Positions 1 through 64,000 are shown, counted from the stretch's first letter. The stretch is DNA of 64,000 nt from an uncultured Muribaculaceae bacterium (GCA_964636965.1 CAZWST010000001.1:16302-80301), one strand, 5' to 3'. Translations and numbers: made by a program. The notes: generated by a model not told the origin, from the sequence alone.

Positions 1-123
1 GTAACTATTGGAATTCTTTTATGGGTTACTGGAATGATTCTTCAAGTTATAGCTAAGAAGAGTAAACAAAACTATGAACTTTATTTAAATGAAATAAAGA
101 TGATTGAAAACTTAAAAAAATAA
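1..123 (+). CDS. 3' end of a membrane protein CDS (start outside window)
   Basis: Open frame from window edge, hydrophobic VTIGILLWVTGMILQVIA, stop TAA 121-123, hairpin terminator follows. Confidence 0.4.
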   Translation, partial: VTIGILLWVTGMILQVIAKKSKQNYELYLNEIKMIENLKK

Positions 124-132
124 GATAAAATA

Positions 133-160
133 AAAAAGGATTTTTAAAAAATCCTTTTTT
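133..160. terminator. Bidirectional rho-independent terminator
   Basis: AAAAAGGAT / ATCCTTTTT stem flanked by A and T runs between convergent genes. Confidence 0.7.
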
Positions 161-166
161 TATTTG

Positions 167-841
167 TTATAGTGTTAATCTGGCATTAGATTCTTCTAAG
201 CCTGTATTTTTTTCTTCTTCTAAACCTTGATTTAAGAATTCATCAATAGCTGCTATATCAAGAGCACCAGAGAAGTTTTCTTTATCCTCTTCTTTTGCTG
301 CTCCATTTGTATCATCAAGTACTTGAGGTCCAGAAACTATTGTACCAGTTTCTTCAGATGGTACATCAGGTATTACGATATCTTCGATAACTACTGGAGT
401 AACTATTTCTTCAGCTGGTATTGGTATTTCAAGTTCGCCATCTGCTTTTTTTCCTTCGTAATCAGTTATTTTTACTGCAGAAGTATCAATTGGTTGATAA
501 TCATCTTTAAAACTTGTTAATGCTTCTTTAGTACCAACTTCTTCAGCAACATATTCTCCATTATCATCAATAATTAAAGAAATGTTTTTACCACTTTCAT
601 AAGCTGATCTTATAGAGCTAACTTTATTGATTACATAATTAATTCTTTCTAATGCTTCATTCAAATTGTCGTCTCTAAGTCCTGTTCTTACCATTGATTC
701 AACATAAGAAACTTTACCAGACATATTATTTGCAAACTCCTTTGTTTGAATGTATTTTTCTAAGTGATTTGTAAACATATATTTTTCAAACTCTTCAATT
801 GCACTTTGAGCTTCTGCTATAAGATTTGTAACATTTTCCAT
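167..841 (-). CDS. Hypothetical protein, helical N-terminus, acidic Pro/Glu-rich C-terminal half
   Basis: 224-aa ORF, RBS GGAGGA upstream of ATG at 841, no recognisable motif. Confidence 0.7.
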   Translation of the reverse strand: MENVTNLIAEAQSAIEEFEKYMFTNHLEKYIQTKEFANNMSGKVSYVESMVRTGLRDDNLNEALERINYVINKVSSIRSAYESGKNISLIIDDNGEYVAEEVGTKEALTSFKDDYQPIDTSAVKITDYEGKKADGELEIPIPAEEIVTPVVIEDIVIPDVPSEETGTIVSGPQVLDDTNGAAKEEDKENFSGALDIAAIDEFLNQGLEEEKNTGLEESNARLTL

Positions 842-902
842 ATATACATATCCTCCTATAATAAGATTATATTATTATTTTATATTAAAGTAAATGTTTT
901 CT

Positions 903-931
903 TTGACAAATTGACAAAAGAATACTATAAT
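903..931 (+). promoter_or_regulatory. Consensus sigma-70 type promoter
   Basis: TTGACA (903-908), 17-nt spacer, TATAAT (926-931); places transcript start after the ATG at 932. Confidence 0.6.
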
Positions 932-955
932 ATGCCCTACGAAGAAGGGGTTAAT

Positions 956-1774
956 ATGGATTTTGATGCATTAGTTAATCTTAAGCGTATAATTACTAGT
1001 GATATTGTAACTAATACCGATATAATGTTATTAAAATCGGCTATTAATAATAGAAACATAGATATTAATATATCAATTTCTAAAAACTTAGATTTACTTT
1101 CTACATCGGATATAAATAATCAAGAATTTTTGACTTATTTAGGAGAATTTATCGATTGTGATGATGAATTTTTAAATACTCCAATTTATATCTTGTTTTT
1201 ATCACGTAGATGTTTTTATTCTTTAATATATGTATCTCTTTCAAAAGGATTTATGGATGAAGAAGTTTATATAGATATTATCAATCGTTTATTTATTCAA
1301 AAAAATGCCTTAGAGTCTTTAGAAGAAGATTCTGTATTTATTAAAGATATGATATCTAAAAAAGGTAAAATTAGTTTAGGTAATAAAGTTAATAAAGACT
1401 TGTTAATTGAGTATGCTTTAAGAAATATAGATTTCCTAACTTCTTTATCTGATGAGTTATATTCAGTAGTTAATAAAAGCATTATCTTAAAATTATTTTC
1501 TTATGGATATATTAATTTTACGGATATTTATTATTATTCTGGAAATGATTCTCTAATGAAGATTTTTATTTATTCTTTATTGGATATGAAAGATTATTCT
1601 TATTTTCTATCACTTCTTAATGAAAAAAGTATAAGTATTGAAGTAATTCCTTATGTTGAGTCAGCAATATCTGAATATGAAGAAAATAATGAAACCAATA
1701 AAAAAATGATTGAAATAATTTTAAGAAGAATAAAAATTCTTGAAAATAACGTAAACAAAGAGTTAAACCATTAA
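956..1774 (+). CDS. Hypothetical protein
   Basis: ORF track 764..1774, but the upstream part overlaps the minus gene and the promoter; ATG 956 follows RBS GAAGAAGGGG. Confidence 0.65.
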   Translation: MDFDALVNLKRIITSDIVTNTDIMLLKSAINNRNIDINISISKNLDLLSTSDINNQEFLTYLGEFIDCDDEFLNTPIYILFLSRRCFYSLIYVSLSKGFMDEEVYIDIINRLFIQKNALESLEEDSVFIKDMISKKGKISLGNKVNKDLLIEYALRNIDFLTSLSDELYSVVNKSIILKLFSYGYINFTDIYYYSGNDSLMKIFIYSLLDMKDYSYFLSLLNEKSISIEVIPYVESAISEYEENNETNKKMIEIILRRIKILENNVNKELNH

Positions 1775-1800
1775 CAAAATGTTAATGGTTTTATTTTTTT
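1765..1800 (+). terminator. Rho-independent terminator
   Basis: AAACCATTAAC / GTTAATGGTTT stem then T run. Confidence 0.7.
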
Positions 1801-1840
1801 ACACCTATAGTATATGATAAAATTATCATAGGTGACGATT

Positions 1841-1972
1841 ATGGATGATAATGAAATTTCAGAAACATTTGATATATTAGAACAAATGGATGATCTTATT
1901 GCTTCCTTAGAAGACACTAAAGAAGAGGTAACACTTGATTTAAATGATGAGGAGGATAAGACTAATGAGTAG
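1841..1972 (+). CDS. Possible 43-aa highly acidic micro-protein
   Basis: ATG 1841 after RBS AGGTGA; MDDNEISETFDILEQMDDLIASLEDTKEEVTLDLNDEEDKTNE; stop TAG 1970-1972 overlaps the next start at 1965. Confidence 0.35.
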   Translation: MDDNEISETFDILEQMDDLIASLEDTKEEVTLDLNDEEDKTNE

Positions 1973-3401
1973 TATTGAATCTTATAAAGAATTAATCACG
2001 TCTATTAAGTCCATTGGTGTTGATAATGTATCTCCAAAAGATAAACAAGTATTGGTTGACCTTTTAAAAACTTTAAAATATATTGGTGAATTTAGATTAT
2101 TGAAACAATGTTATGATAAAGATAAAACAATAGATAGTCTAGTTCCTTTTATTGATAGTAAATTAATGGATTTAAAATCTAAGTTGAATGCATTAGATGA
2201 AAAGCTTGTTGAAACTGGTGAGTTAAGTGAGTTTGAAAAAATAAAAAATAGAGCTCTTACAGTAACATATAATCGATATGCTGAAATAAAAAAAGCAATT
2301 CAAACTCGTAATTTTGATCACTATGTAGATTTTATGAATAATAACTTAAATAGTGCAACACAGATTATCGCGATATGCTCTAGTGTACTTGATCAAGCTA
2401 ATGTTGATTATGCCAAAAGTTTTATTATAAATGGCAATGATAAAACAGCCGTTGATTTAATATATGATTTAAAGAATATGCCCGCTTTAGCACATGATTT
2501 AACTGTTTATTTTAATAGAAGAAGACATTATACAGTTGATAATGCAGAAAAGGTTCGTGCTGATGAGCAATTCATGGCATATTTAGATATAATAAAAAGT
2601 AATGAACAATTAGTTCGTGATTTTATGGAAGCTGTTCATATTATTGGAACTTCTGAAAATGATAAAGCAGTTGTAGTAAGAGAAAGATTATCTCACAATA
2701 AAACGAGATTAGCTGAGTTAAATAAGAGCTTCTTATCTTCTTTAAAAAATACTAAAGAAATTGCCTATTTAGAGTCAGAAGTAGAGAAAGATGAATTTGA
2801 GTTAAGAAAAATAGTTAGCGCTAAAGAAAAGTTTGGATTTATTTTATCAGAACTTGATAAGATTGGTTTGCGTCCTTTTGCTGATCAATTTGTATCTCCA
2901 ACAGCTAATATAGATGATTCTATTGAGCAAAGAGTAGTTAATTTTGTTAAAACATCAATGAGAAAAGATAGATTTGATATAAGAAGTGTTAAAGCTAAAA
3001 TAGAAGAAGAGATTAGATTATTAAATAGCCAAATAGTTCGTAAAGAAAGTATATTAGATGGATCTTTAAAAAATATAAGTTCTTATGGACAAGAATTAAT
3101 AAAGAAATATCCTGAAGAAACTGAACATATCTTAGATGTAGTAAATGGTAATGTTCAAGGTGAAGTAACTCCTATTTTTGCAGCTTATGCATTAAAAGCC
3201 TTAATGGATTCTAAATCACTTAAAGTTTCATCATTAAATGAAATAGTAAATGCTTATGATCAAAAAGGATTTAGTGCCTTAGTATCTAGTTATGAGGCAA
3301 TAGTTCAAAATACGGCTGTGAATGTTAAAGAAGCTATTGGTGAAGTAACAAGTAGAGCTATTTTTGATACATCATCTTTTGAGCAACTTAAAATTAAGTA
3401 A
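1965..3401 (+). CDS. Hypothetical protein, long helical or coiled-coil-like
   Basis: ORF 1944..3401; ATG 1965 lies 8 nt after GGAGGA; no catalytic motif seen. Confidence 0.7.
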   Translation: MSSIESYKELITSIKSIGVDNVSPKDKQVLVDLLKTLKYIGEFRLLKQCYDKDKTIDSLVPFIDSKLMDLKSKLNALDEKLVETGELSEFEKIKNRALTVTYNRYAEIKKAIQTRNFDHYVDFMNNNLNSATQIIAICSSVLDQANVDYAKSFIINGNDKTAVDLIYDLKNMPALAHDLTVYFNRRRHYTVDNAEKVRADEQFMAYLDIIKSNEQLVRDFMEAVHIIGTSENDKAVVVRERLSHNKTRLAELNKSFLSSLKNTKEIAYLESEVEKDEFELRKIVSAKEKFGFILSELDKIGLRPFADQFVSPTANIDDSIEQRVVNFVKTSMRKDRFDIRSVKAKIEEEIRLLNSQIVRKESILDGSLKNISSYGQELIKKYPEETEHILDVVNGNVQGEVTPIFAAYALKALMDSKSLKVSSLNEIVNAYDQKGFSALVSSYEAIVQNTAVNVKEAIGEVTSRAIFDTSSFEQLKIK

Positions 3402-3423
3402 GAAAAAAATCTTACTTTTTTTA
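3396..3423 (+). terminator. Rho-independent terminator
   Basis: AAGTAAG / CTTACTT stem then T run, overlaps stop codon. Confidence 0.6.
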
Positions 3424-3486
3424 TTACCTTGATTAAGAATTTTGTGATATAATATTATTGAAATTAATTTTGGGGATGGTGTAACT

Positions 3487-3711
3487 ATGCAGAAGAAAAA
3501 TATATATATAGAAAAAAATATTGAAATACTTGATTTAGATAAGCCAATCGTAGATATACTTAAACAAAATGAAATTTTAACTATTGAAAATCTATGGATA
3601 TTAAATAGAAAAAAGTTAAAAGAACTTGGACTTAAAGATAATGAAATAAAGCAGATAACAATTAAATTACAATTGTTAGGACTTGACCTAAATAAAAGAG
3701 TGTATAATTAA
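3487..3711 (+). CDS. Small standalone RNA polymerase alpha C-terminal-domain-like (HhH) protein
   Basis: 74 aa; LDLDKPIVDILKQNEILTIENLWILNRKKLKELGLKDNEIKQITIKLQLLGLDL fits the alpha-CTD pattern; own TGaTATAAT at 3445-3453. Confidence 0.5.
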   Translation: MQKKNIYIEKNIEILDLDKPIVDILKQNEILTIENLWILNRKKLKELGLKDNEIKQITIKLQLLGLDLNKRVYN

Positions 3712-3782
3712 CTCTTTTTTTCTTTTATTGTAAATAAATTAATGATATAATATTCTTATAATAAGGTAATCTAGGTGATTAT

Positions 3783-6143
3783 ATGGAATTAAATAAATTT
3801 AGAAATAGTACTAAGGTTGAATTTAATGAGAATTTAATTGAATCTATTCTTGGGGATTTTATTAAGTCTAATCTTCCTTTTTACAATCAAAGAACTTCTT
3901 TAATGTCTTGTATAGAACTTGACCCTTTTGTTTCGGGAAAAGTAGATGCTTTAGAAAATGAAGAATTCATGAATGAGATGATGCTTAATATGTGTTATGA
4001 TCAGTGTCATGGTAAAGATGAATTTAATAAACTTGATAAGAATAATCAAGTAAAGATGGGTAGTATATTTTATAAGAGAATAAAGAAACAAATATTTGAG
4101 TGCGGTCAAGTAGTTTATGACATGTCTGGTGTTAATCAAGAAGATGATTATAAAGACATGGAACATGAATTTATAATTAAAGTTAATGCAGGAGATTTTA
4201 TTTATGCATTAAATAGCCTTTATAGACATTTACGTGCATGTGGTCTTGATAATATTAGAATAGTTACACCTTCTACAAGATTTATTTGTGCAGGCTATAA
4301 CGCTCCAATTAAGATTAGATGTAACTCAGAACATCTAGAAGAAACATTAAAGTTTTTAGATGAAATGGAAGATGAACTAATCAATATTGTTTTACCTGTT
4401 CATCCAATATATCATGTTTCCTATGCTTGGTATGGTTATGAACAAGTAAGAAGTGATGGGATTACTTCACCTTCGGTTTTAACAAATGCTATATATGATG
4501 CTATAAAAGATGTTGTGGAAGACTATATTAAAGATGACTACCTAATGTCTGATGGTACTTTATGTCGTGAATTTTATCAAGAATATAATAATAAACATGT
4601 AGCTTTGAGAGTATTACTTAATGAAATGTTAACTCAAGATTATGACTATACTTTAAATAGTATTGCTGCTGCAACAGAAATTAAACTTAGTCGTTGGAAT
4701 ATAGATAAAAATGATTGTTTAAGATATGCAGAAGTTAATGAAAAGTTAAATGAATTATTTGGGGAAGTCTTAAGTGATGATGAATATCGTGAGTTAAAAG
4801 CTAAAGAAGCGCTTGAGGCTAAAAAAAACGAATTAAAAGAACAAATAGAGGATAATGATGTCATAAGAAGAATTTCTGATAATACGGGTATAGCCGCAGG
4901 AAATCAAGAAAGAGCCGATTTTGTTAATATGGATTACATGTCCATGCTAGGCGGAGCATTTAATAATGTTTTAAGTGGAGAAAATCCTCAAAGCATTTCT
5001 GATGGTCTAAAAATAATAGAAGATTACAAAGATTTGGAAAGACAAGAAAAAATTGGATTTGATCAAGATTTAATTGGTGATGAACCTGTTAATAGTCAAA
5101 GTAATTTAGAGAGTGTATCAAGAGGAATAGATCTTGCAATAAAAGCTATAGAAGAAGCTGAACAAAGAGAAATGGAAGCAAACAATAGGTCTTTATCATC
5201 AGATTTAGACTTAATTGATATTTCTGGTGGAGCTACTCCTAAAGTTGATCAAAGTAAGGTTGTTAATATACCTGTTGGAGAATCAAGCAACCTAAATTCT
5301 TTTGCCTCTGGTAAAACTGAAGTTTTAACAGATGATATTGAAACGGTTAAAGGAATTCTTGCAAGTGAAAATAAAGGTGATTCTAAGGGTAAGCCTGAAA
5401 GAGTAAACCCAGATTCTTACTGTTTAGATTATATAACTGAAGACGGTGTTTTAATTCCAGATTTAAAAGATGTATCTTATCGTGGCAATAACTTAGTTGA
5501 AGCTTTAAAAGATGGTGGAAATCAAACTTCACTTGATAATATTAAGGCAATAGCTAGTCATTTTGGATTAACTGACTATGAGGGTACAAAAGAACAAAAT
5601 AATATGTTACTTGATATCTTAAGACACTTAGATAACTATGAAATGGATGGTACCGTTAAAGGTACTGGAGTAAAAGCTTTTGCTTCAAATAATTCAAATA
5701 ATCAAAGTCAAGTTTCAGAAGAGGTAAGTGAACCTCAAAATATTATAATTGAAGATGCTACTAAGAAAGATGAAGAAGAGGCTCCACAAGAACAAATTCA
5801 ATTAACTGTAACTCCTTTAGATATTGAGTATAATGAAAAATTCAGAGATTCATATAAGTATAAGTATTCTCAATATGTTAAGGATACTAAAATACTTGAT
5901 ACCCCTGTTGCTGGTACAGATTATACTGTTTTAGATTACTTTATGCATTTTGATTTATATAGTTACTATAAATCTGATTCAGTATTTGTATTACATGAAG
6001 ATGGTATAAAAGTAAATGGTTTTTATTTCACAATGAATTATTTAATTCCATACTTAACAAACTATGGACCTGAAGATTTAAATGTTATTATGTCTTACTT
6101 TGTTGAAGAAATATTACCTCCGGAAAAACAACCAAAGAGATAA
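3783..6143 (+). CDS. Large hypothetical protein (786 aa) with central acidic, probably disordered region
   Basis: Long ORF with RBS AGGTGA; no recognised motif. Confidence 0.7.
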   Translation: MELNKFRNSTKVEFNENLIESILGDFIKSNLPFYNQRTSLMSCIELDPFVSGKVDALENEEFMNEMMLNMCYDQCHGKDEFNKLDKNNQVKMGSIFYKRIKKQIFECGQVVYDMSGVNQEDDYKDMEHEFIIKVNAGDFIYALNSLYRHLRACGLDNIRIVTPSTRFICAGYNAPIKIRCNSEHLEETLKFLDEMEDELINIVLPVHPIYHVSYAWYGYEQVRSDGITSPSVLTNAIYDAIKDVVEDYIKDDYLMSDGTLCREFYQEYNNKHVALRVLLNEMLTQDYDYTLNSIAAATEIKLSRWNIDKNDCLRYAEVNEKLNELFGEVLSDDEYRELKAKEALEAKKNELKEQIEDNDVIRRISDNTGIAAGNQERADFVNMDYMSMLGGAFNNVLSGENPQSISDGLKIIEDYKDLERQEKIGFDQDLIGDEPVNSQSNLESVSRGIDLAIKAIEEAEQREMEANNRSLSSDLDLIDISGGATPKVDQSKVVNIPVGESSNLNSFASGKTEVLTDDIETVKGILASENKGDSKGKPERVNPDSYCLDYITEDGVLIPDLKDVSYRGNNLVEALKDGGNQTSLDNIKAIASHFGLTDYEGTKEQNNMLLDILRHLDNYEMDGTVKGTGVKAFASNNSNNQSQVSEEVSEPQNIIIEDATKKDEEEAPQEQIQLTVTPLDIEYNEKFRDSYKYKYSQYVKDTKILDTPVAGTDYTVLDYFMHFDLYSYYKSDSVFVLHEDGIKVNGFYFTMNYLIPYLTNYGPEDLNVIMSYFVEEILPPEKQPKR

Positions 6144-6166
6144 AAGGATACTTGTATCCTTTTTAT
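6143..6166 (+). terminator. Rho-independent terminator
   Basis: AAAGGATA / TATCCTTT stem then T run. Confidence 0.65.
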
Positions 6167-6193
6167 TATGTTATAATTTTATCAGGTGATATT

Positions 6194-6853
6194 ATGAAGT
6201 ATAAGACAATGGATGAATTATACAAAATATATGATAGAATGCAAAAAAGGTATGGAGATAAGAATTTAAATTCTATTTATAATGGAGGATGTATAGATAA
6301 TCCAGATATTTGTTTTGTTTTTATGAATCCAACTAGAAGGAATATTGCTGCTGATAAAAGTTGGACTGGCCCTAAACATCCTTGGATTGGAACAAAAAAT
6401 ATTTGGACTTTATTTCATGATCTTGATTTAATTGATGATGATATTTTTAAAGAGATTAGAAAGAGAAAAGGAAATGAATGGAATCCGGAGTTTGCAAATT
6501 TGGTATATGACAATGTAAAAAAGCATAAATTTTTTATTACTAATTTAGGAAAATGTACACAAGTAGATGCAAGGGCGTTACCTGATAAAGTATTTTTGGA
6601 ATATAAAAAATATCTAGAATACGAATTTAATATAATAAATCCTAAAGCAATAGTGTTATTTGGTAATCAAGTTAGTTCAATCATGTTAGATGAAAAGATT
6701 TCAGTATCTAATGTTAGAAAGAAAAAGTTTGTAAGAAATATTAATGGGCAAGATTTTAACTTTTATTCAGTTTATTATCCAGTTGGTAATGGTTTTTTTA
6801 ATGTAGATAAAGCAATTGAAGACATCAAGTGGATAATGAGTCAAGCAAAATAA
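6194..6853 (+). CDS. Uracil-DNA glycosylase superfamily protein (atypical motifs)
   Basis: Motif A-like CFVFMNPT, FITNLGKCT (cf family 4 ITNxVKC), motif B region VYYPVGNG; start ATG 6194 after AGGTGA. Confidence 0.6.
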   Translation: MKYKTMDELYKIYDRMQKRYGDKNLNSIYNGGCIDNPDICFVFMNPTRRNIAADKSWTGPKHPWIGTKNIWTLFHDLDLIDDDIFKEIRKRKGNEWNPEFANLVYDNVKKHKFFITNLGKCTQVDARALPDKVFLEYKKYLEYEFNIINPKAIVLFGNQVSSIMLDEKISVSNVRKKKFVRNINGQDFNFYSVYYPVGNGFFNVDKAIEDIKWIMSQAK

Positions 6854-6901
6854 CCAGATTTGTGGTATAATAGCATCATTAATTTTTTAGGGGATGAAGA
6901 T

Positions 6902-7978
6902 ATGACTAATATTAATATAAAGTCTAAAGAAGATTTAGAACTTTTTAATCAAATATTAAATGACAATATAGCAATGTTATTTGGTGATAATGATGTTGTT
7001 ATAAAAAATCTATTTAAAGAAAAAGTAATGGAAAGATTAGAAAGCGTTGAGATACATGGCTGGGACTATAAAGATAATGATATAAATGAATCGGTTCATG
7101 GTTTGACTAAGTTTTCGGATAATGGGTATACCAGTATAAAAATGTATGGATTAGATCACTTTGATGGAGATAAAAAGCATATTGATTTAATATATTCTCA
7201 TGAATTATGGCATGCTTTAATGGTTATTTTTAATCATGTATATGGTTCATCTTTTAAAAGATCTGCCGATTTAGAAGGATATAAATATGATGTAAGCAAT
7301 TATTCGGGATTCTTTAAATGTGATGATGATGGTTATGAACGAACTTCCGGGTATTATATGACGGATAATTTATGTCAGCTACTTGCGTTAGCTATTGTAA
7401 AAAAGAAGAATAATGATGACTTTATCATAGATGATTTATTTAAATATAGTATTGATGATGAATTACTTACATCTCCCGTAGATGATTTAATTACATTCTT
7501 TCAAATGTTTACTTCTGCATTTAGTTTAACTAGTGATGAGTGGATGTCTAAAAACTATCAGCTTCATAAGGGAATACTGGAATCAACTGTTAATAAAACA
7601 AACATTTTACCTAATAATATTTTTATTACAGAAAGTATGAGAAATCCAATAGCTATCATGGATGAATTTAATAAATATGTAACTCATACTTCATATTTAG
7701 CTTTATTATCTCAAATTGATCGTCTTTATGATAAATATCTAAGAGCTGGAGTACTTGATGCAAGAGGTTTTATGCAAGTAACTTCTATATTAAGTGAATT
7801 TGTAAATAAAAGATTATATGATTACGCGATGAAATCATTATTAAGTGAAGATGAGTACAAATCCTTAATTGATAATTTCAATCAATTACGCAAGTCATTT
7901 ATGAAAGAAATTAAGGTGTATAAAGTAACTAATGCCAAGAAAAAGTTCAAAAAAGCAGTAAAAAAGTTATTAAAGTAA
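6902..7978 (+). CDS. Putative zinc metallopeptidase (HExxH)
   Basis: YSHELWHAL motif; otherwise unrecognised; start ATG 6902 after RBS AGGGGA. Confidence 0.45.
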   Translation: MTNINIKSKEDLELFNQILNDNIAMLFGDNDVVIKNLFKEKVMERLESVEIHGWDYKDNDINESVHGLTKFSDNGYTSIKMYGLDHFDGDKKHIDLIYSHELWHALMVIFNHVYGSSFKRSADLEGYKYDVSNYSGFFKCDDDGYERTSGYYMTDNLCQLLALAIVKKKNNDDFIIDDLFKYSIDDELLTSPVDDLITFFQMFTSAFSLTSDEWMSKNYQLHKGILESTVNKTNILPNNIFITESMRNPIAIMDEFNKYVTHTSYLALLSQIDRLYDKYLRAGVLDARGFMQVTSILSEFVNKRLYDYAMKSLLSEDEYKSLIDNFNQLRKSFMKEIKVYKVTNAKKKFKKAVKKLLK

Positions 7979-8008
7979 GAATAATATAAGATTTATTCTT
8001 ATTTTTTT
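7977..8008 (+). terminator. Rho-independent terminator
   Basis: AAGAATAA / TTATTCTT stem then T7. Confidence 0.7.
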
Positions 8009-8033
8009 GATATAATTAAAATAGGTGAATTGT

Positions 8034-9410
8034 ATGGCAAGTATAAGTAATGATTATTTCACTATTCAGTGTAGGGAAGAATATAAACCATATCTTGATA
8101 CTATTTTAGAGATGGTTTCTAAAAAAGGAGAAGAAGTTAGAAGATTTTTTACGTGTTCTGACTATCGACCTGTAAAGGTTACTTTATTTGATGATTTAGA
8201 AGATTTAAAAGATGAAGCAACAAAGACTAAGAAAAGATTTGAAGATTATGCTGAAGGGTCTTTTTCAAATAAAGGTATAGGTGTATATGTAAAAGATACA
8301 TTAAATAATAACAATTTAATTTATGTTGTTAATAGAATTGTTCATCAATACAGCCATATAATATATGCATCAGTTTGTAAGGAAGAAGATGGTCATGCTT
8401 TATGGTTAGATGAAGGTATTGCACAAACATTATCTGGTGAAAGATCATCTTTACAAAATAGTAATGAAAAAAGTAAAAGTGCTTTTTTAAGTAGAATAGT
8501 ATGTCGAAGAAAAGAAATACCTAAACTTGAATATTTAAATACTGAAGGTAATGGTAAATATTCAATTGAGTCACCAAGATATTCTGGCTATTTACTATGT
8601 TATTTTATGGTAAATTATTTATTATCTTCTAAAGTCCCTGGTAATATACCAATTAAAGATGATTATCTATTATTGGATAAATCTATTAATATTTGTGAAA
8701 AACCTGCAGCAATAAAAAAATATGAAGAGAAAAATGTTCCATTAAGAAATAGATATAATTTTAATTTATTATTAACTGATCCAGAGTATAGAAAAAAAGT
8801 AGAAGAAACTTTAGTAGTTAGAACTATTAATTATTTTGGTTCTAATTTAGGTGTTAAAATGTCTTCTGCTTCTTATAGGCATGTTAAAACTCCTCAAGAT
8901 ATACTTGATTATATGTATACTAATTTTGCCTATGGATGGTATGATGAAAAAAATGAACTACATAAAAATCCATTTGATTTTGAAAAGCGATATCGTGTTT
9001 CTTCATTCAAAGAAATATTAAAAACTTCTTATGGAACTAAACTAGAATATGCTAAATTTATTCTAGTTACATTAAAAAGACTTGGTTTTCAAGCTTCGAT
9101 ATTATTTAATGAGAGCATTGATGAACTAGATCATGTTAAATTAGAACCAGCTGTTGTGTATTTAGGTAGAAATAATCAGTTTTATCTTGTATGTGTTCCT
9201 TCTTCTAAATATGAGGGAATTCATAAATTTTCTTCATTTAAAGATTTGTTAAAAGGGTATATTTCTTCGATGGAAGAAGGAGATATACTTTATGAAAGTC
9301 TTGATATACCTGATGGTTTAACTTATCAAGAACTAGTTGATTATGTATCAACTTCAGATAAAATATATGAAGTTCCTAAAAATAATAATAATGATTTAAG
9401 TAAGTGCTAA
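8034..9410 (+). CDS. Two-domain protein: MA-clan peptidase-like N-domain (HQxxH) and transglutaminase-like C-domain lacking the Cys
   Basis: VHQYSH...WLDEGIAQ resembles HExxH...EGxA with Glu replaced by Gln; C-terminal YGTKLEYAKFILVTLKRLGF resembles the GxCxxYA core with Lys in place of Cys. Confidence 0.4.
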   Translation: MASISNDYFTIQCREEYKPYLDTILEMVSKKGEEVRRFFTCSDYRPVKVTLFDDLEDLKDEATKTKKRFEDYAEGSFSNKGIGVYVKDTLNNNNLIYVVNRIVHQYSHIIYASVCKEEDGHALWLDEGIAQTLSGERSSLQNSNEKSKSAFLSRIVCRRKEIPKLEYLNTEGNGKYSIESPRYSGYLLCYFMVNYLLSSKVPGNIPIKDDYLLLDKSINICEKPAAIKKYEEKNVPLRNRYNFNLLLTDPEYRKKVEETLVVRTINYFGSNLGVKMSSASYRHVKTPQDILDYMYTNFAYGWYDEKNELHKNPFDFEKRYRVSSFKEILKTSYGTKLEYAKFILVTLKRLGFQASILFNESIDELDHVKLEPAVVYLGRNNQFYLVCVPSSKYEGIHKFSSFKDLLKGYISSMEEGDILYESLDIPDGLTYQELVDYVSTSDKIYEVPKNNNNDLSKC

Positions 9411-9427
9411 AAAAGCACTTATTTTTA
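9402..9427 (+). terminator. Rho-independent terminator
   Basis: AAGTGCT / AGCACTT stem then T run. Confidence 0.7.
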
Positions 9428-9436
9428 TGGTATAAT
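9428..9436 (+). promoter_or_regulatory. Extended -10 promoter of the four-gene operon
   Basis: TGGTATAAT, 17 nt upstream of ATG 9453, RBS AGGTGA in between. Confidence 0.55.
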
Positions 9437-9452
9437 TTTATTAGGTGATAGT

Positions 9453-10211
9453 ATGTCTGATATTATAAGAAAATGTGAAATATTAATTGCTATGCATAAA
9501 AAAGGAATGCTAGGCGGAGAAGTAATGCCAGAAGATGAAAATCCCCATTATGATTTAGAATCTTTAGAAAATTATTTATATTTTACGTTACCAATGTCTT
9601 TAAATTATCAAAGGAATTCTTATACTTTATGGGAAGGCGCAAATAAAACTGCGAAGGATAAGAATACTTCTTTTGTTTTTGATCCAACGGAAGTTTTAAA
9701 AAGAAGTTTTGAAGAAGTTCAAGAAGCATTAGTTAAATATAAGGTTGCATTACAAAAAAATAAGCAAACCGAGATATGGATTAAATTATGTCATACATTT
9801 ATAGACTTATTTGATGGAGATATAAGAAAGTTATTTAAAGAAAATGATTATGATGTTAATAAGATAAGAGATTTTATTTTAAAACATAAGAAAGATTTTC
9901 CTTATATAAGTGGGACAAAGTTAGTTAACTATTGGCTTTATGTTATAATGCAATATACGGATACTTTATATAAAAACCCAGAATGTTTAACTGTTGCTCC
10001 TGATACACATGTAATAAAAGCTACTCATCGTTTAGGTCTTATAAGTGATGAAGAGATGGAAAGTTCTAATGTTCAAGAATTAGTAATTGAAGCTTGGAAA
10101 AAAGTATTTGAAGGAACAAAATATAAACCTATTGATATTCATACACCTTTATGGCTTTGGAGTAGAGGCGGATTTAGAGAATTAGATGAAAGTGTATTAG
10201 ATGAAAAGTAA
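9453..10211 (+). CDS. EndoIII-like helix-hairpin-helix DNA glycosylase homolog without Fe-S loop
   Basis: FPYISGTKLVNYW (HhH with Lys), VAPDTHVIKATHRLGL (cf VDTHVxRVxxRLGL), HTPLWLWSRGG; paralog of 26161..26910. Confidence 0.55.
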   Translation: MSDIIRKCEILIAMHKKGMLGGEVMPEDENPHYDLESLENYLYFTLPMSLNYQRNSYTLWEGANKTAKDKNTSFVFDPTEVLKRSFEEVQEALVKYKVALQKNKQTEIWIKLCHTFIDLFDGDIRKLFKENDYDVNKIRDFILKHKKDFPYISGTKLVNYWLYVIMQYTDTLYKNPECLTVAPDTHVIKATHRLGLISDEEMESSNVQELVIEAWKKVFEGTKYKPIDIHTPLWLWSRGGFRELDESVLDEK

Positions 10212-10869
10212 TGAGTTTAAGTCTTTAGTTAATGATATTAGTAAATGTAATAAATGTTTAAATCTTGGTGATAAATCTTTAATAAATTTTTATGGTTCAG
10301 AAATGAGTTTATCTATTCCATCCATTTGGACAGATTGGTTAAATCATCTCGATAGTGAAGTAATGATTATTGGTCAAGATTGGGGTCCATATAAAGATAT
10401 GCTAAATATTTATGAAAGATATAAAAATGGGGAGGAATATGAAAAGTTAATTCAAGAAGAAAAGAGTTTAACTAAAAGAAATTTATTTAAATTTTTAAGT
10501 TTAACAAATGAAAACTATAATTTAAATAAAATCTATATAACTAATGCAATTATGTGTGCAAGAAGGGGATCTAATTATCGGAGTAATAATATTAATTTAA
10601 AATATTCAACAACTTGTTGTTCTAAGTTTTTAAAAAGACAGATTGATATTGTAAAACCAAAAGTTATTGTTACTTTAGGGTATTATCCGCTTTTATCACT
10701 TTCAAATATTTTTGGATTTTGTATAGAAAAAAACTTAACAGAAACTATTTTAAATACACCAGTTATAAAAACAGATGATTATATAATAATTCCTGTCTAT
10801 CATCCTGCAGCACAGATAAGTGTTGATAGACAAATTGAACAATATAAAAAAATATGGGAGAATTTATGA
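10201..10869 (+). CDS. UDG superfamily (family 4-like) protein with unusual GQDWG motif A
   Basis: CNKC, VMIIGQDWGP, ITNAIMCARR, TTCC, VYHPAAQ; ATG overlaps the upstream gene end. Confidence 0.6.
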   Translation: MKSNEFKSLVNDISKCNKCLNLGDKSLINFYGSEMSLSIPSIWTDWLNHLDSEVMIIGQDWGPYKDMLNIYERYKNGEEYEKLIQEEKSLTKRNLFKFLSLTNENYNLNKIYITNAIMCARRGSNYRSNNINLKYSTTCCSKFLKRQIDIVKPKVIVTLGYYPLLSLSNIFGFCIEKNLTETILNTPVIKTDDYIIIPVYHPAAQISVDRQIEQYKKIWENL

Positions 10870-11543
10870 AGAGTAATTTAGATATATGGGCAGTTCAAGA
10901 AGCAAAAGAAGAAATATTTACTGCTCTAGAACAAATAAAGGGTGGCTTAAGTATCATATATGATAAAGTTGCCTGTGAAATAATGATAGGATCAAATAAC
11001 ATAACGAATCGTTTATTTGACTTGTTTCTTTATAATGAAGAGAGTGATACTCTTATTATGGTAATGAAAGGTTCTAAAGCAAGTAAAGAAGATATGATAC
11101 ATTATTTAGAACAACATAATTTGAAGTATGTTGAAGTAACTTTCTTAAAAGAAGATGTAGACAATCAAATAAGTGAAAAAAAGGAAGAAGTGGAAGCTCC
11201 AGAATTATGGTTTGCAAGAGATGCTTATGTTTTAGATGATGCCTTAGATAGTAGCCTTGAAAGAAATGTAAATTCAGCTGTAATTATGCCAAATGTTATG
11301 GGAGATTTATCACTTTTTTATACTAATATTTTTGGTTATACTGAAGTAGTCGATGGAAGACTTTTTAAGGGCTTAGTTTCCTTACCTGATAAGCTAGTTT
11401 TGCTAGTAAATCAAGGAGAAGAAAAAGAGAGTATTAGCATATCTACTTTAGAGAAAAAAATCCAAGATAAAGGTTTTATTTATTCGATTGATGAAAGTAA
11501 TGATATTAGGTTATCAGGGAGTACTAATATAAGAACCAGATAA
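10866..11543 (+). CDS. Hypothetical protein (225 aa)
   Basis: ATG 10866 after GGGAGA overlaps the upstream stop at 10869; no motif recognised. Confidence 0.6.
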   Translation: MKSNLDIWAVQEAKEEIFTALEQIKGGLSIIYDKVACEIMIGSNNITNRLFDLFLYNEESDTLIMVMKGSKASKEDMIHYLEQHNLKYVEVTFLKEDVDNQISEKKEEVEAPELWFARDAYVLDDALDSSLERNVNSAVIMPNVMGDLSLFYTNIFGYTEVVDGRLFKGLVSLPDKLVLLVNQGEEKESISISTLEKKIQDKGFIYSIDESNDIRLSGSTNIRTR

Positions 11544-11559
11544 TTTTTTGAGGTGGGTT

Positions 11560-12921
11560 ATGGTAAATAATAATATTGTATGTGTTATTGATGGAGAAGC
11601 GGGTTCCTGTGGGAAAGCAAAGGTATGTGGAGAAATCGCTACTAATAAAAAGTATGGTGTTGGTGCAAGTTTAACTAATTCAATGCCTAATGCTGGTCAT
11701 ACTTTTGTTGATGAAACTGGGAATACTTTCTTATTTAGAAATATTCCAGTTGCTGTTGTAAATCCTGAAGTTGAACTTTTTATTGGTCCTAGTTCCGTAA
11801 TTGATTTAGAAGTATTTAAATCCGAATATGATACTCACGAACATCTAATTGGTAACCGTAAAATATATGTTCATGAATTAGTTCCTCTTGTAACAGAAGA
11901 ACATAAAAATCGTGAAAGAGAAATAATTAAAAGTGGGTCTACTTATCATGGATGTGCTGCATGTAATCAGGATAAGATAATTAGAAATCCTAATCTTGAA
12001 TTTTTTAAAGGATATAAGAATGCTGTTGTTTTAAAGAATGATGATTGGTTAGATTTACTATATAAACACTTGGATAACCCCGATGAAATTGTTTTATTTG
12101 AGGGTGCACAAGGCTGCGAGTTATCTTTAAACTTTAGTGGTGAACATCCTAATGTAACTTCGAGAAATATTTCAGTTTCTAATATGCTTCAAGAAGCTGG
12201 TGTTTCACCAAGAAGATTACTTTTTTCTGAAATGGTTATAAGGCCTTTTCCAATTAGAATTAATGATGTAACTAATTCTTTAAATTATGTTTATACAGGC
12301 GGTTATGGAACTGCTCAAAAGTTAACTTGGAGTCATATAAACTATTCAGCTAAGTTTGGTACATATCCTCAATTAGATCAATTTGAGGATTATGAAGAGG
12401 CTTTAACCGATGAAATGAAAATAAGATTATTAAATGAATCAAATAATAGAAGTCTTTTACAAATATTTGGACCTAATTATGCAAGTATAAAAATAGACGA
12501 TATCACAATTGCAGATGCTTTAGAAATGGAAAGACTTATTAATAAGGCAAAAGGTATTCGCAAGTATATTTCAGAGATTATAGATTTAAGTTATTTTGAC
12601 GATCCATATTTGATAGATTTATCTGAAACTACTTCAGTTACAAAACTTGAAAGAAAGATTTTTGATTTGGATATAAAGAAGTTAAAACAGAGTATACGTC
12701 TAAATGATCCTGATGGAATTTATTTAAATTTCTTTGAACATTTAGATAATAGGTTTTCTCATTTAAAATGTGAATTTGAAGAACTAGAATGTATTAATAG
12801 ATATATAAGAGAATATTTAAATTGGTTGGAGACGACTTTAGGAATAGATTTAAATCATTTAGGTACTGGAAAAGTAAATAATGAATATATAAAAAGAAAA
12901 GAGTTAATGTTTAAAGATTAA
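11560..12921 (+). CDS. Divergent adenylosuccinate synthetase (PurA/PurZ-like) paralog
   Basis: GSCGKAK P-loop (cf GDEGKGK), NAGHT, SGSTYHGCAACNQDK, LFEGAQG, HPNVTSRN; about 100-aa insertion and degenerate Asp-binding segment. Confidence 0.65.
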   Translation: MVNNNIVCVIDGEAGSCGKAKVCGEIATNKKYGVGASLTNSMPNAGHTFVDETGNTFLFRNIPVAVVNPEVELFIGPSSVIDLEVFKSEYDTHEHLIGNRKIYVHELVPLVTEEHKNREREIIKSGSTYHGCAACNQDKIIRNPNLEFFKGYKNAVVLKNDDWLDLLYKHLDNPDEIVLFEGAQGCELSLNFSGEHPNVTSRNISVSNMLQEAGVSPRRLLFSEMVIRPFPIRINDVTNSLNYVYTGGYGTAQKLTWSHINYSAKFGTYPQLDQFEDYEEALTDEMKIRLLNESNNRSLLQIFGPNYASIKIDDITIADALEMERLINKAKGIRKYISEIIDLSYFDDPYLIDLSETTSVTKLERKIFDLDIKKLKQSIRLNDPDGIYLNFFEHLDNRFSHLKCEFEELECINRYIREYLNWLETTLGIDLNHLGTGKVNNEYIKRKELMFKD

Positions 12922-12957
12922 CTTTTTTTAGATGTAAACTTATCTTTTTTTATAAAA

Positions 12958-12991
12958 TGTCACTTAGGTGTCACTTATTATTTGTTAAAAT
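12958..12991 (+). promoter_or_regulatory. Direct-repeat response-regulator box overlapping the -35 region, plus extended -10
   Basis: TGTCACTTA-GG-TGTCACTTA (12958-12977, 11-bp register), then TGtTAAAAT (12983-12991), upstream of the ABC operon. Confidence 0.5.
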
Positions 12992-13014
12992 GAATTTGTT
13001 CAAGGAGGAATAAT

Positions 13015-13686
13015 ATGGATTTATTAAAAGTTGAAGGACTTACAAAAATATACGGAAAGGGCGATAATAAAGTAGTTGCACTTGATAATGTATCATTCTC
13101 AGTTAAGAAGGGTGAATTTGTTGCAATTGTTGGAGCAAGTGGTTCAGGTAAATCAACACTTTTACACTTAATTGGTGGAGTTGATAGACCAACCAGTGGT
13201 AAAGTTTATATAGATGGTAATGACATTTATGATATGAATGATGATAAACTTGCAATATTTAGAAGAAGACAAGTTGGACTTATCTATCAATTTTATAATT
13301 TAATACCAATATTAAATGTTGAAGAAAATATTACATTACCAATGGAATTGGATGGAAGAAAAGTTGATAATAAAAAGTTAGATGAATTAATTGAATCTTT
13401 AGGTTTAACTTCTAGAAGAAAACATTTACCTAATGAACTATCTGGTGGACAACAACAAAGAACATCTATCGGAAGAGCAATGATTACTAATCCAGCAATA
13501 ATACTAGCTGATGAACCAACTGGTAACTTAGATTCTAAAGCTAGTGATGAGATTGTTGATTTACTTAAAATATCTAATAAAAAGTATCACCAAACTATTG
13601 TAATGATTACACATAACTTAGATATTGCATCCTCAGCTGATAGAATTATAAAAATTGAAGATGGACATATTGTTAAGGAGGATTAA
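13015..13686 (+). CDS. ABC transporter ATP-binding protein (MacB/BceA-like)
   Basis: Walker A GASGSGKST, signature LSGGQQQR, Walker B ILADEPT. Confidence 0.9.
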   Translation: MDLLKVEGLTKIYGKGDNKVVALDNVSFSVKKGEFVAIVGASGSGKSTLLHLIGGVDRPTSGKVYIDGNDIYDMNDDKLAIFRRRQVGLIYQFYNLIPILNVEENITLPMELDGRKVDNKKLDELIESLGLTSRRKHLPNELSGGQQQRTSIGRAMITNPAIILADEPTGNLDSKASDEIVDLLKISNKKYHQTIVMITHNLDIASSADRIIKIEDGHIVKED

Positions 13687-13688
13687 TA

Positions 13689-16376
13689 ATGAACTTGCTT
13701 AACAAACTTACTAAGAAAAACTTAGTATTAAATAAAAAAAGAACTATTGTTACAATAGTTGGTATAATTCTTTCAGTTGCTTTAATAACTGCTTTATCAA
13801 GTTTAGTTATAAGCTTTAAAAAGTCTGCTTTAGAATATGAAAAGAAAAGATCTGGCGATTATCATGTTTCTTTTTCACATGTCTTATCTAATGATATATC
13901 TAAATTAAAAGAAAATAGATATATTGAAGATGTTTATTTTTCGAAAGAAGTTGGGTATGCAAAATTAGATGGTATAAAGAATGAAGATAAACCTTTTGTC
14001 TATCTTCTTGCTTATGATTTTAAATCTTTAGATAAAATAGTAAAACAAAATGTTTTAGAAGGAAGACTCCCTAAAACAAGTAAAGAAATAGTTATATCTA
14101 AACATTTAAAAACTAATGGACGAGTTGACTTAAATATTGGTGATACAATAAAATTGGATATTGGAAAACGTTTAATTAAGGGAGAAGATTCTATTTTAGA
14201 TCAAACAAATCCTTATAATGCGGAATTGGAAACTTTTAAAAGTGATGAGGAACATGAATATAAAATAGTTGGTATAATAGAACGCCCTAGTTATTCAATT
14301 GAACCATATACAGCTCCAGGTTATACATTTATTACATGTTTAGATGAGATGAATGTTTCTATGTATAATGCTTATGTAAGATATAAGCATGAGTATTTGA
14401 GTGACCCTTATTATGTAACTGCTGATATTTTGGGAATAGATAAAAAAATCTATAAGACCTTTATGACTGGAGGAAATTTTAACTCTGAAGAAGAAATGAT
14501 CGAGTTTAATAAGAAATACCAAGAGGAAATGGAAAAAGCTCGATATGAAGTAGTAAACTTAAATAATTATTTAGTTTCACTTGAGTATCAAAATTTAAAA
14601 GATCCTTCAATGCAAGCTTTATATACTGTTGCTGCAATTGTTACTCTTATAATTATGGCTACATCAATTTATTGTATTAAGAATAGTTTTGATATTTCTA
14701 TAACTGAAAAGGTAAGACAGTATGGTATGCTTGCAAGTATTGGAGCAACAAAAAGACAAATTAGAAGAAATGTTTTATATGAAGCATTTATCTTAGGACT
14801 TATTGCAATACCAATCGGAATACTTTCAGGATTATTTGCATCATTTGTCTTAGTTAAAGTAACATCTATTTTATTAAGTGATGCATTAAATATAGAATTA
14901 AATTTTGGTGCATCAATTGGTTCTATATTATTATCAGTTGTTTTAGGCGCTGTGACTATTTATCTATCGGCAATTAAAAGTGCTAGAAAAGCTAGTAAAA
15001 TATCACCTATATCAGCAATTCGTAATAATAATGATATAAAAATTAAATCAAAGAAAATTAAATCACCAAAATTAATTAAGAAATTATTTGGTATTGGTGG
15101 GGATGTTTCATATAAAAATTTAAAGAGAAATAGTAAAAAATATCGTACAACAGTTATTTCAATTGTCGTATGTGTATCAGTATTCATCGCCCTTTATTCA
15201 TTTATGATGTTGGCTTTTAAAGCAGTTGATTTAAGTTATAAAGATACTGATTTTAATATAGATATTACTTTTAAAACTAATGATGATAAAAAAGATAATA
15301 TTATCAAAAAAATAGTAAACATTGAGGGTATAAAAGATTATTCAGTTAATGTTTCTAGATCATTTATATTAGATACTCCTAAATTTAGTCCTGCTTATGA
15401 TAACTATTATAAAAAGAATTATGAAATATCTGATGGTAAAATTGAAAACTTTGGTATAACTTTTATTAGTTTAGGAGATTATCAATATCGTAAATATATT
15501 CAAAGTTTGGGATTAAAATATGAAGATGTATATGATGGCGCAATTCTTTTAAATAAGCAACTTGTATATGAATATGATGAAAAAGCAAAAAAGGGAAAAA
15601 AACATGATTTAGATATATTTGATTATAAACGTGGAGATATATTAAAAGGCCATATGTATGATTATAATTGTGAAAGTACTGATGGTGATGAAGACAAGTG
15701 TTGGTTTGATACAAGTGTTAAGGTTTCTTTCTTAACTGATAAACAACCATTTGGTCAGGCTTCAAACTTTTCTGATAATGCTGTTATGGTTGTCAGTGAT
15801 GAATTTATGAAAAAGTATTCTAAAGTAAGAGATTATTATGAATTATTACTAGATGTAAAAAATCCTGATAAATTTCAAGACGAGGCAGAAAAAATATTAG
15901 AAGAGGCAAGTGACTATAACCTTTATAATGTTGATAAAGAAAAAAAGTCGAGTGAATCTCTTTTCACACTTATCGCAATATTCCTTTATGGTTTTATAAC
16001 AGTAATTGCTCTTATTGGTATAACTAATATATTTAATACAATAACTACAAGTGTTGAATTACGTGCTCGTGAATTTGCTACTTTAAAAAGTGTAGGTATG
16101 ACAAAACGAGAATTTAATAAAATGGTTAGTTTAGAAAGTATTTTCTATGGATTAAAATCACTTATTATTGGTATTCCAATTGGAAGTATTTTATCTTATA
16201 TAATTTATAAAGCTTTAATAGATGGAGATTTAGAGTTTGCTTATACTTATCCAACAACAGCTGTTATTATTTCTATATTTGCTGTACTTATTTTGGTAAC
16301 CGTTATTATGAAATACTCTATAAGTAAGATAAGCAAACAAAATACAATTGAAACAATTAGAAATGATAATATTTAA
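13689..16376 (+). CDS. ABC transporter permease with two FtsX-like domains
   Basis: 895 aa, TM clusters near residues 300-440 and 770-890, large extracytoplasmic segments, adjacent to the ATPase. Confidence 0.8.
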   Translation: MNLLNKLTKKNLVLNKKRTIVTIVGIILSVALITALSSLVISFKKSALEYEKKRSGDYHVSFSHVLSNDISKLKENRYIEDVYFSKEVGYAKLDGIKNEDKPFVYLLAYDFKSLDKIVKQNVLEGRLPKTSKEIVISKHLKTNGRVDLNIGDTIKLDIGKRLIKGEDSILDQTNPYNAELETFKSDEEHEYKIVGIIERPSYSIEPYTAPGYTFITCLDEMNVSMYNAYVRYKHEYLSDPYYVTADILGIDKKIYKTFMTGGNFNSEEEMIEFNKKYQEEMEKARYEVVNLNNYLVSLEYQNLKDPSMQALYTVAAIVTLIIMATSIYCIKNSFDISITEKVRQYGMLASIGATKRQIRRNVLYEAFILGLIAIPIGILSGLFASFVLVKVTSILLSDALNIELNFGASIGSILLSVVLGAVTIYLSAIKSARKASKISPISAIRNNNDIKIKSKKIKSPKLIKKLFGIGGDVSYKNLKRNSKKYRTTVISIVVCVSVFIALYSFMMLAFKAVDLSYKDTDFNIDITFKTNDDKKDNIIKKIVNIEGIKDYSVNVSRSFILDTPKFSPAYDNYYKKNYEISDGKIENFGITFISLGDYQYRKYIQSLGLKYEDVYDGAILLNKQLVYEYDEKAKKGKKHDLDIFDYKRGDILKGHMYDYNCESTDGDEDKCWFDTSVKVSFLTDKQPFGQASNFSDNAVMVVSDEFMKKYSKVRDYYELLLDVKNPDKFQDEAEKILEEASDYNLYNVDKEKKSSESLFTLIAIFLYGFITVIALIGITNIFNTITTSVELRAREFATLKSVGMTKREFNKMVSLESIFYGLKSLIIGIPIGSILSYIIYKALIDGDLEFAYTYPTTAVIISIFAVLILVTVIMKYSISKISKQNTIETIRNDNI

Positions 16377-16379
16377 TTT

Positions 16380-16405
16380 AGAGGGAGTAATCTCCCTCTT
16401 TATTT
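16380..16405 (+). terminator. Rho-independent terminator
   Basis: AGAGGGAG / CTCCCTCT stem; TGATATAAT promoter at 16405-16413 follows. Confidence 0.7.
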
Positions 16406-16435
16406 GATATAATAAAGGTGGTTAGGAGGATATTC

Positions 16436-17074
16436 ATGATTTTATTAGTTGAAGATAATGAAAAAATAACCAAAGGCTTAGTCTATGCATTAAATCAAAA
16501 CAACTTTGCTGTTCTTACTTCTTCTACAATTAAAGATGCAAGGGTAAAAATAAATGAAGATATTGATTTATTGATATTAGATGTATCTTTACCTGATGGT
16601 AATGGTTTTGATTTTTATAAAAATAATGTTAATAATATTAAAACTATATTTTTAACTGCTAGAGATACAGAAGATGATATAGTAAATGGTTTTGAAATGG
16701 GAGCAGTTGATTATATTACTAAACCTTTTTCAACAAGAGAATTGATTGCGCGTATAAAAAGAATACTAAATAGTAATGAAAAAAATATTATAACAGTAAA
16801 AGATATTACATATGACTTTAATAAGATGGTTGTTCTTAAAAATAATAAAGAAGTTAGTTTATCAAGTTTAGAACTTAAAATACTTAATTTATTATTTACT
16901 AATATTGATAAAGTTGTGACTCGTGATAAAATACTAGAACATATTTGGGAATGGACCGGAAATGATGTTAATGATAATACTATTACAGTTTATATGAAAA
17001 GAATTAGAGAAAAACTTGATACAGATATTATTAAAACATTAAAGGGAATTGGATATAGAATAGATCATGAATAG
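16436..17074 (+). CDS. OmpR-family response regulator
   Basis: MILLVEDNEK, LLILDVSLPDGNG receiver, C-terminal winged helix (TVYMKRIREKL, GIGYRI). Confidence 0.9.
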   Translation: MILLVEDNEKITKGLVYALNQNNFAVLTSSTIKDARVKINEDIDLLILDVSLPDGNGFDFYKNNVNNIKTIFLTARDTEDDIVNGFEMGAVDYITKPFSTRELIARIKRILNSNEKNIITVKDITYDFNKMVVLKNNKEVSLSSLELKILNLLFTNIDKVVTRDKILEHIWEWTGNDVNDNTITVYMKRIREKLDTDIIKTLKGIGYRIDHE

Positions 17075-18263
17075 AAAAAAGATTAATATAATCATTGTTC
17101 TAATTTTTTCCTTTATTTTGATATTTAATGTGATAAATATCAATGTTTATAGAAAAAGGTATGAATATTCTAATAATCGTGTTGTTGCAAATTTAATAAA
17201 TAATATTAGGATTAAATATCCTTCGGTAACTGATAAAGAAATTATTGATATTTTAAATGATGAAAATAATGATGATGGTTTTTTAAAATCATATGGAATA
17301 GATATTTATAAGGATAATATTAGTTTAAATTCTAATGACACTGTTAAGAACTTTTATGTTATTAACATTATAACTTTAGTAGTTTTATTAATACTTATAT
17401 TAATAGTTATAAATCTATTTATAGCACATTCTAATAAGAAAATTAAAAAACTTATTTATTATGTTGAAGAGATTAATAAAAAGAACTATAAATTAGATTT
17501 AATTTCTAATGCAGAAGGAGATATTTCAATACTTCAAAATGAGATATATAAAACTATGGTAATGTTAAAGGAAAGTGCAGATAATTCTTTAAATGATAAA
17601 GAAAACATAAAGAAAAATTTATCTGATATATCCCATCAATTAAAGACACCACTTACTTCTATTAGTATTGCTCTTGATAATATAATAGATGATCCTGAAA
17701 TGGACACGCATTTGAGAAATGAATTTATAATGGATATAAAAAGAGATATAATAAATATTAATTTTTTAGTTTATAATATATTAAAATTATCTCAGTTTGA
17801 TACTAATACGGTTAAGTTAAAGCATGAAAAAATTGATTTAGTGAGTGTCATAAAAGAATCTATTAAAAATGTTTCAATGTTAGCTGATTTAAAAAGTGTC
17901 TCAATAGATTTTGAATGTGAAGATTCTTTATATATTATGGGAGATGCTAAATGGGAGATAGAAGCACTTACTAATATAATAAAAAATTCAATTGAGCATT
18001 CAAATGAATTTTCTAAGGTAGAGATTAGTATTAACCAAACTGATCTATACACTGAGGTAAGTATTAAGGATTTTGGTGCAGGAATAGAAAAGAAAGATAT
18101 AAAGAAAATATTTGAAAGATTTTATAAATTAAGTGACAGTGATAATGGATTTGGGATTGGCCTATCTTTAGCTAAGGAGATTATTGAATCTGATAATGGA
18201 AGAATAAAAGTTAAAAGTGAAGTTGGAGTAGGTACAGAATTTATTATTAGATATATTAAGTAG
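17067..18263 (+). CDS. Sensor histidine kinase
   Basis: Two TM segments, H-box SHQLKTPLTSI, N-box IIKNSIEHS, G-boxes DFGAGI and GFGIGLSLAKE; overlaps the RR stop. Confidence 0.9.
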   Translation: MNRKKINIIIVLIFSFILIFNVININVYRKRYEYSNNRVVANLINNIRIKYPSVTDKEIIDILNDENNDDGFLKSYGIDIYKDNISLNSNDTVKNFYVINIITLVVLLILILIVINLFIAHSNKKIKKLIYYVEEINKKNYKLDLISNAEGDISILQNEIYKTMVMLKESADNSLNDKENIKKNLSDISHQLKTPLTSISIALDNIIDDPEMDTHLRNEFIMDIKRDIININFLVYNILKLSQFDTNTVKLKHEKIDLVSVIKESIKNVSMLADLKSVSIDFECEDSLYIMGDAKWEIEALTNIIKNSIEHSNEFSKVEISINQTDLYTEVSIKDFGAGIEKKDIKKIFERFYKLSDSDNGFGIGLSLAKEIIESDNGRIKVKSEVGVGTEFIIRYIK

Positions 18264-18279
18264 GAAGTGAAGTTTTTTT

Positions 18280-18804
18280 ATGAAAAATATTATTAATGCA
18301 TTTATATTATTTGTTATTATTGGTTTATTGTTAATGATATTAATACTTTCAAAGAAAAGTGATAAAGATATTGAGTATCATCAAAATCCAACTAATCCAA
18401 TATATGATGTTTCTTCTTTTAATCAAATTAAACCAACAGATATAGAAAATTTTAAAAAGAATAAATTATATGTTATTTTTATTGGAAGAGAAAATTGTGT
18501 ATATTCTAGAAGCATGTTAGCAATTTATAAATTGGCTCAGGAAGAATATGATTATGTAACGCAGTATATTAATATCTTAGATATTTATGATTATGCTAAT
18601 TCTTCAATAATAGATAAATCCGAATATGATTATCTAAATAATTTAGATAGAGTTAAGTCTGAAGAAAACTTTATGAAAAGTTTTAGTTATACTCCACTTA
18701 CTTTATTTGTTAAGAATAAAAAAATAGTTAAAACTTATCTTGGAGAAGCAGACTATGAAACATTTAGTGGTATTTTAGAAGATTTAGGTTTAAAGAAAAA
18801 ATAA
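18280..18804 (+). CDS. Membrane-anchored thioredoxin-like protein with CxxS
   Basis: N-terminal TM; VIFIGRENCVYSRSM resembles the FIGRxTCPYC of bacteriocin-accessory thioredoxin-like proteins, with the second Cys as Ser. Confidence 0.4.
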   Translation: MKNIINAFILFVIIGLLLMILILSKKSDKDIEYHQNPTNPIYDVSSFNQIKPTDIENFKKNKLYVIFIGRENCVYSRSMLAIYKLAQEEYDYVTQYINILDIYDYANSSIIDKSEYDYLNNLDRVKSEENFMKSFSYTPLTLFVKNKKIVKTYLGEADYETFSGILEDLGLKKK

Positions 18805-18829
18805 GTTCATATGATATGAACTTATTTTA
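18801..18829. terminator. Bidirectional terminator
   Basis: ATAAGTTCATA / TATGAACTTAT stem between convergent genes. Confidence 0.65.
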
Positions 18830-19730
18830 ATCCGTTAATAGCTGTTTTTATTACATTTATGGAGTTTTTTAATTTTTCTGTTTCTTCATCGGATAGAGGA
18901 ATAAATATTTTTTTCTTTACACCAGTGGCACCTATTATGGCTGGAGTTGAAATACATAAATCGTTTTTTTCATCGTAAGCAGAAACTGATAGAATAATAT
19001 TTTTATCTTCAATAATAGCATTAGTAATTCTTACTAAAGAGGCTCCAATTCCATAGTAAGTTGCACCTTTTCTTTTTATTATTTCATAAGCTGAATTTCT
19101 TACATCTTTTTCTATTTTTTCCATTTCTTCTTGAGTTAAGAATTCACGTATATTTGTTAATCCAATTGTAGCATTACTCCAAGGAACAAATTCAGAATCT
19201 CCATGTTCACCAATTACATAAGCTTCAATATTCTTTGGACAGATACCTACTTTTTCACTAATCATGTATCTAAGTCTTGCTGTATCTAAAGTAGTTCCTG
19301 ATCCAATTACTTTTTCTTTTGGTAGACCCGAATATTTTAAAGTTAGGTAAGTCATTACATCTAATGGATTAGTTGCTACAACAAAGATGCCATTAAAATT
19401 GGAAGCCATAACTTTTGTAACTATATCTTTAAAAATAGAACTATTTTTATTAATTAAATCCATTCTAGTTTCTCCCTGGGCTTGATTTGCACCAGCTGCA
19501 ATTACAACTATTCTTGCATCCTTACAATCTTCATAGTCTCCAACTGTTATATTAATTTTAGAAGGGCAGTAGGGAAGACAGTGACTCAAATCATCAGCTT
19601 CACCAATTATTCTTTCTTTATTAATATCAATTAAGACTAGTTCATCAACATAGGTATTTTGATTAACTAATGCATAGGCATATGACATACCAACATTGCC
19701 ACAACCAATTATTACAACTTTATTTTTCAT
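18822..19730 (-). CDS. ldh: L-lactate dehydrogenase
   Basis: VVIIGCGNVGMSYAYAL Rossmann motif, GEHGDSEFVPWS active-site region, 302 aa. Confidence 0.9.
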   Translation of the reverse strand: MKNKVVIIGCGNVGMSYAYALVNQNTYVDELVLIDINKERIIGEADDLSHCLPYCPSKINITVGDYEDCKDARIVVIAAGANQAQGETRMDLINKNSSIFKDIVTKVMASNFNGIFVVATNPLDVMTYLTLKYSGLPKEKVIGSGTTLDTARLRYMISEKVGICPKNIEAYVIGEHGDSEFVPWSNATIGLTNIREFLTQEEMEKIEKDVRNSAYEIIKRKGATYYGIGASLVRITNAIIEDKNIILSVSAYDEKNDLCISTPAIIGATGVKKKIFIPLSDEETEKLKNSINVIKTAINGLK

Positions 19731-19853
19731 ATTATCACCTATTTTTACTATAACATAATATGTTAAGAAGTTAATAATTTATAAGCATTATCTTTACACT
19801 TTACTTGTATTTTTCCTTAAATGAATTTACAATATAAGTAAGAGGTGAAAATA

Positions 19854-20384
19854 ATGGCAAGAAAGAAAAATGAAGAAGTTAAAGACGTTAAAGAAGTAAA
19901 ACAAGAAAGTACTTATGTACCAAAGAAGACTAATAAAGGATTAGTAGCTGGTTTAATAGTTGTTGCTGTATTTTTTATACTTGTCTCAATAGTTATTCCT
20001 ATTGCGTTTATGGCTTTTGTTATATTTTATTCAGTTAAGAGTACTGAATTTACGCAAGTAAATGAAAATACGATTGAAGTAACTAATGCAGGTATTCAAG
20101 TAAGCGTTGAAGATAGTAAGTATGACGAAAAAGAAAACTGCTATGTTTTATCAACTAAGGTATTATTAACTGATAAAAATAAGTATAATAAAAATATTAA
20201 CTTTACTGATACAATTAATGTAACTTATTCATTTATTGATGGTGATGGCTATACTGTTGGAAGTGAAACTTTATTTATTGGTTCTTTAGATAAATATGAT
20301 AAATGGAAACAAACTGTAAGCTTCTGTGGGGATTATGCATCAAGTGTTAAAAGCTATGAAGTTGAAAGTGTAGATTCATATTAA
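19854..20384 (+). CDS. Membrane-anchored hypothetical protein
   Basis: ATG 19854 after AGAGGTGA; one long TM (LVAGLIVVAVFFILVSIVIPIAFMAFVIF). Confidence 0.6.
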   Translation: MARKKNEEVKDVKEVKQESTYVPKKTNKGLVAGLIVVAVFFILVSIVIPIAFMAFVIFYSVKSTEFTQVNENTIEVTNAGIQVSVEDSKYDEKENCYVLSTKVLLTDKNKYNKNINFTDTINVTYSFIDGDGYTVGSETLFIGSLDKYDKWKQTVSFCGDYASSVKSYEVESVDSY

Positions 20385-20385
20385 G

Positions 20386-21099
20386 ATGTCAAAAAAAAGC
20401 AGTAGCTTAGCACTTATTGCCGTGTGTGCAATATGTGCTTTTTTATATAATAATTATTTTTTAGAAAAAAAAGTAGAAGAACCAAATATACAATATTCAG
20501 AAGATATCTCGAATGTTTTACCTTATGATGGAACAAGTAAATATGTTGTTATTAATAATAATGAACCCGCCTTTTTAGAAGAAGATTTAGTTACAAGATC
20601 TTATGAATTTTATAGTGACCTTGATTCTTTAGGAAGAGCGGGAGTTGCTATGGCTTCTATTGGAATTGATTTAATGCCTAAAGAAGAAAGAGGAGAGATT
20701 GGTTCAGTTAAACCTAGTGGATGGCATACAGTAAAGTATGATTTTATAAATGGTAATTATCTTTATAATAGATGTCATTTAATTGGTTATCAATTAACCG
20801 GAGAAAATGCAAATGTTAAGAATTTAATAACTTGTACAAGAAACGCCAATACTGGTGTGATGCTAGAATATGAAAATATGGTTTCTAAATATATAAAAGA
20901 AACAGGTAACCATGTTTTGTATCGTGTAACCCCTGTATATCAAGGGAAAAACTTACTTGCTAGTGGTATAAATATGGAAGGTAAGTCTATTGAAGATAAT
21001 GGGGAAGGTATAAAGTTTAATATTTATATTTATAATGTTCAAGATGGAGTTAAAATAAACTATGAGAATGGGGATAGTGAAATAGATGAAGCAAGATAG
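20386..21099 (+). CDS. Secreted or membrane-anchored DNA/RNA non-specific endonuclease (Endonuclease_NS_2 type)
   Basis: N-terminal hydrophobic signal; RCHLIGYQLTGENANVKNLITCTRNAN matches the HLIGxQLxG...N nuclease core. Confidence 0.75.
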   Translation: MSKKSSSLALIAVCAICAFLYNNYFLEKKVEEPNIQYSEDISNVLPYDGTSKYVVINNNEPAFLEEDLVTRSYEFYSDLDSLGRAGVAMASIGIDLMPKEERGEIGSVKPSGWHTVKYDFINGNYLYNRCHLIGYQLTGENANVKNLITCTRNANTGVMLEYENMVSKYIKETGNHVLYRVTPVYQGKNLLASGINMEGKSIEDNGEGIKFNIYIYNVQDGVKINYENGDSEIDEAR

Positions 21100-21553
21100 A
21101 GTATTAGAAATTGCGAAAAAGAATTCAGAAGTAATGTTTGAATACTTAGAACAGTTTATGATGGATAAAGACACAATTAGTGGTATAATGGATTTTGAAT
21201 CGAGTAATAATAGATTAGTAGTAGGTATTTCGATTAATCAAGATGGAAGAGAAATTTTTAGAAGAGATTATGATATGGGGTTTTCTTCTATCTATGCCGA
21301 TTTTTTAACTCAAGAATTGGTGAGTAAGATACTCGATGCATTTTTAAGAAGTGAAAGTGTTGGAATTGGCGAGTATGCTTGTATAAAAGATCATCCAACT
21401 AATTCTCGTGATGGTATATATGTATTTAATAATCATAATTCAAAAGTAAATGTCAACTTTAGAGTTAAAGGAGATAATTTTTATGAAATTATGAATAATT
21501 ACAATAAGGCCTTAGATGAATATAGACAAGAGTCTAAACAAGTTAAAAGATAG
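21086..21553 (+). CDS. Hypothetical protein, possible cognate nuclease inhibitor
   Basis: Start overlaps the nuclease stop by 14 nt; cytoplasmic-looking, 155 aa; function inferred from position only. Confidence 0.3.
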   Translation: MKQDRVLEIAKKNSEVMFEYLEQFMMDKDTISGIMDFESSNNRLVVGISINQDGREIFRRDYDMGFSSIYADFLTQELVSKILDAFLRSESVGIGEYACIKDHPTNSRDGIYVFNNHNSKVNVNFRVKGDNFYEIMNNYNKALDEYRQESKQVKR

Positions 21554-21575
21554 TAATTCTATCTTTTTTATTTTG
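21545..21575 (+). terminator. Rho-independent terminator
   Basis: AAAAGATAG / CTATCTTTT stem then T run. Confidence 0.65.
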
Positions 21576-21616
21576 CATAAGTTTAGATATTTTGAATAGT
21601 ATTAAATAGGTGATGA

Positions 21617-22960
21617 ATGATGAAAAAGATAATTCCTATTTTAGGTATTACGGCAATAGGTTTATTACTTATAATAATCGTGATAACTGTTAAAAAATGG
21701 GAAAAAAGAAACTATGGCAAATTAACTGGTACAGTTATATCAAAACAAGATGATGTAATGGTATTTAAAGATACTAGTGATTTTATTTATAAGTTTAAAA
21801 GTAAAGATAATTTAAAAAGTGGAGATGAAGCTGTACTTGAGTATACAGGTGTATTAAATAAAAATGCGAGTAATTTAGATGTTAATATAGTAAGCACGGA
21901 AAAGTTAGTTAATAAAAACCTAGAAGATCTTAGCAATTGGAATGATAATGGGATATTCTCTCAATTTTATAAACAAGCGTATAATACACTTTCAACACTT
22001 AGTTTAGATGAAAAAATTGGAGAACTTCTATTAGTTAGATATCCTGATAAGAATGTTCTTAACAATAACGTTGGTGGTTATGTTTTCTATGAAAAGGATT
22101 TTAAAGATAAAAATTATGCCGAAGTAATTAATATGATTGATTCATTAAATAAAGATAGTAAAACACCAAAGTTGTTTGCTGTAGATGAAGAAGGTGGAAG
22201 AGTTAATAGAGTTAGTACTAATACTAATTTAAGAGATACCCCTTTTAAAAGTCCTAAAGAGATATATGATAATGGTGGATTAGATGCAATAATGGCTGAT
22301 GTAAAAGATAAAGATAAATTATTATCTAGCTTACATATTAATGTTAATTTAGCTCCTGTAGTTGATATGTCTACTAATACAGATTCATATATATATGATC
22401 GTACGATTGGTTATGGAGTTGATGTAACTTCCAAGTATGCTAATGCCGTAATATATGCATCAAAAGGAAGTGATGTTTCTTATGTACTAAAACACTTCCC
22501 AGGATATGGAGATAATAAAGATACTCATACATCTGAATCTACTGATACTACTTCATATTATGAAATAATTAATAATAATATAGTACCATTTAAAGCAGGA
22601 ATTGAAGCAGGTGCAGAAGCAGTATTAGTTAGTCATAATATATTTTCAAGTATAGAATCAGAACCAGCAAGTTTATCAGGTCCAGTGCATAATTTACTTA
22701 GATCAAATCTTAAGTTTACTGGTGTTATAATTACTGATGATTTAGATATGGGTGCTCTAAAAGGTTTTAGTAATAGATATGTTGATGCTCTTTTAGCAGG
22801 TAATGATATTTTAATTGTTACTGATTATGATAATGCATTTAAGCAAATTAAAAATGGAATAGAAAATGGTGTAATAACAGAAGATTATATAAATAAATTA
22901 GTCCTACGTGATTTATCTTGGAAGTACTATAAATTATTAAGTTTCGTTAATAATAAATAA
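21617..22960 (+). CDS. Glycoside hydrolase family 3 beta-N-acetylhexosaminidase (NagZ-like), membrane anchored
   Basis: KHFPGYGDNKDTHT, VDEEGGRV, ITDDLDMGAL motifs; N-terminal TM. Confidence 0.8.
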   Translation: MMKKIIPILGITAIGLLLIIIVITVKKWEKRNYGKLTGTVISKQDDVMVFKDTSDFIYKFKSKDNLKSGDEAVLEYTGVLNKNASNLDVNIVSTEKLVNKNLEDLSNWNDNGIFSQFYKQAYNTLSTLSLDEKIGELLLVRYPDKNVLNNNVGGYVFYEKDFKDKNYAEVINMIDSLNKDSKTPKLFAVDEEGGRVNRVSTNTNLRDTPFKSPKEIYDNGGLDAIMADVKDKDKLLSSLHINVNLAPVVDMSTNTDSYIYDRTIGYGVDVTSKYANAVIYASKGSDVSYVLKHFPGYGDNKDTHTSESTDTTSYYEIINNNIVPFKAGIEAGAEAVLVSHNIFSSIESEPASLSGPVHNLLRSNLKFTGVIITDDLDMGALKGFSNRYVDALLAGNDILIVTDYDNAFKQIKNGIENGVITEDYINKLVLRDLSWKYYKLLSFVNNK

Positions 22961-23008
22961 TTTACAATCATAAGCTTAAACCTTATAATATTTATAAAGG
23001 TGATGCTT

Positions 23009-23890
23009 ATGATTCTTTTTGCTAGTGGAAGAAGTGATATGTCATTTTATCTTTCTTGGTTTATGAATAGATATAAAGAAGGATTTTTAGATGTTAGAAA
23101 TCCTTTTAATAAACACTTAGTAAGTAGAATATATTTTGAAGATGTTGACGCGATTTTATTTTGTACTAAAAATCCAATACCTTTTGTTGATAAGATTAAA
23201 CTTATTAACAAACCAAGTATTTTTCATGTGACTCTAACTCCTTATAAAAGTGAAATTGAGCCCAATGTTCCTGATAAGAATGATGTAATTGATGCAATAA
23301 AGAAAATATCTAATCTAATTGGTCCTGAAAACGTCTATCTTAGATATGATCCAATATTTATAAGTAATACTTATACTTTAGAATATCATAAGAAAGCTTT
23401 TAAAAAGATGACTGAATTACTTGATGGCTGTATTAAACATATAATTGTTTCTTTTATAGATGATTATAAAAATGTAAGAAAGAATATGTCTGTTTTAAAT
23501 TATAAAGCTTTTACTCAGGAAGATTATAAAGAGATAGGTACTTCTTTTTCTAAATATGCTCAACTTCATGGTATGACAGTTCAAACTTGTTTTGAAGATG
23601 AAAACTTATTAGAATATGGTTTTATCAAGGGAGACTGTATGGGAGAAGAGCTTGCTTATAATTTAACGGGTAAACATTTTAAAAGGTGGCATGCAAGAAA
23701 AGAAAAAAAGTGTGAATGCGTTGAACTAGTGGATATAGGTGTTTATAATACCTGTAAGCATTTCTGTAAATATTGTTATGCTAATTTTGATGAAAAACAA
23801 GTTTTAGATAATATTAAGAATCATAACCCTAACTCATCTTTGCTCATTGGAGAACTTTTAGATGATGATGTTATTAAGAGGAGAAAGTAA
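23009..23890 (+). CDS. DUF1848-like protein with C-terminal CX3CX2C motif
   Basis: N-terminus ILFASGRSDMSFYLSWFMNR typical of DUF1848; CECV and CKHFCKYCYAN near the C-terminus. Confidence 0.55.
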   Translation: MILFASGRSDMSFYLSWFMNRYKEGFLDVRNPFNKHLVSRIYFEDVDAILFCTKNPIPFVDKIKLINKPSIFHVTLTPYKSEIEPNVPDKNDVIDAIKKISNLIGPENVYLRYDPIFISNTYTLEYHKKAFKKMTELLDGCIKHIIVSFIDDYKNVRKNMSVLNYKAFTQEDYKEIGTSFSKYAQLHGMTVQTCFEDENLLEYGFIKGDCMGEELAYNLTGKHFKRWHARKEKKCECVELVDIGVYNTCKHFCKYCYANFDEKQVLDNIKNHNPNSSLLIGELLDDDVIKRRK

Positions 23891-23891
23891 G

Positions 23892-24350
23892 ATGTATGAA
23901 GAAATAATTAATGGAATAAAAAAACAAGTATCTACTCAGGAACTTGAACTTATTAAAAAAAGCTCTTTACATTTAGGCGTTTTTAGTGAACCATGTCTAA
24001 CATACATGCTAGATGGCAGAAAAACTATTGAATCTAGGTTTAGTAAGAAAAAGTCCTTACCTTGGAATGGAATCAACTCTTCTGATATTGTCTTTGTAAA
24101 AAAGTCTGGTGGGGATGTTGTTGCTTATTTTAAGATTAAGAGAATAGAATTTTTTGATTTAACTAATTATAGTATTCTTAAAATAAAAGAAGAATATTCA
24201 AATAAATTATGTGTTGATGATAGTTTTTGGGAGTTAAAAAAAGACAGCAAATATGCCACCTTAATATTTATTAGTGAACTTGTTAAAATAAAACCATTTA
24301 AAGTTATGAAAAAGGGTATGAACACATGGCTAAAAATAAAGAAAGATTAG
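23892..24350 (+). CDS. ASCH-domain protein
   Basis: MLDGRKTIESRFSKKK and DIVFVKKSGG pattern; ATG 23892 lies 1 nt after the DUF1848 stop, RBS AGGAGA. Confidence 0.55.
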   Translation: MYEEIINGIKKQVSTQELELIKKSSLHLGVFSEPCLTYMLDGRKTIESRFSKKKSLPWNGINSSDIVFVKKSGGDVVAYFKIKRIEFFDLTNYSILKIKEEYSNKLCVDDSFWELKKDSKYATLIFISELVKIKPFKVMKKGMNTWLKIKKD

Positions 24351-24353
24351 TAG

Positions 24354-24929
24354 TTAATCTTTCTTTTTTAATATATAAGTTAGTAAAACTCCAATAGTTC
24401 TTTCTTCGTTTATTTCACCATTTATACACATATTAATTATTTCATCATAAGTTTTCCAAACATACCCGTCAACAAATTCATTTTCTTCTAAGTTTGCTCC
24501 TGTTTTAGAAACTTCATAATCATCTATTTCATAATAGAAAAGATCCCATATAACCCCAGCACCATCATGTGATGTTTTAATTAATTTTTGATTTTTTACA
24601 ATTAAACCAATTTCCTCTGATACTTCTTTTCTTACGGCTTCATCAACGTGAATTTGAACATCTCCTTTTTTTAAAGATTCTTTATATAAATCTAGAGAAT
24701 CAAAAACTTTTCCTCCTGGAAGGCGGTAGTCCCATTTATCAAGTTCATATCTAAATTCTTTTGATAAAAGTATTTTTTTATTATCCTCTTTATTAATTAT
24801 TAAAGCTCTCACTCCTGGAGGTCGTCTTACCATCTTTCTTTTTATTTTAGTTTTTTGATCATTAATAATGTGTTCTTCTTCGGTTTCTAAAAATTCGAAG
24901 AAGCCATTATTGAATACAGATTTTTCCAT
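24354..24929 (-). CDS. Nudix hydrolase
   Basis: PGGKV...DEAVRKEVSEEIGL Nudix-box-like segment with an insertion. Confidence 0.7.
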   Translation of the reverse strand: MEKSVFNNGFFEFLETEEEHIINDQKTKIKRKMVRRPPGVRALIINKEDNKKILLSKEFRYELDKWDYRLPGGKVFDSLDLYKESLKKGDVQIHVDEAVRKEVSEEIGLIVKNQKLIKTSHDGAGVIWDLFYYEIDDYEVSKTGANLEENEFVDGYVWKTYDEIINMCINGEINEERTIGVLLTYILKKKD

Positions 24930-24961
24930 ATTATCACCTAATTTAATTATAACATTGATTT

Positions 24962-25690
24962 TTATTTTCTTGAAAGTATTTTTCCAATATCAGAAAACTC
25001 TGTTATGGAAGATGTAGCTAGATTAATTAATCTTGCTTCATTCATAGTTATATTATTTATTGAATATTCATAGTCAAGAAAGATGGTATTTATACCTAAT
25101 TTAGAAGGACCTTCAATATCTGATTTGGAGTCTCCAATCATGACTACTTCATTTGGTTTTGCATTAAGTTCGTTTAGAATGACATTAAATCCTACTTTTG
25201 TAAATTTTAAATAGAATCTATCTGCTGAATATATTTTTTTAAAATATTCATGAATGTTATGATAATCTAATTTTTTTATTGCTTGTTTATAATACCAGTT
25301 AGTATAACAGTATAAAATATATTCATTGTATAAACTTTTAAGAGTAGGTATTACATCACTCATGATAAATGTTTCTTTCGGTTCTAGTTCAAACATTTTA
25401 TCTTTTAAGTCTTTTCCATTTAAATTATAAATTCCTAAATCATCTATATAAGTTTTTAAAAACATTTCGTATGATTGTTCACTTAATGAGCCAGTTATAA
25501 CGGCTTCTAGTTCTGTCATTTCCATAGATTTAAAAAGAAGGCTTAAGTATTCATGCTTGTATGGTAGACCAATTGCTTCACATGATTTTCTTAAGAAGGA
25601 TTCAACATTAATCCATCTTGTTAAGGTACCATCTATATCCATAAATATATGTTTTATATTATTTGAATTCATTCTATCAAGTATAATCAT
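24962..25690 (-). CDS. HAD-superfamily hydrolase
   Basis: Motif I FMDIDGTL, motif IV IGDSKSDIEG. Confidence 0.8.
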   Translation of the reverse strand: MIILDRMNSNNIKHIFMDIDGTLTRWINVESFLRKSCEAIGLPYKHEYLSLLFKSMEMTELEAVITGSLSEQSYEMFLKTYIDDLGIYNLNGKDLKDKMFELEPKETFIMSDVIPTLKSLYNEYILYCYTNWYYKQAIKKLDYHNIHEYFKKIYSADRFYLKFTKVGFNVILNELNAKPNEVVMIGDSKSDIEGPSKLGINTIFLDYEYSINNITMNEARLINLATSSITEFSDIGKILSRK

Positions 25691-25784
25691 ATTAATCCGC
25701 TTTCTTTAGTTTTATATTGTAGCAAATATTTTCTTAATTGTATATAGATATAAATATGTTAAAATATATTTATGAGGTGATGCT

Positions 25785-26177
25785 ATGAAAGTTATTACAA
25801 TTAAACAACCTTTTGCATCTTTAATTGCTGCAGGTATTAAATGTTATGAATTTAGAACGTGGAAAACTAAATATAGAGGCGAGATACTTATACATGCAGG
25901 TAAAGGAATAAATAAAAAAGCTATGGAAAAATATAAAGACTATAATCTAGATTATCCAAGCGGTGCGATAATAGCAAAAGCTAATTTAACTGATTGTATA
26001 TTTATAGATAATAATGCAAGAGCTATGTTAAAAAAAGAAAATGATGTGGTTTATTCAAGTGTTATAAATGATAAAGAATGGGTCGGGTATGGATTTAAAC
26101 TAGAAGATGTTAAAAGAATAGATGAAATACCAATTAATGGAAAGTTAAGTTTGTGGGATTATGATTACAAAGAATAA
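25785..26177 (+). CDS. ASCH-domain protein
   Basis: VITIKQPFASLIAAGIKCYEFRTWKTKYRGEILIHAG; close paralog of 51389..51808. Confidence 0.7.
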   Translation: MKVITIKQPFASLIAAGIKCYEFRTWKTKYRGEILIHAGKGINKKAMEKYKDYNLDYPSGAIIAKANLTDCIFIDNNARAMLKKENDVVYSSVINDKEWVGYGFKLEDVKRIDEIPINGKLSLWDYDYKE

Positions 26178-26910
26178 AATTAATTATAATTTAAATAAGG
26201 CGATTGAAACCATTAAATTATTTAAAATATATTTTAACGATAATAATTCAATTGCTTTAGTTGATTATCCTAAAGTAATTGAATATAAAAGTAATGAATA
26301 TTTTATTTATATTTTTTATTCTTGTATGCTAGATTATGGTATGAAATCAATTCCTTATCATAATAATTTGATAAACACTTATCTAAAATATCCGAATATT
26401 TTTAATCCTGAGTTTATACTTAATAATCCTGATATTTTAGATGATATTATTAAAAATAGTATGCATGTTAGATATCCGAAAGTTGCAAAGAATAAATGGA
26501 TAAAACTAAGTAAATTTTTATATGAAAATAAAGATTTAAAGAACATTTTATATAGTTTTAATACATATAAAGAATTATGTTCTTTTATTGAATCAACTGC
26601 TTCTTATGGTCAAAAAACTGGTGGGCTTTTAAAAAGAGTAATAGCTGATGATATTGGTAAGTACAGAGTTGAAGATATTCCAATTGATAGACATGATATT
26701 GAAATAAGTTATTTATTAGGAGTTGTTTCAGATATTAATTTAAATGATAAAGAGATAAAAGCTTTAAGTGATATTTGGGTTAAAGCATCAATTAATGAAA
26801 ATGTTAATCCATCTTTAGTTGATCAATATCTTTGGACAATCGGAGTTAACTTTTGTGCAGCAAAAAAATGTTTAGATTGTCCATTAAATAATATTTGTAA
26901 GAAGAAATAA
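26161..26910 (+). CDS. EndoIII-like HhH DNA glycosylase homolog with Fe-S cluster loop
   Basis: YGQKTGGLL HhH, IPIDRHDIEISYLLGV, C-terminal CAAKKCLDCPLNNIC (Cx4Cx2Cx5C); the N-terminal region parallels 9453..10211; overlaps the ASCH gene by 17 nt. Confidence 0.55.
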   Translation: MITKNKINYNLNKAIETIKLFKIYFNDNNSIALVDYPKVIEYKSNEYFIYIFYSCMLDYGMKSIPYHNNLINTYLKYPNIFNPEFILNNPDILDDIIKNSMHVRYPKVAKNKWIKLSKFLYENKDLKNILYSFNTYKELCSFIESTASYGQKTGGLLKRVIADDIGKYRVEDIPIDRHDIEISYLLGVVSDINLNDKEIKALSDIWVKASINENVNPSLVDQYLWTIGVNFCAAKKCLDCPLNNICKKK

Positions 26911-26939
26911 AATAAATAGATATAAAAAGGGGGATAAAT

Positions 26940-27491
26940 ATGAAAGAGATATTTTTAAGTTTTAGACCAGAGTTTTTTAAACCAATATTATATGGAATGA
27001 AAAAGTATGAGTATCGCAAACGATTTTGTTCGGAAGAAACAAGGGCTTATCTATATTTATCAGGTAATAAAAAAATGGTAATTGGTGTTATGGAGCTAGG
27101 AGTACCAATAAGACTCGATAAAAGAGCATGTGAATTTATTAATTATCCTGATACTTATAAAAGAGTAATAAATTATGTTAATTCAGGTGAACTATGTGCC
27201 ATACCAATTAAATCTCTTTCTTTGTTTGAAACACCAATAACTTTAGAAGCAATAAGAAGTGTTATTAAAAATTTTAGACCACCTAGAATGTACTATGTGT
27301 TAAAAAAAGAAATGGAATTATATAGTATATTAAAAAATAAAAAGTTAAAAGAGTGTGAATTTACTCATAAACATGATCATATTTATTATGATAATTTGGC
27401 CTTGTCAGTTGCTGAAATGATTAAGACTAAAAAGTTTAAAGAATGTGATAATGTCATTAATAAATTGAGCGAATATAAAGATATTTTATGA
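26940..27491 (+). CDS. ASCH-like domain protein with C-terminal extension
   Basis: FLSFRPEFFKPILYGMKKYEYRKRF pattern. Confidence 0.5.
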   Translation: MKEIFLSFRPEFFKPILYGMKKYEYRKRFCSEETRAYLYLSGNKKMVIGVMELGVPIRLDKRACEFINYPDTYKRVINYVNSGELCAIPIKSLSLFETPITLEAIRSVIKNFRPPRMYYVLKKEMELYSILKNKKLKECEFTHKHDHIYYDNLALSVAEMIKTKKFKECDNVINKLSEYKDIL

Positions 27492-27511
27492 TATAATATT
27501 TTTAGAAAGAG

Positions 27512-28072
27512 ATGATTTTTGTGAATAATTATTTTATATTACATGGAAGTTTTAGTAGTCCTTTTTCTAATTGGATTCCTTATTTAAGAAGTGAATTTGA
27601 AAAAATGTCTAAAATTGTTTATACACCTGATTTACCTTCGGGTGTAGGGTATCAAAATTATGAATCTTGGAAGAAAATGATGGATGTTTACTGTGATGCT
27701 GGTTTAATAAATGAAAATACAATTATATTTGCACATTCAATTGCGCCAGTGTTTATATCTAAATACTTAATTGAAAAAAAGATAAAAGTTAAAAGATTAG
27801 TATTTGTTTGTGGATTTAATAATTATCTTGGAATAAATGAAGAATATGATGCTGTAAATAAGAGTATGTATTTAGATAATTTAAGTGATATTAAAGCTTA
27901 TTCAGATGATATTGTATGTTATTTTTCTGATAATGATCCATATGTTAAGTATGATGTTGAAAAAGAATTTGCAAATGCTGTTACAGAAAATGTACACATT
28001 ATTCCAAATGGAGGACACTTAAATTCTGAATCAGGTTATAGTGAATTTCCAGAACTACTCAATTATCTTTGA
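27512..28072 (+). CDS. YdeN/RBBP9-type alpha/beta serine hydrolase
   Basis: FILHGSFSSPFSNWIPYL, FAHSIAP nucleophile elbow, DNDPYV, GGHLN. Confidence 0.65.
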   Translation: MIFVNNYFILHGSFSSPFSNWIPYLRSEFEKMSKIVYTPDLPSGVGYQNYESWKKMMDVYCDAGLINENTIIFAHSIAPVFISKYLIEKKIKVKRLVFVCGFNNYLGINEEYDAVNKSMYLDNLSDIKAYSDDIVCYFSDNDPYVKYDVEKEFANAVTENVHIIPNGGHLNSESGYSEFPELLNYL

Positions 28073-28121
28073 CTTTAGATAATAATTGTTTTAAAATATC
28101 TTTTATCTGGGGGAAAATCTT

Positions 28122-29018
28122 ATGGAATTTATAATAGACAGAAATACAATAAAAAGATATTTAAGTGATTATTTAGATTACTTAAGTGTTAGTGATAATA
28201 ATTTTAAAACTATATTTGTTGATGAAACAAATCCTGAAAGTACAAGAAATGTTGCGGCATGGTATAATCGTCATCCTGATACTGGAGAACATCGTATATT
28301 TTTAAATATGGTTAACTTAAATGCTTTATTTTATTATTTAAGTGAAGGTCATATAAGTGTTGATCAGTTTTTTGCTGTATTAACTTTGATGGCTGGAAAT
28401 GAGTATCGTCATTTTGAAGAAGGTAGATGCATGTGGGATGGAGTTTCTAAAGAAGGCTTTACCGAACAAGATGGTTTAGAAACTCAAATGGTATTATATA
28501 TTAAATATTTCTTTGATATTTATTATAGAAGGAATAAAGGTTATTTAAAATTTGAAGAAGACGCAGTATTATTTTCAATAAAAAATGGAATAGATTATAT
28601 AAAGAATAGATTTCCAAATGTTGATGCAGAAAAAGCAATATTAGATGCTGTTAATTTCTTAGGTTCATTAAATGGAAAGATAGAATCAGTTGGAGCAACT
28701 TATCCATATCACTCAGAATCTTTAGAAGAATTAATTCAAGAATTAAATTCAAGAATTGAAAAAAATTATCGTCATCCATGGCTACCAGCTACTCTAAGAG
28801 CATCAAGTATTGAGAGATTAGACTTACAAGCTGAATATGGAATAGACTATGAAGCTCTTATGACAGATGAATTTATTTATGGTTATAAGGATATAAATGA
28901 CGGCTATAATAAAGATTTATATGTTGTTAAAAGACTACTTGATATGGTTAATGATAAAGAAAAGTCTTTGATGGAATTTAATATACTTAAGGCTAAATAT
29001 TTAGGAAAGAAACTATAG
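28122..29018 (+). CDS. Hypothetical protein
   Basis: 298-aa ORF with RBS GGGGGA; no motif recognised. Confidence 0.6.
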   Translation: MEFIIDRNTIKRYLSDYLDYLSVSDNNFKTIFVDETNPESTRNVAAWYNRHPDTGEHRIFLNMVNLNALFYYLSEGHISVDQFFAVLTLMAGNEYRHFEEGRCMWDGVSKEGFTEQDGLETQMVLYIKYFFDIYYRRNKGYLKFEEDAVLFSIKNGIDYIKNRFPNVDAEKAILDAVNFLGSLNGKIESVGATYPYHSESLEELIQELNSRIEKNYRHPWLPATLRASSIERLDLQAEYGIDYEALMTDEFIYGYKDINDGYNKDLYVVKRLLDMVNDKEKSLMEFNILKAKYLGKKL

Positions 29019-29062
29019 TTTCTTTTTTTATGTTATAATAAGCTATAGAAAGAGGGATATTT

Positions 29063-29800
29063 ATGGATGAAAAAGTTGCATTAGTTACAGGAGGAACATC
29101 GGGTATTGGAAAACAAATTGTTAAAAGTTTGTTAGAAAGTGGATGCTTTGTTTTTGTTAATTATGGACATAATCAAGAACAGGCAAATGAGGCAAAAATA
29201 GAATTTGATAAGATAAGTAATAAGTATAAATGCTTAAAAGCTGATATTAGTAATGAAGAAGAAGTATATAAAATGATGATTCAAATAAAAGAAAAATTTG
29301 GGCGTCTTGATTATCTTGTTAATAATGCTGGCACTAATGTTGATGCCTTTATTGAAAATGCTGATATGGTTGAGTATAAACATGTAATTGATGTTAACTT
29401 AATTGGTAAAGTTATGGTTACTAAATATGCAATTCCTTTACTTAAGAATGGAGATTATGCAAGTATTGTAAATATCTCATCAAGACTTGGTAGTATGCCT
29501 TGCACTGAAGCGAGTGCTTATTGTGCAGCAGCAGCTGGAATAATTAATTTTACTAAATCAGCTGCTTTAGAACTAGCTTCAAATAAAATAAGAGTTAATG
29601 CAGTGAGCCCTAGTTTAACTATCACTCCTCTTGCATTAAGTGGTTGGACTGATGAAGAAATTGAAGAACAAAAGAATAATAACCCTCTTAAGAGACTTGG
29701 AGAAACTGATGATATAGCAAATGTCGTATTATTCTTATTGTCGGATAAAGCAAGTTATATTAATGGACAAAATATTAATGTTAATGGTGGCTCATTTTAA
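29063..29800 (+). CDS. Short-chain dehydrogenase/reductase family protein (FabG-like) with YxxxA instead of YxxxK
   Basis: ALVTGGTSGIGK, NNAG, NISS, AYCAAAAGIINFTKS (cf NYAASKAGVIGFTKS). Confidence 0.75.
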   Translation: MDEKVALVTGGTSGIGKQIVKSLLESGCFVFVNYGHNQEQANEAKIEFDKISNKYKCLKADISNEEEVYKMMIQIKEKFGRLDYLVNNAGTNVDAFIENADMVEYKHVIDVNLIGKVMVTKYAIPLLKNGDYASIVNISSRLGSMPCTEASAYCAAAAGIINFTKSAALELASNKIRVNAVSPSLTITPLALSGWTDEEIEEQKNNNPLKRLGETDDIANVVLFLLSDKASYINGQNINVNGGSF

Positions 29801-29839
29801 AATTAATATTTAACTTTATTTTTTCTAGTTAAAAGTAAA

Positions 29840-29871
29840 AAAATGCAATTTAATTTGCATTTTCTTTTTTT
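29840..29871. terminator. Bidirectional terminator
   Basis: AAAATGCAA / TTGCATTTT stem with flanking A and T runs. Confidence 0.65.
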
Positions 29872-30416
29872 ATTAAATAGGTTTCAATTTCTTTCCAGTT
29901 GTTAACTCTAACTATATTTTGACATTTTAACTCATCATCGCTTATCTCATCATTGTGGTAGGCTGTATAAAGTAATTTAGTACTAGCATTTTCTAAGTTA
30001 GATATTTTATCATCTATTTTTATGTCACAGTTAATAAGTGATTTATTACAAGAAAATATAAAGTTTCTTGGATTTATAAAGTCTAATTCTTTATAGAGAT
30101 ATTCGTATTTATTTTTTAGATTATTTCCAGCGTACTCGATAATTTCTTGCCATATATAATCTGTTACTATATATATTTCATAAGTCTTACTTAAATTTTT
30201 TAAAACAGAGTAGGCATCTTTTATTAAAGCTACATCTTTATACATATTCATATCTTTAAATTTATTAAAGAAGTCATCTTTTTTATCACCTAAAGCATTT
30301 TGAGTATAATAACCTGTTTTTTTATAATCTGGTTTATAACCTAAGTAGTCTTCTAGTATTTTACCGAAAGATCCATAGACTAAGACGTCATCCATATCAA
30401 CCATTATTGTTTTCAT
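29850..30416 (-). CDS. 5'(3')-deoxyribonucleotidase-like HAD phosphatase (NT5C family)
   Basis: MKTIMVDMDDVLV motif I; ATG shares one base with the TAA of the upstream Nudix gene. Confidence 0.55.
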   Translation of the reverse strand: MKTIMVDMDDVLVYGSFGKILEDYLGYKPDYKKTGYYTQNALGDKKDDFFNKFKDMNMYKDVALIKDAYSVLKNLSKTYEIYIVTDYIWQEIIEYAGNNLKNKYEYLYKELDFINPRNFIFSCNKSLINCDIKIDDKISNLENASTKLLYTAYHNDEISDDELKCQNIVRVNNWKEIETYLIKKENAN

Positions 30417-30877
30417 TATATCTCCCTTATCTCGTAATCTAATACCTTGCATTTACTATCGAGTTTGAATTTTCCTTCAAAAAGATTTTCCTTAAATAGG
30501 TATGGTGTAAATATACGATTTTGATCAAATTGATTTGTTTTATTTAAGGAATCTATATCAATCCATTCAAGAGTTCCTTCTTCACAAACTCTTTTTAATT
30601 TTCCTTTATAACTGTCAGCAACAAAGACAAATATTATTCCTTCTGCTTCATCATGCCAGTATGAATACCCTTGTAATTTAGGATTTACTAGACTTAGATT
30701 TGTCTCTTCTTTAAATTCACGTATAATGCAATCAAGAGGTGATTCACCACTTTCAAATTTGCCTCCAGGAGGAGCATATACTTGTCCCCATTTTTCTTTA
30801 TATTTAATCATTAATACTTTATTATTTTCTTTTAAATAACATACACAGGCATTTAAGTGTTTAATTCTTTCTTTCAT
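30416..30877 (-). CDS. MutT-type Nudix hydrolase
   Basis: Canonical box GGKFESGESPLDCIIREFKEETNL. Confidence 0.8.
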   Translation of the reverse strand: MKERIKHLNACVCYLKENNKVLMIKYKEKWGQVYAPPGGKFESGESPLDCIIREFKEETNLSLVNPKLQGYSYWHDEAEGIIFVFVADSYKGKLKRVCEEGTLEWIDIDSLNKTNQFDQNRIFTPYLFKENLFEGKFKLDSKCKVLDYEIREI

Positions 30878-30982
30878 AAAATCACCTTTTTCTTATTATA
30901 ATATAATTTATCATTGGGTTAAAGAAATAATTTTAATTTATAACAAAGACTTTTCTTTGTTATAATATAGATAGGTGATAAT

Positions 30983-31279
30983 ATGGAAATAATAACAATG
31001 TGTGGTAGTTTAAAGTTTAAAGATGAAATGATGAGGCTAGCTATAGAGTTAGAACTTCAAGGAAAATGTGTTCTAAGTGTAATTTATCCGATAAATGAAG
31101 ATAAAGATGCATTCACTAAAGAAGAACTAAACTTGTTAAGACTTGCTCATAAAAAGAGAATTGATATAAGTGACGCTATATATGTAGTAAATGTTAATGG
31201 CTATATTGGCTCATCTACACAAGATGAAATAGATTACGCGATTTCTCAAAAAAAAGATGTCTATTATTTAGAGAACTAG
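30983..31279 (+). CDS. Small nucleoside 2-deoxyribosyltransferase-fold-like protein
   Basis: 98 aa; ITMCGSLKF and SDAIYVVNVNGYIGSSTQDEIDYAISQKKDVYYL fit the Ndt/Rcl-like pattern. Confidence 0.35.
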   Translation: MEIITMCGSLKFKDEMMRLAIELELQGKCVLSVIYPINEDKDAFTKEELNLLRLAHKKRIDISDAIYVVNVNGYIGSSTQDEIDYAISQKKDVYYLEN

Positions 31280-31305
31280 AACATACTTGAATGTTCTAGT
31301 TTTTA
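31274..31305 (+). terminator. Rho-independent terminator
   Basis: AACTAGAACAT / ATGTTCTAGTT stem then T run. Confidence 0.75.
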
Positions 31306-31401
31306 ATTGTTATAACTATTCTGATATAACCTATATAAATTTATTGTATTTTATTTTTTACCATTAATTGTCTTAGTATTATTGTAGGGAGATGATAAAA
31401 A

Positions 31402-32430
31402 ATGAAAACAATTGGTTTGTTTAGAGACAGCAAAGATGGTTCATTAAAAAGAGTTTTTGAAACGGAAGAGGGGAATATTATTGAAGCAACTTTACTTTTT
31501 AATCGAGAAAGTAAAGATGTTCTTTGTGCACCGACGCATTACTTTTGTAGCTTAGGATGTAAAATGTGTCATTTAACTAATAGCAAGGTTAAAAGACCAA
31601 TGATGATAATTAAGGGAGATGAATTACTTGAGTGTTTAATTTCTTCACTTACAATTGATCACGAGCGTATAACAGATAAAGAAAACTTATTAATATCTTT
31701 TATGGGTGTTGGGGAACCACTACTTAATTTAGAATTAATTGAATATGTTAAAAGTTGTGAAGAGTATTTAAAGAAACGTTTAGGCTATAAACATATAGGT
31801 TATGCAGTATCGACAATGATGCCTAATGATAATGTATTAAAACTTGCAAGTTTAGCAAATGAAAAATCTATTCCTTTAAAGGTGCATTTTTCTATGCATA
31901 CACCAGATAATGAGAAAAGATTTAATCTTATTCCAATGACTAAAGTAAGTGTTGAAGATGCAATTAATTATTTAAGCTACTATAGAAGTGTTTTATCAAA
32001 TAATAAAGAAGTTATGGATGAATTTGTTAATAATCATCGTACTAATGATACAGTTGAAATACATTATACTTTAATAGATGGTGTAAATGATTCATTAGAA
32101 GAATTAAATAGGTTGTGTGAATTATTAAAGGATTCAAAGATTACGATTAAATTTATAAGGTTTAATCCAATTAATGGAATGGTTCCAAGTCGTAATGAAA
32201 AATTATGGGTTGATACTTTAAAAAAAGAGATACCAGATTTAAGAGTAAAGGTATATTCTCCTCCAGGAAGAGAGATTGGAAGTTCTTGTGGTGAGTTTAC
32301 AAAGCATTACTACCATGAAGAAATTGAAACAGAAGAAGAATATAAGGAATTTTTAGAATGGAAAGAAAAGTTTGAAGTAAAGGATGTTAACACAATTAAA
32401 AAATTACTAGTCAAAAATACTCAAAAATAA
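31402..32430 (+). CDS. RlmN/Cfr-family radical SAM methyl synthase homolog lacking the N-terminal domain
   Basis: LCAPTHYFCSLGCKMCHL (CX3CX2C plus upstream Cys), FMGVGEPL, IGSSCGEF (cf ACGQL); acidic C-terminal extension. Confidence 0.65.
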   Translation: MKTIGLFRDSKDGSLKRVFETEEGNIIEATLLFNRESKDVLCAPTHYFCSLGCKMCHLTNSKVKRPMMIIKGDELLECLISSLTIDHERITDKENLLISFMGVGEPLLNLELIEYVKSCEEYLKKRLGYKHIGYAVSTMMPNDNVLKLASLANEKSIPLKVHFSMHTPDNEKRFNLIPMTKVSVEDAINYLSYYRSVLSNNKEVMDEFVNNHRTNDTVEIHYTLIDGVNDSLEELNRLCELLKDSKITIKFIRFNPINGMVPSRNEKLWVDTLKKEIPDLRVKVYSPPGREIGSSCGEFTKHYYHEEIETEEEYKEFLEWKEKFEVKDVNTIKKLLVKNTQK

Positions 32431-32454
32431 TGTATAATATTTATAGGTGAGTAT

Positions 32455-34320
32455 ATGAAAAAAAGAGTTAATTTATTATTTATGGTTGTACTAACATTGA
32501 TTATTAGTTTTTATTCTTTAAGTGTTTATGCAGAGGATGATCAAAATAGTTATGGTTATAAAATTGAGAAATACGATGTTTCCATAAATGTAAAAAAGAA
32601 TAATATTTTAGAAATAAAAGAAACAATAACTGCAAATTTTATTTCACCAAGACATGGAATAATTAGAAAGATACCTTTAAAAAATACAGTTATAAGAAAT
32701 GATGGTAGTACTACTAAAAATAGTGTTAGGTTAACTGATTTAAATGTAAGTGAAACTTATAGCGTTAGTAATAGTTCAGGATATAAATCTATTAAAATAG
32801 GTGATGCTGATGAAACTATTACAGGGTTACATGAATATGTTATAAGTTATAATTATAACTTAGGTAAAGATCCAAATAAAAAATATGATGAATTATATTT
32901 TAATATTATAGGTACTGAATGGGATACAGAGATAAATAATGTTACTTTTACAGTTAATATGCCTGATGAATTTGATCAAAGTAAATTAGGCTTTTCAACA
33001 GGTAAATATGGGCATTCAGGACATGATAATGTTATTTATTATGTTGATGAAAATAAGATAAGTGGTTCTGTAGTTGGAAAGTTAGGAATAGGGGAGGGAT
33101 TAAATATTAGATGTGAACTTCCCGATGGTTATTTTGTTGATGCAGGTATTAGTTTACCTTTACTATTTCCTTTAATGTTTATAATACCTTTAGTTGGAGC
33201 TGTATGTGCATATCTTTTATGGAATAAGTATGGTAAAGATGACGTGGTAATTGAGACTGTTGAATTTTATCCACCAAATGATTGCAATAGTGCAGAAGCA
33301 GCCTTCTTTTATAAATCAAGTTTATCAAGTAATGATGCTAATTCACTTTTAATATATTTAGCTAGTAAAGGTTATTTAAAGATTGTTGAAGAAGATAAGA
33401 AACATTATAGAATAGAAAAATTAAAAGACTATGATGGTAATAAAGATAGTGAAAGAATATTTATGGAAGGTTTATTTGCATCCAAAAATGTTGTTACTAA
33501 AGATGATTTATATGATAAATTCTATAAAACTATTGAAAAGGTTAGAGTAAATGTTGATAATGTTAAGACAAGGGCTATGATATATGATAAAAAAGCTTCT
33601 TCTATGATTGGTATATCTGCATTAATAGCTTTTATTTCACTAGTTGTAACAGTAATGGTTCCGACTTTAGACTTTGGAACATTTGAAGATTTATTTCCAT
33701 CTATTTTCTTTGGATGTGCGTTAACATTATTCTTAGCGTTAGATTTATTTGCACTTGTTGCTCCACTCATTCTAAGAATTGTTTTAGCAGTTCCTATTGT
33801 GGTTATTGCTTCGTTATTTATATCAGCATCAGAATCTCCAATTTATTATTCTGCCTTATCTAATAAATTAATGTTATTTGCAATAATATTTGGATTAATT
33901 ATGACATTGGTAATATGTTTCTTTGTAAGATATATGAATAAAAGAACTCCATATGGAAATGAAATGTATGGACGTATTAAGGGATTTAGGAACTTCCTAT
34001 TAACTGCTGAAAAGGAAAAATTAGAAGCTTTAGTAGAAGATGATCCAAGTTATTTTTATAATATTCTTCCATTTACTTATGCTCTAGGTTTATCTGATAA
34101 ATGGATTAAGAAATTTGAAGATATTACTATTTCTGAACCTGATTGGTATGAGGGGCGTGATACATTTACTATGAGACATTTAGATCACTTCCTTTTATCA
34201 ACTATGAGTTCATCTATCGATAGAGTAGTTGAAACTAGTAGCAGTTCTTCAGGAGGAGGATTCTCTGGAGGAGGATTTTCTGGAGGCGGTTCTGGTGGTG
34301 GAGGCGGCTCAAGCTGGTAA
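32455..34320 (+). CDS. DUF2207-like membrane protein with Gly-rich C-terminal tail
   Basis: Signal peptide, extracytoplasmic domain, several TMs, tail SSSSSGGGFSGGGFSGGGSGGGGGSSW. Confidence 0.6.
   Translation: MKKRVNLLFMVVLTLIISFYSLSVYAEDDQNSYGYKIEKYDVSINVKKNNILEIKETITANFISPRHGIIRKIPLKNTVIRNDGSTTKNSVRLTDLNVSETYSVSNSSGYKSIKIGDADETITGLHEYVISYNYNLGKDPNKKYDELYFNIIGTEWDTEINNVTFTVNMPDEFDQSKLGFSTGKYGHSGHDNVIYYVDENKISGSVVGKLGIGEGLNIRCELPDGYFVDAGISLPLLFPLMFIIPLVGAVCAYLLWNKYGKDDVVIETVEFYPPNDCNSAEAAFFYKSSLSSNDANSLLIYLASKGYLKIVEEDKKHYRIEKLKDYDGNKDSERIFMEGLFASKNVVTKDDLYDKFYKTIEKVRVNVDNVKTRAMIYDKKASSMIGISALIAFISLVVTVMVPTLDFGTFEDLFPSIFFGCALTLFLALDLFALVAPLILRIVLAVPIVVIASLFISASESPIYYSALSNKLMLFAIIFGLIMTLVICFFVRYMNKRTPYGNEMYGRIKGFRNFLLTAEKEKLEALVEDDPSYFYNILPFTYALGLSDKWIKKFEDITISEPDWYEGRDTFTMRHLDHFLLSTMSSSIDRVVETSSSSSGGGFSGGGFSGGGSGGGGGSSW
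34252..34311 (+). repeat. Short coding tandem repeat (15-nt GGAGGAGGATTYTCT x2 plus degenerate copies)
   Basis: ggaggaggattctct ggaggaggattttct ggaggcggttct ggtggtggaggcggc encodes the GGGFS repeats. Confidence 0.6.
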
Positions 34321-34382
34321 AGAGATTATTTAATCTCTTTTTTACCTTTTCAAGATTATTAATGCAGAAAGTGTGAGTATTA

Positions 34383-35018
34383 GTGAAGAACTTAATTAAG
34401 TATTATTCTTTATTTATGGCTATATTATTATTCTTGAATAATATCTTTTTTGAATCCTTAAGCATAAAGGGTATAGTTTACAAAATTATTATTGGTTTTT
34501 TAATTATTATAAACATATTTATGCTAATAAAATATGGTAATAGTATTAAATACAAGAAAGTATCTTTAGTAATACTCTTACCCTTAATAATTACAGCTAA
34601 AAATATTCTTAATTTATATTTTATTTTAACTTTTATATTAGTATTATTAATAATAGGTTTTAAGGAAAGCATATTCATTAAATGTGTATCTATTTGTATT
34701 TTAATGATTTGTCTTCTTTTCTATTATCCACTTCTTTTTGTCTTTATGTTTACTTTTGGTGATTCTTCTTTGGATGAAAATAAACTTGAGAGTAAAATTT
34801 ATGAAGATAATCATTATTTATGTAATAACAATACGGAAGTATTTGTTGCATCTAGTGGAGCATTTGATAAATTTCATTATTATGAGGGTAAGTATTATAA
34901 AATATTTAATATCGATGATATAATAAATATAAATATTAGATTTAATCATGAGATAAGTATGGAAAGGTATGAAGAAGTACTTAAAACTAATACATGTGTT
35001 TTAGATAAAGACAAATAA
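34383..35018 (+). CDS. Polytopic membrane protein, hypothetical
   Basis: GTG start; 4-5 hydrophobic helices then a soluble C-terminal domain. Confidence 0.55.
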   Translation: MKNLIKYYSLFMAILLFLNNIFFESLSIKGIVYKIIIGFLIIINIFMLIKYGNSIKYKKVSLVILLPLIITAKNILNLYFILTFILVLLIIGFKESIFIKCVSICILMICLLFYYPLLFVFMFTFGDSSLDENKLESKIYEDNHYLCNNNTEVFVASSGAFDKFHYYEGKYYKIFNIDDIININIRFNHEISMERYEEVLKTNTCVLDKDK

Positions 35019-35054
35019 GTATATATTAAATATAATTTATAAAGGAGGTTAAGT

Positions 35055-35909
35055 ATGTTTATACCAAATAATCAGTATTATGTTAATGCTTTAATACATG
35101 GAATACCAGATGATAGACTTCGATTTTTTAGAACGAAGTTTGACAACGTAAGTGTTGATCATGTTTCATCCGAACCAGGAGTTGCTGCAATATCTAGAAG
35201 ACAAATGGAAGAACTAAACTTGAGAGTTAATGAAATTATTCAAGGATATAATAATTTAATGGGTTCATCAGTTATTTCAAAAGAGCAAAGAGATTTATCT
35301 AAAGTAATCTATATTTATAATTATATGTTAGCAAATGTTATGTATACTCAGTGTGAATTTGCAGGAAATACTAGTAATGTATTTGGAGGACAACCTTATA
35401 AAAATTCTGCCTATGGTGCTTTAGTGCTTCATGATGCTGTTTGTTCTGGCATGAGTGATGCAATTGATTGCTTATGTAAGGTAATGAGAGTTGAATCAAC
35501 TAAGTTACTTGCTGTTCCAAGTGATCCATGGGGTGGAGGACATGCTTTTAATACAGTAAAAATAGGATATAAATGGTATAAGTTAGATGTTGCTTCTGAG
35601 ATTGGTTTAAATCCTGGCCATAAAATTCGAGGTGGAAGGTGGAAGGATAGAAATTTTCTTACTCCTTTTAGTGAATCTAATGTTAGGGCTTGTGTTCCAA
35701 GTGTTCCTAACTGTATGGACACTTATCCGAGAGAAAACATTTTAAGAATGATTAAGGCATTAGAAACAAGAGGTTTAAAGTTTGAATACCTTGATTTAGA
35801 TGAAAATAGAGATGAGACTACCCAAAATAATTTTAAAATTCTAAGTAGAAGAGTGGAAGAAATACAAAGATTACCTAAGTCTCTTTGGAAAGAAAACAAT
35901 ACTCAATAA
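35055..35909 (+). CDS. Transglutaminase-like cysteine peptidase-fold protein
   Basis: HDAVCSGMSDAIDCL (Cys), GGGHAFNTVKI (His), WYKLDVASE (Asp). Confidence 0.6.
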   Translation: MFIPNNQYYVNALIHGIPDDRLRFFRTKFDNVSVDHVSSEPGVAAISRRQMEELNLRVNEIIQGYNNLMGSSVISKEQRDLSKVIYIYNYMLANVMYTQCEFAGNTSNVFGGQPYKNSAYGALVLHDAVCSGMSDAIDCLCKVMRVESTKLLAVPSDPWGGGHAFNTVKIGYKWYKLDVASEIGLNPGHKIRGGRWKDRNFLTPFSESNVRACVPSVPNCMDTYPRENILRMIKALETRGLKFEYLDLDENRDETTQNNFKILSRRVEEIQRLPKSLWKENNTQ

Positions 35910-35952
35910 AAGGGTGAATGAATATTTTTAAGAAGATAAGAGAAAAATATGC

Positions 35953-36366
35953 ATGAATATTAAAATAATTGAAGATAAAATAAGTGTGGAAGAATTTAAT
36001 TTTTTATATAACTCGGTAGGATGGGGAACAATAAACTTTGATGTGATAAAAGTGGCATTAAATAATACATTATATTCAGTTACTTTATATGATGAAGATA
36101 AGCTAATTGGTTTTGGACGTATTATAGGGGATAAAACTATGTTTTTATATATTCAAGATATAATGGTAATTCCTTCGTATCAAGGTAAGAAAATTGGAAC
36201 AGAAATAATGAATAAGTTACTTGATAAGGTTATGGAGTATAAAACTATAAATCCAAGCATTAGAACTTATTTAGGAGCATCTTTAGGAAAGGAAGAATTT
36301 TATAAAAAATTTGGATTTTCTACAAGAAAAGATGCTTCCTTAGGTGAAGGTATGGTTTTGTTTTAA
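35953..36366 (+). CDS. GNAT family N-acetyltransferase
   Basis: VIPSYQGKKIGTEIMNKL acetyl-CoA binding motif. Confidence 0.8.
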   Translation: MNIKIIEDKISVEEFNFLYNSVGWGTINFDVIKVALNNTLYSVTLYDEDKLIGFGRIIGDKTMFLYIQDIMVIPSYQGKKIGTEIMNKLLDKVMEYKTINPSIRTYLGASLGKEEFYKKFGFSTRKDASLGEGMVLF

Positions 36367-36406
36367 CTTCTATGATAAAATAAATAAGTAGAGAAGAGGC
36401 ATATTT

Positions 36407-37300
36407 ATGAAAAATTATTATATTGATTTAGGTTCATCAACGATTAAAGTTTATGAGTATTTAGAATCTTTAGTGTTACTTGAAGAACATTCTATATATT
36501 TTAAAAACGACTTTGATGCTTATAAAGGGATAAGTGATGATAATTTAAAGGAATTATGTGAATACTTTAGCGAGTTACAAAAAAAGTATGATTTAAAATA
36601 CTATAATACTAATATATTTGTTACTGGTATATTTAGGAATTTAATTCAAGAGAAAAAACAAGAATTAGTAAAACTATTTAATGATAAGTTTGACTTACAT
36701 TTCAATATTATAAGTCATGGTATTGAAAACTATTATTTAGCTAAAGCTATGGAAAATGATTATAATGGTAAAAAAGTTTTAATCATTAATATGGGTGGTA
36801 AGACAACTGAACTCGTTACATTTGTTGGACGTGATGTAGTTTCAACTACTAATTTAAATATAGGTGTTGCCGATTTACTTAATAATTTTTCAAGAGTAAA
36901 TGAAGAGGTGAGTGGTAATACAGTAGAAGAGATGGAAGCATTTGTTTTTGATAAGCTAAAAGATTTAGATTTAGATAAAGACTATGATGTTGCTATATTT
37001 ACTGGTGGAGAAGAAAGATTTGAATTACTTACTTCATTTAACTTAGTAAAAAATACTTTATTTGATGATGGAATTCATAAATATATGGTTAGTTTAGAAG
37101 ATTATATTAAGGGAACTGAAAAAGTATTTAATGATATTACTATGGAAGAACTATATAAACTAATGCCACAAAATCCTAAATGGATGGATGGAGCAAGGAG
37201 TGGTGCAATTATTCCACTTTGCTTATTTAAATTAGCTAATGTTTCATGGATTATTCCATCTGATTTAAATTTAATCAATGGAGTAATAAATGACTTATAA
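36407..37300 (+). CDS. ASKHA-fold (Ppx/GppA-like) ATPase domain protein
   Basis: YYIDLGSSTIKVY and INMGGKTTELV phosphate-binding motifs. Confidence 0.5.
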   Translation: MKNYYIDLGSSTIKVYEYLESLVLLEEHSIYFKNDFDAYKGISDDNLKELCEYFSELQKKYDLKYYNTNIFVTGIFRNLIQEKKQELVKLFNDKFDLHFNIISHGIENYYLAKAMENDYNGKKVLIINMGGKTTELVTFVGRDVVSTTNLNIGVADLLNNFSRVNEEVSGNTVEEMEAFVFDKLKDLDLDKDYDVAIFTGGEERFELLTSFNLVKNTLFDDGIHKYMVSLEDYIKGTEKVFNDITMEELYKLMPQNPKWMDGARSGAIIPLCLFKLANVSWIIPSDLNLINGVINDL

Positions 37301-38063
37301 GAGTAATGATTATGATAAATTTGCATTAAAAAGACAACAAGATTTAATAAATGGCAATAAACCTTCACATCGTTTTGTTGAAAAACCAATGATGAAAAGT
37401 ATGATGCCAGATTTGAAAGATAAAAAGATATTGATGTTGGGTTGTGGAACTGGAGAAGAGTCAATTTTACTTGAAAGTTTTGGAGCAAATCCAACTAATA
37501 TTGTTGGAATAGATTTGTCGGAAGAATCAATTAGTATTGCTAAGAAGTCTTATCCACTTTTAGATTTTGTTGTAGGAGACATGAACAATCTTCCTTTTTC
37601 AGATGAAAGTTTTGATTTTGTCTATAGTAGTTTAGCAGTACATTATTCAAAAACTCCTGAACTTGTTTATAAGGAAGTATATCGTGTATTAAAAAGTGGT
37701 GGCTTATTCTTAGTTTCATTAGCTCATCCCTTAAGATGGGCATCAAGTGAATGTATGATTAATGATGAGATAGTTAGAGTAATAGGTGTTTCAAAAAGTG
37801 ATAATGGTAATACTGTATATGGCAATTATAATACTTTTTGTAAACATACTTTTTCATCTTTTGCTTGGCAAGATGATGGTGAGGTTTTAGAGTTTTACGT
37901 TGGTTCTCCTTCAATGCATTTTAAACTTTTAAGGAATGCAAATTTTAATATTATAGATTTTACTGAATCAAAATGTATTGAGGATGCAAAAGATGTTGAT
38001 ATTAATTACTATACAAAGAATGTTGAAGTACCACAGTTTATGGCATTCTTAGCCCAAAAATAA
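37290..38063 (+). CDS. Class I SAM-dependent methyltransferase
   Basis: ILMLGCGTGEES motif I, FDFVYSSLAVHY; overlaps the upstream gene by 11 nt. Confidence 0.8.
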   Translation: MTYKSNDYDKFALKRQQDLINGNKPSHRFVEKPMMKSMMPDLKDKKILMLGCGTGEESILLESFGANPTNIVGIDLSEESISIAKKSYPLLDFVVGDMNNLPFSDESFDFVYSSLAVHYSKTPELVYKEVYRVLKSGGLFLVSLAHPLRWASSECMINDEIVRVIGVSKSDNGNTVYGNYNTFCKHTFSSFAWQDDGEVLEFYVGSPSMHFKLLRNANFNIIDFTESKCIEDAKDVDINYYTKNVEVPQFMAFLAQK

Positions 38064-38085
38064 AAGGTGATGATTCACCTTTTTC

Positions 38086-38340
38086 TTATTCTTGATTCTT
38101 AAAAGGATGTTTTATTTTTTCCTTTAATTCATTACCAATAATAGACATTGAATTATTATATAACTCATTTGCTTTTTCTTCGGATACTTTTAATTTCTCA
38201 ATTATGTCTGTTATAATTTTTTCTTTATTATTATTTCCGATTAAAAAGTGACTTTCTAATATGCTATTTAAAATAGAACATTCACTTTCACTTAAACCTG
38301 TACTTTCTTTTAATTTTTCTAATACTTTTTCTTTATTCAT
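38086..38340 (-). CDS. Small hypothetical protein
   Basis: 84-aa helical ORF downstream of the permease gene, RBS AGGAGG. Confidence 0.5.
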   Translation of the reverse strand: MNKEKVLEKLKESTGLSESECSILNSILESHFLIGNNNKEKIITDIIEKLKVSEEKANELYNNSMSIIGNELKEKIKHPFKNQE

Positions 38341-38351
38341 TTTCTTTCCTC

Positions 38352-40658
38352 CTAATCTTTTATTAATGAATATACTGATATCTTTTTTATTTTTTTTGCT
38401 ACTATATAAGCTATTGTTAGAGTAGAGACTGCAATAATAAGTGAAATTCCAATATAGATAATTACTGGATATTCAAAACTTACTTTATATGCTCCAACTA
38501 ATCTAAATATTTTATTATAGATTTGATTCATAACTAGAATATTTATAATAACTCCCATACTTGTACCTATTATTATACTGGGAATGAATCCTCCAATTAA
38601 GTTTACTACTAGTTCTTTATTCTTATAACCTAAGGCTTTAAATATACCAAGCTCTTGTTTTCTTTTCATAATAATTGATGATATTACTATATACAATATT
38701 AAATATATTAAAAGTATTGTAATAACTATTATTATAATACACACTATACTTACTAAAGATACGTACATAGTTATAGCTGAATCCATACTTTCTTGATAGT
38801 TTAGTGTAGATTCAATTATATTTTTATATTTTTCTTTTATTGTGTTTATGAATACTTTTGATTTATTTTCATCACTTAAATATATGTATATTGAGTTTGG
38901 CTTATATTCTTGGTTAATATTTTTATAACCATCAGTAGTCATCTCGATTACATCGCCAGAATAGTTTACTGATTGAATGAATCCAACTACTTTATAGTTA
39001 AATTCTTTTTCATTCTTTTTAAGTGTTATATAATCTCCAAGCTTAATGTTATATTTTTCTTTTATATTACTTCCGATAGAAACTTCTAAATCGCTTTTTG
39101 GGTTAGTACCTTCATAACATAAGTCATTTGCTAAACTATCAAATGTATTTGCTACAAATGTTTTATATGAGTTATCTATATAATTAACTGATCCATTTTC
39201 ATCATAGTAAATAATATTTTTTACATTATCTTCCTTTCTTAAATCTTCTACTATGTCTTTATTTGTTGTAATTATTACGGATGGATGTTCTTCAACTAAT
39301 GTATTGATAAAATTAATTGGATTTACATTTACATTATAGAAAAGTATTCCAATGAAAGAAGAAATGATTGTTATAAATAATAAGACGATACTAAGAAGGA
39401 TATTTTGTTTTTTAGTTTGAACAAAGTTTTTTAACATTAAAATAAAATTAATATTACCTTTTGTTTTTTCTATTTCAAAATGATTTTTACTTACTTTATT
39501 ATTTGCTATTCCTCTTATAGCATTAATTGGATTTAATTTTTTAATTTTTAATGCTGCTATATATGTGAATATTGTTATTAGAGTCATATTAATAATTAAT
39601 ACAAGAATATTTGCTTGTATATCTATATTTATTTTCCAAATGAATCCTGATTGCATTTCAATTACTAATGCTAATAGAGGTAAAAGGAAATATGATAAAA
39701 TGATTCCAAGTGTTGTAAAAATAAATCCATTAATTATGTAAGGAAGTGTACATGAAGTAATTATTTCGTGTGACGAGTAACCTAGAGCCTTTAGTGTTCC
39801 CACATTAGCTATTTCTTCTTCAATAGTTTGCTGTATTTTAAATTTACTAACTAATAAACTAATAATTAGTATTGATATTGCAAATATAGATAGTATTAAT
39901 ACTAAGATATTGGAAATTGCTAGCCTTTGATTTTTTGATTGCTCTTTATAATTCTTTGTAATTATGTTAATATTCTTTTTACTTAAATATTTTGATACAT
40001 CTTGATAAGAATGATAATTGTTATCAGAAATTACTGAAATGGTAGTAACGCATTTGTCTAGATTGTTTTCAAGTAAGTAATTATAAGCATCATTATCTAA
40101 ATATTCACCAATTACTGATGAAGTATAGTTACCAAATTGCATTTCACTTATTACACCTTTAACTTTAAATGAATAAGTAGAATCGTTTATTTGAAATTTG
40201 TATTCATCTAATAAATCTAAATGGGTCTGAATATATGTATAATTTGTTAAATAAATACCATTAGTTATATCTTTGTTTTCTTTTATAATTGTTCTTTTGT
40301 TTATGTGTTGTTTATTTGAAATATTATAAAATAATTGAGTTTGTTCTTGGGTTTCAGATCCAATTTTTACAGGCACATTTAACATGATAGAATCTATTGC
40401 TTCAGCATCTTTGATTCCTTTAATTTTTTTAATATCATTTAGTAAATCATCATTATAATCATACTTAGCGATAGTAAAGAAACTGCTTGCTGTATTAAGT
40501 TTATTTGATTCTTTATCATAATCTTCATTTATATTTAGATTAATCATTATTGCACTTGAAAATAATGTAGTTGAAATCAATAATATTATTGAACTTAAAA
40601 CAATATCTTTTAAATTCTTTTTTAAGAAATATTTGGATAGGTGAATTAATTTTTTCAT
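38352..40658 (-). CDS. ABC transporter permease (two FtsX-like domains)
   Basis: 768 aa, TM clusters in the middle and at the C-terminus; follows the ATPase gene. Confidence 0.8.
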   Translation of the reverse strand: MKKLIHLSKYFLKKNLKDIVLSSIILLISTTLFSSAIMINLNINEDYDKESNKLNTASSFFTIAKYDYNDDLLNDIKKIKGIKDAEAIDSIMLNVPVKIGSETQEQTQLFYNISNKQHINKRTIIKENKDITNGIYLTNYTYIQTHLDLLDEYKFQINDSTYSFKVKGVISEMQFGNYTSSVIGEYLDNDAYNYLLENNLDKCVTTISVISDNNYHSYQDVSKYLSKKNINIITKNYKEQSKNQRLAISNILVLILSIFAISILIISLLVSKFKIQQTIEEEIANVGTLKALGYSSHEIITSCTLPYIINGFIFTTLGIILSYFLLPLLALVIEMQSGFIWKINIDIQANILVLIINMTLITIFTYIAALKIKKLNPINAIRGIANNKVSKNHFEIEKTKGNINFILMLKNFVQTKKQNILLSIVLLFITIISSFIGILFYNVNVNPINFINTLVEEHPSVIITTNKDIVEDLRKEDNVKNIIYYDENGSVNYIDNSYKTFVANTFDSLANDLCYEGTNPKSDLEVSIGSNIKEKYNIKLGDYITLKKNEKEFNYKVVGFIQSVNYSGDVIEMTTDGYKNINQEYKPNSIYIYLSDENKSKVFINTIKEKYKNIIESTLNYQESMDSAITMYVSLVSIVCIIIIVITILLIYLILYIVISSIIMKRKQELGIFKALGYKNKELVVNLIGGFIPSIIIGTSMGVIINILVMNQIYNKIFRLVGAYKVSFEYPVIIYIGISLIIAVSTLTIAYIVAKKIKKISVYSLIKD

Positions 40659-40661
40659 AAA

Positions 40662-41423
40662 TTACCAACCCATCTCTTTTAAGAATTTATCTAATAATAT
40701 ATTACGTTTATTATCTTTTTTATCATATTTTGAAATGTTTAATTCTCCAACTATTTTTCCATCCTTTAAATATATGATTCTGTTACCTCTTAAGGCACTT
40801 TTTTTATCATGTGTTACCATGATGATACTTTGTCCAGAATTATTAAGAGTAGTTAAAACATCTAAAACAGCATTGGAATTATCTGAGTTTAATGCACCAG
40901 TTGGTTCATCAGCAAATATGATGTTTGGATTATTAATTGCTGCTCTCACAATACCGGCTCTTTGGCATTCTCCACCTGAAACTTGATTCATATTTTTTTT
41001 ATATGTTACTTCAGGTATATTAACTTTATCAAATAAGTATTTAGCTTTTTTTATTACTTCTTTTTTATTTTTATTTACAAGTAATCCCGATGTTAAAACG
41101 TTATCCATTAAACTCATTTTATCAAGCATATATATTTGTTGAAAGACAAAGCCGCAGTTTTTTCTTCTAAATATAGCAAGTTCGTCATTATTCATTTTAG
41201 ATATATCTTTTTCATTAAAAAGTATTTTGCCAGAACTGGCTTTATCCATTCCAGAAAGTAAGTACATAAGTGTAGATTTACCTGCACCACTTGATCCCAT
41301 TATAATAGTGAAGTCATCTTTATAAATATCTAAATCTAAGTTATTGATTATTATTTGCTCAATATCTTCACTTTTAAATGTTTTAGTTAGGTTTTTAGTG
41401 CTTATAATTTTTTCTTTTTTCAT
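40662..41423 (-). CDS. ABC transporter ATP-binding protein
   Basis: GSSGAGKST, VSGGECQR, IFADEPTGALN. Confidence 0.9.
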   Translation of the reverse strand: MKKEKIISTKNLTKTFKSEDIEQIIINNLDLDIYKDDFTIIMGSSGAGKSTLMYLLSGMDKASSGKILFNEKDISKMNNDELAIFRRKNCGFVFQQIYMLDKMSLMDNVLTSGLLVNKNKKEVIKKAKYLFDKVNIPEVTYKKNMNQVSGGECQRAGIVRAAINNPNIIFADEPTGALNSDNSNAVLDVLTTLNNSGQSIIMVTHDKKSALRGNRIIYLKDGKIVGELNISKYDKKDNKRNILLDKFLKEMGW

Positions 41424-41426
41424 AAA

Positions 41427-42023
41427 TTAAGCCTCCTTAATTAATTTTTCTATGAATGAAAGAGTACCCGATTTAGCTCCATATATTTTTTCTAATGTAT
41501 CAATAAATACTTTAATGCTAGCTTCAGTTACATCTGTGTGATCAAACATTTCTGTACTTAATATTAGAGTCATTTTAACTCTTTCTTCAATATTATCATC
41601 TATATTAAATATACCTTGATCTTTAGCATCACTCACAATAGATGAGATTAAAGGAACAGCTTCTTCAATTATTTTATCATTAATCTTTTTATGTAAAATA
41701 ATGTTTTCTTTTGTATGTATTGTATCTTTAATTGATTGTTCTTTAGGATTTATTCTAAGTGAGAGAATAGTATAGACAAGTTTTTCTTCTAGTTTTAAAT
41801 CTGATTCAACAATAGAGGTTGCTTTTTTTACACATTCTTCAATCATTGTATTAATTACTTCTTCAAGTAATTCCTCTTTACTTTCAAAGTGATAATAATA
41901 GGTTCCTTTAGCAATGTTAGCTTCTTTAATAATCTCATCTACTGAAGTATTTTCGTATCCTTTTGAGATAAATAAATTGTAAGCAATCTTGATAATTTCT
42001 TTTTTTCTTATTTCTTTTTTCAT
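41427..42023 (-). CDS. TetR/AcrR family transcriptional regulator
   Basis: N-terminal HTH IAYNLFISKGYENTSVDEIIKEANIAKGTYYYHFESKEEL. Confidence 0.85.
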   Translation of the reverse strand: MKKEIRKKEIIKIAYNLFISKGYENTSVDEIIKEANIAKGTYYYHFESKEELLEEVINTMIEECVKKATSIVESDLKLEEKLVYTILSLRINPKEQSIKDTIHTKENIILHKKINDKIIEEAVPLISSIVSDAKDQGIFNIDDNIEERVKMTLILSTEMFDHTDVTEASIKVFIDTLEKIYGAKSGTLSFIEKLIKEA

Positions 42024-42097
42024 AACACATCTCCTTTTTTAGACTATCGGTCGGTTCTGCTAATATTATATGCATTTGTTTAAGAATATGTCAATAT

Positions 42098-42120
42098 TTT
42101 TTAGACTAATAGTCTAAAAA
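42098..42120. promoter_or_regulatory. Perfect palindrome, candidate TetR operator
   Basis: TTTTTAGACTA-A-TAGTCTAAAAA; a related half-site TTTTTTAGACTAT lies at 42035-42047 next to the tetR start. Confidence 0.45.
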
Positions 42121-42149
42121 TAAAAAACTTTAATATTTTTATTAAAGCT

Positions 42150-43868
42150 TTATTTGTTATGTAAATTAATATAGGTTTTACTTTCATGAATTAAATCTTT
42201 ATGTTTACCAATTGAATCAATCTTACCGTTATTTAAAACTATTAATCTGTCAGAAGATTTCATTAAATCTTTATTGTGAGTAATAACAATGATAGTGTGG
42301 TCTGTCTTTAAATCATCTAAAAGTTTTATTATTTTATTTGTTGTGTTTGGATCTAATGCTGAAGTTACTTCATCGAGAAGAATTATTTCTGATGTTGTTA
42401 GAAGGGCTCGTGCAAGTGATATTAATTGCTTTTGTCCTCCACTTATATTAGTTGCATCTTCTTTTAATATAGTGTTATATCCATCTGGTAAGCTTTCAAT
42501 AAATTCATGAATTCCAACTCTTTTACAGGCATCAATTTGTCTTTTTTTATTTGAGTCAATTAAAGATAAATTTGCTCGTATACTCATATTAAATATAAAT
42601 GTTTTTTGATTAACTATAGTGATGTTTTTATTATATACGTCTTTTGTATAGTCATAAATATTTAAATTATCTATCAAGATTTTACCATTATTTACTTTAT
42701 ATAGTCTTAAAAGTAAATTAAATATTGTAGTTTTACCTGATCCAGTTACACCAACAATGGTTGTTACTTGATTAGGATATGCAGTAAATGAAATATTCTT
42801 TAAAATAGGTAAGTTCTCATATTTAAATGAAACATTTTTAAATTCAACAAATCCAGCAATATTATCATTATCAATTATACCAGATAATTCAGGATTATTA
42901 TTTTGATAATTAATTATTTCATTTATTCTATAAAGTGAGACAGATTCTTCCATGATAGAAATATCAAAGTTCACGATATCATTAATAGAACTTTCAGCTT
43001 TATCATAGTAAGATATTAATAATATAAAAATAGCTATCGATATTTTATTTTGAAAAACTTCTATAATTAACATAAAATAAAGTAATATTTTTCCAAAATC
43101 TATTATTAAGCCGACTAAAGTTTTTCTAGTAAAATAGTATTTTCTTTTTAGAAAATAATTTTCTTGCCATCTTTTACGATATCCATCTAACTTATTATTT
43201 AATTTATCACCTATTCCAAAACTTTTTATATCTTTAAGACCAATTAGTATCTGTGATAATAAATTAGTTATTTTATCAGCATAATTAATTTGTCTTTTTA
43301 AATAATATGTATTTAATTCATTACACTTTCTTGCATAGTGGTAATATAATATGTCAACTAATATAACATAAAGTGCAACAAATATATTTTGTTTTAGAAA
43401 TACTAAATATATAATTGATATTTTAAATATTTCAATTGCAAGTTCAAATAGGAAAGAAGGTATTTCTGCAATGTTTATAATATCCATATTGGATGAATTA
43501 ATTATTTTTCCAATCGGCATTTTTTTAGAAAATTCTTCATCAAAGTTGTAAATGCTATTAACAAGTTTTCTATGAACTTCTACATAAGAGGTTTTAAAAA
43601 AATTTGCATAACACCAATTTGTACAGTAAGAACCAAGTTTATTAAAAACGTAGGTTAAACCAAGAAAAATAACTAATATAAAAGTTACATTATATATTTG
43701 ATTTGTAATATTTTCTATGATAAGAGATGAAAAGTAAGGTATTAGTAAACTAATTGATACATTGATTAAATCAATAAATATAAAAGCAATTAAATATTTG
43801 TTTTTAAAGTTTACCAACGTAAAATAATCTTTTGTAATTTTTATATTTCTTTTAAACATATACTTCAC
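42150..43868 (-). CDS. ABC exporter, fused permease and ATPase (MsbA-like)
   Basis: 6 TM N-domain; GVTGSGKTT, ISGGQKQL, ILLDEVTSALD. Confidence 0.9.
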   Translation of the reverse strand: MKYMFKRNIKITKDYFTLVNFKNKYLIAFIFIDLINVSISLLIPYFSSLIIENITNQIYNVTFILVIFLGLTYVFNKLGSYCTNWCYANFFKTSYVEVHRKLVNSIYNFDEEFSKKMPIGKIINSSNMDIINIAEIPSFLFELAIEIFKISIIYLVFLKQNIFVALYVILVDILYYHYARKCNELNTYYLKRQINYADKITNLLSQILIGLKDIKSFGIGDKLNNKLDGYRKRWQENYFLKRKYYFTRKTLVGLIIDFGKILLYFMLIIEVFQNKISIAIFILLISYYDKAESSINDIVNFDISIMEESVSLYRINEIINYQNNNPELSGIIDNDNIAGFVEFKNVSFKYENLPILKNISFTAYPNQVTTIVGVTGSGKTTIFNLLLRLYKVNNGKILIDNLNIYDYTKDVYNKNITIVNQKTFIFNMSIRANLSLIDSNKKRQIDACKRVGIHEFIESLPDGYNTILKEDATNISGGQKQLISLARALLTTSEIILLDEVTSALDPNTTNKIIKLLDDLKTDHTIIVITHNKDLMKSSDRLIVLNNGKIDSIGKHKDLIHESKTYINLHNK

Positions 43869-43983
43869 CTATATAATTGTAAGATTAATTTATTTTTATT
43901 TCTTGACATTTTTAATACCAAATTTGTTCTGTTTAAATATTAAATAGGCGTTAAGGTGGTATAATATATTAAAGGTGGAGTAA

Positions 43984-44463
43984 ATGGAAATAGTAGACTA
44001 TGATAAAAAGTATGATGAAGAAATTAAAGATTTACTAGTTGAGTTACAAGAACATATTGCAAATATTGATAGAGAAAAATACAATATCTTAACTAGTGAA
44101 TATCGAGAAAAGTATTTTAATAAAACTATGGAAGAAGTGATTAGTTATGAGGGTAAAATATTTTTAGCTATAGATTGCGAAAAGGTAATTGGATTAATCG
44201 TGGGGCTTATTAACAATGAAGATGAAAGTACTTATGATTTTAAAGCACCTAAAAGAGGAAGAGTTTCAGAACTTGTTGTATCTTCTTCTTCAAGATCAAT
44301 GGGAATTGGAAATGCTTTACTTGAGAAAATGGAAGAGTATTTTAAAAGTGTTGGATGTAGGGGTGTCTTAATAGATGTTTTTGCTTATAATGAAGGGGCC
44401 CAAAAGTTTTATTACCGAAATGGATATTTCAATAGAAATTTAGAAGTAATGAAATTATTTTAA
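43984..44463 (+). CDS. GNAT family N-acetyltransferase
   Basis: VVSSSSRSMGIGNALLEKM motif. Confidence 0.8.
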   Translation: MEIVDYDKKYDEEIKDLLVELQEHIANIDREKYNILTSEYREKYFNKTMEEVISYEGKIFLAIDCEKVIGLIVGLINNEDESTYDFKAPKRGRVSELVVSSSSRSMGIGNALLEKMEEYFKSVGCRGVLIDVFAYNEGAQKFYYRNGYFNRNLEVMKLF

Positions 44464-44497
44464 ACTTGAATATTTTTAAAATTAAAGGAGAATAATA

Positions 44498-44833
44498 ATG
44501 GATATAAAACGTGTAAAAATATTTGTAACAGTACCTGTAGAAAATGTTAATGAGGTAAGAAATGCTGTATGTGAGGTTGGAGCAGGTGTGATAGGTAATT
44601 ATACTTATTGTACTTCATCAACTAAATCAGTAGGTACATTTATGCCAAATGATAATGCAAATCCGTATATAGGTGAAAATAATAAAATGGAGTTTGTTGA
44701 TGAAGAAAAGCTTGAGTTTGTGTGTGATAAGGATTTAGTAAAAACTGTTTTAGCTAAATTAAGAGAAGTACATCCTTATGAGGAACCAGCTATAGATATA
44801 GTTCCTTTACTTGATGAAGAATTTTTTATCTAG
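44498..44833 (+). CDS. Standalone NIF3/YqfO-type PII-like insert-domain protein
   Basis: KIFVTVPVENVNEVRNAVCEVGAGVIGNYTYCT...ANPYIGE...VHPYEEPAIDIVPL pattern. Confidence 0.55.
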   Translation: MDIKRVKIFVTVPVENVNEVRNAVCEVGAGVIGNYTYCTSSTKSVGTFMPNDNANPYIGENNKMEFVDEEKLEFVCDKDLVKTVLAKLREVHPYEEPAIDIVPLLDEEFFI

Positions 44834-44846
44834 AATGTACTTCTTA

Positions 44847-45191
44847 ATGAAAACGTATGAATATAAAATAAAAAAAGATGTATATGATTTAATTAAGTCT
44901 GGACTTAAGAATACTGAATATAGACTTAAAAATGAAAAAAGTGAAAGTATAAATAAGGGTGACTTAATAGTTTTTAGTGTTCAAGATAATGATAATTACA
45001 AAATAACCGTGAGAGTTTTAGATAAGTTTATTTATGATAATTTGGACTCCTTATGGGAAGCTAAAGAACTAACAAATAATAATGTTTTAAATTTAACTAA
45101 AGATGAGTTTATAGAAAAATTTAATATGATATTTGGTGAAGATAAAGTTTCTTCAAGTAAAATAATCGGGATTAGTTTTGAATTAATTTAA
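44847..45191 (+). CDS. ASCH-domain protein
   Basis: KIKKDVYDLIKSGLKNTEYRLKNEKSESINKGDLIVF; start ambiguous (44811, 44835 or 44847). Confidence 0.55.
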   Translation: MKTYEYKIKKDVYDLIKSGLKNTEYRLKNEKSESINKGDLIVFSVQDNDNYKITVRVLDKFIYDNLDSLWEAKELTNNNVLNLTKDEFIEKFNMIFGEDKVSSSKIIGISFELI

Positions 45192-45277
45192 AACGTTTAC
45201 ATAGATAGTTTGGTAATATTTAGAAATAAATGATAATTATGTGATATAATAAATATATAATGAGAGGATTTTAGAAT

Positions 45278-45811
45278 ATGGAAGCACGTGAAAAAATAGA
45301 AAATTTATTTAGAATTGCAATGCGATACTATGGAAAAGAAGTTGGACTTCAATCAAGTCAACATTTTGGAATTGATCAAATACGTGATAGTGAACTTGAA
45401 AGTGAAGGTAAATATAAATTTATGATGCAATATGGTTTTCCTCAATCGGGAGCTGTTTGTATTCATTTTACTTATGCACCTGAAGAAAGTGAAGTTGCTT
45501 TAGATAAAGTATCAGTTTATGCTTTACCAGAGGGAGAACAAGCTTTTGTTGCAAATATGGCACCAACTTATCAAGAAGGACCAGTAAGTGTATCATTAAA
45601 TTTTGGAATGGATTTGGGAACAATTGAGCATACTACTTCTGCTGAAATAGATGCAAACCCTAACGCTTTAAAAATGCTTGATGTTGCTACATCAGATTTA
45701 CTTAAGGGTCAAATTTTAGGAGACTGTATGGTTGCTGTACCTGAAGGAAGTGACACAATTCCTTGTTGTACAAGTAGAAAGATAGAAAAAGATAAAGGAA
45801 AAGGAAGATAA
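45278..45811 (+). CDS. Hypothetical protein with atypical composition
   Basis: 177 aa, richer in A/G/P/V/Q than neighbours; no motif recognised. Confidence 0.55.
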   Translation: MEAREKIENLFRIAMRYYGKEVGLQSSQHFGIDQIRDSELESEGKYKFMMQYGFPQSGAVCIHFTYAPEESEVALDKVSVYALPEGEQAFVANMAPTYQEGPVSVSLNFGMDLGTIEHTTSAEIDANPNALKMLDVATSDLLKGQILGDCMVAVPEGSDTIPCCTSRKIEKDKGKGR

Positions 45812-45903
45812 AGATTTTAATCTTTATCTTTTTTTATCTTATTTATAATATAGTTAATTATTATATTATATAGTATAATATTATTAGATTGAGGTAATTA
45901 ATT

Positions 45904-46356
45904 ATGAGTACTAATGATGAGCTTTTAGATAGATTAGAAAAAATATTAAATGAAAATAAAGATAAAAGAATTTGTGTAATTGGCACAACCTGTACTGGTA
46001 AATCAACATTAATAAAAAATCTTAATATGGGGTTAGATATGGATGATGCAATATTTCCTTTATTAACTAAAGAAGAAACTGATTATGTTTGTAGTACTCC
46101 ATGGACCGTAGAAATTGGTAAAAAAATGGATGAACTTGTAAGAACAAGGTTATCAATTACAAAAGGTGTTCCCATGTTTGGTACAGTACTTTTGGATTGT
46201 GATTTAATAATATATTTGCATATAAGTGATGAATTATTAAGAATTAGAACTAATTTAAGAAATGCTGATTTTATAAATGCTAAAAATATGCAACAAAAAA
46301 TAGAAGATGAAATTTGTAAATCTAATATTGATACAATTACTTTAGAAGTTAAGTAA
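45904..46356 (+). CDS. Small P-loop NTPase or kinase-like protein
   Basis: Walker A VIGTTCTGKST, Walker B-like DLIIYLH. Confidence 0.55.
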   Translation: MSTNDELLDRLEKILNENKDKRICVIGTTCTGKSTLIKNLNMGLDMDDAIFPLLTKEETDYVCSTPWTVEIGKKMDELVRTRLSITKGVPMFGTVLLDCDLIIYLHISDELLRIRTNLRNADFINAKNMQQKIEDEICKSNIDTITLEVK

Positions 46357-46367
46357 GAAGGTTATTT

Positions 46368-47315
46368 ATGAATTTTAGTGTAGAAGATTTAAGAGATTTA
46401 ATTAGGTCAGGTAAAACTAATGATGAAATAAAAAAGTATAGATTAGAGACTCTTAAAAGTGATGAATATAAAAAGTTAAGATATGAAAGCATTAAAGAAC
46501 AGGGTACTGATCAAGTGTTATTCTATGATGGTTTTATTGATTCAGAATTTAATGTTTCCTTTAAAGGTAATATGGCCACTGATGTAATTTATCATATAAG
46601 TAATGATATTGATTTTTATGATTATTTAATAGATTATATAAGAGCAAACATGGATAAAAAAGGAATGAGTTTTAAAGGTCTTATTCAATTAGTAAGAAAC
46701 TATTTTTCTTTAGATATTTATACTCCGTATGGAAAAGTGTCAAAATTATTAAGAGATTTTCAACCTAATAATAGATATTTTGCGAGAGAAAATTTGCCAT
46801 ATGTTATACATTATTATAGTCATAGTGACTATGCTGGTAGTCTAGAAGATTTTTCTGAATTATATTTAGATAATTTAAGATATAGCTACTTTAAAGATGA
46901 ATCTTTATATATGAGATCTAAGGAATTTTTAAGTTCTATTAACTGGGAAGAAGTTGAAGAAAACTCTGATATAGAGTTAGATTTATCACAACTTAAGGGT
47001 TCTGGAATTGCTGCATGTACAGAGTATTCGATGTTAATACAAAATGCTTTAGCTTTTTTAGGGTATGAGTGTTATATGTTAGGGGGAACCTTGAGTGGTG
47101 TAGATTTTTTAGAAGCTCATAATTTTAATGCTTATCTTACCAAAAAAGGAGAATATAAAATAATTGATGCTTCTCAATGTTGTTGGTCTAATCCTTTGGT
47201 GGGAATTAATTCAGTAGGAGATTTATCAAATATGGATAATGTTCAAGTTGATAATCTATTTGGATTACCAATAAAATATTCATCTGGGCATTTTAAAAAT
47301 AAAACTAAAGAATAG
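46368..47315 (+). CDS. Hypothetical protein with transglutaminase-like Cys-His-Asp core
   Basis: GIAACTEYSMLIQNALAFLGY, EAHNFNAY, KIIDAS. Confidence 0.45.
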   Translation: MNFSVEDLRDLIRSGKTNDEIKKYRLETLKSDEYKKLRYESIKEQGTDQVLFYDGFIDSEFNVSFKGNMATDVIYHISNDIDFYDYLIDYIRANMDKKGMSFKGLIQLVRNYFSLDIYTPYGKVSKLLRDFQPNNRYFARENLPYVIHYYSHSDYAGSLEDFSELYLDNLRYSYFKDESLYMRSKEFLSSINWEEVEENSDIELDLSQLKGSGIAACTEYSMLIQNALAFLGYECYMLGGTLSGVDFLEAHNFNAYLTKKGEYKIIDASQCCWSNPLVGINSVGDLSNMDNVQVDNLFGLPIKYSSGHFKNKTKE

Positions 47316-47334
47316 ATAGGATTTATTTAATAAG

Positions 47335-47552
47335 TATGAGTTAATAGTTTATACAGATTGGTTTTCCAATGATCAAAGAGATAGATTAAAAAAATATAAT
47401 TTAGATAAGTTTTTTTTCTAAAATATATGGATGGATGATTTAGAAATTCCAAATAATATTGGAATATCGACAATTTTTTTAATAGAAAAGCTCTAAAGCA
47501 AGATAAGTGTAAAAAAGTATTTAATTTAGAAACACTTAAAGCAATTCGATAG
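47335..47552 (+). pseudogene. Decayed HAD-hydrolase remnant (paralog of 24962..25690)
   Basis: YELIVYTDWFSNDQRDRLKKYNLDKFFF, in-frame TAA (47419), then NIWMDDLEIPNNIGISTIFL; lacks motif I and about 35 internal residues. Confidence 0.55.
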
Positions 47553-47571
47553 TGTATTTTTATAAAATAAA

Positions 47572-47608
47572 AACTTACGAACTAAAATAGTCCGTAAGTT
47601 ATTTTTTA
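47572..47608 (+). terminator. Rho-independent terminator
   Basis: AACTTACG / CGTAAGTT stem, 13-nt loop, T run. Confidence 0.55.
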
Positions 47609-47681
47609 ATGGAGCCATAGTTGAGTGATTACACAACTTTTTCTCGTATGAGGATGATATATAAATCATCCATCTATAAAT

Positions 47682-47690
47682 ATTATAGCA
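47682..47690 (-). promoter_or_regulatory. Outward-facing extended -10 promoter at the left end of the island
   Basis: Minus-strand TGCTATAAT just after the STAND stop; no minus-strand gene downstream for more than 3.8 kb. Confidence 0.4.
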
Positions 47691-47720
47691 CATTTTATTC
47701 TTTTTTTGAAATACTATTTG

Positions 47721-50700
47721 TTAGTTAAGAAAGTCATCAACATATTCTTCAATTTGTGTTCTTTTAATTTCTTGTTTATAACTATCAATTCTTTCATTTA
47801 AATAATTAATATGCTCTATATATAATAATTTATCTTTTCCTTTAATTTTTGTTAGTAAAGATTGAATAAATTCTATCTTTTGTTCAATAATTGGAATTCT
47901 ACTTCCACTCCATGATTCAGAATGGGAGAATAGACATACATTTTTGAATATTTCAATATTATTTGTATTATCTAGCAAAAATAATATCAATTCTTCTTTT
48001 AAACTATTGTCTTTCTCTCCAATTACATAAAATAAATAGTAAATTTCCTCTTTGTCATTCTTAGATTCTAATATCTTATTTTTGAACCAGCCTATTTGAT
48101 TATTTTTTATATTTTCCTCTGTAGCTGATTCAAATAATGAGTGTAATCGCAAATATCCTAAGTTAGAATCAATTATTTTATTGTAATTATAAGAAATTAT
48201 TTCATTATGTTTAGGATGAGTCCATATTTTTTTTATAATATTTTTGATTTTACCTGTATGATTATATCTATCTTTTTCGAGGATTTTGTTTAATAAATCA
48301 TAATTATTTATGCACAACAAATATCCTAAATTACCTTCATAATCTCCATGACATTCTACTGATTTCAAATATAATTCTTCAAGTAGCTTTTTATTAGCGA
48401 ATGCATTATATACAATTTCAGCATATTCTTCATCAGCAAATGAAATTGTATAACATGAATACAAACCAAATTCATCTTGCTCTAATATTTCCTTCGTATA
48501 ATTTTCTAATAATCCTTTATTGTACTTAGAATATTCAATAACACTTTCGATTGATAAAGTATATTTATTAGTAGTATTTTGATTTTTTATAAAATCTTTT
48601 ACTATGAATATATATTTTTTATTATGATAGTTATTAAGTATACATGTTAATAAGTAATATTTCTTTGTTGTATTACTTTTTATTATATTAGCTATTATTG
48701 CATCTAATAAATCTTTATCTAATATATCTCTGATAAAGAACAGTCCGTTTACAAATGGACAGTCTTCATATAAATACGATTTAAAAATATCTTTGAATAA
48801 AGAAGCGTCTTTGGCTATTAAATATTTAAATAAGATATCCAATGAACTTTGTATTTTCCAGTTGTCAACTTTTATGTTTTGTTTTTCAACTTTATTTAAA
48901 GTTTGAAATATTTTTGTGTAAGATTCTTTATTTTTGTTTTCTAAAAATTGTATTAACTCTTTATTTGATTTTCCATAATCATATTTTTCAAATATATTTA
49001 TTATTAGAAATTCTGGACATTCTTTATACTTTTCTAATGAAATTGGTATATCTACTTTTAATTTTTCGCATTTTAGTTTTAGTAAGTATAATATTTTGCT
49101 CTGTGTTATAGAAATATTTTTCCAGTTAATAAAGTAGTTTTCGTCTAAATATTGTACATCATTTTTTAATATTTCTATTTGATCATTGTCATAGAACCAG
49201 ATTGACTCATTTAATAGTATTTTATAATTACATTTATTTTCATCGCATAGCTGAAACACGATATCAAATAGTTTTTTTCTGAATAAGAAAACATTTTCAC
49301 TTTCTTGCAATTTTAGTGTAATAAGATTAATTGTTCTTGCATTTTTTCCCTGTTCACTAATATGAAATTCTAATTCTAGGCAATATAGTAAAGACTGTTC
49401 TAATAATATATGATATATATCTTTCATTTTAGAATTTTCTTCTTCTTTATACTTTGAATATAATATACCAGTAATTTCAACTTCTAATGCAAAGCTAGGA
49501 TATAATTCTTTTACTAGCCAATAATCTTTAAGGCTTTTACATATTTCATTATATAATCCTGGCTTTTTTTCAAGATACGACAATAGTAATTCAAAAGACA
49601 TTTTTAAATATTCTGTATTTTTAAAATCAGATATTAGATTTAATAAACCATCATTTAAATAAACATTACTATTATATTTAATTTCTTCAGGAAGTTCCTC
49701 TTTGGTATAACTGTCAATTTTATTTTTAATTTTAAGTAATGCCTTTGAAGGGTTGACATTATGAAAATATTCTACAAATTTCCAATTATTGTTATAAGTC
49801 TCTTCATTCCATACTTTATTTATTTCTGCTGTTATGTAATTAAGTGTTTCTTCATTATAAAATTGTTCATTAATCATATTTATTGCATTAATAAATTTAT
49901 TAATAAAATTAGGGTATAGTTTCTTTAACAAATCTGAAATTGTAATTATTTTATCAACAATTAGATATTTGCATAATAGATAATTAGCAAAATTTTGATC
50001 ACAAATTTTTAATGCATCTTCATTAAAATAGTCAATTAGTTCCATATCTCTTAATTTTTTAAATTCATTTACATCAAAAATTTGCAAATCACTTAATATT
50101 TTTTTTACAATTTCATTAGAAGTACTTATTGGAGATAGTAATGAGATATAGAATAATATATCCATTTCATGAGATGATATATTTTTTTCTTTAAAAATAC
50201 TATCGTAATAATTTTTAAAAACATCATACACACTATTTAAAGATTCTATCTTTCCGTCTCTAACAGCAATAAAACTCATTATTGCTAGTCGCGGATTGCC
50301 ATTTGCTATTTTTAGTATTTTTTCTTGCCAATTCTTATTTTTAACATTATAATTTTTTTCTAAAATATCTATAAGTTCTGAATCTTCCATTTTATTTAAT
50401 AGATAAATATTAGGTTCAATACATGCATTTAATTTATTTAGAACATCATCTAGTAAATAATCTCTAACAGTTGCAACTATTTTTATTTCTTCATTTTTAT
50501 TAGTTATTATTAAATCAATAATTGAGTTTAATCCATTAAGATTATTAATATCATCGATAAATATAATATACTTTTTATCACTTTTTATAGATGTTTTTAT
50601 ATCATCATATAAATTTAAACCGTTTATTCTAATACATAATGGAGTATAATTATCTTTTTGTTCTAGTTCCTTTAATATTTCTAATGAGATTTTGGTTTTA

Positions 50701-51338
50701 CCATTACCTGGCTTTCCAGATATTATTGTCATTTTTGAATCCATAATATTTTTGTAAATTAAATCTTTATCTTTTCTATATATAAAGTCTAGCTCTAAAG
50801 GGGAATTAATTGAAAATTTATCATAACGTTCTATAAATGTTTTTATATCACTAATTTGATTTGTATCTATTGGTATATTTAAAAAATCATATGCAATGCC
50901 TTGATAATTTTCACAAATGTCATGTGCCATAGAGTCTATATCCATTAAAGTTATTTTAATGCCTGGCACCAAATTAATTAATTTATTATAATCTCCTGGT
51001 TTTATATTTGTATTTGTATGAAAACAAATAATTTCTTTAATTTGTTCTTTCGTTATTCCTGTTTTCTTTTCATCACATGCTTCTTTAATATCTTTGGTTA
51101 GTTTAGCAATTGACTCTTTTTCTACTGTACCATACATTAGTAAAGTGTATTTTTGATTTTCATCAATTGAATAAGAATCTGGAATTCCTTTGGTTGTTTT
51201 ATTTGTTCCTTCTTTGCTTCCTAAGTCATGCATATTACTAAATTCAAATTTTTTAATACTATATTCTGAGCAAAAACGCTGATATTCGCCTGGTCCTAAG
51301 CTTAGTATTGCATTTTGTATTTCAATAAATTTTGACAT
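47721..51338 (-). CDS. STAND-type P-loop NTPase with N-terminal nuclease-like head and long helical C-terminal region (Avs-like)
   Basis: Walker A GKPGNGKT (208-215), Walker B YIIFIDD (257-263), ANGNPRLAI (344-351), about 850-aa C-terminal region; N-terminal GxxG...KGIPD...LLMYGTVEK. Confidence 0.6.
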   Translation of the reverse strand: MSKFIEIQNAILSLGPGEYQRFCSEYSIKKFEFSNMHDLGSKEGTNKTTKGIPDSYSIDENQKYTLLMYGTVEKESIAKLTKDIKEACDEKKTGITKEQIKEIICFHTNTNIKPGDYNKLINLVPGIKITLMDIDSMAHDICENYQGIAYDFLNIPIDTNQISDIKTFIERYDKFSINSPLELDFIYRKDKDLIYKNIMDSKMTIISGKPGNGKTKISLEILKELEQKDNYTPLCIRINGLNLYDDIKTSIKSDKKYIIFIDDINNLNGLNSIIDLIITNKNEEIKIVATVRDYLLDDVLNKLNACIEPNIYLLNKMEDSELIDILEKNYNVKNKNWQEKILKIANGNPRLAIMSFIAVRDGKIESLNSVYDVFKNYYDSIFKEKNISSHEMDILFYISLLSPISTSNEIVKKILSDLQIFDVNEFKKLRDMELIDYFNEDALKICDQNFANYLLCKYLIVDKIITISDLLKKLYPNFINKFINAINMINEQFYNEETLNYITAEINKVWNEETYNNNWKFVEYFHNVNPSKALLKIKNKIDSYTKEELPEEIKYNSNVYLNDGLLNLISDFKNTEYLKMSFELLLSYLEKKPGLYNEICKSLKDYWLVKELYPSFALEVEITGILYSKYKEEENSKMKDIYHILLEQSLLYCLELEFHISEQGKNARTINLITLKLQESENVFLFRKKLFDIVFQLCDENKCNYKILLNESIWFYDNDQIEILKNDVQYLDENYFINWKNISITQSKILYLLKLKCEKLKVDIPISLEKYKECPEFLIINIFEKYDYGKSNKELIQFLENKNKESYTKIFQTLNKVEKQNIKVDNWKIQSSLDILFKYLIAKDASLFKDIFKSYLYEDCPFVNGLFFIRDILDKDLLDAIIANIIKSNTTKKYYLLTCILNNYHNKKYIFIVKDFIKNQNTTNKYTLSIESVIEYSKYNKGLLENYTKEILEQDEFGLYSCYTISFADEEYAEIVYNAFANKKLLEELYLKSVECHGDYEGNLGYLLCINNYDLLNKILEKDRYNHTGKIKNIIKKIWTHPKHNEIISYNYNKIIDSNLGYLRLHSLFESATEENIKNNQIGWFKNKILESKNDKEEIYYLFYVIGEKDNSLKEELILFLLDNTNNIEIFKNVCLFSHSESWSGSRIPIIEQKIEFIQSLLTKIKGKDKLLYIEHINYLNERIDSYKQEIKRTQIEEYVDDFLN

Positions 51339-51388
51339 ATTTTACCTCCTAATAAAAAAACTATTATAATTACATCAGAATTAATTGT

Positions 51389-51808
51389 TTATGTATCATT
51401 TATTATTGAATTTAATGTTTCATCATTTATATTCCACAAGCCCAGCTTTCCATTTATTTCTCGGTGATAATCAATCTTTTTTATGTTTTTCAATTTCCAT
51501 GCATAACCAGTTCTTATTTTATTCCCATATGCTATATTATTTTCAGCAATTATTTTTTTATTTAATTGCTCATCTAATTCTAAGCAATCTTCAATTTCCG
51601 CAATAGCAACTATTCTTCTTGAAAGAAACTCTAAATTCATATTATCATATTTTTTTATGTCTTCTTTATCTATTCCAGTCCCAGCATGAATTAATATTTT
51701 TCCTCTATATTTTGTTTTCCAGGATCTAAATTCATATTTTTTGATTCCTTCTGCAACTAATGTTGCCCAAGGTTGTCTTAATGTTATTACCTTCAATTTA
51801 ATCACCAC
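51389..51808 (-). CDS. ASCH-domain protein
   Basis: KVITLRQPWATLVAEGIKKYEFRSWKTKYRGKILIHAG; likely true start is TTG at 51796 after GGTGAT. Confidence 0.7.
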   Translation of the reverse strand: MVIKLKVITLRQPWATLVAEGIKKYEFRSWKTKYRGKILIHAGTGIDKEDIKKYDNMNLEFLSRRIVAIAEIEDCLELDEQLNKKIIAENNIAYGNKIRTGYAWKLKNIKKIDYHREINGKLGLWNINDETLNSIINDT

Positions 51809-51812
51809 TTAT

Positions 51813-51821
51813 ATTTTATCA
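51813..51821 (-). promoter_or_regulatory. Extended -10 promoter for the ASCH and STAND genes
   Basis: Minus-strand TGATAAAAT immediately upstream of the ASCH RBS. Confidence 0.45.
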
Positions 51822-51868
51822 TATTTTTTATAAATTCTTAGAAGTTACTTAGGAATAACTTAAAATTA

Positions 51869-51877
51869 TGGTATAAT
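51869..51877 (+). promoter_or_regulatory. Extended -10 promoter for the R-M operon
   Basis: TGGTATAAT, divergent from the ASCH promoter. Confidence 0.5.
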
Positions 51878-51902
51878 TATTTGTGAGGTAATGGTGATAT
51901 AT

Positions 51903-53003
51903 ATGAGTAAGATATACAAAACGATAGATTTATTTTCAGGTTTGGGTGGAATAAGAAAAGGTTATGAAATGACAGGAAGATTTAAGAATGTTTTATCTGC
52001 AGATGTAGATAAGTATGCATGTCTTACTTATAAACACCTTTATGGTGAAGATTCATATAATGACGTTACCTCAGAAGAATTTAAAGAAAAGGTTAAGAAA
52101 ACAAATTATGATATTTTGCTAGGTGGTTTCCCTTGTCAAGCATTTTCTATTGCAGGCCTTCAAAAAGGTTTTGCTGATGAAACTAGAGGAACATTATTTT
52201 TTGATATTGCAGATATTATTAGAAGAACACGACCAAAAGCATTTATGTTAGAAAATGTTGAGGGATTGTTAAAACACGATAAAGGAAATACTTTTAAAGT
52301 TATTACAAAAGTTTTAGATGAATTAGATTATAAAATTGTAGGTGTTGATTTTTGTGGAGATAATCCTATTTATAATTCAAAAGATTTAGTTAGAACTACA
52401 AAAGACTTTGGCATTCCTCAAAAAAGAGCAAGAATATTTATAATGGGTTTTAGGAGAGATATTATTCCAAATAATTATGTTTTTCCTAATTTACCAGATC
52501 ACTCTGATAATAAAATATATAAAAATTTATATGATTTATTGGATGATAATGTTGATCCAAAATATTATTTATCGGAGAAATTATTAACTACATTAAAAAA
52601 TCATAAAAATAATCATTCAGCAGTTAAATCTGGTTTTGGTTATATAGTTGTTAATGAAGGAGATAATCCTGTTTCAAATACAATAATGGCAACTGGTGGT
52701 TCTGGTAAAGAAAGGAATTTAGTAAGACAACATCATAAAGAATATGATAATTTAATAGTTGGTAAAAAAAATCCAATTAATACTGAAGGAATAAGGAATA
52801 TGACACCTCGCGAATGGGGAAAATTACAAGGTTTTATAAATTATGCATTTATTGAAAACGGAGTTGATACTTTCTCTTTTCCTGAAGGAATTAGTGATAC
52901 ACAGCAATATAAATTATTTGGTAATTCAGTATCTATTCCAGTAATACATGAAATGGCAAAGTATATGATAGAAAGGTTGGATGAATTTTATGGCAATGAA
53001 TAA
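51903..53003 (+). CDS. DNA (cytosine-5) methyltransferase
   Basis: Motif I DLFSGLGG, IV GFPCQAFS, VI ENVEGL, VIII QKRARIFI, X GNSVSIPV. Confidence 0.9.
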   Translation: MSKIYKTIDLFSGLGGIRKGYEMTGRFKNVLSADVDKYACLTYKHLYGEDSYNDVTSEEFKEKVKKTNYDILLGGFPCQAFSIAGLQKGFADETRGTLFFDIADIIRRTRPKAFMLENVEGLLKHDKGNTFKVITKVLDELDYKIVGVDFCGDNPIYNSKDLVRTTKDFGIPQKRARIFIMGFRRDIIPNNYVFPNLPDHSDNKIYKNLYDLLDDNVDPKYYLSEKLLTTLKNHKNNHSAVKSGFGYIVVNEGDNPVSNTIMATGGSGKERNLVRQHHKEYDNLIVGKKNPINTEGIRNMTPREWGKLQGFINYAFIENGVDTFSFPEGISDTQQYKLFGNSVSIPVIHEMAKYMIERLDEFYGNE

Positions 53004-54054
53004 AGGTGAATGGTCAGAACTATATGCAATTTTGCATATGCTATCTGAACCAGACTTAACAATTGTAGATGATAATTTAGAAGAAATAACTAATGAGTTA
53101 TATAGTGTTAAAAATTTGTCAGTTAAAGAACAAGAGAACATTATTAAATATGTTTTAGAAAACAATATGGATGTACAAGTGTATTTTAATAATGATATTA
53201 AACAACTTATTTCAAAAGAAGAAATTGCTTTTAATAAAAAATTAATATTTGATGGAATCATACATTCTATTAATGGTAATGGTGCTTTTGAAATATCTGG
53301 ATCGAATGCAATATTATCTAAAATGACTCCAGATGTTTTATTAAAAGCTTCTTCTTACTCAAAAGCTGATTTGCAAGCTTTAGTTTTAGATAAAAGACTT
53401 GGTGAAGAAAAAGAATTAAAATATAGTATTAAGTCCAGCTTAGGTAATCCTGCAACTATTTTAAATGCAAGTACACAGACAAACTTTGTTTATGAAGTTA
53501 AAGGAATATCTAAAGCTGATATAGAAAAAATAAATTCGATAGATACACGAACTAAATTACTTGATAGAATTAAGATGATTAGAAAACTAAATGGGGAAAT
53601 TAATTTTGTAAAAGTTCAAAATGATAACTTTGAATATAATCTAAAACTTATTGATAGTAATATGCCAAATTATCTTGGTGATGCTTTACTTAATTCTTAT
53701 GAAAAGAATACAAAAAATTTGAAATCATTATTTTTAATGTCTTCCAAATTTGATGATGAGACATTTGCATTAAAAAAGTTAGGAGATTTTTTAGAAGGAA
53801 TAAGTTTCGGATTTTTTCCTAGCAAAAAATGGGATGGTATAAATGATGTAAATGGAGGCCTTATAGTTGTTAAAAGAAATGGTTCTGTTGTTATATTAGA
53901 CTTGATTTATTATAGAAACGAAGTAAGAAAATATTTAATTGATAGAACAAAATTTGACTCTCCAAGCACAACACGATATAAAATGTTAGAATTATTTGAA
54001 AAAAATGGTAAAATTTATTTTACTTTGAATTTGCAAATAAGATATTCTGAATAA
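52981..54054 (+). CDS. Type II restriction endonuclease, HpaII-like
   Basis: N-terminal NKGEWSELYAILHMLS recalled as typical of HpaII-family enzymes; about 355 aa; overlaps the methylase stop; start 52981, 52990 or 52996. Confidence 0.55.
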   Translation: MNFMAMNKGEWSELYAILHMLSEPDLTIVDDNLEEITNELYSVKNLSVKEQENIIKYVLENNMDVQVYFNNDIKQLISKEEIAFNKKLIFDGIIHSINGNGAFEISGSNAILSKMTPDVLLKASSYSKADLQALVLDKRLGEEKELKYSIKSSLGNPATILNASTQTNFVYEVKGISKADIEKINSIDTRTKLLDRIKMIRKLNGEINFVKVQNDNFEYNLKLIDSNMPNYLGDALLNSYEKNTKNLKSLFLMSSKFDDETFALKKLGDFLEGISFGFFPSKKWDGINDVNGGLIVVKRNGSVVILDLIYYRNEVRKYLIDRTKFDSPSTTRYKMLELFEKNGKIYFTLNLQIRYSE

Positions 54055-54056
54055 TA

Positions 54057-54100
54057 AAAAGATGATTAGAGTTTATAATTATAACTCAAAATCATCTTTT
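54057..54100. terminator. Long bidirectional hairpin terminator
   Basis: AAAAGATGATT...AATCATCTTTT outer stem with an inner AT-rich stem, between convergent genes. Confidence 0.7.
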
Positions 54101-55446
54101 TCTTTGACTTGTTCTCCATAACCTAAAATATTATCATAAGTTTCTGTACTAATTATTTTATGGTCATGCATATCTTCTAAAACCTCAATATAAGAATTTT
54201 CTTTATCTTTTCTATTTATCATTTTCTTAAATAAATTAACTAGTCTTTTAAAGAATTGTTCTAATTGTTGAAATCTATATTTTAGATTGAAATTATCTTG
54301 CCTTAACTCATCAATTCTATCTTGTTGTTCATTAACTTTTGTAGTTAGATTATCAACTCTTAATTCTAATGCTTCATTATTTTCTCGTAAATTTTTAATT
54401 TTTTTTGAATCTTGCCTAACTTGTTTAGTAATAATATTTAAGTTTGCTGATAATTCTTTTACATCTCTATATTTATCAGTTGTTTTATCAACTTTATCAA
54501 TATAATCTTCTAATTTATCTTTTTGCTCTTTAGAAATGAAAAATAAATCATCTCTTAAAGGAACTTTTTTTAACTTGTCTATTTCAATTTTGATATCGGT
54601 AGAAGTAGACTTAAGTTCTAAAGAATTATTGCTTATTGTATCTATTTCTTTTTGATGCTTTTCAATTAAATCTTTTGTTTCTTGATAATTAGTCATGTCA
54701 GATACATGAATATCTCTGTTTCTTCCTTTTAGTTTTTGCTTTAAAGTTGCTTCCATGTTGTACTCTTTGTTATATTCTTCAATACATAAAGTTCGCATTT
54801 TATCTTGTAATTCTTTTAAAGAAGTTCTAGTAAATACATCAGTTTTTCCTACTTGCATAGACATACCAGTTTTACAATTATATTTAATTGGTACACCAAC
54901 AATATGCATATGTGGACTTGTTTCATCATAATGAATGATAGCACTACATACTTTAAAGTTTGGAACTAATAGTTCTAAATCATCAACTTGTTTAGAATAT
55001 ACACTAGTCATTTTATGCTTATAATTTAAATCTTTAGTATCCCAGAACTTCTTATCTCCAAGTTCAATTATAATCTCGCAAGCTAAATCGCTTTTAGAGT
55101 TATCACTAACTTTTTTAAAGTAATTATCTATTTTTCTATCATCTCTAGTTTGTTTATTATTGTATTCAAGTCTTGCTTCTTCAAATTCATTTTTATAAAA
55201 TTTTTCTATATCTTTATAAAGAGAAGAAGTACCTTTAACAATAACTATCTCATCTTGCTTATTATCATACATTCTGTAATTATGATGATCTACTTTTGAT
55301 AATTGTTTAGTGTTTTGTATTGCGTTATTGCTCATTGAAGTAGTACTACTAATATTATTTTTTGCAGAATTTCTTACACTATTTTTTCTATTTTTATCAC
55401 TACCTAAATGTAGTGAATATGCAAGTTCACTTATTATAATCACCAT
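54079..55446 (-). CDS. MobV (Pre/Mob) family relaxase
   Basis: HHNYR (HxxR) and HYDETSPHMHIVGVP (HxDExxPHxH) motifs; coiled-coil C-terminal half. Confidence 0.8.
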   Translation of the reverse strand: MVIIISELAYSLHLGSDKNRKNSVRNSAKNNISSTTSMSNNAIQNTKQLSKVDHHNYRMYDNKQDEIVIVKGTSSLYKDIEKFYKNEFEEARLEYNNKQTRDDRKIDNYFKKVSDNSKSDLACEIIIELGDKKFWDTKDLNYKHKMTSVYSKQVDDLELLVPNFKVCSAIIHYDETSPHMHIVGVPIKYNCKTGMSMQVGKTDVFTRTSLKELQDKMRTLCIEEYNKEYNMEATLKQKLKGRNRDIHVSDMTNYQETKDLIEKHQKEIDTISNNSLELKSTSTDIKIEIDKLKKVPLRDDLFFISKEQKDKLEDYIDKVDKTTDKYRDVKELSANLNIITKQVRQDSKKIKNLRENNEALELRVDNLTTKVNEQQDRIDELRQDNFNLKYRFQQLEQFFKRLVNLFKKMINRKDKENSYIEVLEDMHDHKIISTETYDNILGYGEQVKEKDDFEL

Positions 55447-55469
55447 CCTTTTTTATAGGTGTATTTGGT

Positions 55470-55507
55470 TATGACAAAATACATAACCCCCTAGGTATCT
55501 TGTCATA
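55470..55507. promoter_or_regulatory. Candidate oriT hairpin
   Basis: TATGACAA-A-ATAC ... GTAT-C-TTGTCATA imperfect inverted repeat with a C-rich loop, just upstream of the relaxase gene. Confidence 0.4.
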
Positions 55508-55665
55508 CTAACAAGATTCCAGTGGGCCAAGGTTTAACACCTTAGAATCCGTTTTCTTTATTTCGTAATATTTCAAAACTACGTAATGAAATAAAACTAC
55601 ATAAAGTATTGATATAAAATACTATCGCCACTTTCATTCTTTCAGAACAAAACGTGCCACGTATT

Positions 55666-57658
<1,993 letters not shown>

Positions 57659-57784
57659 CAAAATTTTCAATATTATAAAATTTTTGTTTACATATATATT
57701 TTATCATAGATATACCTCTCTTTCTAGAGAATACCTCTTTCATTAGTTATTTATAATATCATTTTTGAAAATAATGTCAATAGC

Positions 57785-58057
57785 TCATAGACTTTTGATA
57801 TAATCTTGTAAATCGCTAATATTTATACGCTTTTGTAGATTTTCTACATAAACATCACGGCTATGATTAAATGCAAGAAAAGTAGTACCTTTAATTATTA
57901 TCTTATTTGGCTCTATATAATTGATATTTGTTTTTTCAATCCTACGAATAGAACCATTGATAAAATTTGCCTTAACATTACAAAAATCACATATAAATTG
58001 AATCTTTGTTTTAAGTTCTTCAGCAATAGGCACTTCTTGAGTTGTAATATTTAACAT
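57785..58057 (-). CDS. Hypothetical protein
   Basis: 90-aa ORF co-oriented with 58073..58360. Confidence 0.45.
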   Translation of the reverse strand: MLNITTQEVPIAEELKTKIQFICDFCNVKANFINGSIRRIEKTNINYIEPNKIIIKGTTFLAFNHSRDVYVENLQKRINISDLQDYIKSL

Positions 58058-58072
58058 AAAACTCTATCCTTT

Positions 58073-58360
58073 CTATAATTCATAATCATCTTTATCCCAT
58101 TCTGTATAAGGAGTAGGACTAGCAAGTAGTCTTTTTGATTCTGAATCATACTTAACATATTTATTAATTTTTAATTCAAGTAAGGCACCTTTTATTGCTT
58201 CTTTATTATCAGTACATAATTTTTCTATTTCAGTTCCAATGATTTCATCTTGAAATAAAACAATACTCAATAAACCTTTAGCATTTAAAGATAAGTTTTT
58301 ATCAGTTAAATATTTCATCATAGACTTATAGATATAAAATTGTTTCATTATTTTCACCAT
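58073..58360 (-). CDS. Small winged-helix-like protein
   Basis: 95 aa; LSLNAKGLLSIVLFQ...EAIKGALLELKINKYV resembles a wHTH; C-terminus DKDDYEL. Confidence 0.4.
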   Translation of the reverse strand: MVKIMKQFYIYKSMMKYLTDKNLSLNAKGLLSIVLFQDEIIGTEIEKLCTDNKEAIKGALLELKINKYVKYDSESKRLLASPTPYTEWDKDDYEL

Positions 58361-58420
58361 CCTTTCTTTCGATTGGATGATTTATTTGTATTTCCAAGCT
58401 CACATATGGAGTTCGGAACA

Positions 58421-58447
58421 CAAAAAAATCTATCTTTCGATAGATTT
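58421..58447 (-). terminator. Rho-independent terminator after tRNA-Gly
   Basis: Minus strand AAATCTATC-GAAA-GATAGATTT then T7. Confidence 0.7.
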
Positions 58448-58486
58448 ATATATCAAGCTCAGAAAAGTTCCGAGCAGATTCCTCAA

Positions 58487-58561
58487 TGGAGCAAGTGAGG
58501 AGAATCGAACTCCCGTCTCAACCTTGGCAAGGTCGCATTCTAGCCGTTGAACCACACCTGC
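58487..58561 (-). tRNA. tRNA-Gly (anticodon GCC), CCA encoded
   Basis: Hand-folded cloverleaf: acceptor GCAGGTG/CACTTGC, anticodon stem CGACC/GGTTG, loop TTGCCAA, T arm GGGAG-TTCGATT-CTCCT, U73, CCA; 75 nt. Confidence 0.9.
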
Positions 58562-58679
58562 ATTTGTTTGCATAATTAATATAACAAATATTTTCTTTTA
58601 AATCAAGATAAAATTAGTGTTGCACTTCAACTATTTAATTGTTAGAATAGTTGTATTACTTAATTTAGGAGATGAATTT

Positions 58680-59378
58680 ATGGGAGATGTACAAAATAAA
58701 AAAGAATATACTGAATTATATTTTCAAAGTGATGAAGATAGATTGGGAGATAAAGGAACTTTAGAACATTTTATTGAGTTAGATAAAACAGATGAAGTTA
58801 TTAGTAAATGTGAAGATTTATTTGCTAAAGCTTTTAAATTTGCACGTGATAAGGGAATACCTGTTAGCTTTTTACAAATAACAACATTTATTGGTGTAAT
58901 AGTCACTTCTGAATATGAAAAGAGAAGAATGGATTTCTTTGAAGAATATTATAATTCTTCTACTGCTTATGATAGGGATACTATAAACAGAGAATATGAT
59001 AAATTAATGGATGATATAGATGGTAATGTTTCTCATGATTATGTTCCTGTAGAATTTTTCTTTAATACTTTGTTTTCTGGTGTTGAGGGTGCTGATATGG
59101 ATAAGTATGCTTATGATAATGGTATTGACATAAGCGAGACAGGAGACTGGATGGTTAAAGGAATAGTTAATTATAATGAGTTTATTCGTAAAATGAGAAA
59201 TTCTGGCTTTACAGTTAGTTTTTCTACTTATGATGAAACAGGTTCAGAAGATGTATCGTTTGATAAGTTATTATCTTTATTAAAATCATCAGGTTTTGAT
59301 ACGAGCATTGATGTTGTTTTTGACACAAGAAAAGCAAAACAGACTATGAAGCAAAGACGTATTTATAAAAAATACTAG
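58680..59378 (+). CDS. Hypothetical protein
   Basis: ATG 58680 after AGGAGA; the ORF-track extension to 58617 is unlikely. Confidence 0.6.
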   Translation: MGDVQNKKEYTELYFQSDEDRLGDKGTLEHFIELDKTDEVISKCEDLFAKAFKFARDKGIPVSFLQITTFIGVIVTSEYEKRRMDFFEEYYNSSTAYDRDTINREYDKLMDDIDGNVSHDYVPVEFFFNTLFSGVEGADMDKYAYDNGIDISETGDWMVKGIVNYNEFIRKMRNSGFTVSFSTYDETGSEDVSFDKLLSLLKSSGFDTSIDVVFDTRKAKQTMKQRRIYKKY

Positions 59379-59449
59379 TTTAATTAGTCATTATCTATAA
59401 AAATTAATTTATTTATGCTATAATGTTTCATAGTGGAAGGTAAATTAAT

Positions 59450-61540
59450 ATGGCTAAATTAAATAAAAAAATTAAGTCTTTTAGAAAAAAACTTAAAAAC
59501 TTTGATTTTTCCCTTTTTATTCGTAAAAATAAAAAGAATTATGCAAACTTTTTTAGATATAATGTCCAATTTATTTCTTATGTTTTATTGTGTCTTCTTA
59601 GTTGTTCTTTATTAAGAACTTTCACGATTGGTAAATTTTTTGATTTAGGTGCAATATTTTTTGATTTAGCTTTAATTCTTGTGTTTGGGGCTTTTGCCTA
59701 TCTTTTTAAACCGAGAAAACAGTTTCCTTATTTTCTTACAATTATGATTGTTATTACGATAATGAATGTTATTAACTCTGTTTATTATTCTTTCTTTAAT
59801 TCTTATGCATCTTTTGGATTACTTGCATCTTTAAGTCAAACAGGAGAAGTTACAGATGCTGTTTATGAAAAAATAAAACTAACTCATTTAATATATATTA
59901 TTTTACCAGTAATTTATTATTTTATTCATAAGTACTTAGTAAAGAAAGATTACTTTAGTGTTGTTGAGAAGATTGAAGTAGGTAAGAAACTATTTATTGA
60001 AGTTTTATTATTTAGTGGAATTTGTTTATCTATTAATGTTGCTTTTCTTACAGGTACTGATGTTTCGAGATTTTCTAAACAATGGAATAGGGAATATAAT
60101 GTTGAGAGATTTGGTATAATTGTTTATCAACTTAATGATGGTGTACAAACTATTATTAATAGGCTTAGTTCTTTATTTGGATATGAAGAGGCTGTAGAAA
60201 GATTTACAACTTACTTTAAAGAAAATCCTTATAAGCATGAAGAAAATGAATATACTGGCTTATTTGAAGGGTATAATGTTGTCGTGATGCACTTGGAAAG
60301 TATTATGTCTTTCTTAATTGATTTAAAAATAAATGGTGAAGAAGTTACTCCTAATTTAAATAAATTAGTTAAAGAGTCCATGTACTTTGATAATTTCTAT
60401 CCACAAGTAAGTGCCGGAACTTCAAGTGATACAGAATTTACTTTTTCATCAAGTTTGATGCCTGTTCAAAGTGGTACTGTCTTTGTATCTTACTATAATA
60501 GAAGTTATATAACACTTCAAAATTTACTAGCTGATAAAGGTTATTATACATTTTCAATGCATGGTAATAAAGCAAGTATGTGGAATAGAAATAAAATGCA
60601 TCCAAAGCTTGGGTATATGGATTTTTATTCACAAGATCACTATACAATAGATGAAGAAGTTGGTTTAGGTTTATCGGATCATTCATTCTTTAAACAAAGT
60701 GAATCTATTATTAAAGATATTAATACAATGGTAAATGATACAGATGAATATAATAATTATATGGGTACTATTATAACATTATCTAATCATACACCTTTTA
60801 TGAAAGATGGTATTCCTTTTTCAAATTTTGATGTAACATATCATACAGGAAAAAAAGATATTCTTGGAAATGAAATAATATATGATTATTTAGAAGAAAA
60901 AGATTTGACTATGATGGGTAATTATATTAAAAGTGTTCATTATGCTGATAAATGTTTAGGTGAATATTTAGATTATGTTAGAAGTAATCACGAATATGAT
61001 AAGACTTTATTTGTTCTTTATGGAGATCATGCAGCACAGTTATCGAGAAAAGAATTTGGAAGGTTTATTAATTATGATTTCTTAACAGGAGAGCAAAGAG
61101 AAGAAAGTGATCCAAAGTATGTAGATTATGATTACTATGAGAATGAACTATTTAAGAAAACTCCATTAATTCTATGGACTAAAGATAAAAAGATTACTGG
61201 TAAGATTAGTTATCCAATGGGAATGATTGATTGTTTACCAACACTTGCTAATATGTTAGGAATTGTTAATAAATATCAACTGGGACATGATATATTTTCT
61301 ATTAAAGATGATAATGTAGTGGTTTTTCCAAATGGAAATTTCTTAACTAATAAAGTTTATTATAATAATTCAAAGAATGAGACTAAAATATTCTTTGAGT
61401 CAGAAATATTAGATGATGATTATATAGATAAAAGAAGAAAATATGCTGATGAAATATTAACTATATCAAATGATATAATCGTCTATAATTTAATTGAGAG
61501 AGTTGTTAATGCAGAGAGTAAAGTAGGTGGAAAGATATGA
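59450..61540 (+). CDS. LTA synthase family protein (membrane-anchored sulfatase-fold)
   Basis: 5 TM N-domain, extracellular domain with MHLES, LSNHTPF, LYGDH motifs. Confidence 0.8.
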   Translation: MAKLNKKIKSFRKKLKNFDFSLFIRKNKKNYANFFRYNVQFISYVLLCLLSCSLLRTFTIGKFFDLGAIFFDLALILVFGAFAYLFKPRKQFPYFLTIMIVITIMNVINSVYYSFFNSYASFGLLASLSQTGEVTDAVYEKIKLTHLIYIILPVIYYFIHKYLVKKDYFSVVEKIEVGKKLFIEVLLFSGICLSINVAFLTGTDVSRFSKQWNREYNVERFGIIVYQLNDGVQTIINRLSSLFGYEEAVERFTTYFKENPYKHEENEYTGLFEGYNVVVMHLESIMSFLIDLKINGEEVTPNLNKLVKESMYFDNFYPQVSAGTSSDTEFTFSSSLMPVQSGTVFVSYYNRSYITLQNLLADKGYYTFSMHGNKASMWNRNKMHPKLGYMDFYSQDHYTIDEEVGLGLSDHSFFKQSESIIKDINTMVNDTDEYNNYMGTIITLSNHTPFMKDGIPFSNFDVTYHTGKKDILGNEIIYDYLEEKDLTMMGNYIKSVHYADKCLGEYLDYVRSNHEYDKTLFVLYGDHAAQLSRKEFGRFINYDFLTGEQREESDPKYVDYDYYENELFKKTPLILWTKDKKITGKISYPMGMIDCLPTLANMLGIVNKYQLGHDIFSIKDDNVVVFPNGNFLTNKVYYNNSKNETKIFFESEILDDDYIDKRRKYADEILTISNDIIVYNLIERVVNAESKVGGKI

Positions 61541-62193
61541 GTAAGAAAAAAGAAAAAAAAGAGTTGTCTGATACTAAAAGAATTGTTCTTTTTACAATAG
61601 TTATTGTTTTAGTTGTTAGTTTAATTGGAGTTATTTCTTTCTTTGTCTTAAAAGATAAAGAAAACAAAACTGAAAGTGAGACTACTAAAACCAATACCCA
61701 AGAAATAGCTGGATATGGTATTACCGTAGATGATTTAGATTCTGAGTATTATCGTGTTGAATTTGCAAAATTAAAAGAAAATCTTGAAAGTGGAAATATT
61801 GATAATGATGCATATGCTGAGAGTATAGCTAAACTATTTTTAATAGATTTATATACGATTAAGACTAAGATTAATAAATATGATATTGGTGGTATTGAAG
61901 AAGTTATACCAGAAGCAAGAGATAATTATGTTACTAATGTAACTGACACTATTTATAAATATGTAGAAGATAATACTAATGGAAAAAGAAATCAAAGTCT
62001 TCCTGTGGTATCAGAAATTAAGATAAATAATGTTAAAACTTCAGAGTTTAAGTTAAATAATAGTAATACTAAATTACCATCTTATGTATTTGATGCAGAA
62101 ATAATTTATAGTAGTGATTTAGGTTATGATACTAAAGCAGAAGTAACTGTTGTAAATCGTGATAATTTTATGTATGTAGTAGAAAAGAATTAG
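61537..62193 (+). CDS. Membrane-anchored hypothetical protein
   Basis: ATGA overlap with the ltaS-like stop; single TM then a soluble domain. Confidence 0.6.
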   Translation: MSKKKEKKELSDTKRIVLFTIVIVLVVSLIGVISFFVLKDKENKTESETTKTNTQEIAGYGITVDDLDSEYYRVEFAKLKENLESGNIDNDAYAESIAKLFLIDLYTIKTKINKYDIGGIEEVIPEARDNYVTNVTDTIYKYVEDNTNGKRNQSLPVVSEIKINNVKTSEFKLNNSNTKLPSYVFDAEIIYSSDLGYDTKAEVTVVNRDNFMYVVEKN

Positions 62194-62252
62194 TTTTAAT
62201 TCTTTTTTTCGTTTATTTATGTTATTATAGAAGATAAAAAAGAGATGATTAT

Positions 62253-63785
62253 ATGGAAAACATTAGAATTATAGGGAAAAATTATAACTTTGATGATTTA
62301 GTTACTTATGGAGACTATATGGCTAAAGTAAAACCAGAAGAGAAGTTTGGTAAAGCTAAAGTTATATTAGTTACAGCAACTACTCCAACTAAGTATGGTG
62401 AAGGGAAAACCACAGTAGCTATTGGGCTTTCAGATGCATTAAATATTAAGGGACATAAATCTATAGTGAATTTAAGAGAGCCATCTATGGGACCTGTATT
62501 TGGACTTAAAGGTGGAGCAACTGGTGGAGGTAACTCAAAAATATTACCAGAAAATGAAATTAACTTACATTTTACGGGAGATTTTCATGCAATAACAACA
62601 GCTAATAATTTGATTTCTTCAGTTATAGATAATGAAATTTATCATGATAATAAATTGGATATTGCAAATGTGACATTTAATAGATGTTTAGATATTAATG
62701 ATCGAGCTTTAAGACATGTTAAATTAAATGGAAGAGATGAAGAATTCTCTATTACTGCTGCTAGTGAAATAATGGCAGTATTTACTCTTGCAAAAGATAT
62801 GAATGATTTAAGAAGACGATTAGATGATATCGTGATTGGATATAACTCTCGAATGAATCCAATTCACTTAAGTGCTCTTTCAATTACAGATGCTTTACTT
62901 GGAATTTTAGAAAATGCTTTTAAACCTAACTTAGTTCAAACAAGTGGTGGTTATGCAAGTTTAGTTCATGGTGGACCTTTTGCCAATATTGCACATGGAT
63001 GTTCTTCAATTATCTCTTTAAAGACTGCAACTAATCATGCTGATTATGTAGTTACTGAAGCTGGTTTCGGAGCAGATGCTGGAGCATATAAATTTATGGA
63101 TATTTTAACTCGTGATAATAAATTTGATTTAAATGCTATAGTTTTAGTTACAACTGTTAGAGCATTAAAAGAATGCGGCGATGGTTCTTTAGAAAGTGGT
63201 ATATATAATTTAAAAACTCATGTTAATAACTTGCTACTTATGAACAATAATGTAATTGTTACCATAAATAAATTTAGTGATGATACGGAAGAAGATATTA
63301 ATTTTATTAAAGATTATTCAAGTGCTTTAGGAGTTAAGAGTGTCGTTAATGAAGTATTTGATAAAGGTGGAATTGGAGCTTTAGATCTTGCTCACGAGGT
63401 ACTTCTTACTTCCGAAAAGAATAAGATTAATTATCTATATGACTTGGAAGATAATCTTTATTCGAAGATAGATACGTATGTTAAGAATATTTGTCATGCT
63501 GAAGGTTTTACTTGTTCATTTGAAGTTATGAACAAAATAAATTATTTAGATAAATATAAATATCCGATATGTGTTGCTAAGACTCAATATAGTTTGGGTG
63601 ATGATAAAAATTTAAAAGGAGATATTAGTAATAAAAAGATGGTTTTAACTAATATTGAAGTTAAGAATGGAGCTAAATTAATAGTTTGCTATTTTGGATC
63701 TATTCTTACTATGCCAGGGTTAAGTGAAAATCCAAGTGTTAAAGAAATTACTTATAAAGATGGAATCCTTACTTTGCCTAGATAA
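62253..63785 (+). CDS. fhs: Formate-tetrahydrofolate ligase (short form)
   Basis: PTKYGEGKTT, EPSMGPVFGLKGGATGGG, NLHFTGDFHAI; 510 aa. Confidence 0.9.
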   Translation: MENIRIIGKNYNFDDLVTYGDYMAKVKPEEKFGKAKVILVTATTPTKYGEGKTTVAIGLSDALNIKGHKSIVNLREPSMGPVFGLKGGATGGGNSKILPENEINLHFTGDFHAITTANNLISSVIDNEIYHDNKLDIANVTFNRCLDINDRALRHVKLNGRDEEFSITAASEIMAVFTLAKDMNDLRRRLDDIVIGYNSRMNPIHLSALSITDALLGILENAFKPNLVQTSGGYASLVHGGPFANIAHGCSSIISLKTATNHADYVVTEAGFGADAGAYKFMDILTRDNKFDLNAIVLVTTVRALKECGDGSLESGIYNLKTHVNNLLLMNNNVIVTINKFSDDTEEDINFIKDYSSALGVKSVVNEVFDKGGIGALDLAHEVLLTSEKNKINYLYDLEDNLYSKIDTYVKNICHAEGFTCSFEVMNKINYLDKYKYPICVAKTQYSLGDDKNLKGDISNKKMVLTNIEVKNGAKLIVCYFGSILTMPGLSENPSVKEITYKDGILTLPR

Positions 63786-63791
63786 AAAAAT

Positions 63792-63820
63792 AAGAGCTAA
63801 TTTTTAGCTCTTTATTTTTT
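63792..63820. terminator. Bidirectional terminator
   Basis: AAGAGCTA / TAGCTCTT stem with flanking A and T runs. Confidence 0.7.
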
Positions 63821-64000
63821 TAATCTTCATCTAAATGAGTAAATAGGATACCAACATTAATCAAACCTGTTAATCCTACAATTGAGTAAATAACTCTTGC
63901 GATTACAGATCCCACACCAAATACTGATTCAATTATATTGATGTCTAGTAAACCTATAAATCCCCAGTTAAGCGCTCCAATGATAGTAATAACTAAACAC
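63820..64000 (-). CDS. DUF378-like small membrane protein (5' end outside window)
   Basis: Translated by hand: ...IIGALNWGFIGLLDINIIESVFGVGSVIARVIYSIVGLTGLINVGILFTHLDEDD, stop at 63820-63822. Confidence 0.6.
   Translation of the reverse strand, partial: CLVITIIGALNWGFIGLLDINIIESVFGVGSVIARVIYSIVGLTGLINVGILFTHLDED

Follow-up and report, generated by a model that had tools for sequence, protein, structure and literature searches.

Adenylosuccinate synthetase (PurA) joins IMP and aspartate to give adenylosuccinate. Its phage relative PurZ (N6-succino-2-amino-2'-deoxyadenylate synthase) converts dGMP, aspartate and ATP to dSMP, and in this way starts the synthesis of 2-aminoadenine. Asp13 is 99% conserved in PurA; in phage PurZ, 100% of the sequences have Ser at this position. 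A Ser/Thr pair in PurZ makes room for the 2-amino group, and published work on the phiVC8 enzyme assigns S14, T262, F295 and Y298 to accommodation of the 2-amino group and to stacking of ATP. In the phage Z-cluster (MazZ, PurZ and DatZ), a gene for a nucleotide phosphohydrolase lies directly upstream of the PurZ-type ligase. Two other families are relevant here. Family 4 (Fe-S) UDGs combine the UDG fold with four Cys at the Fe-S ligand positions, a motif A of the form GE(A/G)PG and a motif B of the form HPxAQ. Qng1 (DUF2419), a queuosine-5'-monophosphate glycosidase, has an HhH-type two-lobe fold with an invariant Lys and Asp.

The locus described here consists of four consecutive genes, g1 to g4, within a window of 64,000 nucleotides (the whole stretch of DNA that was analysed); its features are listed in Table 1. 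The genome is that of a low-GC gut Bacillus from a lineage with small genomes, in which a relative has a closed chromosome of about 1.5 Mb. A preliminary description had reported a terminator, a promoter and four abutting plus-strand genes with particular junctions and sequence motifs, and all of these are present at 9398-12921. The products of g1 and g2 are 252 and 222 residues long. The reading frames of g3 and g4 could begin at 10854 or 10866 and at 11548 or 11560, respectively; in both cases the second ATG is backed by the starts of homologues (MKSNLD for g3 and MVN for g4). The junctions g1/g2, g2/g3 and g3/g4 measure -11, -4 and +16 nt.

Table 1. Features of the four-gene locus and related genes in the window
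Feature	Position	Strand	Evidence or remarks
Second UDG-superfamily paralogue, three genes upstream	6152..6853	+	PF03167 28.6 bits; UDG_fam4 35.5 bits
Intrinsic terminator of upstream gene	9398..9427	+	11-bp stem, 5-nt loop, U run; RNA folding
Extended -10 promoter element TGgTATAAT	9428..9436	+	Consensus match only
Ribosome-binding site AGGTGA	9443..9448	+	4 nt before g1 ATG
g1, putative HhH-superfamily N-glycosidase, unannotated family	9453..10211	+	Invariant Lys156/Asp184; predicted fold
g2, family-4-like Fe-S UDG-superfamily protein	10201..10869	+	PF03167; four invariant Cys
g3, clade-restricted alpha/beta protein	10866..11543	+	33 homologues; AF2 model
g4, PurZ-type (Ser P-loop), adenylosuccinate-synthetase superfamily	11560..12921	+	PF00709; PurZ model best
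Ppx/GppA-family (ASKHA-fold) phosphatase	36407..37300	+	PF02541 33.8 bits; 80% identical to g4-adjacent orthologue
SAM-dependent methyltransferase	37290..38063	+	Pfam; overlaps end of Ppx/GppA-like gene

The terminator overlaps the stop codon of the preceding reading frame (8025-9410). Its hairpin (9398-9424) folds with -11.8 kcal/mol (z = -3.65), which none of 200 shuffled sequences equalled; it was not called by a simple terminator scan. Inspection of the sequence revealed no good -35 hexamer for the promoter. The scan found no internal terminator within g1-g4, and neither scanning nor folding gave a convincing terminator 3' of g4; transcription may therefore run on into the ABC transporter genes that follow. 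In this genome g1-g4 most likely form one transcription unit. Their tight junctions are nevertheless ordinary for the window rather than distinctive: 92% of it is coding, and its 45 same-strand neighbour pairs have a median gap of 32 nt, with 20 of them separated by 20 nt or less and 10 overlapping.

Judged from its sequence, g4 is a PurZ-type enzyme and not a broken or canonical PurA. It matches PF00709 with 73.8 bits (above the cut-off of 27) and carries the catalytic His in an invariant MPNAGHT. The top NCBIfam model is that of PurZ (NF038379, 148.4 bits, below its cut-off of 300), while the scores against the PurA equivalogs lie far below their cut-offs (TIGR00184, 78.8 against 395.6; archaeal NF003295, 127.7 against 368), in keeping with the original view that g4 is PurA/PurZ-like and not canonical purA. 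The best PDB matches are the PurZ proteins of phiVC8 and S-2L, followed by PurZ0, and in a neighbour-joining tree g4 nests in the Ser-type clade. The Ser at the Asp13 position had been treated as an anomaly; it is indeed present (P-loop GSCGKAK), but it is the defining PurZ substitution. Ser16 is invariant in the family. Within the set of the 150 closest representatives, nearly every full-length sequence has G-S-x-G-K; two have Asp or Gly in place of the Ser. The proposed insertion of about 100 residues is also real (about 91 residues, at residues ~260-353, before the aspartate loop), but the loop after it, described as degenerate, is an intact PurZ-form loop, ETTSVTKLERK against ELTTVTKKVRR in phiVC8.

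With canonical and archaeal PurA, g4 shares NAGHT (His41), SGST, EGAQG, VTSxN and the aspartate-loop Arg, and its family is strongly constrained, with a mean column identity of 70% and NAGHT, SGST, EGAQG and VTSRN kept. It differs from PurA in lacking both Asp13 and the GTP-specific NKxD, and in the equivalent of R303, which is Leu in g4 and Leu or Met in the family. With phage PurZ and PurZ0 it shares the fold, the catalytic core, the Ser for Asp13, the Thr of TTxVT and the R305 equivalent. As in PurZ, a PIR(V/I)-plus-insert loop replaces the GAGPFPTE segment, and the base pocket has the form N-F-x-x-aromatic: it reads LNFFEH (LNFFQH in the family), without the guanine-specific (N/T)KxD, which is consistent with an ATP-type pocket. 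Residues S16, T358, F391 and H394, all conserved together with R365 and the first two invariant, align with S14, T262, F295 and Y298 of phiVC8. The differences from phage PurZ comprise an overall identity of ~28%, the additional residues before the aspartate loop, the sequence of the P-loop, and the replacement of Phe12 (in the 2-amino pocket of phiVC8) by Ala14 and of Y298 by His394. These two replacements, and the score below the PurZ cut-off, count against the explanation that we favour below.

The g4 family is cellular, not viral. Members are known from at least 105 species of gut Bacilli, and one of them lies on a closed 1.52-Mb chromosome; IMG/VR contains no match, and the genomic contexts are bacterial chromosomes. 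In 37 of 80 loci the gene immediately before g4 encodes a Ppx/GppA-like phosphatase, the other neighbours being variable, and this enzyme is the conserved partner of g4 in other genomes. A gene of this kind also stands upstream of a short relative of g4 (L146). In the present window the partner gene is 23 kb from g4. The methyltransferase gene that overlaps it has an orthologue between g4 and g1 in two other loci (L061 and L062; 79% identity to the L061 gene), and the window holds further genes for nucleic-acid scavenging, namely a nuclease, NUDIX, HAD and NT5C. No homologue of DatZ, MazZ or DpoZ was found near g4, and neither the window nor the fetched loci contained a canonical purA or a purB. 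Some g4 homologues lie near SIR2, DUF87 and FtsK genes, and on plasmids Ser-type PurA homologues form cassettes of two genes within accessory regions.

The pairing of a phosphohydrolase gene with a PurZ-type ligase gene is shared with the Z-cluster, and implies the same logic, from NTP or NDP to NMP to a succino-adduct. By analogy with MazZ, the Ppx/GppA-like enzyme would cut a tri- or diphosphate down to the monophosphate. The g4 enzyme would then transfer a phosphate from ATP to the 6-oxo group of its substrate, a purine (deoxy)nucleoside 5'-monophosphate, and aspartate would displace this phosphate. Because the Ser/Thr pair is kept and the Arg that contacts the 2'-OH is Leu or Met, we infer that g4 prefers a guanine-type (deoxy)nucleotide to IMP. 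The g4 loci differ from the Z-cluster in that the partner has a Ppx/GppA ASKHA fold and not a MazG or HD fold, the setting is cellular, there is no dATPase, and 23 kb separate the two genes in the present window.

The breadth of the family and its conserved catalytic core would also be expected if g4 were the diverged housekeeping adenylosuccinate synthetase of this lineage, g1 and g2 served ordinary base-excision repair, and the operon were a by-product of compaction, for which the coding density and the many tight junctions of the window speak. The apparently chromosomal location in so many species, the retained R305 equivalent, the lack of a canonical purA in the window and fetched loci, and the existence of archaeal Ser/Gly-type sequences that branch basally in the PurZ clade all fit such a reading. 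Yet the residue that is nearly universal in PurA is Ser in g4, NKxD is missing, the R303 equivalent is changed, and purB is not nearby. Furthermore, g4 evolves faster than its neighbours, with ~50% identity between the same genome pairs for which the Ppx/GppA-like protein has 80%, the methyltransferase 79% and g1 70%; it appears frameshifted in one genome, and in another (L032) the Ppx/GppA-like gene has no g4 after it. We consider a housekeeping role rather unlikely. Conversion of IMP to adenylosuccinate would also suit a gene that is inherited vertically and belongs to the core of a reduced genome, and this counts against our preferred explanation.

The protein encoded by g1 belongs to a very large unannotated family, with more than 2,800 homologue clusters without a Pfam domain. 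It lacks an Fe-S loop, has no PDB sequence or profile match, and falls below the sequence-level cut-offs of the HhH-GPD families (AGOG, 19.1 against 26.1; nth, 17.6 against 211.7). Its AlphaFold2 model (pLDDT 88.7) has the HhH two-lobe fold, and the invariant columns of the homologue alignment include Lys156 and Asp184, so that fold model and conservation agree with its earlier assignment as an HhH protein with the HhH Lys and the catalytic Asp. The top Foldseek match of the model is Qng1/DUF2419 (E 1.2e-4, TM 0.59-0.66), followed by MutY, MagIII, Ogg and AGOG, with probabilities of ~1.0 and E values of 0.03-0.3 for the first three of these. Compared with Qng1, g1 is ~70 residues shorter and has no match at the level of sequence or profile: PF10343 was not detected, and hhalign to a true Q_salvage protein gave a probability of 0.4%. 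A bona fide PF10343 gene is located directly after g1 in four genomes. We suggest that g1 may be a Lys/Asp HhH base-excision enzyme, which acts either on free nucleotides, like Qng1, or on DNA.

The identification of g2 as a UDG-superfamily protein with an odd motif A and clustered Cys is supported by its match to PF03167 (51.8 bits) and by four residues, Cys16, Cys19, Cys118 and Cys140, that are invariant in an alignment of eight homologues. Its best PDB matches are family 4 enzymes (4zbx, E 5e-9), with which it shares the fold, the Cys at the ligand positions and motif B (HPAAQ); its motif A, GQDWGP, is by contrast family-1-like (GQD), and its score against UDG_fam4 (TIGR00758) is 39.5 bits, below the cut-off of 125.3. 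It is probably an Fe-S UDG-like DNA glycosylase involved in base excision. The family of the second UDG-like gene (Table 1) is present in 12 of 44 g1 loci, 1-3.3 kb from g1. For g3, which is clade-restricted, we found only 33 homologues (against more than 550 for g4), and searches of PDB, BFVD and profiles gave nothing significant; its AlphaFold2 model (pLDDT 77) has no recognisable fold, and we propose that it may be an accessory protein.

NUDIX, HAD and UDG-like genes are overrepresented around g1. Together with the NUDIX, NT5C and HAD genes of the window, and with the loss from g4 of the Arg that reads the 2'-OH, this is what might be seen if g4 salvaged or sanitised deaminated purine deoxynucleotides, for example by converting dIMP and aspartate to succino-dAMP and on to dAMP after the Ppx/GppA-like enzyme had stripped (d)ITP or (d)XTP, with g1, g2 and NUDIX in the same sanitation network. 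The scheme is purely inferential, the Ser and Thr of g4 suggest a pocket for a 2-amino group and not for hypoxanthine, and we know of no precedent; we regard the scheme as very improbable.

The order g1-g2-g3-g4 was found in one small clade, in which six genomes have the arrangement. All six share the ABC transporter genes downstream and five share two upstream genes, and because of these common flanks they represent one evolutionary event. Even within the clade the arrangement decays: g3 is absent from L013 and g2 from L017, and g2 is a fragmented pseudogene in L014, while g1 and g4 are kept in all six. Elsewhere g1 is mostly found without g2, g3 or g4 (38 of 44 g1 loci have no g4); conversely, 74 of 80 g4 loci have no g1, and only four have g2 or g3. 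The preliminary description had interpreted the four genes as a module combining base excision (g1, g2) with purine C6 chemistry (g4) for DNA modification, surveillance or anti-phage activity, and had stated that a failure of the genes to co-occur in other genomes would speak against this, which is largely what we observe. The gene identities on which it was built stand (HhH, UDG and PurA/PurZ-like); the conserved four-gene set does not.

A dedicated module would be consistent with the likely co-transcription, with the retention of g1 and g4 throughout the clade, with the linkage of g1 and g2 in other genomes (L030, L035, L037 and L038), and with the SIR2/DUF87/FtsK neighbours and plasmid cassettes mentioned above. 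In addition, three different gene orders place g1 and g4 no more than 5 kb apart, the second being g4-MTase-g1 (L061, L062) and the third g1-Qsalvage-NUDIX-HAD-...-Ppx-g4 (L029), which exceeds a chance expectation of roughly 1%. However, members of the clade can do without g2 or g3, most copies of g1 and g4 are not linked, and the high conservation of g1 and of the Ppx/GppA-like gene is that of core-like genes, unlike patchy island cargo. No component model of PADLOC 2.0 matched any of g1-g4, the Ppx/GppA-like protein or the second UDG-like protein; the set corresponds to none of the known systems of defence or modification, in line with the earlier remark that no such system had been described. 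A four-gene module appears improbable.

We tentatively propose instead that g1-g4 are a lineage-specific juxtaposition of separately inherited base- and nucleotide-handling genes, and not a dedicated four-part system. Taken as a whole, that is, with a PurZ-type g4, its phosphatase partner and the roles suggested for g1 and g2, this explanation has in our estimate slightly less than an even chance of being correct. It plays down the proximity of g1 and g4 in three orders, which hints at a real link; some residual support for such a link remains because the fold of g1 is closest to that of a nucleotide glycosidase.

We know of no cellular use for 2-aminoadenine nucleotides, and this, like the absence of DatZ, MazZ and DpoZ homologues near g4, counts against our explanation. 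A bolder version, which we regard as a long shot, is that these small-genome gut Bacilli have a working chromosomal PurZ-type pathway, in which a Ppx/GppA-like phosphatase, the PurZ-like ligase and the host PurB would act in turn. The product would be 2-aminoadenine (Z) or a different non-canonical 6-aminopurine nucleotide, and its base, in DNA or in nucleotide pools, would be dealt with by the HhH (Qng1-like) and UDG-like glycosidases that recur nearby. The notable part of the locus is a chromosomal enzyme with the active-site signature of phage PurZ; if the pathway exists, a Z-type nucleotide would be made in a cell rather than by a phage.

The four abutting genes g1 (an HhH-superfamily protein), g2 (UDG-like), g3 (with no recognisable fold) and g4 (PurA/PurZ-like) are listed in the table with the other features discussed. 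All of the motifs quoted in the preliminary description were found in the sequence, and its account of four plus-strand open reading frames with abutting or overlapping junctions, behind a promoter that follows the upstream terminator, was borne out by the ORF coordinates and by folding. The junctions g1/g2, g2/g3 and g3/g4 measure −11, −4 and +16 nt respectively, and the ATG starts of g3 and g4 match the N-termini of their homologues. The upstream hairpin was missed by a simple terminator scan and recovered by folding; downstream of g4, the scan and folding gave no convincing terminator. The four genes probably form one transcript. We note that the window is approximately 92% coding at about 26% GC, and that same-strand neighbours within it have a median gap of 32 nt and overlap in 10 of 45 pairs; tight spacing is the norm here, and hence is not special to g1–g4.

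Features of the window, and two plasmid cassettes carrying PurA homologues
Feature	Location	Position	Details
Second UDG-superfamily paralogue	window	6152-6853	family-4-like; FVFMNPT and ITNLGKC motifs
Two conserved proteins	window	6860-9410	372 and 461 aa
Terminator hairpin of upstream gene	window	9398-9427	11-bp stem then U run; folds at −11.8 kcal/mol, z = −3.65
Promoter element TGgTATAAT	window	9428-9436	directly after hairpin; sequence match
AGGTGA	window	9443-9448	after TGgTATAAT; from sequence
g1	window	9453-10211	+ strand
g2	window	10201-10869	+ strand
g3	window	10866-11543	+ strand
g4	window	11560-12921	+ strand
Endonuclease_NS_2 nuclease	window	20386-21099	secreted-type
DUF1848	window	23000-23890	
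NUDIX	window	24354-24929	
HAD phosphatase	window	24962-25690	
ASCH domain	window	25785-26177	
NT5C deoxyribonucleotidase	window	29850-30452	
NUDIX	window	30416-30877	
RlmN/Cfr-like radical-SAM methyltransferase	window	31402-32430	divergent; 107 bits (cut-off 290)
Ppx/GppA-family ASKHA gene	window	36407-37300	80% identical to the gene preceding g4 in 37 of 80 loci
Cassette L267	Sinorhizobium medicae pMl5	7010-9072	
Cassette L268	Burkholderia thailandensis plasmid	6425-8768	

The preliminary description proposed a dedicated module combining base excision with purine C6 chemistry, and named a lack of co-occurrence in other genomes as evidence that would count against it. This is largely what was found. 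Only six of 44 g1 loci contain g4. Five of these loci come from the clade of the window: all five have the same ABC-transporter genes downstream, and four have the same two genes upstream as well. The sixth (L029) has another arrangement. Within the clade, L013 is without g3, L014 has a fragmented g2, and L017 is without g2 and has an apparently frameshifted g4, so that all four genes are retained in L015 and L016 only. Together with the count of g3 homologues, which stands at 33, these losses indicate that the set is not conserved. At CATNCE010000021.1 (L004, L017 and L131), g4 matches in two frames, residues 1–377 and 362–449, so that either the gene is a pseudogene broken by a frameshift or the assembly is in error. 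L001 (9423-13073), the closest relative at species level, has no g3, and a 1216-aa ORF inserted there separates g4 from the ABC transporter genes.

The four genes are therefore probably not a unit, and a dedicated module is a possible, if weakly supported, alternative. On its side, g1 and g4 lie less than 5 kb apart in three orders: g1-g2-g3-g4 in the window, g4-methyltransferase-g1 in L061 and L062, and g1-Q-salvage-NUDIX-HAD-GIY-YIG-Ppx-g4 in L029. This closeness exceeds chance for a 1.5-Mb genome, though with only about three independent events, and points to some link. PADLOC gave no matches for g1–g4, the Ppx/GppA-like gene, the second UDG-like gene or the plasmid cassettes. The gene set matches no described system, but most probably it does not constitute a system in the first place. 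The value of the locus thus lies in the individual families.

The g1 family is very large and unannotated, with more than 2,800 clusters and no Pfam domain, and its members are at least 57% identical across the lineage. Sequence comparison with AGOG and Nth gave matches below threshold; searches of g1 against the PDB by sequence and by profile gave nothing, and no phage match was found. The AlphaFold2 model is confident (pLDDT 88.7), and its best structural match is the Qng1/DUF2419 queuosine-5′-monophosphate glycosidase (E 1e-4, TM approximately 0.6), followed by MutY, MagIII, Ogg and AGOG. Lys156 and Asp184 are invariant in the family; the same pair comprises the two residues common to Qng1 and HhH DNA glycosylases (PMC9881137). 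Alignment with hhalign to a true Q_salvage protein found nothing, and to a neighbouring Ogg-HhH-like protein gave a weak match (E 0.0027, probability 11%). Within the HhH superfamily, g1 represents an uncharacterised branch, which may act on DNA or on free nucleotides.

A bona fide PF10343 Q-salvage gene directly follows g1 in four genomes: in L029 (5992-7676), and likewise in L032, L036 and L052, g1 overlaps its start (PF10343, E 1.6e-42). In other genomes the gene after g1 encodes an Ogg-HhH-like protein of 256 aa that has a Cys cluster at its C-terminus, or g1 lies within an HhH-UDG-g1-NUDIX-PHP string (L030); UDG-like genes of two kinds, NUDIX and HAD genes are also neighbours of g1. The second protein, g2, is a UDG of family-4-like type, in which motif A reads GQDWGP, motif B reads HPxAQ and four Cys residues are invariant. 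For g3, no family matches were found in Pfam, PADLOC or NCBIfam, the PDB profile search was empty, and the AlphaFold2 model, of moderate quality (pLDDT 77), had no significant fold match in the PDB or BFVD.

The second UDG paralogue lies three genes upstream of g1, and its family occurs in 12 of the 44 g1 loci, 1–3.3 kb from g1. The two conserved proteins directly upstream have no Pfam match and are syntenic in close relatives; the 372-aa protein may be a metallopeptidase, judging by its HExxH motif (HELWH). Genes for nucleic-acid scavenging and nucleotide processing are concentrated at 20386-30877.

By Pfam, g4 belongs to the adenylosuccinate synthetase (AdSS) family. PurZ scores highest among NCBIfam models (148 bits, cut-off 300), with archaeal PurA at 128 bits and bacterial PurA at 79 bits, and the closest solved structures are phiVC8 PurZ, S-2L PurZ and PurZ0, with Pyrococcus PurA after these. 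The preliminary description correctly saw Ser at the Asp13 position of the P-loop. This is no anomaly: PurA conserves Asp13 at 99%, and every phage PurZ and PurZ0 has Ser there (PMC12884076). Its Asp-binding segment, which had been described as degenerate, is an intact, PurZ-like loop (ETTSVTKLERK), shifted by an insertion of approximately 91 residues. In alignments, S16, T358, F391 and H394 of g4 correspond to S14, T262, F295 and Y298 of phiVC8 PurZ, where S14 and T262 are credited with making space for the 2-amino group and F295 and Y298 with stacking the adenine of ATP (bioRxiv 2025.10.22.683976; PMC8342488); F12 of phiVC8 PurZ is Ala in g4. Compared with PurA, g4 lacks the guanine motif NKxD, and the equivalent of R303, which reads the 2′-OH of IMP, is Leu or Met in the family, whereas the R305 equivalent is retained.

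Nearly all full-length proteins among the 150 nearest representatives, drawn from 1.84 billion proteins, are Ser-type, two having Asp or Gly. In a rough neighbour-joining tree, which left out Asp-type archaeal sequences and is indicative only, g4 nests among Ser-type proteins beside shorter GSCGKGK/LNFFQH proteins. It is best called a bacterial clade with an insertion, a variant within the PurZ/PurA kind. The observations of the preliminary description stood and its interpretation did so in part. In our reading g4 is PurZ-type rather than a broken PurA.

We predict that g4 uses ATP to ligate aspartate at C6 of a purine (deoxy)nucleotide; judging by its residues, the preferred substrate would carry a 2-amino group (guanine-type). 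The leading alternative, also plausible, is that this lineage has g4 as its AdSS, with IMP as substrate. Canonical purA and purB were sought in the window and the fetched loci rather than in whole genomes, and tblastn found neither there; a DNA-motif scan of genome_contigs for the low-GC GDEGKGKIV signature gave none from this lineage among the 120 matches listed.

The g4 family has more than 550 clusters. At least 105 species representatives carry it, all of them gut MAGs labelled 'Bacilli', 'Tenericutes' or 'Mycoplasmatota'; one carrier is a closed 1.52-Mb chromosome. Constraint is strong, with a mean column identity of 70%. A prophage or phage origin was rejected, since IMG/VR contains no member found by our search and phage records match with a mere 28% identity or so, over the N-terminal half. 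Clustering of neighbours identified one recurrent partner, a 298-aa Ppx/GppA-family protein encoded directly upstream on the same strand at a distance of about 29 nt in 37 of 80 loci; the remaining neighbours are variable. This gene is likewise found 5′ of a short sister protein of g4. By analogy with MazZ-PurZ, the Ppx/GppA-like enzyme, a phosphatase, is the likely functional partner of g4.

The position of the Ppx/GppA-like gene in the window indicates that g4 has parted from its usual partner in this clade. There it overlaps a SAM methyltransferase gene, the two together spanning 36407-38063. The orthologue of the methyltransferase gene sits between g4 and g1 in L061 and L062, which suggests an ancestral Ppx-g4-methyltransferase-g1 neighbourhood that was later rearranged. 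In L006–L009 (approximately 4900-15500), a g4 homologue (P0110) is flanked by a SIR2-domain gene on one side and an FtsK/SpoIIIE-like gene of 1544 aa on the other, close to DUF87 or DUF4365 genes. Such a setting differs from most g4 contexts and resembles a defence island or mobile element. These SIR2, DUF87 and FtsK neighbours prompted a defence-island reading of g4, which was rejected as the main one because in many species the family is conserved with the Ppx/GppA-like gene as its partner.

Ser-type (GSEGKG) PurA homologues also occur as two-gene cassettes in plasmid accessory regions (L267 and L268). In one, the homologue accompanies a weakly dCTP-deaminase-like membrane protein; in the other, it forms a fusion with a zeta-toxin/AAA_18-like kinase and has DUF7002 as its partner. 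Both adjoin toxin-antitoxin, UvrD-like, transposase and PDDEXK genes, and may be uncharacterised defence or nucleotide-manipulating cassettes.

The locus is most likely a juxtaposition of separately inherited genes on one transcript; it would represent a lineage-specific gathering of genes that handle bases and nucleotides, in an organism that scavenges nucleic acids. We also draw attention to g1, an unannotated HhH family that clusters with Q-salvage, NUDIX and UDG genes and has a predicted fold most similar to that of a nucleotide glycosidase. The PurZ-type enzyme with its Ppx/GppA partner, rather than the four-gene operon, gives the finding its weight. PurZ-type enzymes with Ser for Asp13 are regarded as a phage hallmark of Z-genome (2-aminoadenine) synthesis, with few archaeal outliers (PMC12884076), and the literature searched contained no description of a PurZ-type family on bacterial chromosomes. 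This family is strongly conserved on the chromosomes of over 100 species of gut bacteria, where its partner is a Ppx/GppA-like phosphatase. That leaves two possibilities: either Ser-type enzymes can work as ordinary AdSS, which would alter the calling of PurZ in metagenomic data, or these bacteria make 2-amino-purine nucleotides for their own use.

Follow-up and report, generated by a model that had tools for sequence, protein, structure and literature searches.

The window analysed here, a 64,000-nt stretch of DNA from an uncultured Muribaculaceae bacterium (GCA_964636965.1, CAZWST010000001.1:16302-80301), carries an island whose gene order runs from a large serine recombinase (55666-57588, minus strand; Pfam Resolvase and Recombinase) through a Mob_Pre relaxase (54079-55446, minus strand; PF01076, about 90% DNA identity to locus L001), an HpaII-type m5C restriction-modification (R-M) pair and an ASCH gene to a cargo gene and a 78-nt end. 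The first-pass annotation, made from the sequence alone, had put the locus next to an R-M pair on a mobilizable island, and the recombinase, Mob_Pre, C5 methylase and RE_HpaII genes bear this out. The recombinase end of the island abuts the 3′ end of a tRNA-Gly(GCC) gene (58487-58561, minus strand; ARAGORN and Rfam), and housekeeping-type genes flank the island beyond both ends. At the far end, a terminator-like hairpin with a T-run (47572-47600, minus strand) was found by the terminator scan, and the fold energy of 47565-47680 is −32.9 kcal/mol (z = −5.9); the hairpin probably first served the tRNA-Gly gene as its terminator and was then displaced by the island. The only repeat found between the two ends was the 8-nt GCTCCATT, located 3′ of the tRNA-Gly body and read again in the sequence at 47615-47608. 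In locus L097, the tRNA 3′ end and terminator are duplicated at both island ends, with a 47-nt repeat at tRNA-Gly(TCC). The island is a candidate integrative mobilizable element of roughly 10.9 kb, apparently inserted at the 3′ end of tRNA-Gly(GCC), with a STAND NTPase gene as its putative last cargo gene.

The STAND gene (47721-51338, minus strand) is an open reading frame for an Avs-like single-gene cargo protein of 1205 aa, comprising an N-terminal effector domain (about residues 1-165; 50844-51338), an NTPase module (about residues 190-400; 50139-50771) and a C-terminal all-alpha solenoid, the presumed sensor (residues 401-1205; 47721-50138), all on the minus strand. Pfam matched nSTAND3 (PF20720) over residues 195-309 at 35.3 bits, above the gathering cut-off of 27.2, and NB-ARC weakly over residues 246-398. 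The Walker A (G208-T215) and Walker B (Y257-D263) motifs are both intact and lie at the residues originally assigned to them; the GxP-type ANGNPRLAI, which contains the GNPR motif of the module, is also present, but at residues 345-353, one residue away from its first placement. Pfam gave no match on the N-terminal stretch (about residues 1-165), neither to Mrr_cat nor to another nuclease family. The AlphaFold (AF2) model of residues 1-190 (pLDDT 84.7) had chain 8dgf_B of Avs4 as its top PDB match in Foldseek (E = 4e-4, probability 1.0), with moderate similarity (TM 0.50, rmsd 7.5 Å), followed by R.BspD6I, EcoO109I, PspGI and Card1/Can2 (TM 0.4-0.5 overall). The model points to a restriction-endonuclease-like alpha/beta core of the PD-(D/E)xK fold. 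The nSTAND3 score and the Avs4 match support the initial reading as a STAND NTPase with a nuclease-like head. The tail, originally described as helix-rich, was modelled as nearly all helix (pLDDT 89) and matched generic HEAT/ARM solenoids alone in Foldseek (TM about 0.2), and is in the model an alpha-solenoid.

Homologs of the STAND protein numbered 104 in the protein database, and relatives were found in 415 stretches of a species-representative genome scan, those seen being mostly about 1190-1270 aa long and always in mobile or variable contexts. The nSTAND_NTPase5 profile (PF25199) matched 35 of 38 homologs at E <= 0.01, and the NTPase residues G208, G211, G213, K214, D262, D263, N265, R292, Y294, N348 and R350 are invariant or nearly so among 38 homologs. 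The head residues G40, K47, G51, D54, K79, D83 and Q161 are invariant in the same comparison, and the P53-D54 pair that opens strand 2 is fully or almost fully conserved. Of the catalytic residues first proposed for the head, D54 was thereby upheld, but E73 is kept in only 21/38 and K74 in 14/38 homologs. Because the homologs do not share the canonical (D/E)xK triad, nuclease activity of these heads is not assured; the invariant K47, K79 and D83 may substitute for the canonical catalytic residues. The tail has changed more quickly than the head (in homolog P0017, for example, identity is 47% in the former and 69% in the latter). From Bacillota to Cyanobacteria, Planctomycetes and Proteobacteria, homologs keep the full-length architecture together with the NTPase motifs, which argues for functional selection.

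The closest known layout is found in Avs4 (AVAST type 4; PDB 8dgf, bound to the portal of phage PhiV-1), a single-gene system that likewise combines a PD-(D/E)xK/Mrr-like head, a STAND NTPase and a large helical C-terminal sensor. Avs4 has 1534 aa compared with 1205 aa in the window protein, whose NTPase corresponds to Pfam nSTAND3/5 and whose head, unlike that of Avs4, lacks a conserved (D/E)xK and features the invariant K47, D54, K79, D83 and Q161 instead. The first-pass annotation had named a match of the STAND protein to a known Avs or bNACHT family as evidence against its reading of the locus. No such profile match was found: PADLOC-DB v2.0.0 returned no Avs model (Avs1-5) for the STAND protein and only mad8 (E = 0.009), and the family profile found no Avs chain among PDB sequences. 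The NTPase of Avs5 (SIR2-STAND) is annotated as Pfam nSTAND3 (bioRxiv 10.1101/2025.07.08.663546). Avs5 and the window protein thus share the PF20720 NTPase and a helical C-terminal sensor region (helical repeats in Avs5), whereas the effector is SIR2 in the former and a nuclease-fold head in the latter. The architecture and the neighbourhood suggest that the STAND protein is an uncharacterised new relative of Avs-like (bacterial NLR-like) immune sensors with a putative anti-phage function.

The ASCH gene (51389-51808, minus strand) has a GTG start giving 139 aa and an alternative TTG at 51796 giving 135 aa, the latter preceded by a Shine-Dalgarno-like GGTGAT. The TTG is the likelier start, because the alignments of many orthologs begin at about 51795. 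Pfam identified the ASCH domain (PF04266) with E = 4e-8 and 34.3 bits against a cut-off of 21.2, and the best PDB sequence matches were the ASCH domain of ASC-1/TRIP4 and TTHA0113; 2659 homologs were found, and the family has a conserved signature, QPWAxL...GxKxYEFRSWK..YRG..LIHAG. Both open reading frames were confirmed at the positions first assigned to them, on the same strand and separated by a 50-nt spacer (51339-51388, minus strand), in which AGGAGG precedes the STAND ATG. The terminator scan of 47300-52100 detected no terminator-like site between them, the sole one being that at 47600-47572, 3′ of the STAND gene. A promoter had been proposed ahead of ASCH, and the extended −10-like TGATAAAAT is indeed present (51821-51813, minus strand) within the 82-nt divergent ASCH/methylase intergenic region; however, promoter-like matches in the AT-rich ASCH/STAND region did not exceed their frequency in shuffled sequence (43 against an expected 45), so that TGATAAAAT provides no evidence of function. 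The two genes are probably co-transcribed in the window, merely because the cargo landed there.

The first-pass annotation had interpreted ASCH and STAND as a two-gene defence module and had named a lack of conserved adjacency beforehand as evidence against it. Conserved adjacency is indeed lacking: a profile built from 72 ASCH orthologs found no adjacent ASCH in 86 STAND loci, even where STAND is 84-98% identical, and its only match there lies 5.3 kb off on the opposite strand (L008). The 94 ASCH ortholog loci outside the window, in turn, all lack this STAND family. Ahead of the 84-98% identical STAND copies lie genes for a DUF5684 protein, a C5 methylase or a protein of 453 aa whose only match, to HTH_29, is faint. 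At 80 STAND loci, 566 neighbouring ORFs fell into 424 clusters, and among 115 ORFs upstream of STAND, Pfam domains of R-M, HTH and AlbA_2 dominated, with ASCH absent from the 25 most frequent families. Three STAND copies of 97-98% identity (L001, L002 and L179) have different upstream genes, and the DNA they have in common with the window is confined to the stretch between 21-29 nt upstream of the ATG and 47607-47609. In the ASCH-less L001 and L002, homology to the window begins at 51359 and 51367, giving cassette limits of 51359/51367 to 47607-47609, and in ASCH loci with other cargo it stops at 51403-51430. By these homology limits, the 50-nt spacer holds the left recombination junction of the STAND cassette. 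A two-gene ASCH-STAND defence system is not supported, as adjacency is not conserved across divergent homologs of either gene; the STAND family appears to have no conserved partner gene and is predicted to function independently. The pair recurs solely in one element lineage, with ASCH 99% identical (about 16 contigs from at least 6 samples). Since no terminator separates the two genes and they are kept together in these contigs, ASCH may have a lineage-specific functional interaction with STAND.

The other neighbour of ASCH is a divergent C5 cytosine DNA methyltransferase gene (51891-53003, plus strand; PF00145, E = 9e-77), which overlaps by 23 nt the HpaII-family restriction endonuclease gene (RE_HpaII; 52981-54054, plus strand; PF09561, E = 9e-74), forming a type II m5C R-M pair. 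A C5 methylase was found within 3 kb upstream of ASCH in 40/64 loci and never downstream, compared with 6/80 STAND loci, although 40/64 overstates the independent events because many ASCH loci are closely related, and about 10-12 distinct gene arrangements back the link. DNA_methylase is by far the top Pfam family among ORFs upstream of ASCH (16/98). The restriction enzymes partnered with ASCH represent no fewer than three families (HpaII, Eco47II and MvaI/BcnI), plus several without a Pfam match. ASCH often comes third, behind the restriction enzyme gene, which it overlaps; the R.Eco47II gene runs 9 nt into the start of ASCH in 18 loci, and R.HpaII abuts ASCH with zero gap. The divergent ASCH/methylase layout recurs in L095-L097 and L181-L188, and in L095-L097 the upstream gap also equals that of the window. 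Judged by its neighbourhoods, ASCH belongs with a cytosine-methylating type II R-M module, not with STAND. The PUA-like ASCH fold is predicted to read modified bases and its association with DNA methylases and R-M was noted previously, the published links being operonic with N6-adenine methylases and stand-alone with type I R-M; the C5-cytosine type II link is not described there (PMC4738411, PMC7641849). An ASCH-like fold can act on modified cytosine in DNA, as in BapA, a 5hmC DNA glycosylase (bioRxiv 10.64898/2026.02.25.707755). The BapA model has two beta-barrel domains, and the window ASCH is far shorter, at about 135-139 aa; YqfB, an N4-acylcytosine amidohydrolase, shares its fold family. 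Among ASCH/PUA-like proteins, the window ASCH is closest to the ASC-1/TRIP4 type. The Vsr endonuclease is a small accessory linked to Dcm-type C5 methylases. The window-type ASCH follows a Vsr-like pattern as a small gene beside C5-cytosine methyltransferases, whatever the restriction enzyme present, and could hypothetically be an analogue of Vsr, but its PUA-like beta-barrel differs from the Vsr fold, and we know of no ASCH activity on T:G mismatches or m5C.

Downstream of ASCH, the gene content is exchanged. In the 74 ASCH-ortholog loci with a same-strand gene within 150 nt downstream, that gene belongs to 31 unrelated families, the ASCH orthologs in these comparisons being 50-85% identical. 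The annotated genes include a PD-T4-6-like kinase, OLD/AriA-like, PifA-like KAP, Tmn/YobI, Avs2-like and mad3-like genes, ABC-F and a serine recombinase. Directly 3′ of each unrelated cargo gene, homology returns, spanning window positions 47719/47699 to 47557-47610. This region contains a conserved 78-nt element at the distal island end (47610-47687, minus strand), with an invariant TATAAT, the hairpin GGATGATTTATATATCATCC and GCTCCA at its end. Across 24 sequences, from 23 loci and the window, the element retains 91-98% identity, and it was found 3′ of STAND, of the kinase and PifA-like genes, of a 315-aa gene and of the cargo slot of L098; the sequence beyond GCTCCA varies among loci. It matched no Rfam family and was absent from viral contigs. 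From these comparisons, ASCH is evidently a conserved gene at the left edge of a slot where unrelated single-gene defence systems are exchanged, a slot that would span from the ASCH 3′ end to the 78-nt element.

The best explanation of the locus, with a probability of about three in four, is that STAND encodes a self-sufficient single-gene Avs-like sensor on a mobile island, ASCH being not its partner but an R-M-linked slot border. By analogy with Avs proteins, the fast-evolving C-terminal alpha-solenoid would bind a phage-derived ligand, binding would license ATP-dependent oligomerisation via the nSTAND3/5 NTPase, and oligomerisation would gather the N-terminal PD-(D/E)xK-fold heads, leading to DNA cleavage and abortive infection. 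An obligate two-gene system, in which ASCH senses or processes a modified base and signals to, or is required by, the STAND effector, would account for the same-strand arrangement with its 50-nt gap and no terminator, the intact pair in one element lineage and the predicted base-reading fold of ASCH (PMC4738411, PMC7641849). It is nonetheless highly improbable, as ASCH is adjacent in 0/86 STAND loci, close copies included, the STAND family occurs in 0/94 ASCH ortholog loci outside the window, and the cassette junction falls within the spacer between the two genes.

ASCH could alternatively be a generic leader or accessory for any following defence gene, either a regulator or a modified-nucleic-acid sensor controlling cargo expression or activity, likened to the regulators upstream of many different defence systems. 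Its 74 closely following same-strand genes, the annotated ones being mostly large P-loop defence proteins or kinases, are consistent with such a role, as is the group of 80-85% identity, where ASCH is conserved while homology to the window breaks on both sides, indicating that ASCH is the anchor. We consider this role unlikely: the STAND family is found in ASCH-less contexts (86 loci), some ASCH genes are followed by non-defence genes (ABC-F, serine recombinase and small ORFs), ASCH contains no DNA-binding HTH, and its translational coupling is to the upstream restriction enzyme, not to the downstream gene. Moreover, PifA, Tmn, OLD and PD-T4-6 are single-gene systems in PADLOC and work alone. 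The invariably mobile or variable contexts of STAND, its lack of a match to a known Avs profile and its atypical catalytic triad would also suit a protein that serves the mobile element, through addiction or exclusion of competing elements, or an inactive relic, rather than an anti-phage sensor. This is quite improbable in view of the architecture and NTPase motifs conserved across phyla, the predominance of R-M and other defence genes in STAND neighbourhoods, and the interchangeability of STAND, in the same slot, with relatives of known anti-phage genes.

The more interesting by-products of this analysis are the link of ASCH to m5C R-M, the swap slot and the conserved 78-nt element. In P2/P4-type defence hotspots, conserved flanks bracket diverse, unrelated defence genes. 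Compared with these, the window element is a small serine-recombinase/Mob_Pre island, and its slot, unlike theirs, lies between an ASCH gene and, at the island end, a 78-nt non-coding element.

The STAND NTPase gene (47721-51338, minus strand; 1205 aa) and the small ASCH gene upstream of it (51389-51808, minus strand; 139 aa from a GTG start; Pfam PF04266, E = 4e-8) are both present where the first-pass annotation had placed them, separated by a 50-nt gap that, as it had claimed, contains no terminator-like structure, and AGGAGG lies ahead of the STAND open reading frame (ORF). TTG at 51796 is probably the start of ASCH rather than the GTG, because GGTGAT precedes it and many orthologs start aligning at about 51795. 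The two genes also lie, as described, on a mobilizable island beside a restriction-modification (R-M) pair, with a C5 DNA methylase, an HpaII-family endonuclease, a Mob_Pre relaxase and a large serine recombinase adjoining them. The window is AT-rich (G+C about 22–30%), and a promoter scan found 43 promoter-like sites against 45 expected from shuffles, including a TATAAT-like site in the ASCH-STAND spacer; since such matches are at chance level here, the promoter proposed ahead of ASCH cannot be weighed either way. In the spacer (51338-51391), the promoter-like TAAACA-17-TATAAT has its -10 box at the start of homology to STAND loci lacking ASCH (51359-51367) and may be a chance match given the AT-rich background.

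The proposal that ASCH and STAND form a two-gene defence module did not hold, because the adjacency is not conserved (0/86 STAND loci with an adjacent ASCH). A phmmer search with the window's ASCH against the 80 genomic loci fetched for STAND relatives detected no adjacent ASCH, the sole match (in L008) lying 5.3 kb downstream of the STAND gene on the opposite strand, and when a profile of 72 ASCH orthologs was run on every stop-to-stop ORF in 86 STAND loci, the same single match came back. ASCH is also not among the 25 most frequent Pfam families of the 115 ORFs directly upstream of STAND, where HTH, type I and type II R-M components, AlbA_2 and others are found; the PADLOC results likewise show an R-M-rich context, and clustering of the 566 neighbouring ORFs gave 424 groups. 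Two loci whose STAND genes are 97–98% identical (L001 and L002) match the window's DNA only between 51359/51367 and 47607-47609, a stretch beginning 21–29 nt ahead of the ATG and running some 110 nt beyond the stop codon, and another 97% copy (L179) has the same downstream limit, 47607. Upstream of close STAND copies are an Ltp-like lipoprotein gene and a small ORF (L001), a 453-aa gene (L179), a DUF5684 gene (L175) and a C5 methylase (L178). In L178 (3682-8618; STAND 84% identical), the methylase lies 80 nt ahead of STAND in the same orientation, and a MutH-family gene diverges from the methylase; therefore, STAND also lands beside m5C R-M modules without ASCH. Wherever else the ASCH-STAND pair occurs, its ASCH is 99% identical and the backbone of Mob, R.HpaII and methylase is shared; this is one element lineage seen in several samples. 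The adjacency is an accident of cargo placement, not a two-gene system, so cloning the pair as a unit would be misdirected; on the finding originally posed, the outcome is mostly a correction of this pairing.

Taken by itself, the STAND protein belongs to a family with 104 members in a set of 5.8 billion proteins and at least 415 matching stretches, over several phyla, in a one-genome-per-species collection. These relatives are mostly Bacillota (gut Bacilli MAGs, some labelled Tenericutes or Mollicutes, as well as Clostridia and Paenibacillus) and also occur in Cyanobacteria and Melainabacteria, Planctomycetes and Proteobacteria; the plasmid collection held only distant homologs, annotated as hypothetical or ATP-binding protein. 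Both length (mostly about 1190–1270 aa) and architecture are constant across the family. Pfam assigned nSTAND3 to residues 195-309 (35.3 bits against a cut-off of 27.2) and NB-ARC, weakly, to residues 246-398, and 35 of 38 family members matched nSTAND_NTPase5 and 30 of 38 matched nSTAND3. The NTPase motifs recognised in the first pass are present, and their key residues are invariant in 38 homologs, down to 21% identity.

The N-terminal head, previously suspected to be nuclease-like, is predicted to have a PD-(D/E)xK-type fold because of the structural matches of its AlphaFold model (residues 1-190; pLDDT 84.7; alpha/beta core). The best PDB match was the Avs4 chain of 8dgf (E = 4e-4, probability 1.0, TM 0.50), and further matches included the R.BspD6I small subunit, EcoO109I, PspGI and the nuclease domains of Card1 and Can2. 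The catalytic assignment put forward earlier fails: D54 (in GxPD) is invariant, but E73 and K74 are kept in only 21 and 14 of 38 sequences, respectively. Other invariant head residues in the 38 sequences include K47, K79, D83 and Q161, and the set is atypical for the nuclease fold. The C-terminal tail (residues 401-1205; pLDDT 89) was modelled as an almost purely helical solenoid, for which Foldseek retrieved only generic HEAT/ARM-like solenoids (TM about 0.2) and no ligand clue. Identity in the tail is lower than in the head (47% versus 69% in the homolog P0017; 31% versus 44% in the homolog P0040), and this faster divergence is the pattern that would be expected of a sensor domain.

With a nuclease-fold head, an intact conserved NTPase and a fast-evolving helical tail, the STAND protein is mobile as a single gene without a conserved partner, in a defence-rich context and in one slot that relatives of established single-gene defence systems can occupy in its stead. 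If it behaves as Avs proteins do (8dgf entry and the literature), the tail would bind a ligand, ATP-dependent oligomerisation of the protein would follow, and the nuclease heads would be activated, leading to abortive infection; the STAND protein would in this way work like an Avs. It has the architecture that defines Avs proteins but does not match the Avs1–5 profiles, and it has the nuclease-head fold in common with Avs4 and the Pfam NTPase family in common with Avs5. PADLOC gave no meaningful match for the STAND and ASCH proteins, and none to Avs models; NCBIfam gave nothing for either, and the STAND family profile retrieved only P-loop helicases from PDB sequences, with no Avs or NLR. The family is an uncharacterised Avs-like family missed by current PADLOC defence profiles. 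Because of its at least 415 stretches over several phyla, its escape from PADLOC and its atypical invariant head residues, it is a fair candidate for a new type of Avs, which would respond to some phage trigger.

On the other side of the pair, ASCH has 2659 detectable homologs (74–100% identity among the 120 matches listed), and only distant ones (27–33% identity) in the phage collection. In the ASCH ortholog loci examined (94, L081-L174; 48–88% identity), 40 of the 64 with enough sequence have a C5 cytosine methylase no more than 3 kb upstream of ASCH, and it is never downstream; around the STAND gene, one is found within about 6 kb in only 6 of 80 loci. DNA_methylase tops the families of upstream ORFs at dereplicated ASCH loci (16 of 98), followed by HTH (4), RE_HpaII (3), N6_N4_Mtase (3), RE_Eco47II (2) and MvaI/BcnI (1). 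The arrangement varies between a divergent methylase, as in the window, and an operon of methylase, restriction enzyme and ASCH. In 18 loci, R.Eco47II and the start of ASCH overlap by 9 nt, R.HpaII abuts ASCH with zero gap in others, and other endonuclease-sized genes are also found; example R-M loci are L126 4258-5378, L138 3928-5378 and L095 3806-5405. If ASCH were a mere backbone gene of the island, the R.Eco47II-ASCH and R.HpaII-ASCH operons, which showed no further resemblance to the window at the DNA level and do not carry the 78-nt element of the island end, would be left unexplained.

The best-supported statement is that ASCH is an accessory of cytosine-methylating R-M modules, in which it could read methylation status, handle deamination damage or act on modified-cytosine DNA. 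In the Dcm-Vsr pair, a small gene accompanies a C5 methylase, and ASCH might be likened to it, as it accompanies C5 methylases whatever restriction enzyme is present. ASCH domains have been linked to N6-adenine methylases and type I R-M and are predicted to be modified-base readers (PMC4738411, PMC7641849), their experimentally supported activity is on N4-acylated cytosines (PMC11037411), and the 5hmC DNA glycosylase BapA has an AlphaFold 3 model that its authors call ASCH-like (2026 preprint, 10.64898/2026.02.25.707755). The literature searches turned up nothing that ties ASCH to m5C type II R-M, and, to their extent, this link, the cargo slot and the 78-nt element are all new, in a sample that is limited and partly redundant. 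The link to C5-cytosine R-M provides a testable handle on prokaryotic ASCH domain function.

Directly after ASCH is the slot that STAND occupies in the window. A same-strand gene begins within 150 nt downstream of ASCH in 74 loci, and these genes form 31 unrelated clusters, a far less uniform picture than upstream of ASCH; their representatives include a PD-T4-6-like Ser/Thr kinase, OLD/AriA/GajA-like ATPases, a PifA-like KAP NTPase, a Tmn/YobI NTPase, an Avs2-like STAND, a mad3-like ABC ATPase, an ABC-F protein and a serine recombinase. On the left flank, homology to ASCH loci with other cargo ends in the ASCH 3′ end (51403-51430); on the right flank, it restarts right after the stop codon of the unrelated cargo (window 47719/47699 to 47557-47610). 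A slot so well delimited could serve as a place to look for new single-gene defence systems of gut Bacillota. Cargo genes are found, for example, at L081 4415-5962, L095 5507-8113, L126 5396-7093, L137 5413-7443 and L145 5421-8843. Unannotated cargo proteins of 509–511 aa (L106, L111-L114), 972 aa (L138) and 343 aa (L124) could be candidate new single-gene defence systems.

The core of the right flank is a non-coding 78-nt element (47610-47687, minus strand), 91–98% identical in 24 sequences (23 loci and the window). It follows STAND, the kinase, the PifA-like gene, a 315-aa gene and the cargo slot of L098, is also present in some loci without ASCH, and is located elsewhere at L001/L002 9650-9727, L081 5975-6052, L095 8152-8214, L175 8663-8741 and other positions. 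Within it, TATAAT is invariant and there is a perfect 7-bp hairpin (GGATGAT/ATCATCC; GGATGATTTATATATCATCC); it terminates in GCTCCA, beyond which the loci diverge, each into a different terminator-like hairpin. The element could be a recombinase arm site, a small RNA or both. Rfam returned no family, the best matches being far below gathering scores, and viral contigs gave no match; a short ORF within it is not kept in length between loci. By ARAGORN it is neither a tRNA nor a tmRNA, and the similarity to tRNA-Gly is insignificant. An integron-like attC was dropped, as the element adjoins a duplicated tRNA 3′ end at the island end and there is no tyrosine integrase. This conserved element is a by-product that possibly matters more than the finding originally posed.

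The recombinase end of the island abuts tRNA-Gly(GCC) (58487-58561, minus strand), whose terminal GCTCCA plus TT (GCTCCATT) recurs as an 8-nt repeat at the other end (47615-47608). The termini have an inverted partial similarity (47720-47621 versus 58401-58486; score 45, with shuffles averaging 25.7 and reaching 44 at most), weakly suggestive of recombinase half-sites. Both ends are bordered by housekeeping-like genes: an ABC transporter, TetR and GNAT at one, a sulfatase-family protein and FTHFS at the other. The most economical reading, moderately supported given that the window repeat is just 8 nt long, makes the island an integrative mobilizable element of about 10.9 kb at the tRNA-Gly 3′ end, in which the cargo slot would come last before the distal junction and the tRNA terminator would persist, displaced, as the hairpin at 47600-47572. 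In L097, an island without recombinase or relaxase (R.HpaII, methylase, ASCH and a PifA-like gene) follows tRNA-Gly(TCC) and is flanked, in the regions 2505-2625 and 8141-8250, by a 47-nt direct repeat comprising the tRNA 3′ end and its terminator. In L095, positions 8979-9078, after the cargo and the 78-nt element, match window 58077-57977 at 77% and resemble the small ORF preceding the recombinase, a reappearance that suggests a tandem second element or a circular island form.

Taken jointly, and with a probability that we put at only about 0.3, ASC-1-type ASCH would be an undescribed third component of (mostly m5C) type II R-M in low-GC gut Bacillota, and the ASCH 3′ border and the 78-nt element would delimit a recombination slot that exchanges single-gene defence systems between elements. 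As such a third component, ASCH could be a reader of, or an enzyme on, modified or deaminated cytosine, either Vsr-analogous or related to the ASCH-fold glycosylases, and the systems exchanged would be STAND, PifA-like, Tmn, OLD-like, PD-T4-6-like kinase and Avs2-like ones. The ASCH-R-M link, the cargo slot and the 78-nt element are three by-products that could outweigh the finding originally posed.

Outside the island, the window contains a second, unrelated ASCH-domain ORF (44811-45191, plus strand; 126 aa; Pfam E = 7e-6), two genes downstream of a GNAT acetyltransferase (43984-44463, plus strand). A homolog of this GNAT gene region lies about 0.6 kb past the ASCH-plus-cargo pair of L114.
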